This document shows, in pieces, positions 1 through 64,000 of a stretch of DNA of 64,000 nucleotides (its first letter is position 1; each line of letters opens with the position of its first letter). The stretch is from Rhizophagus irregularis. Its lineage: Eukaryota. The notes under the pieces were generated by a model. It had not been told where the DNA came from. It saw only the letters and a program-made list of their open reading frames with translations, and searched no databases. The stretch covers positions 3,224,001 through 3,288,000 of the forward strand of contig NC_089431.1 of the NCBI RefSeq assembly GCF_026210795.1. The letters run 5' to 3'. A program made the translations under genes and the position numbers.

Positions 1-1800
1 AGGAGTAACAGTATATGCCATAATTTCTTCAGCTATGCCAGTATCTAGAATAAAGTTGCTTAAGGTAAATATAAATATTTTTTTTCCGTATATTCATATA
101 ATAAAATAAGGATACGGGTCCTTAATGATTGATGTTCAGATTGAAGTCCTCCTAGCTTATTAATAAATTCGCGAATCTGCATAACTGTCTTGGCTTGGTG
201 TCTCTCCTATTATTTAATGATAAAAAGTATATATATTAATTGCTATTGAGATTATAAAGATTAAGCTTTTGTCAGCGTACCTCGTAATTTTCATTAATTC
301 TTCTTGCGACTCTGTTAAGGACTCCGCCCACAACAGCAAAATTCATATCTCTCAATTGAACAAATAGTCTATCACTAGAATTGAGTGGAATTTTTTTTTT
401 TGGCGGGAGTGGAGGGTTGTGACGTTGTTGATGCGGCATTCGATGTTGATGTTGCTGCTGCTGGAGCTGATTTTTGTGAAGCAGGGCCAACAATAGCTGA
501 ATCAACTTCTACGTGTGAAGCTCTTATACCGAACACTTCATCTATCAACCCTTCGTAAGTTAACTGCGTGCAAAGAGGAGAAATGAGATCAACAGAGCGA
601 TCTAAGATAATTAAAGAATCTACGTTTTGAGATACTGATAATGTGGATGACGGGTCGTCAACAGCAACTTCTTTACGCATACGAAGCAACATGTCAGCTA
701 GGTGCTAGATTAACGAATAAGAATTAATATACTAATATGAATAATTTCAATCGAATAGATGTAATCTTTCTTACTTTAGCACAATCTCCTTTCCCAATAA
801 CTCTTGGAATAAGCCCGAACTTCGTCTGGAGCTTCATAAGTGCTCTTGCCGCATAATAAATTGAAGTATAATCACCATCCTATATTTAATTTTTTTTTTA
901 AAAAAATTCATAATTTTGTTCTAATATTACTTATAACCTTTGCTGTCATAAACAATAAAATACCAGATAGAGTTCTTTAAAGGTATTATCTAACTCTAAA
1001 GATAACAAATCATCTTCAAATGGTATTAAGTCAAGATGATATTCTCCGATCGTAATCTGTAAGAATCAACCCAGTTAAGGAAATTATTTGGCTTAATTAA
1101 GTTTTGAGATTTATAAAATTTTTATAAAGAAATATGAAATTGATGATTTGATTTAAAATAAGGATATCTCCAAAGACGCCAGCTTCTTCCAAGACTCTTT
1201 CACAAATCATAGTCCTTCGAGGGACAAAGAAAAGATTGTATTCATAATTTGATACAACATCTTTTTGATGATGAGCTATATGTTCTACGAAAACATAATG
1301 ATAAACAAAGTCAAAAAATTATGGTCGATATAGAAACAAAAATAAATATACGAAATTTATACCAGCAATATATTTCATATAATTCAGTTGCGGGCGACAT
1401 ATATAAATCAAACTTTTTAGCTCAGTCTCTAAAGGTCCTTGTTGAAGATAATGTACTTTTTCTACTCCATGTTCCTATTATTAGCATCTTATTAGTTTTA
1501 GAATTTCAAATTACAAATACAAATTTATGTAATTTCTTGAAAATAACTACTTTTAATAAAGAAAACCCAGCTATCAAACTTAAAGGCCCACTGATATTTG
1601 GATCTAGCACTAAACATTTTTTTCCTCTAACCTATTTATTTTTCCAAATATGTAGTTAATAAATAGGTCAATTTATTAAACAAAAGTTTTTTATTTTGAA
1701 AATAACATACTGAATCTAAAACATTAGTTAATTCTTTTCTCGCCAAATCTCTTAAAGAATTAACGTTCAAAGAAGAATGTGTATTTCCCAAGTGAGACAT
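1..1800 (-). CDS. VPS33: Vacuolar protein sorting 33 (Sec1/Munc18 family), multi-exon, 3' part runs off the window start
   Basis: ATG at 1800. Exon 1 reads MSHLGNTHSSLNVNSLRDLARKELTNVLDS and exon 2 VRGKKCLVLDPNISGPLSL. Later exons contain DSLIILDRSVDLISPLCTQLTYEGLIDE and LNSSDRLFVQLRDMNFAVVG, which are Vps33-type motifs. GT-AG introns separate the exons. Confidence 0.93.
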
Positions 1801-1976
1801 TTTTCATATGTTCAAATTAATTCGCAAACAATAAATAATATAAATCTGGCTGGATCAACAAGATCTTATCATGATGGTGATTTGATTACTTTATTGGGAT
1901 TTTATTATAATAGAATTTACATAAAACAATACAAAAAAAAACAAAAAATAGAATAATGCAAAATCTAAAATTTAAT

Positions 1977-3758
1977 TTAATCATCATCATCGGAATCATC
2001 TTCACAAGGTTGATAATATGAAGGATATACATTTGTTACTTTATCCCAATACCAAAATCCATTAGATAACTTATGAAAATCGGCAGTGATACGCATTCCG
2101 GGCATAGCATAAATTCCTAAATCTGAATTTACACAGATATAAAAAGGTTCCGCAGTAGACACATCAAATTCACGTAACTTTATTTTCTTGAGATCAGTTT
2201 CTTGCGTGTTGTGTAATTCATTAGAATTTTGAAGGGTTTCATCTGCGGAAGCCTCCGATATATCCCTTTGAAAAGGTTCAACTCCAATAATTTCACATAT
2301 CAAAGCGGTTTTAGAATCTTCTTTAACTCGGGTCAACTCTTCGACTGCATTAGCGCCAAATAACTCTCTAATGAGTTGTTTTCCTTCCCCCTTTGATATT
2401 CCAATCATTGACGCTACAATTTCTTCTCCATTCCAAGGATCATCAAGCATACCATATAATTCTCCTCCGAATAATAAAGAACACGCCTTGTTGAGTTTTC
2501 CTGGCGCATTCTGTGCGAGCGCTTTGCAATTTGGTAATTCTTCTTTTGCTTTGTTCGCGATTTGCAAAGCCGTTTGCATATCTTCTTCATACTCCGGACA
2601 TACCTTATGGTTATGTAAATAATTTAAAAATGATATCACAACCTGAGGTCCTTCGCGAAATTGGTCCATTTGAACATAACCAGATTTATCGATTAAAAAG
2701 CTAGACAAGTAGACGCGAACAATGTACGTGAAGTTTACTTCCATGTCATCTGCTTCATCGTCAATATAATCTGTTGCGCGGCGTGCAGCAATTTCTTCTG
2801 CGTCTGCGTCTGCGTTATCGAGTCCATCTTGACCTAAGAAAGACTTAGGACCAGTGCTAATTCCTCCGAAACGTAGATAAGAATTGAAAACCTGATTCCG
2901 AGTAGAAGTAAATTTACGGTTCTTTTTATATTTCTGAACAGCTATTTCCACGCGATGTGTTAGTGATTTCGATCTATTCAAAAATAAAGAACATCACTTT
3001 AAGGTTAGTTTAAAATTTATATGGCGGATTGAACAAAATTTTGCAATTTCAACGTACGGATCATAGAGTCTATTCTCATCTTCTTCAATTGGTCCAATAT
3101 CATGAAAATCTAAATTAGACTCATCATTTCCAGATTTCTTCTTCTTCTTCTTCTTCTTCTTCTTCTTCTGCTGAGGAATTGCTACGTCAACGGTCTCGCT
3201 GGTCGAAGCGGTAGAATTATTTGCATCATTTTTTGAATTCGTATCGTCTAAATTTTTATCTTCCGTATCTTCTTCTATTGTTACTTTGCGATCCACAGTT
3301 TTGTCAGTTGAAGGGGGATCATTTGTGCCATTAATCAAAGTTGTATCACTCTTGTTATCGTTTAAATTTTTATTTTCTTTTAACAAATTTCCTTCCGGAT
3401 TCTCGTCTTCCTTCATATTCACAATTTCACTGGTTGAAGAGGGATCGTTTGTGTCATTGACCAAAGTCGTATCACTTTTATTTTCGACCAAGTTTTTATT
3501 TTCTATTAATAAGTTTTTTTCCGGATTTTCGTCTTCCTTAGTTTCGCCAGTTGAAGAGGCCATGTCATTAATTGAATTCATATCAATTTTATTCTCTTCT
3601 GAATCTTTATTTTTTTCTAACAAGTTTTGCCCCGAATTTTCGTTTTCTATTGTTACTTTTTTATTCTCCACATTAACCTTTGACGTGTTTTGGCCTATAT
3701 CATTCGATTCTTTTGTGAGTGCATTTGTAAAAGCTTCTTGTTGACTTTGTTCTGTCAT
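1977..3758 (-). CDS. arb1: Argonaute siRNA chaperone (ARC) complex subunit Arb1-like protein; two exons (3758-3058, 2973-1977)
   Basis: An 84-nt GT-AG intron at 3057-2974 joins ORF 2994..3758 in frame to ORF 1977..2981 (..RLYDP|SKSLTHRVEIAVQKYKKNRKF). Motifs RVEIAVQKY..RKF, FNSYLRFGGISTGPKSFLG and FLNYLHNHKVCPEY are recognised as Arb1-like. Confidence 0.75.
3136..3168. repeat. (TTC)n microsatellite encoding a poly-Lys tract (11 K) on the minus strand
   Basis: ttcttcttc... run; the translation reads QQKKKKKKKKKKKSG. Confidence 0.9.
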
Positions 3759-4646
3759 GGTTGACTTTAAAAAATTATTTAATTAAATTATTAAAATATT
3801 TATGAAAAAATCGTTATAATTTACCTATTTTTATTTTATTTTGTTTTTAAGAAAAAAATACCAGTCAAAAAAGAGCTTGCTAAGGTTTATCAAAAAAAAG
3901 TATCCCGTTTTATAGGTTATCTAAGCCCAAATCAATAGTCACATGTAATTGCCTAAAACAACTATAAATTACCCGATACCCAGCTTACCCCAATTTACGG
4001 AGAACAATTACGCAATTACATAAACATCTATTGATAATACGAAAAAGGAATCCTTACAAAAACATAGGTTAACTGTTATTGTAGACAAATTAAGAATTTG
4101 TATTACTGCGGAAAATATCACTACGAATCTAATTGGTCACGCAATGACTTTATGGAAAAACATCACAAAGACAAAAATCGGTACTTTTTATGAGGAACAA
4201 TTGTCATAAATGAACAATTGCAAATTTATTAGTAATATTATTGGATAGGAATGTTTTTTCCTTGTCTTAATTTATTCTTCGACGTCTAAATTAGAAACTG
4301 AAAATCAATGTCGTCAAAGTCAATAACTTTGTCTCTGATGTATTTTGTTTGAGTATATATGTTCCGGAAAAATAAAATTCATATTATTTTCATTCACCGG
4401 ATGAAAAATCTAATACTAGATTCGTAATACGAGCCTTGTTAAATTTATAAATTAATAATTTCTATCGGAATGGGAAAACATTTTCTCATCAAAGATTTAC
4501 TTTTAAAATTTACGTGTAATCACGTGATTAGATTTTGTCTGTGCCTCATTCGCGACGCGAATGTGCGGTGGCAAAAGAGTGCTATTATAACCATAAGGAG
4601 AATAAAATTAGTATTGATGTATGATATACAATTATGACTCTATAAA

Positions 4647-7600
4647 TTAATAGCTTACTTTGAATAGGTGCATTCCCTTGCCTCCACAAATGGATTTCAC
4701 TACCTCATATTCTTTTCTTGGATTCAAAAATTTCTTTTTGACCCCACCTTGATTCACTCTTGAACTTGCACGACGGAACAGGAAGATGGAGACCGGCTCA
4801 GTCTCGGCCGTTCCATATTCGACAGGTTCGTCTGACCGCCAAGTATCTTCGTCAGATTCTTCGTCAGCATTTTGTTCATTGAAGGTTTCATAACCTTGGC
4901 CGACTGTCGTTTGATTACCAGATTCCACTTCGTGATTATGAACTTCATTAGTGGGAAGTTCTTCCACTTTCATACTTTGCTCTTCACCGCAATACTGACG
5001 TTCTTCTTCGTGAACAGTTCTCACCCGAGGCTGAGTAAATGTTGGTAACTCACGTCCAACTCCAGAACGCCTACTTCCCGGTGAAACATTTTGTTCAATC
5101 CCAAACGAATTATACATTCCCGACCTATTTGAACGAATTGGAGACCCAGGAAATGTTGGTGTCAATCCATTGTTGTTATTACCGCTTGGACTAGAGATGT
5201 TACGTGGGTCACCGAGTGAACGACTAGAGATAAATTCATCATTGCGGAATCCGTCATTGCGATCGTATATATCAACAGAACCCCCCCGATTAAATGGACC
5301 TGGATTCGATCTTAAAGAAGACATTTGAGGAGAATGTGGTTGAGGTCCAACATAAGAACCTCTTCGTGGGCTTGATTGTATCCCATAATCAGAACTAAAT
5401 CGGCGCTCATTATATTCGGAAGAAATTGAACGATGTGGAGGTGAGAATGCCGCCGACGCTCCGGGAGAAGGTTGAGATTGTGGCAATGAGGGCGAAAACA
5501 AAAAAGTAGAGTTATTTCGAGGTAGTCTAGACGATAGCTCTGACTGTTGATCAAATGAAATTTCATCTTTTAAAGAAACTTCTTTATTAATAGAGTCATT
5601 TTCGTTAACGGTCGAAGTTTTATCTTCGTGCCCAATTTGAGGATTAATGTCTGAATTTGCCACGACACTCTCACCGTTTTCATTCAAACGGATCTTTTTA
5701 CGAGGCTCATCCTCATCTTTATGAGGATCATAATCGATGTTTTTGTTACCATCATTTTGAGTCTGCCGATTTTTCCCTGTTTCGGGATAGTTCCATTGAG
5801 ATTCACGAGTTTGTGTATTGAAATAATAATCTTTGTTCCTACTAGACTTGCATTTTATCCAGGGATGAGGAGGTAAAGAATCTTCATCCTCGTTTACTGG
5901 AACTCTTTTCGACTCCTTTATAAATTGGTCTTGAGGATCTCTATTTTTTTCTTCTTGCATATGTGCTTCTTGCGAATAATCCCGAATATTATCACGTTGA
6001 TTGTCCATGAGAGTTTGAGCAGGTCTCTCAGTATCAGAACGTCGCGTAGATTCAGACCTACTTGTACGAGGCACTGGATCATCTTCCATATCCCGTCTTT
6101 TTTCCAATTCTCGTTGATGGCGATCATACAAATGCTTTTGCGGATCCGTTCTCTCAACGGAGTTACTCCGACTTTCGTGGTCATCACGAACTCGATCTCT
6201 CATATCCCGATCATAATCAACACGATACTTATCAATGTTATAGTCTCTTTCGTACTCCCGAAGTGATCGACGATCAGGTTCTTTTAGATGGTCCGATAAA
6301 GGTCTATAATGGTCAGGTATACCGACATTACGATCATGGGTGGGCGACATTCGGTCTTCTTTACGATTCGTTAAATCTCTATCCTGATCTCTATTTACTA
6401 CAACTCGATTACCATCTTTAGAAGGATAATCTTCACGATGGCGTTGCTCTCTCTCTTTATCCCTGATACGATAGTCAGGAAGACGTTGATTGAAAGAATT
6501 TGCATCACCCCTTTGTTCCCGATCATAATAAGCCTTACGCTCATTAAGTTCGATGTCTTCCCTCTTTCTTTTATCAGGTCGATCATGTTCAGTAAGAACG
6601 TTAGGCTGGATATTTCGTTGTCTAGGTTCTTTATCTCGATTATCTTGGTAAACAGAATCATTTTGAGTTTCGTTCTTAGAGCGGACAGCTGGTTGCCGTT
6701 CATCTCTTCGAATTGGCTCTGGTCTTAAAGCTTGATCACGGTGGTAATGACCATCCTTCTCTCGATCGCGAGGTGGAGGATCTCTTGGATTTCTCTCAGG
6801 AATACCAACATTACGAGGATCATCGAGTCTACGAGCATTAGATATTCTTTCATCTGAACGCCGAAAAGTAACATCTATTTGGTCATTTCTGCGGAGATTT
6901 AATGAATCTCTATCTTGCACTTTAAGATCTCTAGAAGAGATTTCCTTTTCTTTTGACAAATCTCTGATCCTTGGATCGCGATCTCTATTAGACAAATCAT
7001 CACGCTGTCGGGATATTCGATCACGATCTCTTTGGAAATCTTGATGCGGTTGCCATTCGCGAACATCATCACGTGGCCGAAGTTCTCGATCTTCTCTCTT
7101 AATTCTTTCAGGTGATCGTGTTCTACTTGGAGGTTTGTCGGAGTCGCTTGGAGATCTACTTGTAGCGCCTCGGATAGTACTGTTTGAAGAAGTTTCAGCA
7201 TTAGGGGTTCGGCTACCATGATCATTTCGATTCCGTTCAAATTCGCGTTGAAATCGATCCCTTTCGTTTCGACGCGGAATATCCAAATGGGCTTTATCTT
7301 CCAACAAACTTTTATTATACCTATCTTGACGTTCTCTTTCTCGTCTATCTCGGTCGAAACTTCTGTCGTCATGCGCTCGATCAGTAGCTATTGCACGATT
7401 ATATCTTTCTTCTCTTTCGCGTTCACGAATATCTCTTTCATATAGTCGGGTTCTACGATCATCTACGTGAGACTGTTGAATAGAAGTTTCCCGGCTGGGA
7501 CGGTCATAGCTCCTATCAGAATTACGTCCATCGTCAGAATTTGTAGCACGATTACGAATTCTTGATGGTATTTCTTTGTTATCAATGTCCTTATTTCTTC

Positions 7601-8792
7601 CGTGTTCCTTTCTTTCACGATCTTTATATGAATCAGGAATAGGTGACATATTCCTATCACTACGTGAAGTAAAAAGTTGGTCTGATTCGCCAAATTCTTG
7701 ATCCGCAAATTGTTCACCCATAAACGAAGGGTCTTCTTGATCTTCGTCTTCAATGCCCATCAAATAATCATCATCAGCTTGGATCGATACGACATCTTCT
7801 TTTGCTATATCTGATTCATGATCAGATTGCGCTAACCCAGAAATATGTTCATATACAGCATTATTTTGTTGTTGTACAATAAACTCGGTCGAACCGACAA
7901 AATTCTCTGACGTTTCATCATTCCCACCATCTTTAATCTCGTTTAAGACTCGTTCGGCATTTTGAACATTGTATTCTGCAGGTGACTGTGGTGAAATATC
8001 AGCTTTGGGCATTTCCTGAAAAGTTTTTGTATTATCTTCCATTTCCTCTCTTTGTATGTCCCTTGCACTATTTATTTTTATTTTATTTTTTTTATTAAAT
8101 AATTAACGCATAATCAAATAACAATAAACCTTTAAATTATTTTGATCTACAACTCTTACTTTGAAGTTGAGGGAATTTCTGATTCCTGAAAGTCATCTTC
8201 CCCTACAGTTTGTTTTTGTTCAAGTTGTTTGTGTGAGTTTCTTCGTAGTGGTCTAGGTTCTTCACGCTTTCCACCTTTTACGGTATTATTGGGATTAATT
8301 TTAGAAATTGCCGTATTCCTCTTAGTACCACCCTCAGATTTATTCTTATCGTCCTGTGTTGATTCTTGTTTAGGTTCACCCTCTAACTGCTCACGTTCAG
8401 CCTTTAATATTTAAAGTAACAATCAATAAATTTGTGTCCAGCCAACATCCTACAATTATATGCCATTATACAGTCGTCATAATCACCTTCCGTGCGTCTG
8501 AAATTCTCCTTGATTTACGAGTTTCAATCCCAGACAGGTGTTCCTTAACTTCTTTTTTGATTGTGGGCTGTCTTGGTAAGGGCGCAGCGCCTGAATTTTT
8601 AGTGCCAAGGCGATCAAAAACTGATTGCCTAGGCACTTGTACCTGAGTAGTTTGTTCAACCGGTTGAATACGTTTTTTACGTTTGTTCGGAGGTTCAGTT
8701 GTTTGTATTTGAGTATTTGGTTGATATGTAGAAACACTGGCTTGAGTATGAGGTTGGTTATTTTTATTATTGTTTTTAGATCTGCGACCCAT
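4647..8792 (-). CDS. Large disordered R/D/E-rich protein with one WW domain; three exons (8792-8487, 8401-8160, 8067-4647), ~1320 aa
   Basis: GT-AG introns 8486-8402 and 8159-8068 are phase-compatible (the 242-nt middle exon restores frame) and link ORF 8466..8792 to the 1131-aa ORF. WW motif: LPPHPWIKCKSSRNKDYYFNTQTRESQWNYP. Confidence 0.8.
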
Positions 8793-9533
8793 ATTTACAA
8801 TTTCTTAGCGTAGAAAATACGAAATTATTTTTTAATAATAATATATAAATAGATAACAGATATTAAGATAACAACAGTACTTTGGAATTTTCATGAGTCG
8901 ATGTTCAAGTGAAGATCATACCTTAAGAAGCAAGAAAATAAACATGACCCCTCATTTAAATCATTTAAATCATGCAGGTTTAGGAGCAGGTTTAGGAGAA
9001 TATATATTACGTAATATTTTTTCTAGGCCGTGCAGCGCTGCGTATACTAAAGTCTTGTAACATATAAAAAAAATCTCATAATATCGAATTTTACTAATTA
9101 AATGCCGTTTAACGGAGTAAATTTTATAAACCGTATGCCCCTTTTTAACTTTTATAACGATTTTTTTTTTCGAAGATATTTTGTGTAACTTACGTTTTAC
9201 ATTATAAATTATATAATATACCATAATATATCAAAATTTTCCAGGTTATACCAGATTTTCCCATCATATTAACGAATAGTCCTATAACGAGACGCCCACT
9301 TCGTAATATTGAGTTGACTGTAGCTTTTCTTGAATAAGACCCCGTGTACTATATACAGATGCAGGTGAAAGCCCAAAAATTAAATTAAAATTCTTCCCTG
9401 TTTGATTTAATTTATTTTATGGCTAAAAGCGCCACAAATACGATATAATGAGGTCACTGCTCACAAACACTTATAAAATGAGCAAGAAATCCAAATAATT
9501 AAAATAAAACCTCTCTATAAAAAACAAAAAACA

Positions 9534-10174
9534 ATGCTTTCCGACAAATCAACTAGTGAATATATTAACGTCGTCGTCAAACTTGCTGAACCTACAAGTG
9601 TTTTTGAATTACATAAACTAGCTGCTCGATTGGCTGGAAAACCAGCTTTCATTTCTACAACCGATGAAAATCAAGATGTCTTTCTAGCAATCAAAGAAAG
9701 TACAACTTTCATTAAACAATACTGCCATCAACAATGGCTAAAAGAATTAAATTATCAATGGAATGGTGAAACTACACATCCTTCTGAATCATCGCAAGCT
9801 GGTGCTTTAGAAGACAGCATTCTTTATGATGCAGATATTACAAATTTCGATTTTGCTGGATATTTAAAGGTATAATGTTGTGTTTATATTTTCTAATTTT
9901 CGATAAAATCTTTCTAATTATTCTAATTATAATGTTTTAATAGACCAAGTTCGACAACTTAACTTTATCTTCTGCTGAAGTTGATCAGCTCATTAAAGGT
10001 ATTGTAGATCTTATCAAATCTGAAGGTTCTACCGTACATGACTCTTGGAAAGGACAATACAAGAAATTCGATTTACAAGACAAATGTTGTGATTTTTATT
10101 TCACTGACACCACAATTCCTGATAAAAATGGAACTCCAATTTTATTAATGTATTGGTGTGCTTGTTTCTATTAA
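9534..10174 (+). CDS. Hypothetical protein, 188 aa, two exons (9534-9869, 9944-10174)
   Basis: ATG in an AAAACAATG context. A phase-0 GT-AG intron at 9870-9943 continues the frame TKFDNLTLSS...LLMYWCACFY*. TATA-like TTATAAAA near 9471. Confidence 0.75.
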
Positions 10175-11461
10175 ATTAAAAATTAAACGAGTAAAAAAAA
10201 AAATTAAATGATTAAACTTTTAACCCATTACCTGTTATACAATTTGGATCGGTGAACACGTATGACAATTTATAATTTAATTTACAATGTAAAAATTATA
10301 AATTATTTTAAAAAAAATGATTTTAATGAAAATAAAAAATATATATTTTTTTTTAATATTAAATTTACTTGCCTTTTTTTAAAATAAATGATTATATAAT
10401 ATAAAAAAACAATAAAAATTATTAAAATTATTTATCAGAAATCTTATTATATGTAATCCTATTGGTTAATAAATTAAGAAATAAGAAATAATACTAGTAT
10501 AAGACTATATAAATATCTTTTCATATAAACTAATAACATAGTAAAATTCGCATTTGTATCAACTACAATAATGGCTCCATGATCATCACATAAAATAGAA
10601 TTTAGATAATGCTTTACGAGTTTGATGAACTAAATAACACGTTTTGTCACACTCTTGACATTGTGAAAATGTGCATTCTCCAAATGCAATGATTAATACA
10701 ATCCACATGATCGGCAGTACATGGAAATTCAATCAATTTTCACATTTCATTCCATCAGGATAAGTGGCAGAAAAATTTTCCCAATATAACTTCAAGTCCT
10801 AAGCGTAAAGGAATAGGACAATATGTTTGTTTTTCGAATTTTTTCATTAGAAAAAATCCACCAGTCACGTAAATATGGACCATAATGGAGTTCTGGCACA
10901 ATACTACCAGTTGCAACAAGTTTTCCTGTAGTAATGTGGGATTTTGACATGGGGAAAAAAGATTTCTAGACGCGTTTTTTTATTATTAAACATAACGCCG
11001 TAATTTACTATATCTGTTCTATCGATCACATGCGGATCGGCAATTAAGTGGTGATTCGTCTAAGAAGTAGAGAACTTTCTTATTTGTTTTCAGGGCGAGG
11101 AAAGTTCTTGCTTTTATCTTTTTTGCCTTTCATGAAGTTGAAAAGAAATAATTTCCCATTTCTTAAGATTCCGAATAGTAATTTCCCATTAGTTCTTCTT
11201 ATTCTATGCTATCTAGAACCCGAACATGCGTAAATGGATCCTGGATTCTAAAATGGAAATTTTTTTCTCTACTTTATTTGCGAATCACCACATAATAATT
11301 CAAGTGCGTAATAAAAAATATGCCAGAACTTTCGAGCATGACGCACTCTTGACCGGTTTATTAATACGCTAATAATAAATGACTGATACACAATCACATG
11401 CCCATATCTGTGAAATCAGCGACATAAAATCAATAGGTTCGTCTATATTTCCCATACTAGC

Positions 11462-12516
11462 ATGTCTGAAAGTGCTAATTTAACTTCATTCATCTGTAAA
11501 TGGTTAGGTACTCATTCAGATCCACAACACTTGGAAACTGAGGAGAAACTTAGAAATCATATCATTCAACACGACATCAATTCTTGCAAAAGATCAATTT
11601 CAGGAGACTCAATTTATATATGTCCGTGGAAAGGTTGCAATAAATATCAAAGTAGTATTATTAAACTAGAAGGTATAAAAATATGTCAAGTACTTTTTAG
11701 CTTTACTTGCTCCGTAGATTCTCTAGAATAATAATTATAATTTTATTTTGCAGAGCATTTACGTCAACACACCCAATAAAAACCATTCAAGGTAATCAAT
11801 ATTTTACCCGTTACCTTGTTTTATAAGTACAGAGGTGACTGAAATAATCGCGGTGACCTTTTTTTTTAGTGTCCAATTTGCAATTGTTTGCAATTTGGTT
11901 CTCCTGATGCGCTAAGTCAACACTTGATTATGAACCATATTGATAGCGTTGTAGACTTACCGATGATGAAAATGAAAAATTGAATTTAGGTATGTTACCA
12001 CAATTCGATTGTAGTTAGAATTTACATCGAAGATGAACTAAAACCACGTATCTTTAATTAATATCAAAATAATATCAGACTATTGAATTATATTTTCTCT
12101 TGTCCTAACATATTTTCTTTTCTTGTTAAAGAAAAAGTCAAGGATAAAAAACGATGTTTATGTGAAGAAAGAGATGAAAAATGAAATTATACCAATAATT
12201 AATACCAAAAATTATCTTATCATGATGTTCTTGTTAAAGGAAGAGTCAATGAAAATAAAAACACGGGGAATCTTAATTTTTACGAACGTGAAAAGATCCT
12301 GTGTGATTATTAGATAAAGGGTTCAAAATTATCTAATTATTACCGGAGAGCCCAGTTAGTGATTATGATTATGATGATTTACCCATTGCGCCACGGGGGG
12401 AGGGAATTGACTGAAGCGGACGAACTTATGTTGAAGACAGTTTGTAGATTTTACAAACATACAGAAGCTGGCGAATATTTTACTAAAGTCTTAGAAATGT
12501 TGGAAAGCGAATCTTG
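11462..12516 (+). pseudogene. C2H2 zinc-finger gene with an in-frame stop (probable pseudogene)
   Basis: Fingers CKW..HIIQH, CPWKGC..EHLRQH and CPIC..HLIMNH span introns 11673-11753 and ~11792-11869. The linker HTQ*KPFK has TAA at 11777-11779. Downstream frames are broken and the 3' boundary is uncertain. Confidence 0.65.
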
Positions 12517-12616
12517 AGCATGGATATGTTATTATTTAGTCACATTTACAGCAAAATATTTTTAATGAATTTATTAGAGATAAAATATAAAAATTAGTTT
12601 CATCCATAAAATCATG

Positions 12617-13150
12617 TCATGCATTTTTCAAATGATCTCCAAAATCTTCCGGTTGATCGGGAGCTATCTGCAATAACCTGAGGGATCTATGCAACTTATG
12701 AAGTTGTCCTGTAGCTGTTCTTTTTAGTTTATTTTTATGGATTCTTTTATTTTGAATCGCTTTATATTGAACTAATAAATTTAAATCTTGCACACTCATC
12801 CCCTCATTTCCAAGTATATCAGAAAGTCATTTCTTAATTGTTTCATCATTAGATACTAGACTATACAATTTATAAAACTGTCAAATTTCCTATCTTCTGC
12901 TAATCCATCGTTGTAGCATTCTAATACGATATTGTACCATTCGCCAATAATATGGCAAATATCGTTTACTGCTTCGAACCCTTTCTCTATTAGGCAAAAA
13001 TATACATACTTTTTCTGAGAATTTTCAGAGCTAATTGCCTTGGTCCACGAATTTTGAGTAAGATTGGAATATTTGGTGGACGGACCTTGAACCTTATACC
13101 ATGTAACAGTGTCACCTGATTACTGTCAATACATTTACCGTTTGTTTTTT
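12617..13150 (-). pseudogene. Fragmented hypothetical-protein relic
   Basis: Two protein-like ORF pieces (12990..13202 and 12617..12799) lie on the same strand, separated by stop/frameshift-rich coding-like sequence. No family recognised. Confidence 0.3.
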
Positions 13151-14491
13151 GATAAATCTCGCCATTTAATAATAAAAAAAAGGTATTAGAATAATTTATC
13201 AATAAAAATGGATCCCAGTTTTTAAGTTTTTAAAAACAATTAAACAAAGACAGTATTATCACACCTTCTGGATTTCTCATTTTTATAAGTATTCTAGGGA
13301 CTTAGAATGTGTGAAATCCTATTGTTTGGCATTATTACAATTATCTTTATTATTATTATAATCACTGGTTAACATATCAAAATCGGAAAAATTATACAAT
13401 TACTGTGCAGTACGCATAGCTGTATACGACATTTTTATTTATTACTCCTTACATATTTTTTTGAATGATCTCTTTTCCCAAACATCAATCCCAATTCCAT
13501 AATTTGATATATGTGGCGTAACTGCGGATTCACGCGCAGTGGGTAAATCGATAGTGTAATATTATAGGTAAATCCGTAAATGGCAAAAAAATAATTTTAT
13601 ATTACGCAATATTGAATCTTCTTAATCGTCAGACGGATACTGCACCATATAAAATGTTAGAAGAGTTCTACAGTTCAAAAGTTGCCAAGGAGTCACCATC
13701 AAGACCAGTGACGCCATCCATAGAAGGGCCTAAATTTCCTCCTTCCTTTTCACAAAATGCGAATGTTACTAATGTTAATTATGGCGGCAGTTTAGAAGAA
13801 CAAAAGCAGAGTTAGTCTGTTTTTAACATAGGATAGCGTTTTAAAATTTTAGTAAAATTTAGCATTATGAAAGCGCTGTTGAACTTGTCTATTATTTTTT
13901 TTTCATCTCTGTAAATGCTAAAATATATTCCCTGGTTATTATTCCTTGTAAAATACACACGTTTAAAAATTCGAAATAAAATCTTTATTTTTTTTTCGTA
14001 AAGTAATACATGAAAAAGAGCCTGCTGGCTAAGAAAAAATGAAAGTAAAAAATGATAGAATAGCAGGGTGTTTCAAGGGAGGAAAGGCATGAAAGGACAC
14101 GCCTGCTTGTTAAGCCTGCCCATATAGTGGCAGTTCCTTCCCCGCTACTCAGTGGTATATATCACATTAACATTAATCATAATATTCAGACATCTATTAA
14201 CCGGTTAAAAAAAAAAATAGTAGCTCCTATAACGTATATTTGGGCTTTACAAAATGTAATGTATAGTCTGTATACTGTACGACAATTCCTGACTGCCACT
14301 TAATTTGTTTCGAGGGGGTTGAATCAGGTCGGGTTAACACATTATGCACTTTAAAAAAAAAATTTTATTTCTTTATTATACTGATCTATTATAAGCTGTT
14401 AAACATAAATTCTATTTGTCTTTTTGCAATACAAATAAAACTAAGTAATTTTTAAAAATCCTGACCTAATAATGTCATGTACACATTTTTT

Positions 14492-16032
14492 TTACGATCT
14501 CTCTTTTTCTCTCCATTCTTTTCCTTTAAAATATACTAAAATTAACAAACATAGTGTAAATAAATTTACTAAAATTAATATAGAAAATGTTAAACCAGTA
14601 CCAACAGAATGATCTATTGGAGAAGCAGCTATCAACATGCTCGGAGCTACTATACATTTACAAACATTTGACAAAGCAACAATTGAAGCACTACTTTTTG
14701 GATACGAATCAATTAAATATGTTTCACATGAATTTGTTGCAATTTGCGATACAAAAGCTCCTGTTAAATAAAAAATAAACATCAAATATATAATTATCGA
14801 GAATAAAATTAATTGTTCAACTTACCAATAAACATAGCAACGACAGGATAGACAATGAATACTTCATATTCAATGAACCAGCCAAAACAAAAATAACATA
14901 ATGGTATTAAGGAAGCACCCCACCAAGCTCCATGTAATCTCAATTCGGGATAATAACTACCATCACGTTTTTTAATATTCCGTTTAAGTAGAAAGTCTGA
15001 TACTCTACCTCCAGCAAAACTACCCAAAACTAGTCCAGCACCGGGAGCCAAAAAAATTAATCCAATTTCTGATGTAGCAGCTCCATAAATTAAGTGAAAT
15101 TTAGTTGGAATTAAGATATTAACCACGTAATGAATTGATATAATCCATATCCAATATAAAATCACTAATGTAACATTTGCATGACGTAATAATAAAATTG
15201 GTGCCAATGGATTGAAAACTGATTGAGAAGAATTTGTTGTACTAGATTTATTATATGTCTCAGGTAAAAAGATAAATATCAAGAAAAGTCTTATGGTCGC
15301 GAATATAGCAATAAACCAAAATAGCGATCTCCAACTTATATATTGAGTTAGAAATCCTCCTATCGGTGGTCCGATTACTAGACCAATAAAAAATCCGAGA
15401 TAAAATACTCCAATAGCATTTCCTCTTTCGGTTGTGTTGTATATATCAGTGAGTGTTCCAACGGAAAGACATTGAACGGCTGAGACAGAAAAAGATTGGA
15501 GCATACGAAATACTATCAACCAATAAATATTATTTGCAAATGCACACCCAATACTCGTTAATATTATTAAAAATGCATTAAATAAGAACACTTTTCTTCT
15601 TGTTCCTTGTAAATCAGAATATGACGCCCAAAATAATGGCTAAAATTTAATTAAAATTTTAGATTGCGATTTTAATCTAAGTTTATAAGATAATATTATT
15701 TACCGCGATTCCGTTAACGTACAGATATGATGCTACAGCCGTGTTTACTAGAGTTTCCGTGGTATTTAAATCTTCTCGTACCATCAATATTGCCGGATTA
15801 AATGATCTGAGAGCATAAGAAAAATAATTCTACATTAGATTAAAGGAATTTGTAAATTGTATCAATTCTTATAATGTGAAATTTACAAATTTCCTATAGA
15901 ACCAATTATACCGGTAGCCGATATGAGAATTAAAACATTTCTTTTTTTCTTCGCCGACCAATTTCTTGGGCTATCATCTACGAGCGATGCTGTTGAATCT
16001 GTAAGTAATACGTAATTAATATTTTCTTTCAT
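14492..16032 (-). CDS. Major facilitator superfamily transporter (DHA1-like drug:H+ antiporter), four exons
   Basis: Exon 1 MKEN..DDSPRNWSAKKKRNVL (16032-15887); exon 2 FNPAILMVREDLNTTETLVNTAVASY; exon 3 PLFWASYSDLQGTRRKVF..LTDIYNTTERGNAIG..GPPIGGFL..SWRSLFW..PET; a final exon ends ..GKEWREKERS. Many hydrophobic helices. Confidence 0.92.
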
Positions 16033-17695
16033 AATTATTGTTAATTATTTGGTTTAAAAACTTGGTATTTTTTGCAAAAAAAGGACTATGTTTTAAATTA
16101 ATTTAGTCGCGGCCATGAACTTCAATTGTTACAAGTGAATCTTCATATCCCAATAAACATCATAAAATAAACAAATTAAAGCCTCAAAGTGGGCTGTAAT
16201 TATGTGACTAATCAAAAAAATGTCATTTTCTTAATAAATTATTTTAAGTGGCTTTACTACGATAAACAATATTCATGAATGGCGCAGGCGATAAACTTTT
16301 GTTATTTATACTAAGCCCTAAAGATACGCAATTCTTAAGATTGTTAAGTGACATTTTATTTATTTTTTTAGTTAATTTTAATCCATATGTGAATATTATT
16401 GTAAATTTATCTTTAGCTTTCTTTTTAATAATAATAAATATAGGAAAAATATAAGGAAATGTATATGTATGATGTTAAGATTTCGCATTCTGTAACAAAA
16501 AAGAAATTCTTAATATACAAACTTTTTTAAAAAATGTCTACTATGTGTATTTTCCCTACTTTGCAAGTTCACTTAAAGCAACAGTGATGGTTTTGAACAA
16601 AACTTTTTTTTCGGGAGTTTTTTCATTAAATCACGTGACGTATTTAATTCTGGCCAGAATCAAATGATCGTATACAAAATATCCTTTTTTGAAAAAAAGG
16701 CGAGATTTAAACATTACACATGGGGTGAGTAAAAATAAAAATTCTTCATTAGTATCTTCATTTTTGCATTTATTATTCTTTACTAATTTGATTCATAATG
16801 CAGATTTGTCTAAGAGAAGCTGTATAAATAGATTTGAATAATGGAATTGTTATATGAAGTTATATCATAAATAGATTTGAAATTAGTGGATTTGTTAAAA
16901 GTAATGAATCCATTATATGAGTGCTATATGCCTCCTAATATTTATACATAGAGTACTGTTAAAGAATAATAAGTGATTTGTAAATTAATGATATTAGAGT
17001 AGAATATAGTTTTTTACTTTATGTATAATTACTAATATTTACTTTAATAAATTTATAAATTTACTGCAATTAGCAAAAAAAAAAATAAAATAAAAGTTAA
17101 GTTGTTTATAAAATATATTTTTAGAAAAAATATTAATAATTTTTCTCTCAATATCAATTTTTTTTTAAGTATTTTTTATAAAATCTTTAAGCTAATGGTA
17201 ATAAGTTGCTTTACAATAATATAAATATATTTTTTAGATAAGTTAACAATAAGAAATAGAAAAAAAAATAAAAAAATAAGTAAGTATTTAGTATTATTGG
17301 TAAAAAATTTTATTATTTTATATATTTCTACTTTTAAAAAATCTATTAATTAGAATTTAATAATTAAATTCATCTTAATGAAAAAAATCTAATGATAGTA
17401 AAATTACATTTTTAGTATTAATATTATTATAAAAAATACATTTTATTAAAAGATATTTGAAATCCTATATATATAATGTATAAATAAAATATTTTATAAA
17501 ATTTACTTTAACTATTTAATTAAATAATAAATTCTGATATTCTTTTTGTTATTTTAATTTCAATTTATATTATTTCAAATCATTTTATTTTAATCTTTAA
17601 AAGTTATAATTTGTAATTTTATTTTTATGAAATATATTAGTAGTATATTGTTTACTTAAATTTAAATTTTATTGATAATAAGAATATTAATATTA

Positions 17696-18283
17696 TAGTG
17701 CGCAAAAAAAATAATTATAATAAAAATTATATGTTGAAAATCTTTAATAATTCTTGCAATATACACATTCGGCAAATAATTTTACCTGGTTACACAGTAA
17801 ACATACTATATATATATGCTGATCATTTTTTATTTACATGTTCATTTATGTTTTACCCATAGCAAAATAGCATATAGAATTTTTACGCAATATCATACAA
17901 TGATAGCCACATTATAGGAAAATGGTACCCACAATGGTACAACGCTAAAAGTTTATACTCTTTAACCTCTATCCCATTCTTTACAATATACCACTATGGT
18001 GGTAAAAAAAAAATCAATTACTGTAGATATTTTCCAGTGTATAATTCGAAAAGAGTGGGAAGGAATTGAATTGGAGATTTTTATTAATTTAATTAAAAGT
18101 ATGCCATCAAGATTAGAACAAATAATTAAGGGTAATGGCAATAAGATAAATTATTAATTATGCATAGTCAAACTTTTTCGCAATATAATAAAGCATATAT
18201 GTTTAAATTTTTATGAATTTTCAATAAATATTTATTACACAAATAGATAAAATATTATTATAATTATTTTTTTTTGCGCACTG
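17696..18283 (+). mobile_element. Internally deleted Tc1/mariner element
   Basis: TIRs (C/T)AGTGCGCAAAAAAAATAATTATAATAA at both ends, flanked by TA. Retains the Tc1 transposase C-terminus IIRKEWEGIELEIFINLIKSMPSRLEQIIKGNGNKINY* at ~18041-18157. Confidence 0.85.
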
Positions 18284-20167
18284 TATATTAGAAATTTAAA
18301 TAATATATAAATAAACTAATTGTAAAAGTTGCTTATTAGTCATAAAATTTTTAGGCTTATATTTTTAAATAACCTATTAATCAGATTTTGGGTTCATCTT
18401 AATAAGAAGAATTTAATGATAATAAAATCACATTTCTATTGTTAATATTAACTAAATTATTATAAATTAAAAATTTGACTATATATTTACTGAATTAAAT
18501 GAGAAATAGTTAAATAAGAAATATTCAGAATCCTATTATATTCTTTAATATTTTTTATTAAAGAATTAGTAGTAATACTTGTAAATATTTTAAAGTAAAA
18601 TAAATATATAGTTGACAGTTAAACAAAAAAGAAAAAAAATTTGTAAAACCTATTATTACATAAATTAAATCAATTTGATAATCAATAATTTCATCATCAT
18701 ATAATTTTATAACTATAATTTTTTTACATATAACTGCACTTATAATAATAACAATTTTTAGATATATTAAAAAACCACTAAGTAGGAATATTAAATAAGC
18801 AAATAAAATATATAATGCTATTAAAAAAAAAAAAAGTATAAGTCTTAGTATTAAGTTATTTTTTTTGCTTTTTTGAATTTTTAATAAATTTTTACAGTTA
18901 ATTTATTTTAATTACTATTATTATTAATAATAAAATATTTTTATAAATATTAACTTTTTAAGTTTACTATAAGTTATATATGAATTATTTGTATTATTTA
19001 TTTCATGGGAAGTTGGAAATAATAGGGTTTTCTTTCTGAAGGGAAAAAAGCCCTATTGTTTTCCTTCCCAGAAAATAAATGGATAATCCCCTGAAGTATA
19101 TCACTCATTAATATTAACTATTTTAACTATTTTAAACTAAAATTAATAATTTCCTGGCTATCTATATGAGACTGGAAAATAACTAAACAAAGATTCCTGG
19201 TCATTTATAAACTCAGCTAATCACTCGCAATTTTTAAAAATTAGTATGAAGGTGATCATGAGTGACACATAGTGCGACAAAAGATTAAAATTTTAATATT
19301 ATACTATATTATTTTAATTTTTTTTTCTTTTAATTAATCAGCCAATAGAATTACAATAAAAAATAAGGTAAATTTTAAATATTAAAAATTTTATAGTAAT
19401 TTTTTTTAAAAATAAATAAAATTTTTTTAAAATACAAATGAAAAAATCTATAATTTATGTAATTTTACAGATTTTTAATAATTATTATTAAAGTTAAAAA
19501 TAATTGAAATTAGAATAAACTAAAAATAAAAAAAAATGAATTTATTTTTATTCCGATTATAGCCTTTGATATTTTTACTTTTAAATTGTAAATTATTAAA
19601 AATAATATTAAATAAATTTGTAAAGCAGATAAAATTACCTATAAATTATAATTTTAAAGGTTATATAAAATTTATATATTTAAAAGTTTTATTTTTTAAA
19701 AAAATTTTTTTTTATCAAAAATTATGTCACTTTTTTTTGAAATAATTAGTAAATGATTAGGGCAATGACAGATATTACCTAATATCAGTTTATTATAAGA
19801 GTTTACCCTCCCTCCCCCAGCCGTAAAGTTGCTGGGCGAAACTAAGTAGTTTAGACAATTGTTGAAATTGAAACTAGTTGAAACATTTTATTAAAAAATT
19901 AAAAATTTGTGAAACTGCGAAACTGATGAAACTGGTAAAACTGTAAAAGGTTTAGACATATTTTTACATAGTAATTAATAAAGTTTACCATTTATTATAA
20001 TAAATTATATAATTTAATATAAATTTAATCAGTTTTGCAATTATAAAAATTATAAAATTTAATATACATTATATTAATTATTTAAATCATTATATATATT
20101 AAAATATATAGTAAGTTTAATTAATAACCAGTTTTATAATTTTACTTTTTATATATTATTATTAGTA

Positions 20168-20364
20168 CAGTCAGATCTCTATATAGTTATTTAATCAATT
20201 CTATAAAAATTGGTAACTATATAGAGGCTTTTACTATGATGTAATTATATAAAGGTTTTTTTATATAATAAGTATATAAATTGGATTTTCTCAAAGATGT
20301 GATTATAAGGAGAAATTTTATATGATGTAATTATATAAAATGTTACTATATGGAAGTCTAACTA
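20168..20364. mobile_element. Tc1/pogo-type MITE
   Basis: Imperfect TIRs CAGTCAGATCTCTATATAG / CTATATGGAAGTCTAACTA, with TA flanks. Confidence 0.5.
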
Positions 20365-20377
20365 TATTTATTAATAA

Positions 20378-23300
20378 GAGAAAATTTATTCATCGCACGT
20401 GCGATGACATCGCTACCCCCCATTTTATTTATCACGTGATAAATCCAATTAAAATATAGCACGATTATTGTGTTACAATAAATATAAACAATTTTATAGC
20501 TTCGTCGATAGTTTTTTTTTCTAACACTCTTTTTAAATAAAAAAAACAACCTGTTTTTTTGCTTAAAAACGCGTTAAAGTTGCTTCTTAACATTTAAAAA
20601 TACTTTTATGTACTCAAAAACTTTAATTGTTCAATTATCATAAAGAAATTGGGTTACACAGCTCAAGAGTGATTCGTGAAACATGGAAAACGATAACACT
20701 CCACAGGTTAGTCAATTGCGCACATTTTTTTTTTGTGAAATACTACTGAAATACTATTGAAAGTGCTTAAAAAAAATTAATTTGGGGTAAACGGCATATG
20801 GTATAGAGTTTTAATAGTGTTAATTTCTTAACAATTAACATCAATAGCATTATTTATTAGTTAGATAGCGTTAAATGTACATTATTTATTAGTTAGGTGA
20901 CGTTAAATAGCGTTAGATATATATTAATTAACGTCACAAAGCATTATATTATTGCGCATTAATTTATTGGTATTAAATAGCATTACTTTAATGTGCTTAA
21001 CAGCTAACTTATTTATTAATCTATTAAATAGCAAGAAATTGAAACTGAAGTTGAAATTCCCGTAGAAATTATTCTTGGTTCAGAATTAGAAAGTCTTGAC
21101 TCTACAAATTATCCTTCATTAACACATCCTATAGAATTATCTGTTAATTCAAAATTTAGTTCGTGGGAAATTGCTGAACATTATCTAAAGGAATATGGAA
21201 GGCAAAAGGGATTTGTAGTTAATAAATACCGAGTTGAATATATTCAATTATCAAACTCAACTGTTCAAATTCCCAGAAGAAGAACATTTGCTTGTGAATA
21301 TGCTGGAAAGTACAAACCTAACTATAAGTCTAAGCAAATTGATCAACAACGTAATAAAGGGTCAAAAAAAACTGATTGTAAATGGCGGGTTCACTTGAGT
21401 AAAACTATAAATAATAATTTCATTCATGTAACGTCTATCCATCTTGAACACAACCACAAAATACTTGCTGATAATACACAATTTGCTACAACATTCCGAA
21501 AATTTAATCAATCTATAATGAATGAAATTGAACATGCAGTTATACATGGACGTTGTGATGCATATACTATAAGAAATCTATTACAACCATTATTTCCCGA
21601 CCAGCTTTTTCTTACACAAGATCTTTCAAATGCAATTCAAAAAATTAAACGTGAAAAAAAAATAGCTAGAACGATGCTTCTCATTTGTTAAAATTTCTCC
21701 TTGAACGACAAAAAGAAGAACCTATGATGTTTGTTCAACCTTTAATAAATGCGGATAGTGATAGACTGTGTGGTATATTTTGGATAACGGAAAATCAAAT
21801 TATTTTGTGGACGCGTTATTCAGATGTTATTTTACACGATAATACCTCTAACTAATAGATATAACTGTCCATTATCTCTATTTATACTTGTTGATAATGA
21901 TGGTAAATCACGTTTAGGGAGGCACAAGCTTTTTTAAATGATGAAACTCAGGAAAGTTATGAGTGGATTTTACAACAAACGCTAAATGCAACAGGAATTG
22001 AACCAAAAGTTATAATCGCTGATATGGATCCTGCAATGGATGTGGCATGTCAAACTACGTACAAAAATGCGTATCACATACATTGCATTTGGCATATGAC
22101 CCAAAATTTACCTAAACGTCTCGAAAAATAAACTTGGTGCTGCAGATTTTAAGATATTTTTTCATGATTTTTGGAAAACTCGCAATTCACTATGTGCGAG
22201 GTTTTTGAACAACGATTTCAAGCTTTATTAAATAACTTTCCCAGTGGCAGTGATTATTTACATGACCCAATATATTCAACACGCCATTCATGGGCACGAG
22301 CATTTACAAACAGAATATTTACAGCTGGTATACAGTCAACACAGCGTGTGGAGTCAATAAATGCCATTATTCATAAAGTTGTTAATTCTAGCTCTACAAT
22401 GGCAGAAGTAGCTGAGGCATTAGATTCTCGAATGCAAAAAGAAGAAATAAACAAGAATTTTATAGCATGGAAATACAAATCAACAATATATCATCAGCCA
22501 TTTGTTGTGGAAAATTTTTTTAGTAACGTTAATAATATAGTTCAAAAATATTTTTCACCAAGAATTGTTGGGGAAATACATAAACAAATGTGCGAATCAA
22601 TAATTTACAAATGTGAAAAACTAGATATTAAAGATGCATTTGAGTTTATTGAGGATCAACTGGTGAGTAAAAAATTAAAATTATAGTAGAATGATATAAT
22701 AAATGTTTAACTAGTACTATTATGTATATATTTTTAGGATCAAAATGAAATTCCCGAAAATCAAGAAAGCCAAGGAACGTCAAATGATCAAGAAGAAACC
22801 AATAATATTGAAGATTATTACGATTTTCGCCAGACATACTTAAAATCATTGTTAAATTCAGTACCAAAAGAAATGATTAAAGAAGTATGGCGTATCATTC
22901 CATATATGGTGCCAAGTTCATATCAGCATATTATTATTCTTAACGATGGAACCCATTTATGTACATGCTTGTTATTGGTTTCATATGGAATTATTTGTCG
23001 TCATTATTTTAAATTAATGATTGAAAATCCAAACGCATTATTCCATATAATGCTAATGCCAACAAGATGGCTTCTGGATGACGCTTGGAATCACATTGAC
23101 TCTATTTTTAATGAAGCTTTTATCGGAACATCATCTAAAAATTTAAAGCCAATTCATGATGATAATATTGATCAAAGGATTTATCTTGTCCTGGCGTAAT
23201 GTCAACGTTCGAAGTAGAAATTCGTTATTATACGCGAAAAAAAGTAGATTATGGTCGAATTATGGGACATTTTAAGAAAGCACTAAACTATTCATTTGAT

Positions 23301-25120
23301 AATAACGATCAAAAAAATTTAGATGATATTATACTAGCTTACATTGCGGAAAAAGAAACTATTATGACTCAATTAGAAAGGGGAAATGTTCTTAAAGACA
23401 ATAATACAAATAATCAATTAAAGTTGTCTGATGGTCGTACATATGATGTAGATGATATTGGAAATCCATTAAAACGTCAAGGAAAAGGAGACCTGCTACT
23501 AAGCGATTAAAAGCTTGTAATGAACAAAAAAATAAGGCGAGTACGACACAAAAATCACAAAAAGAGAATGTACTATATGAAGAAAATATTGAAAATTCAA
23601 ATGGGCGTAAATGTGGTTTGTGTCGTAAAATGGGTCATTATGCTCCCAAAGTGTCCCAATAAGAAAAACGTATAATATTTTAACAATTAAATAAAGTAAT
23701 AATTTTTACTGTGTATAAATAATAATTTTTTAGTACATGTAAGCTAATTTATTAAGAGTTGAACAATATACAAATACAATTCTGAATTTCTAATATTTAA
23801 ACTAACCTATAAAGGATATAATCCCACGAAAATCCTTATCATAAAACACTATTCATACCCTTCGTTGATTTATAAAATAGTGTGTTGAATTTCATTTTGT
23901 TTATTTCTGTATAAGCAAGGCTGTACGTCTAATCTTTACATTATGTTAATATCTAAATAAAAATTGGGCATTAGTTTGCGAGTTCAGAATTTCATTGCAA
24001 ATGCACAACCACGACTAAAATATTCATACTTGTTTGTATAAATACCTCTTTCTATACTCCTCTTTCAAACACTTCGGATGCAATAAAAGGTGGCTTATCT
24101 ATTATATGTGGTCGCACAGATCTGTTGTGCATTTATTCCAAAATAAATCTCAAAAATATCAAGCGTTTCCTGATGAAAAGTTTTGCCATTATCATATAAA
24201 AGAAAAGCAAAAACTAATTCTTTAAATTGAAGTATAAAAACGTATATACTTTTAATAAAAAAAAGAATTTGTTTGATTGCTACTTGATTAAACTAATGAA
24301 TTATATAAGAAAAATGATTAAAATCCAAGTTAATTTAAGTTATTAAAATTGATGAATAAAGAGAAATTTTACCTTCTTAAGCCACTGAAAAACACATCTA
24401 GATTCTTTAAAAGCAAAATCCATTAAAGATATTTGACAGAATTGCGTATCTTAGGAAATTCTTGCTATTTAATAGATTAATAAATAAGTTAGCTGTTGAG
24501 CACAATAAAGTAATACTATTTAACACCAATAAACTAATGCGCAATAATATAATGCTTTGTGACGTTAATTAATATACATCTAACGCTATTTAACGTCACC
24601 TAACTAATAAATAATGTACATTTAACGCTATCTAACATCACCTAACTAATAAATAATGCTATTGACGTTAATTGTTAAGAAATTAACGCTATTAAAACTC
24701 CAAATTAATTTTTTTTAAGCACTTTCAATAGTATTTCAGTAGTATTTCACAAAAAAAAAATGTGCGCAATTGACTAACCTGTGGAGTGTTATCATTTTCC
24801 ATGTTTCACGGAATCGCTTGAGCCGCGTAACCCAATTTCTTTACGATAATTGAACAATTAAAGTTTTTGAACCTACTTTACTAAGACATAAAAGTATTTT
24901 TAAATGTTAAGAAGCAACTTTAACGTGCTTTTTAAGCAAAAAAACAGGTTGTTTTTTTTATTTAAAAAGAGTGTTAGAAAAAAAAACTATCGACGAAGCT
25001 ATAAAATTGTTTATATTTATTGTAACACAATAATCGTGCTATATTTTAATTGGATTTATCACGTGATAAATAAAATGGGGGGTAGCGATGTCATCGCACG
25101 TGCGATGAATAAATTTTCTC
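20378..25120 (+). mobile_element. Mutator-like element (MULE), 4743 bp, with ~660-bp TIRs and a 9-bp TSD
   Basis: TIRs at 20378-~21037 and ~24459-25120 begin GAGAAAATTTATTCATCGCACGTGCGATG. The identical TSD TATTAATAA is at 20369-20377 and 25121-25129. Contains a FAR1/MULE transposase. Confidence 0.95.
20683..23675 (+). pseudogene. FAR1/MULE transposase with several frameshifts
   Basis: Exon 1 MENDNTPQ (20683-20706), intron to 21031. FAR1-type DBD RRTFACEYAG..GSKKTDCKWRV; DDE core ILHDNT, IIADMDPAM, HIHCIWH, GIQSTQRVESIN; SWIM CTC..GIICRH; C-terminal knuckle CGLCRKMGH. Split over several ORFs. Confidence 0.9.
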
Positions 25121-25614
25121 TATTAATAATTATATATTTATTTATAAAAAATTTATTTAAATATATATATAATGTATTAATAATTATTTATTTTAAATTT
25201 TATTAATTAGAAAGTTTAGACATAGTTTAGACATTTAGCTATTGTCGAAACCTTTTGTCATAGTTTAAACTATTACTAATTAAAGTTTAGACTTTTGTCA
25301 AAAGTTAAAATGAGTTTAGCCAAGCAACCAAGCGCCAGGTGCATATATTATATATGTAATTTCCTTATATAGTATATATGTAACCTAAGATTTTTAATTA
25401 CCTCCTCTCCCCCTAGAATATTAGATAATATCTGTCACTGCCCTTAGCATGATGTTATTTTTATATATTAAATTTAGAAAATAAAAAATTATTCAATAAG
25501 AAATAAATTTTTCAAAATAAAAATATATAAAATTAAATAAACTAAAATTATAAATAATAAATAATTAATTAAAATTAAAATAAATTAAAATCAATATAAA
25601 GTAAAAGTAAATTA

Positions 25615-26040
25615 CACTGGTAAAAAAATGATCTATCCTATACATATCTTACATATATCTTATACATATCAGATATTCAAAATGTAGAAAATCTTACACA
25701 AATAATACACATATCATACACACATCAGGTATTTATATATATCATATACCTATTAGGATATATATACAGTCAACTCTTGTTATAATGAACCCTAGATTCC
25801 AGACCTTAACTTTGCTATAGGGCTATAGTAAAGATTTTAAGAGATTTGATTGGTTAATTTGTTATAGCAAAGGGAAATTTATTATAGTTGTCTAAAAAAT
25901 TCACTATATCAAGGGTTCACTATATCAAGGTTTGACTGTATAAGTACTTAATATGTGTATGATATATGTATTATTTGTGTAAGATTTTCTACATTTTGAA
26001 TATATAAGATATGTATAAGATAGATTATTTTTTTACTATT
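25615..26040. mobile_element. CACT-terminated non-autonomous element with ~110-bp TIRs (CMC/CACTA-like)
   Basis: The left arm CACTGGTAAAAAAATGATCTATCCTATACATATC..TTCAAAATGTAGAAAATCTTACACAAATAATAC is mirrored at ~25950-26040. Confidence 0.65.
25767..25938. mobile_element. Tc1/pogo-type MITE nested in the CACT element
   Basis: TIRs CAGTCAACTCTTGTTATAATGAACCC / GGGTTCACTATATCAAGGTTTGACTG, with a TA duplication. Confidence 0.8.
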
Positions 26041-26880
26041 ATTACAAAATTAAAATATAAAAAAAATACAATTAAAATAAAAAAAAGTTAAAAGAAATTC
26101 AAAAATAATTTTAAAAAAACTCAAAGAAAAATTAAAAAAAAACAACCAAAAAATTTTAATAAAAAAAATTCAAAAAAAAATTTTTTTAAAAAAAAAATCA
26201 AGAATCAAAAAATTTCCAAGAAAAAAATCCAAAAAAAAATCCAAAAAAAAACTTAAAAAATTCAAATAAAAAATATAAAAAAACTGGTTAATTATTATAA
26301 AATGTAAAGAAACTAGATTTCTGAAATTCAAAATTATTTAAGAAAAAAAAAACAGTTAATTAAAATAAATATCTGTTAGTATCTAATAAACAAATAAATA
26401 TAATATATGGTTAAAAATTTTAATTTTAATTATAAAATTAGGTTAATTTTAGCCAATTTTCCATATTTTATATAATTATGATTTGTATTTTTTAATAGTG
26501 AATTTTTTCATATTTTTATAATATACTATTCTTTATAAGATATTTATTTTTGAAATTTATATTATTATTATTAATACAATTTATAATAAATAATTACTTT
26601 GTTTAATTTAAATATTTAAACAATTTTACAACTTATGCCTTTTTTTTATAATTTAAGAATCTAATATAAACAAAATATATAATTGGTTTTTTATTTAAAT
26701 TTTTTTTTTTTATTTATTAAACAAAATCCACTTAAAATTTTACAAAATCTTTTATTTTATAATATAGCAACTTAAATTTCAATTTAAATTTCAATATATT
26801 TATTTCACATTAATATAATCATCCTATTTCATATATATAATAACCATTCAAACTTCTTTTTTCATTATATTATAAATATT

Positions 26881-28482
26881 TCAAATGTTTTCAAAAGATT
26901 TCCCTTTAATAGCTGAATACTTTGATAAAATGTTCTTTCTAACAAAATTTTCAAAAACTTCATCATAATCTTCCTTTACTTCAATCATACCAACTAATTC
27001 CAAATGTAAAGGAATCCTTTCATTATTTTTCCACATATCCAAAAAATCCCAAAGATTATATTTAGTAATAAATAAAGGATTTTTTAAGTATAATTTAAAA
27101 AGAGGATCAGGGGATTGATCAGCCAATAATTCCATTATTTTAGTATATTTTCTTCTATTCCCCTCACCATCATCATATTCAATTTGAATTAAAGGTTCTT
27201 TAATAAATTCCAATTTTAATATTTTTAATCTATCACAATTTAGTAATAATTGTTCAAAATCTTCGTATATAGTATCTTTATAACAAATTCCAAGAAATTC
27301 TATTAAAGGACAAAATGTTGAGATAGTTTGAATATATGAATGAATATGAGTATCAGGATAAATTGAGAATTTTGAATCAATATCGATTTTTCTCAATGAA
27401 TTATTTCTTGTAGTTGAAATTAATTTTTGAAAAATGTGTAAAGGTTGAAGCCAAGGAACTGAAACATCATTATTATATTTGAGATAAAAATTTTCAAGAT
27501 TTGGTAGAAAAGAATCACTCAAAGCACGTAAAATATTTGTTGAAGATAAAACTTCATTTTCTTCCTTGTGATGCCTTATTCCGCATTCATGATTTAATTT
27601 CAAGCTAAGTGACTTTAAATGAATCAAAGATTCGAATGTATCTTTTGGTAATTTCACTTCTCCTTTAAAAGATAAATGAGTCAAAGAATTTGACTGTGAT
27701 CTTATTTCCTTAACAATATTGGTATAAATAACTCTCTCACTCATCACCATGTGAAATTCTTTTAAATTCTTTTGATTACTGATAAGATAAGCCAATCCTT
27801 CATTATCTCTATCAAATCTATCCACATTGATTTTTTGAATATTCCTACAAATTTTTGAAATATTTTTGTAAGTTGCTGTAACCAATTCCTGATCATATTT
27901 TTCTGAATTATCACAATCCAATTCAGTAATTCTTGAGAAAAACGTTTTTCCTATAACAAATAAATTAGTATCCAATTTGAACGGAACATTTTTGAATGAA
28001 ATAGGGGAAGAACAATGATATATAAACAATTTCCAAAGATCATTAATCAAAGAATGTGCATCATAATAATCATCCTTATGATGAATCCATTCTTCACTAG
28101 TAAATAATAAATGTGCCATCATTTCAATTTCTGTACTATTAAAACAACGTATATAACTAACATAATCGAATAAAGGAATTTTTAATTTTGGTAACGAATT
28201 AGCTAAAATTTTTTTAATATGTTTTTTAATTACAGTAGTATCTTTTAATAAAGAACAGGAAAGAATTATTTTACAAAGTAATTTTTTATTTTTATTATGT
28301 AAATTTGGGTTAATGAATGGATTTTTCCATAAAAATGGAGCGGCAAGTTCACACCATTGTCGATTTACTAATAAACATGAAAATAATGTTGTGTGAATTT
28401 CTTTACTTTTATGTGTATTTGTAATTATTTCAAATATTTGCCAAAGACAATCTTTGGATAGTTTTGGATTTGAAAAAGACAT
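26881..28482 (-). CDS. F-box/LRR(RNI)-like protein, 533 aa, intronless
   Basis: N-terminal LSKDCLWQIFE..LFSCLLVNRQWCELAAPFLWKNPF and FDYVSYIR, followed by LxxLxL repeats. Confidence 0.85.
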   Translation of the reverse strand: MSFSNPKLSKDCLWQIFEIITNTHKSKEIHTTLFSCLLVNRQWCELAAPFLWKNPFINPNLHNKNKKLLCKIILSCSLLKDTTVIKKHIKKILANSLPKLKIPLFDYVSYIRCFNSTEIEMMAHLLFTSEEWIHHKDDYYDAHSLINDLWKLFIYHCSSPISFKNVPFKLDTNLFVIGKTFFSRITELDCDNSEKYDQELVTATYKNISKICRNIQKINVDRFDRDNEGLAYLISNQKNLKEFHMVMSERVIYTNIVKEIRSQSNSLTHLSFKGEVKLPKDTFESLIHLKSLSLKLNHECGIRHHKEENEVLSSTNILRALSDSFLPNLENFYLKYNNDVSVPWLQPLHIFQKLISTTRNNSLRKIDIDSKFSIYPDTHIHSYIQTISTFCPLIEFLGICYKDTIYEDFEQLLLNCDRLKILKLEFIKEPLIQIEYDDGEGNRRKYTKIMELLADQSPDPLFKLYLKNPLFITKYNLWDFLDMWKNNERIPLHLELVGMIEVKEDYDEVFENFVRKNILSKYSAIKGKSFENI

Positions 28483-29083
28483 TTTTTTTATTTTATTTTA
28501 TTTTATTTTTTTTCCTAAATAGTAAAGAAGCGAAGTAAAGAAAAAGGAGAAAAGGTTAAACAAACGATGAACAATTGAAAAAAAAAATCAAATTTATCTT
28601 TTTTTTCGTAATCTGTATATATATATGTATAATAATACGAATAAATGTTTGTTCATCTGATCTGTGATGTATTCATTGCTAATTTTGCCTAATTACTATA
28701 ATAGCCAATTTGCTAGCTAGTTTTGACATTCAATGATTTTCAATCGCTGCGGTAAATTCTGGTGATCATCTTTGGCGTCATATGCCTAATTATTTGATTC
28801 TTTTCAACTGATTGATATTTTTAAAACTTATAAAAACGATATAACTTTTTCGAGTTACAATCTCCTGAATTTATAATGTTGTCAATTTCTTATTCACATG
28901 ACAATTGGATGATCGTTTTTCCGGTTGATTATTAATTATTATATAATTCCAGGGGGTAATATCATGCGATTTTAATTAAAAAAAATGCAGTGTGACTGGT
29001 TACACAATAACAATAATTAAAAATAAACAATAAAAAATATTTTTCTCGCCTTATTCAGTTTTACCGTATTTTTGAGAAAAAAA

Positions 29084-30311
29084 ATGTATAATGAATTAAA
29101 TGAACGTATGAATAAAATGTCTGTTAATGAAGAAATTATTACAAAAAGTAATGATGGTTGTAATGCTAAAAGCTTAATCGAAGATCGAATCATTCTTAAC
29201 GTTGGTGGTATCAAGGTAACGAAGAAATAAAACAATCCTTTTTGTTAAAAATTAAAAAAAACTCTTCACCTTTTTAACTTATTTTTTAAAAATAAAGTAT
29301 GAAACGTTTATATCGACATTGACAGCATATCCTGATACATTACTTGGAATAATGTTTTCGGAACGGAATAAAGATATGGTACATTCAACGAATGGAAATG
29401 AATATTTTTTTGATCGAGATGGTTATTTATTTCGATATGTTCTTCAATATTATCGAACAGGAAAAGTTCATTGGCCAGAATTTCTATCATCAAATCAAAT
29501 GGAAAATAATTCATTTGTAGATAAAGGATTAAAACAACCCGCATCGCCAATAGAAGTAGCGGGAATAATATCATTAAATAACAAAGAAGGAGGAGTAGTG
29601 GATAATTTAACTGGATTAGGAGTAGGGAATTACGTATCATTACCATTCACAAGAGAAGAATTGGAACAAGAATTATTATTTTTTTTAATTCCAACAAGAT
29701 CAGATGAAGAATTAACTGAATCCATATTACAGGAAGAATCATTAAATGTTACTACACCATTATTAACATTTGCAAATAAAGCAGTGGTAGATAATGTTAA
29801 TGGATTTTTATATTCATTAAAAGAAGTGATGTATTCTTTGGCATCATTATTCGAGAAAAAAATCATGATAACATTTTATCACGATAGACGAGCGCCAGTA
29901 TTTAAATTAATACCACCAAATCCAAACATTATTATGAACGAATTAGCGCCCTTTAACGAAAAAATGAAAACCATTTTAACACCTTATGCGGGAGTTGGAT
30001 ATACTTTATTAATGAATTTTGAAAACGAAATCGAAGCTTGGATGATTGAAGAAATTAAAGAGTTGAGATGGTTTATGGAGAAACCCAGTGGGTTACCTAA
30101 TAGATTTGTTTTATATTTGAGTTTTAATGATAAATTTTTAAAACAGCAAATTTTAAAAAATAGTTTACTATCCAAAGTTGTGAATGGAGGTAATGCAAGT
30201 CAAAATTTAAATACAAATGTAAATGAGAATACTACGACATCATCTGCTACAAATGCAATGGGAGAAAGTTCTGGAGGTGATGCAATTGCAAATTCTTCAA
30301 CAACATCATGA
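29084..30311 (+). CDS. KCTD/T1-type BTB/POZ domain protein, two exons (29084-29215, 29298-30311)
   Basis: A phase-0 intron at 29216-29297 gives DRIILNVGGIK|YETFISTLTAYPDTLLGIMF..EYFFDRDGYLFRYVLQYYRTGK. Confidence 0.92.
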
Positions 30312-30535
30312 AATAAAGTAATATGTTGCAAAGGTAAGGTGAATTTAATAAAAAATATTTCAGATTCATTTACTTTTATAATATTAAATTTATTAATATA
30401 AATCGATCTATATAAATTAATCACTAATTAATTCAAATTAATTTTTCTTTATAATAAGATAAGTTTATTAAAATCTCTTGTAAAAATAATACAAAATAAA
30501 AAAAAAAAGAAACCTATTGTTAAAAGTGATATTAT

Positions 30536-32113
30536 TTAAAATGGAAATTCTTTGATCCATTTACCTGAATCAACAGTTAAAACATCATCTTTAATAAATT
30601 TATCAATAACAACTAAATAAGGATGCAAGTCTTCTTTTTCATTATCTTTGATTTTTAAAGTTAATTTAATATTTCTTGGTTTCCATAATTCCAAAAAATA
30701 AGATAATTCATGAGGTAATAACCACCAAAGATTACTTAAATATAAATAATTTAAATTGATAGAAGACCAAGCAATTAAAGCATCTAATAATGATTTAGTT
30801 TGCAATTCCCTTTCCATATTATAATCATAATTTTCATCATTTTGTACTTTTAAGAAATCAAATTCAATAGAATTTAAATATTCAGCACTAATTAATAATT
30901 GTTTAAAATCATTCAGTAAATCACTAATATACCAAATTTTTAAATGATTAATTAAAGGACAATGATTAATTATTGATTGAATGAATAATTGTAATCCAAT
31001 TATCTTTGAGGGAGGTCTTGTAGCATTAATTATTTCAAATTTCCGAAGCAAACCTTTTGTAGTTGAAATTAGTTTTGAAAAACAATCTAAAGAAATTTCA
31101 AAGGAATAATAATTTAAGTGAATAACAAAAAATTCCAACTTTGGCAAAACAGTTAAATTTAATAGACAATTAATATTGCTATATGTAGCAAATTTAATGT
31201 GTAATTGCTTTAAATTATGTAAAGAAGAGAGAAATGAATTTTGTGAAGAAAAATAAAAGTTTCCTTTGAATGATAATATTTCAAGTGAATTAGATTTAGT
31301 TGATAATGCCTGATTAATAAATCTTAAATTTTCTACATGTTGATTTGTAAATAAATGTATCTCTTCTAAATTATTCTGCGCTTTAATTAAAGTAGCCAAA
31401 CCTCTGTCATCTTTATCTAAAGGATTAATCCTAATTTTTGTTAAATTATGACAAATATTAGCCAATCCAATAAAATTTTTATTTATAGATTGATTCATTT
31501 CATTTCCAACTACACATTCCAATTCATTTAACCATCTTAAACATTGTTGAGATCCAGGTAATATACTAATATTAATATTTTGAGGTAATTTAAGATATTC
31601 AATATTATTACATTTTTTCATAAATAATCTCCAAATTTCTTCAAATAAAATATAACCAATATTTTCTTCGTGTTTTTTATCAAAAATAACATTTAATTCT
31701 CGTTTATTTTCAATTAGCATTCTAGTCACATTTTCAATATCTAGACAATTAATATGTCTACAATAACTTACATAATCAAATATTGGATCTTTCATGGGGT
31801 TTTCAAAAGAAATTAATCCAAAAATATCGGTCAAATTTTTGTCCTGTTGTTGTTCACGATGATATTGTAACAAACATGATAAAATTGTTCTCGCGATAGA
31901 AAGTTTTTTATTATAATTGTTTTTTGATTTATTTGAATTTGGATTCCACGGATTTCTCCATAATATTGGTATAGCATTTTGAAAAAATAATTTATTTACT
32001 AATATACATGAGTAAAGGTTTTTATGCGTTATATGAAGATATTCTGATGAATCAACGATATATTCAAATATTCGTCTTAAACAATCCGGGTATAATTGAA
32101 TTCGTGAATTCAT
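30536..32113 (-). CDS. F-box/LRR(RNI)-like protein, 525 aa, intronless; paralogue of 26881-28482
   Basis: LYPDCLRRIFE..LYSCILVNKLFFQNAIPILWRNPW and FDYVSYCR. Motifs shared with the paralogue include GLA.LI..Q.NL, SNSL..LSFKG and KLISTT. Confidence 0.85.
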   Translation of the reverse strand: MNSRIQLYPDCLRRIFEYIVDSSEYLHITHKNLYSCILVNKLFFQNAIPILWRNPWNPNSNKSKNNYNKKLSIARTILSCLLQYHREQQQDKNLTDIFGLISFENPMKDPIFDYVSYCRHINCLDIENVTRMLIENKRELNVIFDKKHEENIGYILFEEIWRLFMKKCNNIEYLKLPQNINISILPGSQQCLRWLNELECVVGNEMNQSINKNFIGLANICHNLTKIRINPLDKDDRGLATLIKAQNNLEEIHLFTNQHVENLRFINQALSTKSNSLEILSFKGNFYFSSQNSFLSSLHNLKQLHIKFATYSNINCLLNLTVLPKLEFFVIHLNYYSFEISLDCFSKLISTTKGLLRKFEIINATRPPSKIIGLQLFIQSIINHCPLINHLKIWYISDLLNDFKQLLISAEYLNSIEFDFLKVQNDENYDYNMERELQTKSLLDALIAWSSINLNYLYLSNLWWLLPHELSYFLELWKPRNIKLTLKIKDNEKEDLHPYLVVIDKFIKDDVLTVDSGKWIKEFPF

Positions 32114-32359
32114 AGTAAGAAATTTTTTTAAAATTTTTTTTTTTTACAATTTCTTGGAGAGAGAGGGAGAGGGAGAGAAAAAATGCCCACAATTGTTAAC
32201 GAAAGATAAAATAAATGATGATTTATTGTAATTTACGGATGTGTAAGATTTCACGTTTTTTGGGACTTTTAATAATGAAAAAGTATTCTGTTTGTATTAC
32301 AATGTGTTTGTAATTCTGCAACGTGTCACTGAATAACCCACGCGGTAAAACCGCAGTAA

Positions 32360-33200
32360 AAGTATTAGAAAATCGGCGCAAGACGAAAAAATGATTTGAT
32401 GATAGATAATATCGTGACATAATATTTGGACACTATTTATTTTCCACAATGTATATGTTAACTTTGTTTAAATTAATTATCAAAAAGCGACCATACTCTC
32501 TATGTTTCAATGAATATATTGAAATAACCAAACTAGGAGAACTTTATCGAACCCCGATATAACAATCGATTCCAATTTAGGTATGACGCAAGATGAAAAA
32601 TGATTTAATAACAGATAATATGACAAATGCACTATCCTATTTTTTTCACAATGCATATATTAACTTTGTTTAAACTCTATCTCTATGAAGTAACTAAATT
32701 AGGAATCGGACCAATATAATAATTTAGGTATGGTTCTTTTTTATAATTGTAGAAAATCGACGCAAGAAGTTTAATTATAACAAGTGCACTATCCAATTCA
32801 TTTTGTATAATAATATTTTGGACACTATTCATTTTTACAATGCATACATTAACTTTAATTATTAAAGGCGATCATAACTCTCTATGTCTATTGAAGTAAC
32901 CAAATTATGTCGAACCGAACAATCGATTCCAATTTAGGTATGATTCGACGCAAGATTTTAAATTATGACAAATGCACTATTTGTATAATATTATTTTGGA
33001 CACTATTTATTTTTTACAATGCATAGATTAACTTTGTTTAAATTAGTTATTAGAATTTTTTTTTTTTTAATATCCGAAATACATTTCAAGTCCAGAGAGA
33101 CCCTAAAAAAAACGCCTAAAAGAAAAAAAAACGAACTTTCTATCTCTATGAAGTAACCAAACCAGGAGATCTTAATCGGACCAATATAATAATCGATCCT
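32360..33200. repeat. Degenerate tandem repeat, ~4 units of ~180-200 bp
   Basis: Recurring blocks GACGCAAGA, GGACACTATT, CAATGCATA..TTAACTTTGTTTAAA, CTCTATG..GAAGTAACCAAA and ATCGATTCCAATTTAGGTATG. Confidence 0.75.
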
Positions 33201-33380
33201 TTAAGAGATTGGGAAATTGACGATAATGTTCGTCTTATTGTTAAATTTTAGGGTATATGATAATATGAGCAATATGGGCAATATCGAACTTTATGACAAC
33301 TGACAACTAAAACTTCTAGTATCGAAATTGTCATTGGAAAGTTTCTTGCCCACTGCGATTTTTAATATATATGATAATTA

Positions 33381-33431
33381 TCGTATAAAATACCCCGGGT
33401 ATAAATAAACTTACCGGGGTATTTTATACGA
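33381..33431. repeat. Short hairpin/inverted repeat
   Basis: TCGTATAAAATACCCCGG ... CCGGGGTATTTTATACGA, 18-bp perfect arms. Confidence 0.8.
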
Positions 33432-34351
33432 AAAATGGCCTAATTCTCAGAATTAAATTTTTTAACCACCCTGGTGTGTTATAACGGGATACGCCGGGGT
33501 CTTTTAATCAGTACTACACGGTGTTTAAATTCCTTATTTTCATTAATTCATTAATATACGGCCGAGGAATTCGGTAAACTCAAATAGAATAATCTCGATC
33601 TCATATTCGGCCGGTTTGAAAGACAAACTTCGCCATCGGTATAGTTTTTCCGAACCGTGTTAATTTTGTCAATCACGTCAATCATGTCAATCATGTCAAT
33701 TAAGTTAATTTTATATGACGTACATAATTATTTTTAGGTTATCGACCGAATTAATGTTGTTGATTCTGCAGTACATCACCTTGCAGATGGATTTTTCTTA
33801 ATTCTTATTGGTTAATGTTAAATTGATAAAATATAAAACGGATTTTATTTTATTTTTTTTAAAAAATTTTTTTTTTTTTTTTTTCTGAAAGAAACACTGC
33901 AGATAATTTTGTTATATAAATAAACGCGTATTATTTATAAAAAAAAAAGAAAATTGAAATAACCGTGTGACGGAGTTGTAAAACATTTGCCGTAAGGTTG
34001 TTTGACTAGGATGTTTCCAAGAAAGAGCTAATTGAACAAAAAATTTTTTTTCTTCAACTATGAACCTTTAAGAGGGCTTAAATGCTTTCTATATGTAAAT
34101 TATAGAAATGATTGCCTTTTTTTATTATGATCTGTTAAATGCGTTCAATTACTCATTGAGTCATTGAATCAATTACGTATTTCTCGCGTCATATATAATA
34201 AAATAGGGTATATCATCATCTCGCAACAAAGTCCATCCGGTTTTTTTTTTCTTATTGTGATTTTAAGATTTGATTATCTGTTTTTTTAATCAACGAAAAA
34301 AAGATTTATTATCAATATTTGGTTAGTAAATAACTCCATAATTATTTTATA

Positions 34352-35677
34352 ATGGAAGGAAGAATAAAGTTTATTTATTTTGTTCCCGAAAATGATAAAC
34401 TAGGCATTGAAAATTTATATATATTCTGCGACTAGATAATTGCCTAACCATTCCAATCTTCACTGATTAAACTAAATAATACTTCGGTAAGTGAATGATT
34501 TAACTTTTTGCATATTATTTTCAAAAAATAACCTATACATTTTATACATTCCTTGAATTACAAACAGCCTGTATGGGAAGTATGGATTACTCTTCCACTG
34601 AAGTTTTCGGCACTGAATTAACGGAGATAGAAAATAAACCTTGGTTTTCATCTCTCTTTTATTTAGACCAATGTATTCCTACAACTTCTTGTATCATGGG
34701 AAGTATGGATTACTCCTCCACTGAAGTTTTCGGAATTTTGTATCAAGTTGGCACTGAATTAACGGAGATAGAAAATAAACCTTGGTTTTCATCTCTCTTT
34801 TATTTGGACAAATATATTCCTACAACTTCTTATATCAATCTGGTTATTAATGATGAAATTAGACCTACGTTTTTATATTTTCACGGTGAAGTAGAAATTT
34901 ATAAATTGTATTCAGTGTTTGCTTGCCTTCTACCAAACGAGTACATAAAGAATAGTACATTAAGCATTAAGAATGCCAGTGGTTTGGAAGTTGGATCGTG
35001 GAAAATATATGAGAATAATATTATCGACAATTATGGTTGGTATATAACAATCATTTTGCTACCTCTTTTACTTTTTTATATTAATTTTTCTTAATTCACT
35101 TAGATGTATCATGTGAATCAGTTGCACAGTCATTATCGTCATCCACAACACCAATATCGGCAACCACTCTTTTTTATCCTTCACCTCTTTCGGAAGCATC
35201 GACATCTCCAACAGCGTCACCAGATCCAAATACCGCATTGTTTTGTATTAATTGTGGAGTAAAAGAAACACCTTTATGGAGAAGAAAAAGAATGGAAAGA
35301 TATTGCAATGCGTGTTGTCTATAGTAAGTGTGTTAATAATGTTTACTTAATTGCAATTTCATTTAAAAAAATTAATATATTAATATGAATTTCGCTTGGA
35401 TTTCTTATTTAGTTTGAAAAGAAACGGAATCCATAGGAAATTGAATGGTAATAAAGTGCTTAGAAAAAAGAGGAAGAAAAAAAACCACTCTTGTGCAGAA
35501 TGTAATACAAATTATTCACCTATATGGAGACATTTTGACGATAAGATCTATTGTAATAAACACGGACTTGCAAAAAAAAAAGATTATTCCCTACCTATTA
35601 TAATAAAAACAATAAACACGGACTTGCAAAAAAAAAAGACAAACCCGATTATTCCCTACTTATCAATAAAAATTTAA
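34352..35677 (+). pseudogene. GATA-type zinc-finger gene with two fingers, probably pseudogenised
   Basis: Finger 1 CINCGVKETPLWRR..CNAC (~35244-35315), an intron, LKRNGIHR, then finger 2 CAECNTNYSPIWR..CNKH. The putative first exon from ATG 34352 hits TAG at ~34433. Internal in-frame duplication at 34573-34830. Confidence 0.6.
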
Positions 35678-36605
35678 AAAATTTAAAAAATTTTTAAATT
35701 TCTTCACACACATTTCTTTTCTTTCTTATTTTATATATATAATTTTTATATTCTATTATTAACAAATTTATATATGTTATATATGTTATATATGTATATA
35801 CAGTATATAAAGTTATCAATTATTTTATAATATATTCAAATTCGTTTATTGGCAAATATAAATATAACAAAATCATTTCTTTTATATCTTAAGCATATAT
35901 AAGCATATAAATTTTTATCTAAGACATCAAAATATCTTACTTTAAAATATGTTGATTTCAATATTAAGTTTAATATAAGATTTAAGAAAATTCTGATAAT
36001 TTAAAAAACTATTACGGTAAAACACAAACTCACTACTCACTAAGTCAATACCAATTAAACTCGAGAAATTTACATACAGTAAATTTATTATTTTATTTTA
36101 CTATTCACTTTTATCTTATGACTGACTCTATATAATATTGAGGTATCACCCGATTCTAACATATGTACCATATGTACATTAAAATTATTAAAATTTTATT
36201 TAATAAATATTTATTTCATGCACTGTAACGTATATCTGATATTGAAAAAATCGAAGTGCGTAAATAAACAACAATAAAAACAATTCAAATATTAGCCAAT
36301 ATATCTAACATATCAATAAATATGTCTAAAATTGTACTTCTGTACTTTCCAGCCCAAAATACAAATTATATCCACACTCGCGGCATTATTCTGTCTTGCG
36401 GAATATATCCAATAATCAATTTTATTCGCTTTTTTCTTTCAAAGTCTATATAATTTGTTTTAAATATTGTATATCTAAATATTGTTGTTTTACCATTTAA
36501 ATGAATCCTTTGAGGATATCTTTAACGGAATGATAAATCAATTTACATGGAAAAATTTCTTTAAATAAAAATATCCCAAATAAAAAAAGGGGGAGGAGAG
36601 GGGAT

Positions 36606-36905
36606 TTATAATGAAGAGTTTTCTAAACTTAAATTTGAATACCCAAATTTATTCTCGCTTTTAAATATCTTATTTTTAAACCAATAAAATCCGCAACATT
36701 CATAAAAGAAAATAAATCCATCATAAAATACCACTTTATTTTCATTATAAATACTATAAGCGCATAATAATGTTAAAAGAAATACACTAGAGAGAATTAT
36801 TATAATTAAAATACAATGAGTTTTACATTGTTTTTCTTCTTGCAAATTATAATACCAAAATGATTCGTATTCATCATCCGTTGAAGATGTAGTTTGTAAA
36901 AACAT
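36606..36905 (-). CDS. Small single-pass membrane protein, 99 aa (hypothetical)
   Basis: ATG-initiated ORF with an acidic N-terminus and one ~25-aa hydrophobic segment (CILIIIILSSVFLLTLLCAY). No family recognised. Confidence 0.4.
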   Translation of the reverse strand: MFLQTTSSTDDEYESFWYYNLQEEKQCKTHCILIIIILSSVFLLTLLCAYSIYNENKVVFYDGFIFFYECCGFYWFKNKIFKSENKFGYSNLSLENSSL

Positions 36906-37204
36906 TATTTTTAATGTGAAGATAATTTAATATTTATACGTTTGAAAGAAATAAAAAAATTTTATCTGAAATCAATTAATCGGATTACCCAAAACTTTAA
37001 TAGGCTGTGTCGAACTATCAAAGCCACTTAAGGGAGCCAACCAATCAATAGCACCAAAAAATGTATTAAATAGCTAGCTTAAAACATAATTTTATCCATT
37101 TTCTTACTGGGAGAAACTTGTAAAAAAGTATATGAAAAGATTAAAAAAATGTGTATAATGTGTATTAATATAAATAAGTTGATAGAAAACTAGTACAGGA
37201 CTTC

Positions 37205-39493
37205 TTAGTCTTGAATTAAATCACCAAACCAATAATCATTAGAGGGTCTTTTTCTTTTATCACCTAAAATTTCTTCAGATACTTTAGCTATTCTTAAAAG
37301 AGTGGCTTCATCGAACCATTTTGCAACAAATTGTAATCCAATAGGTAAATTATTATCATCATAACCTGCTGGTACCGATACTGCTGGTATACCGGAAAAA
37401 TTAGCGAAAGTAACATACATCATTACTTCTGATACTGTTTTTAAATCTGCTTCTCCATATTTTAATGAATTCGGATAAATTTTTGGTGCTGTAATTGCCG
37501 TACTTGGAGTTAAAATTAAATTTACTTGTTTATTAAATAGATTTGAAAGACTGCGCATTAAACGTGTACGTAATTGTTGCGAGATAACTAAATATTCAAA
37601 GGATTAACATTTTATCGCTTTCAAAAAGAAAAATTTAAAGGCAAAAGAAAACTTACTGTAATCCTAGAAAGAAAGATTGGATGATTTTTTTTAGTAAGCG
37701 AATACATGAAAAGTGAGTTTTGCAAATTTTACAAATAATAACTTACCGATGCTGTTGCAAAATGAAATAAACTCATATTTAATCTACTTTCACAATTATA
37801 TTTATGAAAATTTTCTTTATACTTTTTAGCAAACGTAGATATTTCCGAGCCAATAGTAAGTAAATGAGCTATACTTGCTTCTTCTAATTCGGGTATATCA
37901 ATTTCAACAAAGTTTGCTCCAAGTAGCTTTAACTTTTCAATAAAATTATTTAACGCTAGAGTTATGGTCGGATTATAAACTTGTTTATTCCATGCTGTAT
38001 ATATTCCAATTTTCAAATCTGATAAGTCTTTAGTGTTATATAGACCAGATAATGTCGGTTTGGGTTGGTAATAAGTATTGGGATCTTCTTCATCTTTTCC
38101 TGCCATCACATAATACGCTAATGCTAAATCATTTGCGCTTGCTGTCATAGGACCTGACACTGCTACCGTGGGGGCAAGTGGAACTAAATAAACATAAAAG
38201 TATAAATTATTAATTTACGTTTCAGAACCTTTTTAAAGTTACTTTTACATACGTTCTCCTTTTGAAGAAAATCTTCCAAACGTGGTTTTTAATCCGTAAA
38301 TACCACAAAAAGCAGAAGGAATTCTAATCGAACCACCACCATCACAACCAATCGCGATTGGACATAGCCCTGAAGCAACTGCAGAAGCACTACCGCTACT
38401 CGATCCACCAGTATAATGATCGATGTTATAAGGATTACGAGACGTGCACACACTTGGATTATTGCCTGTAATACTATTAAAAAGATGGATGAATTAATGA
38501 ATAGATGAATAGATGAATTAAACAAAAAATATATATATACAAATATTTTATGAATCTTACCCGATTCCAATTTCGTGCATAGAAGTTTTCCCGATAATAA
38601 TTGCACCTTTCTCTCTGAGCCTTTCAATAACAGTGGCATCCGTTTTAGCAATAAACCCTCGATTGATAAATGACGTACCAACATTTGTTTCGTATCCTTC
38701 CACATCTAATTCATCTTTAATTGCTATGGGTACTCCATCAAGTGGCCCTAAAGAACAATTATTTGCATATCGAGTAGTTGACGCAGTTGCTTGTTTTATA
38801 ATATCTTCTCGTTCGTATTTTATAATTGCGTTTAGAGATGGATTGCACTTAAGTGATCCTTCTAATTTTCCAATAAGAATTTCGCATATCTTTCATTTGA
38901 AAAAAAAAATTTAAAATTTATATGTGTATGTATAAATATTTTTTTTTTAAAAAAAATTGTTTTTACTTGAAGAGGGGTTGCCTTTTTTGTAAGATATGCT
39001 TTACGAAAATCACTTGAACACAAAAATCCAGAAGAATAATTTTGCTGTGCACTCTCATTTTCTTCGAAAATTTCCAATCCTTCTACCTTCTTTTTAAATT
39101 AAATCAAAAAAAAAAAAAATTTTATCATAAAAAAAAAAAACTTTGCAATATACTAATGATTAACATTTTAGGGTAGGATACTTTAGTTTCTTCAATTCCA
39201 AAATATTCTTTTGGTAGAGGAAGTGGAAAATTAGTAGGACATTCATCAAGATTAAGTTTTCTCAAAGCAGAAATTCTATCCCAAAATAAAAATGATGCAA
39301 GTCCTGGAACGTAATCTAATAAAAATATAAAAATTCGTAATGAAAAGCCGTTTATATACGGTCCTATCATTCGTTTGATAATCTAAAATAATATTTAAAG
39401 GAACACATTAATTTATTTATAATTTATAATATCAAAATAACTTAATATTAATTATATTTTATTTACCTCAGGGTTTTCATTTTCTGAAGGCAT
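37205..39493 (-). CDS. Amidase-signature enzyme (fatty-acid amide hydrolase-like), multi-exon
   Basis: Exon 1 MPSENENPE (39493-39467) splices to [12 protein letters not shown]. Catalytic motifs [19 protein letters not shown] and [21 protein letters not shown]-terminal [21 protein letters not shown]. Confidence 0.92.
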
Positions 39494-39586
39494 TTTTTCT
39501 CAATCAAAAATTAATATTGTGCATCTTTTTTATAATTATTTAAATTGGAAATCTATAACCAAAAAAAAAAAATTATTGTGTGAATT

Positions 39587-39642
39587 ATCCATGTGAAGTT
39601 CATTCCGATGAATCATCCATGTGAAGTTCATTCCGATGAATA
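39587..39642. repeat. Direct tandem duplication of ATCCATGTGAAGTTCATTCCGATGAAT upstream of the amidase
   Basis: Two exact adjacent copies. Confidence 0.85.
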
Positions 39643-39869
39643 CTTGGACATAGTGAGACTGATAATCATGTATTTTTCCTAAGAAAATTTCCGAAATTTT
39701 CGGAATCCCGTGCAATCCGAAAGTAAATAATTTTACCCCTGAGAATCACCCTTTTTGGATTTAAACTGTGGCTTGTGTATAGACAAACAGTTTAAGAGCT
39801 GATCCGCCTACGAACGACAGAAATTACTATATAAATTCGGGGCGAAGTTATTATAAAAATGCCAAAATT

Positions 39870-40704
39870 GGAGGTCGTCTAAAGCGGGGGCAAATCACGT
39901 GATTCGGTGTAATTTTAATTAGATTAATTTTTTATAAAGAAAGATTAATAGAAACTTTAAAATCATAATATAAGCGTATTTTTATCTGCTTTGCAAGTTT
40001 ACTTAAGGAAAAAAAGTGGATTATGAATATTGTTTTTGACTTTACATATGAATGAACGAAACTTTGCCGATCATATCCAAAAATGGAGGTCGTCTAAAGC
40101 AGGGGCAAATCACGTGACTTCGAAAAAAATTGTTTTCATAAAATAAAACTTTTTACCATATATTCAACCATTCTAAACACACATCCTAAATGCATTTTTG
40201 CCTGCTCTGCAAGTTTACTTAGAGCGCAGAGTAGGGTTTTGAATGCTGCTTTTGATTTATTTGACTTTTTCAATTTCGTTATCCATTTTTGGATATGATC
40301 GGCAAAGTTTCGTTCATTCATATGTAAAGTCAAAAACAATATTCATAATCCACTTTTTTTCCTTAAGTAAACTTGCAAAGCAGATAAAAATACGCTTATA
40401 TTATGATTTTAAAGTTTCTATTAATCTTTCTTTATAAAAAATTAATCTAATTAAAATTACACCGAATCACGTGATTTGCCCCCGCTTTAGACGACCTCCA
40501 AAAATGGATAACGAAATTGAAAAAGTCAAATAAATCAAAAGCAGCATTCAAAACCCTACTCTGTGCTCTAAGTAAACTTGCAGAGCAGGCAAAAATGCAT
40601 TTAGGATGTGTGTTTAGAATGGTTGAATATATGGTAAAAAGTTTTATTTTATGAAAACAATTTTTTTCAAAGTCACGTGATTTGCCCTGCTTTAGACGAC
40701 CTCC
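39870..40704. mobile_element. ~415-bp MITE (outer copy) with ~33-bp TIRs GGAGGTCGTCTAAAGCRGGGGCAAATCACGTGA
   Basis: TIRs at both ends. AAAATT is duplicated at 39864-39869 and 40705-40710. Interrupted by an inverted copy of itself. Confidence 0.9.
40085..40499. mobile_element. Inner, inverted copy of the same 415-bp MITE
   Basis: Same TIRs. AAAAAT is duplicated at 40079-40084 and 40500-40505. The sequence is the reverse complement of the reconstituted outer copy, with ~3 differences seen. Confidence 0.9.
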
Positions 40705-41952
40705 AAAATTGGCTAAATTTTATGGGCTATAAAAACCACAGATCATCATGCTGTGGCACCCAAAATTCACATGATGATTCCTTAAATGTCAAAGATAATT
40801 TATTTGTTACTTTGAGGCAGCGTCAGATTTGACAGGTATGTATATATATATATGCGAGAATTTCAAGTCATATATTACGTTATTTTAACAAATATGAACA
40901 CTTAAAATTATATTCTCATGTATTTTATACATTTAAAACTACTTGTTTTATATAATTCTAATATTTTCTCTTGCTTTTAGTTCACATGTTACTATGATCT
41001 CTTTCTATTTTCACAGAGTAACCTGTAAATTAATTTCAAATGGTGGAAGTTTTGGTATATATATTCTTATCTAGTTTTTCAATTTGAGTGCATCACACAA
41101 ACTCTTAGCGTTAGTTTGCAAATTATTATTAGCTTTTTGAAAGTGTTGTAACAATAATATAAAAAAAAATAACATACAATTACCAGAACAATAGGTAATA
41201 ATGGCTTTTTAGAAGGATTTATATAGCAGATAGGTTATTTTAAGTTAAATTTTTCATTTTTAGATCTTTTCTATTTGTACGTTAGTTACGCTTGTTTTTA
41301 GCCAAAAAACCATCACTTTGACAATAATATTTGAGTAATTTTCATGTGTGAAGCAATTTTTACTGAATAATGAATATTTAAGACATGGTAGGTGTCAGAT
41401 TTTAGTGTTTATTGTGAGTTTCTATGTGAAAATTTTTTTCTCGATATTTTTCTTGGCATTTTTAAGTTTCATCACATGACTTGGTACCACAACATGATTT
41501 GTGATGATTTTGATTGGCAAAATTTGCCTATTTAGTTTATTTTTTGCAATAAAATTTCCCCCAAATTTATATAGTAATTTTCTGTTGATTATAGGCAGAT
41601 CGGATCTTAAATAAAAAAAGCTGTACAACATATGAAGTAAAAAAAAAAAAAAAAAATTTTGGTCATGAGTTATTTACTTTTATTTAGTTTTATATATATT
41701 TATCGCCTTTTTCTTTTTAGTATGATTTAGCTTAAATAATAATTAAAAAAAGTGAATTTTAGAAATCTGTGATTACTAAGATTTTATTGTATTTTTAAAT
41801 AGAAAAGGTGCAAATACAAGCTGAAAATGCAATAAAATTTTAGTAATCAGAAGTTTTAAAGTAAGTTTACTTATAAGTAACTTTTAAAGTATAAATGTTA
41901 TACAAATTTTTAAGGAGTCACTTATAAGTAAACCTGAAACGTATGATCTATA

Positions 41953-42347
41953 CATGTTGCCAAAATATTTCAGCTATTTCGCCCACATGACAAACTCTTC
42001 AAAGCAAAATCATCTGATTTCATAGATCTGGCTGAAATTAGACTTCAAATAGGTTAATCCGGGTCTAAAGAACCTATGAAAGAACTTTTGAGGAATTTTG
42101 ACCAACTTACATAATTTTGGCAGGATTCTGGAATTTCAGACAACCTATATTTAATATATGGCCAAAACTTTAAAGTCCAATTCAAAATTATTACATATTA
42201 TGCTGAAATTTTCTGAAGTCTGCTAAAAGTTGCTGCAGATCTGGCCCAAATTATCTGAGGTTTAAAAAAATTTATTGATATATTTACAAGTAGCTATATT
42301 TTGAAGCCAAAATGTGGCCGAAATTGAAAAAAAGTTTTGGCAACATG
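41953..42347. mobile_element. Non-autonomous TIR element (CATGTTGCCAAAA termini)
   Basis: Left end CATGTTGCCAAAA..CCACAT, right end ATGTGG..TTTTGGCAACATG, TA on both sides. Confidence 0.65.
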
Positions 42348-42444
42348 TATAATATGATCAGCTATTGTCTAAGCTCTCACCACCAATACGAAAAATGTGC
42401 TTGTATGTCTCGAAAGGCTCAGAAGAAGGAATTGAAAGAATCAG

Positions 42445-42970
42445 AAGTGGTTATCATCTTTACAATATCTGAATGCTAATATAAATGACTTAATTATTTC
42501 CAAATCTTTTTTAGATACCGCCAGTGAGTTCAGTAGTATAAATGACCAAGCAATCAAGACGCTTGAATGGAAGGCTGATAAACCATCTAATTTTGCTATA
42601 AAGGGCAATTTCAAGCATATCACTAATTCATTAGAATGGTATACAGACGTGCCAGTTACCTTGAAGAATAAAGAAGATAAAATGGTCACAGTTATTGGAA
42701 ATTTTGTTCGTATTGATAATGGTGAAACAGAACCAATGCTATTTTTTGGTATGTCAAACATTTGAAAGGTTCAAGATGTCTCCAATCCAAATAAAAACCA
42801 GTTCCGCATAAAGTTACATGGAAAGGCATATATTATTCCAACTTTTAGCAAGTCTCCGGTAGTCAAGAATCTGCCAAAAAAGGATCAGGAATCATTATGC
42901 AAAGTGCCTCTTGACTTTCAGGTTTCAGCTAATTCTTCTAATCCAGAGAAAGACTTAAAAAAAGTGCATA
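42445..42970 (+). pseudogene. Retropepsin (gag-pol aspartic protease) relic, probably from an LTR retrotransposon
   Basis: The frame reads KWLSSLQYLNANINDLIISKSFLDTASEFSSIND, with a DTG-like DTAS at 42514-42525, then ..EPMLFFGMSNI*KV with an in-frame TGA at 42763. Confidence 0.7.
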
Positions 42971-44175
42971 AAGCTTAAAGAGCAACTATTAAAAACTGAG
43001 AAATGGCTTGACATGGCATTAAATGCAAGTAAAATTCTTGCAGAAAAATGCTCACAACTTATGGAGAAAAGATCAGATGTATAACAGTTTCTCTAGTAAT
43101 ATTTACTAATTTATTAAAATTAGATTCCTATTTAGATGTATTATCTTTAAAAAAATTGACCACTATGCTTTCAGTTTTTTTTGGAGAAGATTCACATTTT
43201 GGCTTTATACTATCCTTTTTTTCTGATTAACTTTATCTTTTCACCCACTAGATGTTGTATTCAGACTATCAGAATTTATATAGGAATTTGGACCATTCTC
43301 ATCATTTGCATGATACTCTGTATGAATAATCCCATCTTCTTGTATATTAGTAGAGAAGGAAGTATCGTGTGAAGATTCCTGATTATTTTTCTTACAGTCT
43401 ATCAGCAAAATCTGGTCAGATATGCTAACAGATTTTAAGATTTTATGCCATTCTTCAGTAGGTTTAGGAGACCTCTAATTATTAATTATTTTTTGATATA
43501 TTATTAATCATATATGATATTTTTTGCACATAATATGCTGAGCATTTGGAATATTATTTTGAGTATTTCTAATTTCTTCGATAGCTTTAGATGTTATACG
43601 TCTGGCATCTAATCTAAGAAATTTACGAGTATGAGTTGTTTGTTTTTTGCTTATAGTTTACTAGAAATAAATCTGTATGATACTAATAAAAAACTTGTAA
43701 AAAATTTATTCAAAATTTATATGATATTGGACAAACATTAGTCTGGCATTAGTTTATTACATATATGATATATGTAGTTCGCTTTCTTTGCAGTATAGCA
43801 TGCTATAATCATGATTCAAATAAAAATAGGTTTAAAATATATATACTTCAAATATTATATTTGTTTGAAACTAGTTTGTTATTAGTTTTTTATTGATTTG
43901 ACATTAGTTTGATTCTAAATTCCCTTTTCCATATTCGAAAAAAAAAAATCATAAAAAACTTTGCCTTCAAATAAATTCATATGGCAAATATATATACGCT
44001 AAATGAAATAAATAATAGGACACCCTTGGTATCTGGCAATAAACTTGGAAATTCGCCATCTAATTGATATCCATTTAGCCAAACTGAGCTTGAGAACTAA
44101 CTTGCTTGTGTAAAACATGATCTAGATATCGCTTTAAGCTCAGGTATTTAGCTTGGCACTAGAAACATTCTTCTG

Positions 44176-44673
44176 ATGAAAAATAATAAGAGTTTTTCAG
44201 AGCACATATGCCAGCTTGAAGATGAGGTGAGAGAACTTAAAAATCAGATCATCTATAAAGATATTTCTTGCTCAAAAGCTGAGAATGAGATCTCTACAAA
44301 ATTGAAAGAGATACAAGCTTTCCAATTAGAAATAAAAGAGTTGGAAATGAAGTATTTTTTAACTCAGAAAGATTTATCAGAAATGGATTCTCTTAGACGA
44401 GAGTTAGCACTGTCAAGGCAAAATGTTGAACTAAAGAATGTTAACTTACTAGATCTGAAGGAAGATGAATTAAGTGAAAAAAAGGGTGAATCAATGCGAT
44501 TAAGGGATGAATTGACCTTAACGCGAATAGAATTGATGGATAAAAAAGAAGAATTAATGCAAATGAGAGATAATTTGTCCTCAATACAAAAGACATTATT
44601 AGAGAAAGAGATCCTCCTTCAAGAAGCTAATGATCATTTAGCTGAGCATATACATGAAACCGAAATTGGTTAA
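44176..44673 (+). CDS. Coiled-coil protein fragment, probably TE-derived
   Basis: 165-aa E/K/L-rich heptad ORF inside a TE island; the upstream frame is interrupted by stops. Confidence 0.35.
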   Translation: MKNNKSFSEHICQLEDEVRELKNQIIYKDISCSKAENEISTKLKEIQAFQLEIKELEMKYFLTQKDLSEMDSLRRELALSRQNVELKNVNLLDLKEDELSEKKGESMRLRDELTLTRIELMDKKEELMQMRDNLSSIQKTLLEKEILLQEANDHLAEHIHETEIG

Positions 44674-44734
44674 TTTTGACATCTGAAATGGTCAAAATGG
44701 TCAAAATGATTTTGACTTAGGCCCTTCTAAAAGT

Positions 44735-45450
44735 AACCGTTCATAATATTTTATTAAAAAAAAATAAAAAAAAAGATAAAGATTCGTACTTACGAATCTT
44801 TATCTTTGGGTTTTTGTTCTTCAGAAGCCCACCGAACCTAAAAAAATAAAGAAAGGAACAGTTAATAAACCGTTCCAAAATGATATAAAAAAAAAATAAA
44901 AAAATAAATTTATAAAGATTCATACTTACGAATCTTTATCATTGGGTTTTCATTCTTTGGAAGCCCACCGAACCTAAAAAAATAAAGAAAGGAACGATTA
45001 ATAAACCGTTCCAAAGTGATATAAAAAAAAAATAAAAAAAAAATTTTATAAAGATTTGTACTTACGAATCTTTATCTTTGGGTTTTCGTTCTTCAGAAGC
45101 CTACCGAACCTAAAAAATAAAGAAAAGAACAGTTATTAGTAACCGTTCATTAATAAAATTAAAAAAAAACAAAAAAAAATTAAAACCAAGATTTGTATAT
45201 ACTTATGAATCTTAGTTTTTTTCATTTTTCAGAACTCGGAAGTCCCACCCAAAAGCTGAACCTATAAAAAAGAAAGAAAAAAGAACAGTTAGTAACCGTT
45301 CATATTAAAAAATAAAATAAAACTCCAAAGTATTTGTACTTACGAATCTTTGGAGTTTCTGTACGAAGCCTACCCAAAAGCCTAACCTAATAAAAAAAAA
45401 AGTAAAAAAAGAACGGTTAGTAACCGTTCATATAAAAAAATAAAAAAAAA
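44735..45450 (-). repeat. Tandem array of ~5 units (~120-140 bp), each resembling intron + micro-exon on the minus strand
   Basis: Minus-strand unit: polyT-TAG|GTTCGGTGGGCTTCTGAAGAAC.AAAACCCAAAGATAAAGATTC|GTAAGT. Confidence 0.85.
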
Positions 45451-45689
45451 ACTAGAAAAAGTGAAAGGGGAAAGGGAAAAGAAGGAAAAGGGAAGGAAGG
45501 GAAAGGGAAGAAGGGAAACAGGAACAAAGTGAAAGGGGAACGAAGGAAGGGAAAGGGGAGGGGAAATAAAAAAAGTTTAAAAAAGGATGTATAAGATGAT
45601 CCTTTTTTAAACTTTTAATACGCGTAATGCATAACGCATAACGTTTAATTAACAAAATTAATAAATCGACCATAAATCATATATATCGA

Positions 45690-45786
45690 AATTTGGCCGA
45701 TTTTTAATAATTTCCAAAATTTGGCCGAAATGTGTAACAGATCAGCCGATTTGTCACATAACCGAAAGTTTTGATTTCGACCAGTG
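45690..45786 (-). mobile_element. Single CACT-type transposon terminus with CCGA(A/T) subterminal repeats
   Basis: The minus strand starts CACTGGTCGAAATCAAAACTTTCGG and has repeated TTGGCCGA motifs. No partner end found in the window. Confidence 0.5.
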
Positions 45787-47865
45787 TTAAAAACTATCCA
45801 GAAATCCATCCAAAACTCCAAGACTTTATATTATAGTTTCGGCTGAATGTAGAGATTAATTTTTATCATTTTTTAACTTAATTTTGATTTAAAGATGTGG
45901 CCAAAAATTACGTGAAAAGGTTTCGGCTACAAGTATATCTCATATGGTTCAATACCTAGATCTAATTCTCTCCAATGTTTTTGTAATTTTATGTCCTATG
46001 TCTTAATACGCTCTCTTGATTTTCGAGCATTTGGACTGATCCAGTTTTTTGCTTCTTTCTCGGTAATGTAGTCGATACCAAGTATTGGAGTTTTTTTTTT
46101 AGATTTTAGCTCAGAAACTAAAGTTGGGAACTTGGGATTACCACATGTGGTCTCTTCTTGTTGCTCATATTTACACTAGAGCTTTCTACCTGTGCTTGGA
46201 TTTCGAAAACTTGGATAACCTGTTAACTAGCTTTTTGAATAGGCACTTGAATTGGCATTTGAATATAAGCTACTTTCTTTTGCTTTTGTAATGGTTTGCA
46301 TGGATTTTTTTACTTAAGATGCTTATGAAGTTTTTGGGATGTTAAAGAATCCCACTTACTTCTAATAGAGGTTACCGTAAAATTTTTAAGATTTATATGT
46401 AAATTTACCTTACTCCAAATTTTCTTTCTACTAAGTAATTTCGCCAATCTTCCAGTTACCTTTTTAAATTATATGTAATTTTACCTTATAAATTCAGAAA
46501 CATTAATAATTAAGTAATATTGTAAATTGACTTTATTGTATTTTTTAATTATTAGTAATTAGAAATATAACAAATTATCAGGTAATAGATTAATAAATGT
46601 GAATTATATTAATTATAAATTGTTTTTAAAATTTCAATTACCTCTTGCTGTTGAAAAAAGGAAAAAATCTTACTATCATTAATATCAAGTATAAGTATTT
46701 CATAATTAGTGGCATTAAAAGAAAATACCTTACCAAGATAATAAACAATATTTTTAAAGGATAAATACACAAATAAATTACCACCTGTAGATGATTGACA
46801 TGTAAAGTAACTTCCAGATAAATGATGATAAAGAATAACAGAAATAAATGAAAGAGAATCTACTGAATCTACACCAAAACATATATAAGCATGCCGATCA
46901 CTAATTTTTTGATATTTAGCTAGAATTCGGCCAATACAAAGTTTTTTACCTATATACACAATAACTAGTCCATAATCTTTTAATTGACATTCTTCAGATA
47001 CGCTAGCATCTCCGAGATGTTGAATTATTGTAATAAATATAATTAATACCAATTTTAAATAGAAAAAATAATGTATGTATAATTACCTGAAATTATTCTA
47101 GGAATATTAATATTTTCTACATGTTTTCTCATTTTCCAGCGTTTAAGTCTTAGTCAGCTTTCAACATAAGAATCATTTTCTTGAAGGCTATGCACAAGTT
47201 CATTTGCAGTATTTCTTTCAATTCTGTTTCATAAACTTTCATTCAAATTAAAAGCTGTTCTGTTTTGAATTCCACACAAACAATCAACTCTTGAAAATGC
47301 ATTATGAGATTCACGAATTATTAATACTTTTAATACATCCAGTTCATTATTATTATTGCATAAGAGCTCCTTAAGTTCAGCCAAAATTGTTGGTATTGTT
47401 GCACTTTTTTGGTGATTTAAAAGGTAGATAATCTCATTGGAATTGATTTTACCAAGATTATCCATCTGATCACTTGACCTAGATGCACATAATTCTGAAT
47501 CTTCATTTAAGCCATCTAATTCATCATATTCACCAAAGATATTATCATCGTTAATATAAAAACGAAGTTCTTCATGTTGATTAATGAATGACGTCTAAGC
47601 AACTTCTTTTGCTATATCACATAATTGATCATTTTCAGAAATTAATGGATTAAAATTAATTGCAGTATTTACTTCTGCATATTCCTGTTCGGCATCCAAA
47701 TGAGAATTATCAATATATACAAAAGAACATAGACTTGTTTTAGATTTTGATAAAGCAACCAATTATGCAAATTTTTCTGCATTCAAGTAGGTAATTCGAA
47801 TGGCACTATGAATTTCATCTTGTATTTGCCATTGGCGTAAAAATTTAAGCACTTTGGCACTCATG

Positions 47866-48108
47866 TAAGGTTGCTTGTCTAAACCTCTTCAAAATCCTAC
47901 GATTAGTTTCGTCAAAATTTTACTATAGATTTATTATAGTTTCGGCAAAGTTTCGGCAGTTTCAGCATTTATAATAAGTTTCAGCAGTTTCGCCTTTCTC
48001 CAAAGTTTCGCCAGTTTTTTAATATAACTTTAATATAGTTTCAGCAGAATTTCACTTTTCGGCGAAATGCCATCTTGCCTAAACCCTAGGTTTTGGCAAG
48101 CAACTTTA
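47866..48108. mobile_element. hAT-type MITE, 243 bp, 8-bp TSD
   Basis: TIRs TAAGGTTGCTTGTCTAAACC / GGTTTTGGCAAGCAACTTTA. Exact TSD CACTCATG at 47858-47865 and 48109-48116. Confidence 0.9.
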
Positions 48109-50338
48109 CACTCATGTCATTTGAATTAAAATCGAAAATATATCCTGAACAATCAACAATATAATTTAGTTAGTCAAAACAGGTAATATCAAAATTCGAA
48201 ATGATTATTAAAAAATCGAACTAACCTGTTGCTGAAACTTTTTCTTTTTTTATTCCAAAATCTCCAGTTCGAAGAATTTTATCACAATACATAACCCGTC
48301 TGAGAATTTTAAAAAATTTATAAGCAGTAAAATCTGGCACTACTTGATGTGCAAGCCCAAACACATATTCTAAAGTTTCCGTTCTGTGCTCCTATGGTAG
48401 CAGCAGATAATCTTTATAATAATCATGATGTGAAATAATTAACAAGACTAAGGATTCAGCGAGACTTTTAAAAATATGATAACTTTGGATCGAAATGAAA
48501 CTTTTAGCTACGGAATACCATTCATTGGAAGTATTTTTACCAGTCTTTTTGATATGGGACTTCCAAAAGTCAAGGAAGAAGTAAGTACACATAACCATAA
48601 TTATTCTAGTTTTATAACTAATCTTACGATTCAAATAAGCATCAAAAAGTTCTCTTATAAAGAATATAATGTTTTAGCTAAGCTCATTTTAAAATAAAGT
48701 TTTTAATCTTTTTACCTAAAATAAACAGATACACAAATAAGCTGAGTTTGTCTGAATCGATTGCTCTATTATCTTGACACATTCTGAGCAATTGTGAATG
48801 AAATACGCGAAATGCTGCACTATCATCCTGTTTATCAATGTTATAAACATCACAGATATGAAGCAGAATTTTCCTTTTCTGCAAGATTGCAGAATTGATC
48901 GTAATGAACTGTACTGTTTCCAAATGTGAGTAATCATATTCCATAATAAATCTGGTTCCTAGCTATCTTTTTGGCATGCTTCATGTCTTGCATACGTATG
49001 ATTGGTCGATTGTCGAAGATTGGTACTTTAAAATTAATTCTATAAAGGGAAACTTTAAATTTGAGAACTCCATTTACTGAGGGATATTCCATTACTATTT
49101 GCTATGCTTTCATTTCTGTGATCGCACCATCTGCTCCAAAACTTACAAGATTAATATTGCAATGTGCTATCATTTCTATAATCATAAGCAAATGATTACT
49201 TATTTCCTTTGCTGTTGCATTACCTTTAATAGGTAATGCTGTGATCATGACTGATGGAATCTTAGATATTGGTATCTGGAATGTTTTATGAAATTTCAAC
49301 TTTGGAAGCTTATTTTGACATTGAATAATAATAAAAAACAAACCTTAAGCAAAAAAACATAAATTTGAGTAGCAACAGCATTTTGTTCTTTGATTTTTTT
49401 CATTGTTTAATGAATATCATCATATGTTTTACATTTCGTCTGGTTAGCTGATAAAATGGAACCTATTATACTGTCAAACTCTTATGAATAAACTACCTTT
49501 GGTTGTAGTTTTGTACAGTCTGTTATAAGAACTACTGGTCCTTTCCATTGCAGTTCATTAGCAACCTTTGCAAATCGAGCAATATTTTCAAAGGATATTT
49601 CAGAATTCGTTAAAATATCCTGATCTTTACTGCAAAACCGTCTGAAAATCAAAAGATCAACCTATTTATTATACTAATATATTATTAAGGTTTGTAATTA
49701 TAATGATATCTTGCCTAATTGAAGGTAAATTCGCACCAGCAAATGCTTGTCTAAATATTTCATATGTGCGAGATTTTTCAGAGATTAAGCTAAAAAATTG
49801 GAGTAAATGTTCACTATATCAGATTTCAGTTTTACGCTTTCTGGCTATTTCTAGTTCTTTTATTTGTACCATTAAATATGCTAATTCCTCAAAAGTCTTG
49901 TTCGTAGTAAAAGCTCTATTTCTTCTGAGTTCAGCCAGTTGAAGCCAAATTTCAGCTTCGTCAGAATTTGCAGATGCCTGGTACAATTTTCTCAGATTTT
50001 AGTTTTTAAACATTTTAATAAATTCAATATAAAATAACTATTTGGAATATATTTAGCTGTAATACTAGTATGCTGTTTCTGAAACATAATGAAATAAATA
50101 ATTAATGTATTTAATATTTATCTAATATATAAATATATTAACAAACAGTATTGCAAATATTTACCATGTTGATAGCATCTTTAAGTCAGAGGTTAGCTGT
50201 AAGAGCCAAACACTCATCACATATGCCAGATTCATTTGTAGTAAAACTTAAACATTTTACGCTAAATATAGCAAGAAGATCCTTATTGATTTTCCACTGA
50301 TAGTAAGCAAATAAATTTCTTTTAAGAATTAATTTTTA

Positions 50339-51591
50339 GGATTAATTTTATATTCACCAGTGGTTAATTTAAAATTAATTCACCAGGGGTGAATTTACCT
50401 CTGGTGAAATTCATCAGTAATATGATAATTTTAGTTTTATTTATATTAATTTTGTTTGTATTACATTTTACAATTTCATACACGTAAATAAAAATTTTTT
50501 TATGAATTTTTTTAAACTGTAACTTTTTTTCCAAACATACTAGTAAACCCATACAACTCAATTTCATAAATTAGAAATAAAATTTATAGAGAAATTTGTG
50601 TTTTTATAACATTACTAACTGTTTAACTTCTAAAGTTTTATATTTTTTATTTAATAACTTTAGAGTGTAATTTCACTACTTTAGTCAAATGAAATCAATT
50701 TCTTTTATTAATTAAAAGTTGTTCAATAGAGCCAAAACTACTTGTATATTATTTTTTATAAGTGTAGGTATAATACATATAAAGAAACCCATATTTTTCA
50801 TAATGATACTAACTTTTAAAATTGTTTTTTCATTTATTAACTTCAGAGCGTAATTTTACTACTTTAGCCAAATGAAATCAACTTTCTAAATTAATTGAAA
50901 ATTGTTCAGCAAGGTCGAAACTACGTGTATATTAATTTTCATGGGTGTAGGTATAATATATATGGAGAAACCAACATTTTTCATAATGGTACTAACTTTC
51001 GAATTTTTCTTTGTTCAGAAAGGTCAAAACTACTTGTATATTAATTTTCATGGGTGTAGGTAAAATATATATGGAGAAATCTACATTTTTCATAACGGTA
51101 CTAACTTTTGAATTTTTTTTTTCTGTTTATTAACTTCAGCGCGTAATTTCACCACTTTAGTCAAATGAAATTGACTTTCTAACTTAATTGAAAATTGTTC
51201 TGCAAGGTCGAAACTACTTATATATTAATTTTTATGGGTATAGATATAATATATATGGAGAAATCTACGTTTTTCATCATGGTACTAACTTTTGAATTTT
51301 TCTTTTTTCCATTTACTAACTTTAGAGTGTAATTTCACCACTTTAGTCAGATGAAATTTACTTCCTTTATTAATTGAAAGTTGTTTAGCAGTATAAAATC
51401 TACTTAATACTTGTAGGATTTATCTATTTTTTATAATAATACTAAATTATGAATTATTGTATAATATATTGTTATATTTAAACTATATATTTTATATAAA
51501 TATTTTTATTAATAAAATTATAATAAATTATGTAATATAGGTGAACTTTACCTTGGGTGAATTTCACCACTGGTGAGCATTAAAATCATTC
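50339..51591. mobile_element. Non-autonomous MULE-type element with a 9-bp TSD and internal ~190-bp tandem repeats
   Basis: TSD TAATTTTTA at 50330-50338 and 51592-51600. Imperfect TIRs G..TCACCAGTGGT..GGTGAA. 4-5 tandem units at ~50610-51450. Excision rejoins the host transposase frame (..VLNDD*KLILKRNLFAYY). Confidence 0.8.
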
Positions 51592-53205
51592 TAATTTTTA
51601 ATCATCATTTAAAACACACCATGAATAATTTTTTTGATTTGGAAATTTTTCTGAAAATAGTTCATATACAACGATATCAGGTCGTCGGCCACCACCATAT
51701 TGTGAAGGACTTAAAAGAATATAATTGTGATACTTTTCATCTATTAAACCTGAACAAGCAGCACTGACACGTGGTAATTTGCTTGGTCTTTGTTCTTTTA
51801 ACTTTTGATTTTTCCAAAAAAATTCTAATATTGGTTGTTTTGTAGCGGTAAAATTGCACAAACTACTTTTTGAGTGACTATCTAGATTATGAGCATAATA
51901 AGATTTATCAAGTTTAACCTCTTTATTACATACACACCATACAGTTGTTTTATTAATAACTTCCAAAAAATGTGTGTGTTCTTTTAATTTTTTGTAATGT
52001 TCCAATTTATCACAATTTTTAAAGATAATGTCATCAAGTGTATAGACTATTTTAGGCTTTTTTATTACTGATTTGTTTGCGGTACATTTTTTATAATGTT
52101 TTTTAGATTTTCTCATATTTGTTTTATTTACATATAATTTTGTAAATAATTTACAACTTTATGCGTAAATAAAATAAAATAATATTTAAATAAACGCGCT
52201 AGATAATCTTAGTACCTTATTAATCGTATAAATATTTGAAATTTTACCTTATAAATAAATGTAACATCTTCAAAGAATACATAGATTTTACCTTATTAAT
52301 TATAAGTTACATTTTAAAAAAATGCATTCATTTTACCATATATTATCGGTTACATAAAAAAAATTTACCACAAAATTTCAGTTACATTTTTTAATGTTTA
52401 GTAAATTTACCTTATAAATTCAACCAGTTTTTTTTGATTTTTCTAAGTAATTTTTACCTTAAGCTTGTGAGTGACCTCTATTAGAAGTAAGCGGGATCCT
52501 CTAAATACTATATAACAGAAAATTGTTTTTAGATATATTAGAATAAGTATAAAATATAAATGAATAATTAATTAAAAAAATACACTGATTTTAGAAATAG
52601 AATGATAAAACAGCATATAAGTTTTATATATTTTAAAAAATATCACTATTCTAATAATATAATTTTAAGTAGTAGATATAAAATGAATAAAATGTATAGA
52701 CTATAGACCTTTATTTTATATAATTCCTAAACTATATTTAGTTTCTTTTTAAATATACTGTAAATATTAATTTGCTTTTTTTATCTGTATTTTTAATTTG
52801 CAAAATTTTATCAGTTAATATTTTTTATATTCTTTGCAATTTTTTTACAATTTTTCTGTAATTATTAAATAACCATTTTATAAATATTTTATAACCATCT
52901 TGCAATTATTCAATGATATTTTTATAATTTTAATTATAATTTATAATTTTTATATTATTATGTTAAAAATATAAAATGGATAATATATTTCAGATTTTAT
53001 AACTGAAATAACTGAAATTCAGTTTAGTTTTTTAATTATAAAATTACTGCAGAAAGTAAAATAAGAATAAATAATTAAAAAGTAATAAATAAAAAATATT
53101 ATAAAATTTCAAAATAAGTAAATAATAAAAAGATAATAAAAAAAACTATAAAAGGGTAATATATGGTAATTAAATAGCAATTTATTTGAGCAATTTACTT
53201 GTAAT

Positions 53206-53445
53206 TAAAGTTGCTAAAAAAACTAAAGGATTTTGGCAAGTTTGTGAAATGCTAAAATAGCAAAACTTTGCCAAAATTATATAAAAGTCTTATTAATAAG
53301 TTGGTAAAACTTTAAAGAAAAGTGAAACTTAATAAAACTTACAATAAATACCAATGCAAAACTGCTAAAACTTTACCAAAACTATAATAAAACTATAGTA
53401 AAATCTTAAAGAAACTAATTGTAGGATTTGAAAAAGTTTAAATAA
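53206..53445. mobile_element. Degenerate inverted copy of the 47866-48108 hAT MITE family
   Basis: TAAAGTTGC at the start; GAAACTAATTGTAGGATTTG..AAAGTTTA approximates the reverse complement of 47880-47910. Confidence 0.55.
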
Positions 53446-55392
53446 ATATTTTTACTTGTAATTAGGTAGCAATCTACTTATAAGTGATTATAACTAGATA
53501 ATAACTTATTATAGTAATTAAGTAACAGTATATATACTATTACCCAGTAGTCTATTTAAATATTATTAAATAAAAAAAATATTACTTGAAAATAAAATAT
53601 AAAACTTAATTTTAAATAATATATAATATAAAATGTTAAATAGCTATTATTTTAAATATAATTATTAAACCATCAAATTTTAAGTATACCATATAATCAT
53701 ATTCTTTAAGATTTAAAAAAAAAAAGGTTTAATTATAAAAATTATATATGAAATAATAAAAAGAAAGGTTTTATTAATAAGTTTATTAGTAATTTAAGAT
53801 TAATGTAAATGTACTTATAAGTTATAAGGGAGTTGTGATTATAATATAGAGAATGACTGTATTTGTTTAACTATTATATAATTTATAACTATTATTATAT
53901 ATTAAAAAAAATTCTATTTGGAATTAAAATATACAAATTAATATAGATTACATATATTTCACATTTGAGATTTGGAATTATAGTAGCCAAAAATGTACAA
54001 AATAATTTAGATTCTTAAAATTTTTGGTATATTTATTTTAAGGTATTAAAATTATCTAAATTTACATTGGCTTTACAAATCCTTCTTTAAAATTTAATTC
54101 GGCCAACATTAATTGATCGACATAAAATTTACCCTTTTTGAAAACACGTGTTTGAACCGGGTACGGATCGAAACTTCCAAAATAAACACCAATTAACAAT
54201 TTAATTTGTCTTTAACTATTAAAAGATTGTAATAAATTTTAAAGTTTATCCAAAGGTATAAGATGTGTACTTGAAGATTGAAAAGCTATTGAAACTACCA
54301 ATTCTTCCAATTCTTCTAATTCTAGACAGACCTTTAAATTTCATTTCCAATAGAATTTAAAAATTATTGGAAAGAAAGAATTTGGAATTGGAAAGGATTT
54401 GGAGAATGGGAAGATTGAATTCCAATAAAAATAGTTCATTGAAAGTTTCACGTATTATTTCAGCTTATACTTTAGATTAAAACGGATTGACCATTAAATT
54501 ATTATTATTTAAAAGTACAATATTAAAATTATGATATAAAAGATTGATTATAATCATGCAATTTTTTTTTATTTCTTTCTTTAATGATAATAACCAATTG
54601 TACAATTGTACGAAACTTTTTATTATTTTATTATTAATTTATGATTTGCTTCTACAAATAAAATTTCTCTTATACTATAATTTGTAACAATACCCAACTT
54701 TTATTTTTTTGAATCAGATTTAAAAAAAGAAAAAAATAATCAAAACAATTATCATCGTAATTTTTTTATTTATAGGTGAAATATTTTTTTTTGATTGTAA
54801 ACTTACAAATTTGGGATAATCTAATATTGCACGCGATAAATGATTTTACCTAGTTAAGAAAAAAGTATAAATGTATATTCCAGAAATATCCAAAATTTAC
54901 TGACATCAAAGAAAAAAAACTGCTTAATGACATAAAGTTTAATGAATAATGAAATTTGTGTAAGAATTATTAGTTTCTGCACGTTAAAAAAAAATTTACC
55001 TTTCTTGTAAAAATCCTTTAACTTAAAATTATTACTTTTTGACTTTAAAGTTTAAGTTCATGCAATTTAAAATTTCATTCTTATCCAATTATGGTCAATT
55101 TTAATAAAGAAGTCCTTTTTTAAATACCGAAAAAAACCTATAATCGTAGGACGAAATTACCTAATTACGATCATGAAAGAAAATCCTTGTCCTGGTGTTG
55201 ATTTACAATGCATAATGCATATATATATTACGAGCATCTTTTGATGGTATCACAAACAAAAATTGATTGGTAAATTAATCCGCAGAAAAAAAAAAAGAAA
55301 GACATCCTTGTAAAAATCTAATCAATTCGAAAATTTACAATTCAAAAGTTGATTTAATTGGTGTTATCATATCTTCTTTAAAAAAAATTTCT

Positions 55393-55400
55393 TATAAATA
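55393..55400 (+). promoter_or_regulatory. TATA box of the secreted repeat-protein gene
   Basis: TATAAATA lies ~155 bp upstream of ATG 55551 and is followed by a CT-rich tract. Confidence 0.5.
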
Positions 55401-55550
55401 TGCTCCTTTTTTGCGCTTTTCCAGTTTTTCCTCAGAATAAACATTCATTCTTTCAGAATAATAACAAAAAGAAAGAACAATAAATACTTTATTCAATTTT
55501 AATCATTCTCCTTAAACAATTTCCTTAATCTCCCTTATTTTATCAACAAA

Positions 55551-56612
55551 ATGAAAGGAACCACTTTAATCTCTATTACTTTGGCAATTCTTTATTTGAC
55601 AACTCCATCAGTTTTGTCAACTCCCATCGGCAGAAGAGATGTAACTCCCCCAAACGCTGACTTGAATGTTCACGGAGTTCCTATTGTAAATGCTGAGGCT
55701 GGTACTAAACGAAAAGTAGGCGCTGGAGTAGATCCTGGCGTTAATTTAGGTACTAAAGTCGGTTCTAATGAAGAGAACGTGGATCCTAACGTTCAAGCAG
55801 GCACTAAACGAGATGTTGCCGTTAATGCAGATTCTAAGTTATTGAAAGCTAAAGTAACCAAGCCTGATTCTAAACGAGATGTTGCCGTTAATGCAGATTC
55901 TAAGTTATTGAAAGCTAAAGTAACTAAGCCTGATTCTAAACGAGACGTTGCCGTTAATGCAGATTCTAAGTTATTGAAAGCTAAAGTAACCAAGCCTGAT
56001 TCTAAACGAGATGTTGCCGTTAATGCAGATTCTAAGTTATTGAAAGCTAAAGTAACCAAGCCTGATTCTAAACGAGATGTTGCCGTTAATGCAGATTCTA
56101 AGTTATTGAAAGCTAAAGTAACTAAGCCTGATTCTAAACGAGATGTTGCCGTTAATGCAGATGCTGGCGTGTTGAAAGCTAATGTTGATGGTGAACAACC
56201 TAAGCCAGAATCTAAACGAGATGTTGGTGTTGATGCAAATACTGGCGTATTGAATGGTAAAATTGGCAGTTCAAAATCCAATCCTAATACTAAACGAGAT
56301 GTTGGTGTTGATGCAAATACTAACGTATTGAAAGCTAAAGTTAATGGTGCAAAACCCACCAAACGAGTTAATGTTGATGTAGATATTGGTGAACCAGCTA
56401 CTTCTGGTACTCCTCAAATTCCCCCTCAAATTCCTCCTGTAAAACCCACCAAACGAGCTAACGTTAATGTAAATATTGATGGACCAGCTACTGATGGAGC
56501 GAAACCTGGTACTCCTCAAATTCCTCCTCAAATTCCTCCTAAACCTACTAAACGACAAGTTAAAGTTGATGCAGTTACTAAAGTATTGGACGCTAAAGTT
56601 AATAGTAATTAA
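55551..56612 (+). CDS. Secreted Kex2-processed repeat protein (KEP-type multi-peptide precursor), 353 aa, intronless
   Basis: Signal peptide MKGTTLISITLAILYLTTPSVLS. One RR and 12 KR sites delimit 13 peptides. Five identical DVAVNADSKLLKAKVTKPDS-KR units (66-bp repeats from 55812). Confidence 0.92.
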   Translation: MKGTTLISITLAILYLTTPSVLSTPIGRRDVTPPNADLNVHGVPIVNAEAGTKRKVGAGVDPGVNLGTKVGSNEENVDPNVQAGTKRDVAVNADSKLLKAKVTKPDSKRDVAVNADSKLLKAKVTKPDSKRDVAVNADSKLLKAKVTKPDSKRDVAVNADSKLLKAKVTKPDSKRDVAVNADSKLLKAKVTKPDSKRDVAVNADAGVLKANVDGEQPKPESKRDVGVDANTGVLNGKIGSSKSNPNTKRDVGVDANTNVLKAKVNGAKPTKRVNVDVDIGEPATSGTPQIPPQIPPVKPTKRANVNVNIDGPATDGAKPGTPQIPPQIPPKPTKRQVKVDAVTKVLDAKVNSN

Positions 56613-57071
56613 AATGTAAAAAATCCTGGGACTAATACCGAAAAATACAGACCTGGATAATATTAGTTCAAATTGAAGTTAATTAACTGAAAGTAATAAA
56701 TTCATTTTTATTAATTATTATTATTCCTACAGAAACCCTTTACCCTAATATATATATACTCGACTTAAATTACCATAATAATATAAATATTATAAATAAA
56801 ATCAACGATAGAATTTTTATTAATTTTTCTTAAATGTATTTAATGTACTTTTTCTTTAATATTTTATATACATAGAATTTATATATATCATGTATTGTGA
56901 TGTATGTGTTTTTTTTTTAATTAACCTTTTTTAAAAAAATAAATCGTGTTCTTAAATAATAAACATATTTATATAAATTTATAATGATTTTTTTACATTT
57001 CAAAATAAAATGTGAATTAATACATTTTTTTCGTTTATAATCTTGAAATGTTTTAATAGTATACCATTGTA

Positions 57072-58605
57072 CAGTCCCCGGTGAAAATAATGGCGGTCAG
57101 TTTTATATAACACATAAATTTTATAATGAAGTTATGAAATTTTTTTTTATTTTCGGAAAGAGGAACATGTAATTTATTATTTAATAGTTGACTTCTGAAT
57201 CAACACGTGATTCAATTTGATTTTGCATTCTATTATCTATTAACCTCGCAATTAATAACTATACTATTTACTATTTTCTTAAATTAAAGAAAATATTACT
57301 AGGAAACGGGAACCGTTGTAAGTCCGGAACGAAAAACTAAAATTTGCCGATTCATTGGGTGACGATCACGTGGCGGACAGAGAAACTCACGGGATCGATT
57401 TTTTTTCATAGTGCGTAAACATATATTGTCCTTCGCTTCGCTCCGGACAATTATTATTTTAGTTGTGGATTTTATATATTAAAAAAAAAAATTCTAAAAA
57501 GATTCTTACTTATTCTCAAAGAATTAAGAAATGGCTTATAAAATTGTTTCCTTTTTTTTTTGCATTACCATTTCTTAATATACTGCATCAAAAACAATCC
57601 AATGTTCTCATTAGAATTTGAGATATGGGCTTTTAAAAAAGAACAAGAAAAACTCATTATTGAAAGACATATATATATAATTTTTATATACTGTTGGCCA
57701 CTGCATATAGTATCCCCGAAAATAGTACCCCCATGATTAAGGCCCGGGTACCCATGCTACCTAGTTCTTGAATAATACCCGGGGTATAACCTCTAATAAT
57801 TTATCACTTTTCATATAATTTAATCCAAATATAGTACCCGGTTCCTCACGAGGTACCCGCGGGTACTATTCAATTTAAAATATCGAGTTCTTGAATAAGA
57901 CCCTGGGTACTATATGCAGTGGCCAACGGTACCACTTCAAAATTATGGAATTTGTTATTTTATAACTTCAACATAATAAAAAAAGCTCACCAATAATCTA
58001 AAAATTATTTGATCAGTCAAAAATACAAATATTTCAAAGTTTTCGCCAGAAAATCGGAATATTTGACAAACAATTTAAAAAAAAATGTGAAATAACCATC
58101 ATTTTGATTTTTGGTGGTATTTTTTTTTTTATAATATAGCTTTAATGTGGCATTTAGAATAAAAATATTTAAAAATTTTGGCATTTTTAATACATGTAGT
58201 AAGGAAGGGATATATTGGTTACAGGAATGCAAAAAAATTCCAGTTCAATTAGGAATTTCCTTAAAAATTTGATTTAAGAAAAAGTTACCAGTATTATAAA
58301 TAGATTTAAATGTAATGAAAGCTATTTTGGGTAATAAATTCAATATTTGAAATTACTTTTTATTGTAATAGAAACTATTTTGGGTAATAAATTAAAAATA
58401 ATGACCAGCTCTAAGGCCACATAAGTGATTGCCTTGGCCCTGAGAAAAATACTACAAAAAATTAAAAATAATGTCAATATTTGAAATTACTTTTTTTTTT
58501 TATTGTTTTTATAAATGAGCATTTCACTGTTCAATTTGATACTAAACAGAATAGTAATGAAGTTAAAAGCAGTATTCTTACCGCCATTCTTTTCGCCGGG
58601 GACTG
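57072..58605. mobile_element. Non-autonomous Tc1/mariner-type element
   Basis: TIRs CAGTCCCCGGTGAAAATAATGGCGGT / ACCGCCATTCTTTTCGCCGGGGACTG, TA on both sides. No transposase recognised. Confidence 0.8.
57691..57929. mobile_element. MITE nested in the 57072-58605 element
   Basis: TIRs CTGTTGGCCACTGCATATAGTA / TACTATATGCAGTGGCCAACGG with TA flanks and internal GGTACCC repeats. A related fragment lies at ~9328-9358. Confidence 0.85.
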
Positions 58606-61600
58606 TATGATTTAATATCGTATTCCCTACATATAATATATATGAAGGGCTTCGTAAAGCAAAAATAATTAAATTACTTGAGCCTGAAGGGTTTGAAAGG
58701 TTTAGAAAGGAGGATAACCCCTTCAAGGGAGAATATCCCATTCTTACTGGCGCAAGACCACTTCAGAGATGTTAGAGCCGTACAAGAATAAAGTTCGGCG
58801 CATCCACACGGATGGCGTAATATTGGCTAAAGCGTAATTCGATTATTCGAGCCAGTGTGCTTATTATCGATTTGTAATAAATAGTTATTGAATGGGGGAA
58901 TAGAGATATCTATCAGTCGAAGACCGATATCTCCCCATCCAATAACTAAGTTATAGACTCATAGTTCGATCACTAGGAATACTGCGGTGACGGGTGACCA
59001 ATAGGAATTAATGCTAATTTCAATAATATCAGTCAGTAAAATCCCGCATATTCCTAATCGACTGATTTAAAAGGATGGAATTTATATACAAGAAATTCAA
59101 TAGTTTATTAAATTTACTTTCAACACTTAGAGAATCTGGACTACTATTAAAAAAGATGAAATCGTTAATTAATACAGTAATAAGATATAATTATGTTAAG
59201 ATTGTGTACGCTGACATAATTCGACTGAAGAAAATGACAATTTTTTTGAACAATGATCTTTCCCATATTCATTATTCAATACTTTTATCCGTTTATCTAA
59301 TGTTACTTTCTAATTGGAAAGAATCTGAATGGATACTCTAATATTATATTTGTGTTCTACAATTACAAAGTATTATTCCAATCGTAAATTGGCAAAAACT
59401 TCTCATGACAAAGTACAACTGTGAGAAAGTAAAAAGATGAATTAATAAGTACGAATATGCAAATCATTTAAACCCTAATTAAAATTAAAATATGATTTTT
59501 TTAAGGGATTTTTTTTTCCTGAAACCGCGTAACAGACCAACAAAGACACACGGTTGATATATAATTTACGTGTATGAATATTTAATAATTACACATAATC
59601 ACACATATTGAGCACAAGTGAAACAATGATATTCTCTGACATCAGACAAAATATGATATGTGACAAGAATTTATAAATCTCGAAGATGGATTATAATTGA
59701 AACTATATTTTTATTATAAATTTTTTAAAATGGTAAAAATCCAAATTGATCAAACAATTAACTATAAATAACTTTACTGCGAATATTCAATACATTTGGG
59801 TGGAGATGGCGTCAAAAAACTCAAACTTAATGTGTTTCCAGTTTTTCATGTCGAAATTTATAGTATTGGTTCTAATAAATTATTTGCATGTACCGTACAT
59901 GTATGTATGAATATAACGAAAATGCCAAGGATCGTGACAATCAAAAAAAATCCAAATGTTTAACCACATTTATTTTTTTCAAAACGCTAATACTTTAATG
60001 TACATAATTACTATTCCTACCGGAACGACCCTTTTTCGTACAAGTTTCAAAACCCTAAAGTTGGTACAGGTTTCAAGGGTATCCCTGATATACTCTGATT
60101 TAATTAAATTAATTGTCCATCATATTATGTAATTCGCTTATTTCATCTATCATTTTCTAATCATGTCAATCATGTAAAAATGAACTATACTTCTTTTTTC
60201 TATTCGATATTTACAACTTTTTTTTTTTTGCTTTTTTTTTGCGTACATTTGTTTAAAAAAATTTCAATGTTTTAAAATAAATGAAGGAAAGAATAACGTT
60301 GATTGATTGGATATAAAAATTCCAAGCTTTTTGTATCTGATTCCTCAAATTAATTAATTAAAATTCATTAAGATCATTGTGATACGAAATTTAAATTCCA
60401 TTATTCCATATAATGAAGTAAACAAATAATGTATGTAATATCTTTTTTTTTAAAAAAAATAAAAAATGTGTAAAAGAACGTGACTCGATCATTTATATAC
60501 AATGAGAAACACGCGAACAGCATTTTTTCCGAATTAAGTACAGAATACAGAATACAAACTTTCGATCTATTCCGATTTCCGATATCTTATAATATATATA
60601 GTAAAATATTCTTTTTTTGGATCTACGATGATTATAATAATAATAATAAATAACTCCGTTCTTTTTTTTAAAAAATAATTCAAGTTGTTTTCCCAATTAG
60701 TTAATAATCCCATTTTTCACCAAAAAGAAAAAAGAAAAAAAAATAAATTCCATGGAAATTAATTTCATAATATAATTCTGAAAAAAGACCCTTTTATGAC
60801 TTCATGTAGATTTTTTTTTAAAAAAACACACGATTGAAATACAAACAATATTAGTGTTACTCACATTATATGTGTTTTCGGGATACACGCTTACATATCA
60901 AAAAAAAAATAATAACGATTTCTTAAAAGTCACACCAACAAAATTAAACCGCAGAATCGTTTCAACTAAGCTCGGAAAAAAAAAACCATTTATAAAAGAT
61001 ATTATATAAAAAACAAAAAATTAATTAATAGGTCAATTGACAATTCTTTATTTTTTTGGGGGAGAATTCCCTTCAAAAATATTGGGTGTGTAACATTGTT
61101 TCGCTCCTTATGTCAAATGATAATATAATCTAGAAATAATTTAATTGCATTAAAATAAAATAAAAAAAAAAATTTTCAAAGAAAAAAAATATTAACATTT
61201 CTTTGTACTTATTAAAAATTAATTAAATAACTCCGTCATCACCCCGCTATTATTATAATTATATTATACTATTTTATGAATAACGTGTAACATTTTATCA
61301 TTTATCTTGAAACTGATTAAGGAACACAAAACAACCCTTTTAATTATTTTGTACCAATGAAAAATTGAATCTTTATTATTTTAAATAAGGAATTTTCTAA
61401 GATATCTGCAATTTGACGGTTAAAAAAAAACAAATAGGCCAATATAATTTATAATAATTATAAAACCTTTTCCCCTATAAATAAATATCATAATTAACTT
61501 TTTATATCAAACAGGGAATTTAAATGTTACACTTGTGAGATTTGTTTATATTATCCTAAATAATTATCCCAAGTAATTATCTATTCACGTGATATGATCG

Positions 61601-61857
61601 GCTCAAGTTTCGCCATTCGCTCATTACACCAATATGAAAAGGCTTATACAGTATATATAGTAATCTCATAGAAATTAATGATAAAAAAATTATATAAATA
61701 CTCCAAGTTTGCCACCTTCCCATTTTCTTCAAAAAAAAAACAGTTCTTCAAAAAAGATAACTTATCTCAATTAATTTACAAAGTAATTGTTTAACCGGCT
61801 TAAACAACACAAATTTCTATCCTTACCTTTAAACCTTCATTTTTTACATCAAACAAA

Positions 61858-62212
61858 ATGTTGAGCTCAAAAGTTATCTCATTTATCACCTTTTTCGTTG
61901 TTATAATCGCTGTTGTTCTTTCAGTTACCTCTGCCCCTGTAGCTGCTCCAGGTAATTTTTTATATTAATTAACTAAATGAGCAATTGATTTATCAAAAGT
62001 ACATTCTGATTTATTTTATTTTATCTTTTTTTATTATATTAGTTGATGCAGATGAAGCAAATGGTAATCAAACTATTTTACAATCCGATTCTGTCCCCGT
62101 CGCTTCTGATGGTGGTGACATTTCACTTTACAGTGATGATGATGCAAAGAAAATCCCTGAAGACGTTGTCGACAAGGGCAACTCTGCCAAAGGAGATGGC
62201 AAAGGACAATAA
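61858..62212 (+). CDS. Small secreted acidic protein, 87 aa, two exons (61858-61951, 62043-62212)
   Basis: Signal peptide MLSSKVISFITFFVVIIAVVLSVTS, then APVAAP|VDADEANGNQ.. across a phase-1 GT-AG intron (61952-62042). TATATAAA near 61691. Confidence 0.85.
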
Positions 62213-62844
62213 GAATTTCTTACAGGAAGATAAACGCCATCCCTTATTATAATAACGACATAATTAATAATTACACATATAAATTAATTTAATAAATATT
62301 ATGTGGTTCTTTTTTTTCTGAAATTTTTTAATATAAAAGGTGTAATTTTATATTATTTGTAATTTATTTTTTTTTTCACCGTCCCTTAGAAATTTAGTTT
62401 TTAATAAAGGATCTTTGTTTTAGAAGTGTAAAAAAATTATATTTTTTAAGTCCCACTATATAAATCTAACTTTTTAATTATAATTTTCTGTTCAAATAAA
62501 TGATAAAATAAAAAATTTGAATAAAATAATATAAACCTTACATTTTATTTCTATTTGACCATTGTTGATGACGGGATTTATGTTGTTACACGATCATCTA
62601 AACATGTAATATTTTATTTTAAAAGTAATTTTTGTTCGTTTTTCGATAAAATTGGGTTTCGCTCCGCTTCCGCTCTGCAAAATTCTTTCAATGTTTATTC
62701 CGAGTTATTACTTTGTTATAATTACTTTGTTATAATAATTACTTTGTTCGGAAAAACTAATTGTAGTTAATAACACTTTACGTATTATTTCTTTTTATTT
62801 GTTCCAATTGGGCCAACAATGTGGCTTGGCGTTTTTGTAACACT

Positions 62845-63065
62845 ATATACTAGCCTCATTAGTAAAATGATTATGATTATCTTAACACCTATTACAAACT
62901 ATATTAGCCTCATTGGTAAAATGATTACCTTTTTACGTACTTATATTAGCCCCATTGGTAAATGATTACTTTTTACGTCATCTACTTAACACCTATTACA
63001 AACTATATTAGTCTCATTAGTAAAATGATTGCTTTTTACGTGATCGTCTTAACACTTATTACAAA
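62845..63065. repeat. Short degenerate tandem repeat (4 copies of TATATTAGCCTCATTGGTAAAATGATT)
   Basis: Copies near 62845, 62900, 62943 and 63004. Confidence 0.75.
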
Positions 63066-63526
63066 AAAGTACAATCAAATTAATTTCTACTAATTTTACT
63101 AATAATAGAGTTGATTTAATTGGGATTAGATCTACATTTTTTTTATCATACAAAATTTGGGAAACACGTTTAGGATTTGATTCAAAGGTATTCGGTATTC
63201 CGGATCTTCTTAAAATGCATCAACGGATGGTCAAGTAATGGTTAATTAGATTAACAAAATTTAAATTTTAAAGTTTCGAGTATATATTATATAATCACTC
63301 ACAATCACTCACATATATCTGAAACTCGGTAAAAACTTTTTTGAAACTTTTTTATGTGTAAAAAAATATTTACGTAAAATCGCGTTAATCAAATACGTCG
63401 ATAATAATCATATTACATAATTTAAAAAAAAAAAATACCCATGTATTTATTTATTTTACATATTGTTACTTAAGAAATTATATTATTTTTATTACAAAAA
63501 AAAATCAAAATCATTCATAACCCTCC

Positions 63527-64000
63527 CTAATCACTATCGGATACTGCGGTATGATATTTTTCAACTAAAGTTAATCTTTTTTTACCACGTCGAAATTTTC
63601 TTTGATTAATAGATTTATAAGTATCAGTTCTACTAATACGAAATACTTCATATTCATCCACATTAAATCTAATATTATCATCAAAATTTGTTAAAGTAGT
63701 TGGTGAAGATGTAGTAACATTATTCGTAAGATTCCATTCATTTCCCCAAATATCATTTGAATTTGTTGAAGAAAATGATGCTCCTAAACCGAATGTAGTT
63801 GAACTCCATCTTTTTTCATCATTTGATGATGATTCCCCTGTTAAACTTTTTATAATAGTATCACAAATACCTTGTCTATAAGATTTTGAATTAGAAGAAC
63901 ATTGTTCATCTCTAGATAAATTTTCTACACACCATAAATCTCCATCTCCAAAACATGGTCCATAAGTAGCTGAATTCCAAATTGCTTTTTCAGGTTGTAA
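63527..64000 (-). CDS. TLDc-domain protein, C-terminal part (5' end outside the window)
   Basis: Open frame of 158 codons from the window end: AIWNSATYGPCFGDGDL..SYRQGI..FNVDEYEVFRI, with stop TAG at 63529-63527. Confidence 0.85.
   Translation of the reverse strand, partial: LQPEKAIWNSATYGPCFGDGDLWCVENLSRDEQCSSNSKSYRQGICDTIIKSLTGESSSNDEKRWSSTTFGLGASFSSTNSNDIWGNEWNLTNNVTTSSPTTLTNFDDNIRFNVDEYEVFRISRTDTYKSINQRKFRRGKKRLTLVEKYHTAVSDSD

Follow-up and report, generated by a model that had tools for sequence, protein, structure and literature searches.

The window analysed here, by which is meant the whole 64-kb stretch of DNA, has a GC content of 27.7%, which we take to be in line with the genome of Rhizophagus irregularis. 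The neighbouring genes in this window are ordinary eukaryotic ones, including those for Sec1, Arb1, a WW-domain protein, an MFS transporter, an amidase and proteins with FAR1-type, F-box-like and BTB domains. The gene under study lies on the forward strand, where 353 codons run uninterrupted from ATG to TAA (55551..56612) with no intron, and it is the sole ATG-initiated open reading frame of at least 50 amino acids within positions 54500-57800. The features of the locus are as follows.

55393..55400, + strand: TATAAATA, putative TATA box, lying 34-41 nt before the mapped 5' end of the cDNA
55434..55550, + strand: 5' untranslated region, with the cDNA 5' end at approximately 55434 (start of the run X2 contig)
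55551..56612, + strand: coding sequence, 353 amino acids plus stop, with 157 RNA-seq reads without joints
55551..55619, + strand: signal peptide, residues 1-23 (MKGTTLISITLAILYLTTPSVLS), from the identical N-terminus in Table S1C of Kamel 2017
55620..55637, + strand: short propeptide TPIG, then the RR site (from the sequence)
55638..55811, + strand: two divergent N-terminal units of 23 and 31 amino acids, with ends GTKR (from the sequence)
55812..56141, + strand: five identical 22-amino-acid units, DVAVNADSKLLKAKVTKPDS-KR, 66 bp each (from the sequence and Tandem Repeats Finder)
56142..56555, + strand: five divergent units of 21-31 amino acids with ends [ST]KR, GTPQIPPQIPP being common to two (from the sequence)
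56556..56609, + strand: C-terminal peptide QVKVDAVTKVLDAKVNSN, with no hydrophobic GPI-type tail (from the sequence)
56613..56811, + strand: 3' untranslated region, with AATAAA at 56795-56800 and the transcript end at approximately 56811 (end of the run X12 contig and depth in run X24)

Transcription of the gene yields a polyadenylated mRNA that is not spliced and covers approximately 55434-56811. The contig of sequencing run X2 begins at 55434 and is preceded by 23 extra letters that close with GGGG, presumably the end of an oligo used for template switching in cDNA synthesis; on this reading, 55434 would be the 5' end of the mRNA, on the + strand. By its position only, TATAAATA is likely to be the TATA box. 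At the other end, the contig of run X12 stops at 56811. In the polyA RNA-seq run X24, from which 11,053,536 records (~24% of the run) were read, 157 reads were located on 55301-56900 with no joints and no differences, and the combined depth of the two read directions was above 9 from approximately 55463 to 56758, 1.9-2.9 over 56759-56812 and 0 from 56813. These reads on the gene settle the concern, raised in an earlier reading made from the sequence alone (the sequence-only reading), that there might be no transcription.

The 353-amino-acid protein contains 13 dibasic sites, namely RR at residues 28-29 and 12 KR. Cutting at all of these gives 13 peptides of 18-31 residues, nine of them distinct, with DVAVNADSKLLKAKVTKPDS present five times, which is the same set as the sequence-only reading had predicted. 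Its further description of the precursor was also confirmed in the translation: the tetrapeptide TPIG sits between the signal peptide and RR as a short propeptide, each KR is preceded by S (6 of 12) or T (6 of 12), and the mature region is without Cys, Trp, Phe or Tyr. Cys, Trp and Phe are in fact absent from the whole protein, and the single Tyr and single Met are both found in the signal peptide. A hydrophobic core and V-L-S ahead of the signal-peptide cut are visible in the sequence, and the signal peptide that had been claimed corresponds to the residues 1-23 given in Table S1C of Kamel 2017 for a protein with an identical N-terminus.

The Arg and dibasic-site pattern goes well past what chance would give. 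Each of the 14 Arg residues belongs to a dibasic site, and KK does not occur among the 48 Lys residues of the protein. The mature region has 13 occurrences of [KR]R, whereas 20,000 shuffles averaged 2.5 and never exceeded 9; when the five identical units were merged to one the count was 9, and here the 20,000 shuffles averaged 1.5 and reached 7 at most. A tail of the form [KN]P-x(0,1)-[ST]-KR is found at 10 of the 12 KR sites. At the DNA level, Tandem Repeats Finder reported a 66-bp unit in 5.4 copies with 98% match, as well as additional 78-bp and 90-bp arrays which represent the divergent units, and only three nucleotide differences, all synonymous, occur among the five identical units. Pro and Gly together account for 54 of the 353 residues, the C-terminus (...LDAKVNSN) is hydrophilic, and no N-glycosylation sequons occur in the protein. 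A Pfam scan of the full protein with E up to 1 gave nothing above threshold, the three sub-threshold matches being unrelated and due to chance.

The gene is already catalogued, and its precursor class is known in R. irregularis. An exact look-up of the 353-amino-acid sequence in the protein collection found it absent, and a word-index search among proteins of near length gave no match; among shorter lengths, the same search returned only P0001, a fragment of the RiSP731 protein, and P0002. Searching the text of published supplements with the peptide motifs led to the row for RiSP731 in Table S1C of Kamel et al. (2017; PMC5293756), where it is equated with RirT100890 and gm1.3337_g of Rhizophagus irregularis DAOM 197198. 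As printed, RiSP731 has 331 amino acids and four DVAVNADSKLLKAKVTKPDS units, in comparison to 353 amino acids and five units for the protein of the window, and the two are otherwise identical; no contigs spanning the repeat array were found in eight sequencing runs. The suggestion that the DNA came from an arbuscular mycorrhizal (AM) fungus is thus borne out, the protein being RiSP731 of R. irregularis apart from one repeat unit.

In the same supplement, RiSP731 is marked '+' for T-REKS repeats and flagged as a secreted repeat protein, its signal peptide is given as residues 1-23 (column 'SP' of Table S1C, with SignalP 3.0 named in the methods), and its entries for NLS, small Cys-rich protein, tribe, Pfam and MEME motif are all empty (PMC5293756). 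The table lists no orthologue in Laccaria, Tuber or Piriformospora and no best hit in the R. clarus effector candidates or Gigaspora rosea, and it gives RiSP731 a match, jgi|Gloin1|3337, among the 220 R. irregularis effector candidates that Sedzielewska-Toro and Brachmann listed in 2016 (PMC5293756). The name RiSP731 is absent from the main text of Kamel et al. (2017; PMC5293756), a full-text literature search found no other paper naming it, and no study of RiSP731 was found in the literature on Kex2 or Kex2-processed repeat proteins (KEPs) with Rhizophagus or arbuscular mycorrhiza. The novelty implied by the sequence-only reading does not hold, because the protein was printed in 2017 with its sequence, repeat flag, signal peptide and expression, and because KEPs of R. 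irregularis were described in 2017 and 2019; the term 'uncharacterised' applies in the functional sense only, in that no study of RiSP731 was found. As a discovery little is therefore added to a gene whose repeats, signal peptide and expression are in print and to a precursor class well described in R. irregularis. What is added here are the transcript ends, the missing Ste13 signature, a beta-type periodicity, a relative with conserved sites and the difference of four versus five copies.

For a protein to count as a KEP, Le Marquer 2019 (PMC6339444) required a signal peptide, three or more internal repeats that together span no less than 15% of its length, and KR, RR or KK separating them. 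RiSP731 has each of these features, with the signal peptide listed as residues 1-23 in the table of Kamel, the five identical 22-amino-acid units making up 110 of 353 amino acids in addition to further related units, and KR or RR closing every unit except the last. The earlier claim that a signal peptide with KR-delimited repeats represents the architecture of a Kex2-type precursor is in this respect sustained by every sequence feature of the definition. The number of KEPs in R. irregularis was given as 12 by Le Marquer 2019 (PMC6339444) and as 11 by Umemura 2020. By its features RiSP731 should be among those counted; the peptide strings themselves are absent from the supplement text of both papers, Table S2 of Umemura giving accessions without sequences. 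Kamel et al. (2017; PMC5293756) discussed repeat proteins that carry [KR]R sites and the possibility of peptides like those of Rep1, and RiSP731 was outside their motif analysis of up-regulated genes because it is down-regulated in symbiosis. Only 15 of the catalogues surveyed lack KEX1, KEX2 or STE13 (Le Marquer 2019, PMC6339444), and Rhizophagus appears in sheets a and e only of Table S1 of that paper, not in the sheet of those 15.

With the features of the definition present and Rhizophagus outside those 15 catalogues, reading the sequence as that of a Kex2/Kex1 precursor is well founded. The precursor would enter the ER, with removal of residues 1-23, Kex2 of the Golgi would cleave after RR and each KR, and Kex1 would remove the C-terminal Lys-Arg, so that 13 linear, unmodified peptides of 18-31 residues would be released. 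Trimming of these by Ste13 would not be expected, as X-Ala and X-Pro dipeptides, the Ste13 signature, follow none of the 13 sites; the second position past the cut is occupied by Val at 11 sites and by Asn at two. RiSP731 differs in this from most R. irregularis KEPs, which carry the signature (Le Marquer 2019, PMC6339444), while sharing with them the organism, the signal peptide, at least three repeats and the KR or RR between. The KR is retained even though the units vary in sequence and in length (18-31 amino acids), which is what would be expected of cleavage sites and not of a fixed structural period. Yeast Kex2 prefers an aliphatic residue four positions before the cut; in RiSP731 this residue is D, P, N, G or K, which counts against cleavage by Kex2. 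On balance, we consider the predicted processing of RiSP731 into 13 free peptides to be moderately probable.

The sequence-only reading had also stated that no tailoring genes are recognisable in the window. This proved correct for the 47 open reading frame pieces scanned with Pfam across the 64 kb, out of 50 stop-to-stop pieces of at least 95 amino acids (the three omitted overlap RiSP731 itself), among which no DUF3328/UstYa, tyrosinase, P450 or methyltransferase domain was found. Along with the lack of a Ste13 signature, of sequons and of a GPI-type tail, this suggests that the predicted peptides would be linear and unmodified. The mature part is also without Cys and aromatic residues. Precursors of ustiloxin-type or dikaritin RiPPs share with RiSP731 a signal peptide and KR-delimited repeats, but the RiSP731 cores have no Tyr or other aromatics, and neither DUF3328/UstYa nor tyrosinase was found in the 64-kb window.

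To identify relatives, a full HMMER search of 1.84 billion representatives was carried out, giving 15 matches with E≤0.001, of which three are relatives: P0001, P0002 (138 amino acids, truncated, 54% identity) and P0006 (72 amino acids, truncated). Six of the 12 other matches were inspected (P0003, P0004, P0007, P0011, P0012 and P0013) and are unrelated long repeat proteins, matched via their repetitive composition. The signal peptide and TPIGRR show hardly any change in P0002, in which the peptide bodies diverge, and in P0006 the signal peptide is near-invariant, RI replaces RR and one KR is kept. Loss of the KR sites in orthologues had been named beforehand as something that would speak against processing; all five dibasic sites of P0002 align with sites of the window protein, the orthologues being represented here by two truncated fragments only (P0002 and P0006). 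Strain variants were seen in other runs at 55712 (A>G) and 55727 (A>C), both synonymous, and the former affects the codon for the Arg of a KR site. When metagenomes were scanned with P0002, 23 loci came up, which were rejected as spurious because the eight that were inspected encode bacterial-looking, low-complexity proteins of KPNPGT type (GC 56-59%). The ESM Atlas contains the window protein letter for letter and offered no usable look-alike.

The published expression data show that RiSP731 is a presymbiotic gene of the spore and germ tube and not an in-planta gene. Its expression in germinated spores was 2,461, 2,410 and 2,397 RPKM in three replicates (Kamel Table S1B, PMC5293756). The fold changes in the same table (PMC5293756), to the conditions of which the later RPKM groups were matched via fold-change ratios, are as follows.

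GR24 versus control: 1.04
Root exudates versus mock: -2.3
Medicago versus control: -180
Brachypodium versus control: -27
Lunularia versus control: minus infinity (0 reads)
Extraradical mycelium versus control: -8.8

Few secreted-protein genes are expressed in germinated spores as strongly as RiSP731, at approximately 2,400 RPKM, and the predicted processing, should it take place, would put a few defined peptides of 20 residues outside the fungus in large amounts. To our knowledge, AM fungi cannot be transformed, and we know of little on what they secrete before root contact. Since such peptides can be made cheaply and looked for easily by mass spectrometry, the gene offers a practical entry point.

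The predicted peptides are likely to act outside the fungus during spore germination. Each distinct peptide opens with an alternating hydrophobic/polar run (DVAVNAD, VNVDVDI, QVKVDAV), and the hydrophobic moment at 180 degrees, summed over the nine distinct peptides, was above that of all 2,000 shuffles, the nine being paralogous and so not independent samples; the helical moment at 100 degrees was reached by 1,465 of 2,000 shuffles. An AlphaFold2 model from the single sequence had a mean pLDDT of 57.9 and a pTM of 0.60, with residues 80-220 at pLDDT 62-91, and placed one 15-residue strand in each 22-amino-acid unit with KPDSKRD in the turns, a single-sequence model of a perfect repeat being weak evidence.

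From the alternating start of each peptide, the role that we tentatively prefer, at a probability short of even, is a repellent-like one, in which abundant amphipathic beta-strand peptides would coat, or self-assemble on, the surface of spore and germ tube by analogy with Rep1 of Ustilago maydis. The beta periodicity, the modelled strands and the very high abundance of the transcript in germinated spores are weak pointers in this direction. Rep1 and RiSP731 are both secreted, KR-delimited precursors of about a dozen similar, non-identical, Cys-free peptides (the cleavage of RiSP731 being predicted). Rep1 peptides form amyloid-like surface fibrils. Rep1 gives rise to 11 peptides with a part in attachment (cited in Kamel 2017, PMC5293756). 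No sequence relationship between Rep1 and RiSP731 was seen with Pfam at E up to 1, and the RiSP731 peptides are shorter and hydrophilic. The weakest step in the repellent-like account is that the peptides would self-associate on the surfaces of spore and germ tube in the manner of Rep1. Against a repellent-like role are the hydrophilic and nearly neutral nature of the peptides (GRAVY -0.03 to -0.68, net charge -3 to +1) and the 8.8-fold lower expression in extraradical hyphae, which have surfaces too.

A wider reading, speculative and rather doubtful, is that RiSP731 belongs to a presymbiotic extracellular peptide system limited to Rhizophagus-like AM fungi and switched off by root contact, its products acting either as self-assembling, beta-strand 'repellents' on the surface of spore and germ tube or as self-signals in germ-tube behaviour and fusion.

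With the same processing, the peptides could instead be diffusible signals: between germ tubes they might serve as an autocrine, pheromone-like or hyphal-fusion cue, or they might address roots or soil microbes before symbiosis and be shut off once roots are contacted. Signalling has been proposed for R. irregularis KEPs (Le Marquer 2019, PMC6339444), the layout with one peptide in five identical copies is that of an alpha-factor precursor, and the expression is highest in germinated spores, 2.3-fold lower with root exudates and far lower in roots. However, there are nine distinct peptides instead of one ligand, aromatic and Cys residues are missing from the mature part, no site has the Ste13 signature present in most R. 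irregularis KEPs, divergence of the peptide bodies is fast in P0002, and approximately 2,400 RPKM would seem to exceed what a signal needs. The comparison with the alpha-factor precursor MFalpha1 also reveals differences, as the Glu-Ala/Asp-Ala spacer dipeptides of MFalpha1 are absent from RiSP731, which has no MF_alpha Pfam match, a pro-region of four residues without glycosylation sites, and heterogeneous peptides. We regard a signalling role as unlikely.

Quite unlikely, in our estimation, is that the protein is secreted uncut as a beta-rich repeat protein of the wall or matrix of spore and germ tube, with KR as exposed turn residues. An intact, folded beta-sheet protein would be equally compatible with the AlphaFold2 model, whose regular 15-residue strands and KPDSKRD turns reach a pLDDT of up to 91, and tandem-repeat surface proteins are described as common in Glomeromycotina (PMC8786786). 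On the other hand, the KR closes units of anything from 18 to 31 residues and not of one structural period, Arg is found nowhere outside dibasic sites, and the protein has no GPI-type C-terminus, Cys or N-glycosylation sequon. The mean pLDDT of the model is low (57.9), and a Foldseek comparison of it with the PDB gave no match with E≤0.001 (best E 1.9). The GPI-anchored AGL and disordered surface proteins of Glomeromycotina are characterised by a C-terminal GPI signal and a Pro/Gly-rich composition (PMC8786786), neither of which applies to RiSP731.

That the products are antimicrobial peptides shielding the germinating spore is highly improbable: the protein is Lys-rich (48 Lys in 353 amino acids) and is expressed as the spore germinates in soil, but the peptides have a net charge of merely -3 to +1, a helical amphipathicity not beyond that of shuffles and low hydrophobicity, with no Cys or Trp.

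The effector option put forward in the sequence-only reading is contradicted by the published root expression, and an in-planta effector like SP7 is the least credible of the roles considered, with next to no probability in our view: RiSP731 is a secreted repeat protein matched to an entry of the 220-candidate effector list, but its expression peaks in germinated spores and is 27-fold (Brachypodium) to 180-fold (Medicago) lower or absent (Lunularia, 0 reads) in roots, the table of Kamel flags no NLS for it, and it has no tribe, whereas RiSP752, RiSP769 and RiSP867 are Tyr/Asp/Lys-rich proteins of tribe T7. RiSP731 is not of the SP7 family (SP7, RiSP752, RiSP769, RiSP867), members of which are likewise secreted tandem-repeat proteins of R. 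irregularis with conserved [KR]R sites. The SP7-like RiSP752, RiSP769 and RiSP867 are placed in tribe T7 (Kamel 2017, PMC5293756) and the tribe column of RiSP731 is empty; the family is up-regulated in extraradical mycelium and in planta, with RiSP731 showing the opposite. Compared by eye, the SP7 family is rich in Tyr, Asp and Lys, and RiSP731 in Val, Lys, Ala, Asp and Asn.

The array at window positions 55812-56141 of the precursor gene encodes five identical 22-aa units, as against four in RiSP731, the 331-aa entry for the same protein in the 2017 gene model of R. irregularis DAOM 197198 (Kamel et al., 2017). This difference represents either true copy-number variation among isolates or collapse of the array in the older short-read assembly; a contig spanning 55812-56141 was looked for in eight runs and none was found. 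Other public sequencing runs carried two single-base variants in the gene, both synonymous, namely 55712 A>G within a KR site in run X20 (Arg54, CGA>CGG) and 55727 A>C in runs X15 and X20 (Gly59, GGA>GGC).

The transcript of the gene was assigned to the + strand by its cDNA 5' end. Two long antisense stop-free frames overlapping the gene are probably repeat shadows rather than genes:
55793-56413 (-), 206 aa
56271-56678 (-), 135 aa

The following features were identified elsewhere in the window:
1980-2993 (-), homologue of Arb1 (Argonaute siRNA chaperone subunit)
4650-8102 (-), WW-domain protein, 1,151 aa, Arg/Asp-rich
21032-23507 (+), FAR1 DNA-binding domain ORF followed by more open frames
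26884-28497 (-), ORF of about 535 aa
29256-30308 (+), BTB/POZ-domain ORF
30539-32143 (-), ORF of about 535 aa
34504-35094 (+), open frame within which a stretch of about 35 aa is directly duplicated
37208-38892 (-), amidase, three exons

The two ORFs of about 535 aa, between which the BTB/POZ-domain ORF lies, look like paralogues when compared by eye, and one of them gave a weak F-box-like match. Families of this kind are expanded in Rhizophagus genomes. The frame at 34504-35094 had no Pfam match; its duplicated stretches read ...GSMDYSSTEVFG...TELTEIENKPWFSSLFYLD... The FAR1-type region looks like the relic of a MULE/FAR1-type transposase. The Arb1 homologue, the WW-domain protein and the amidase are ordinary neighbours.
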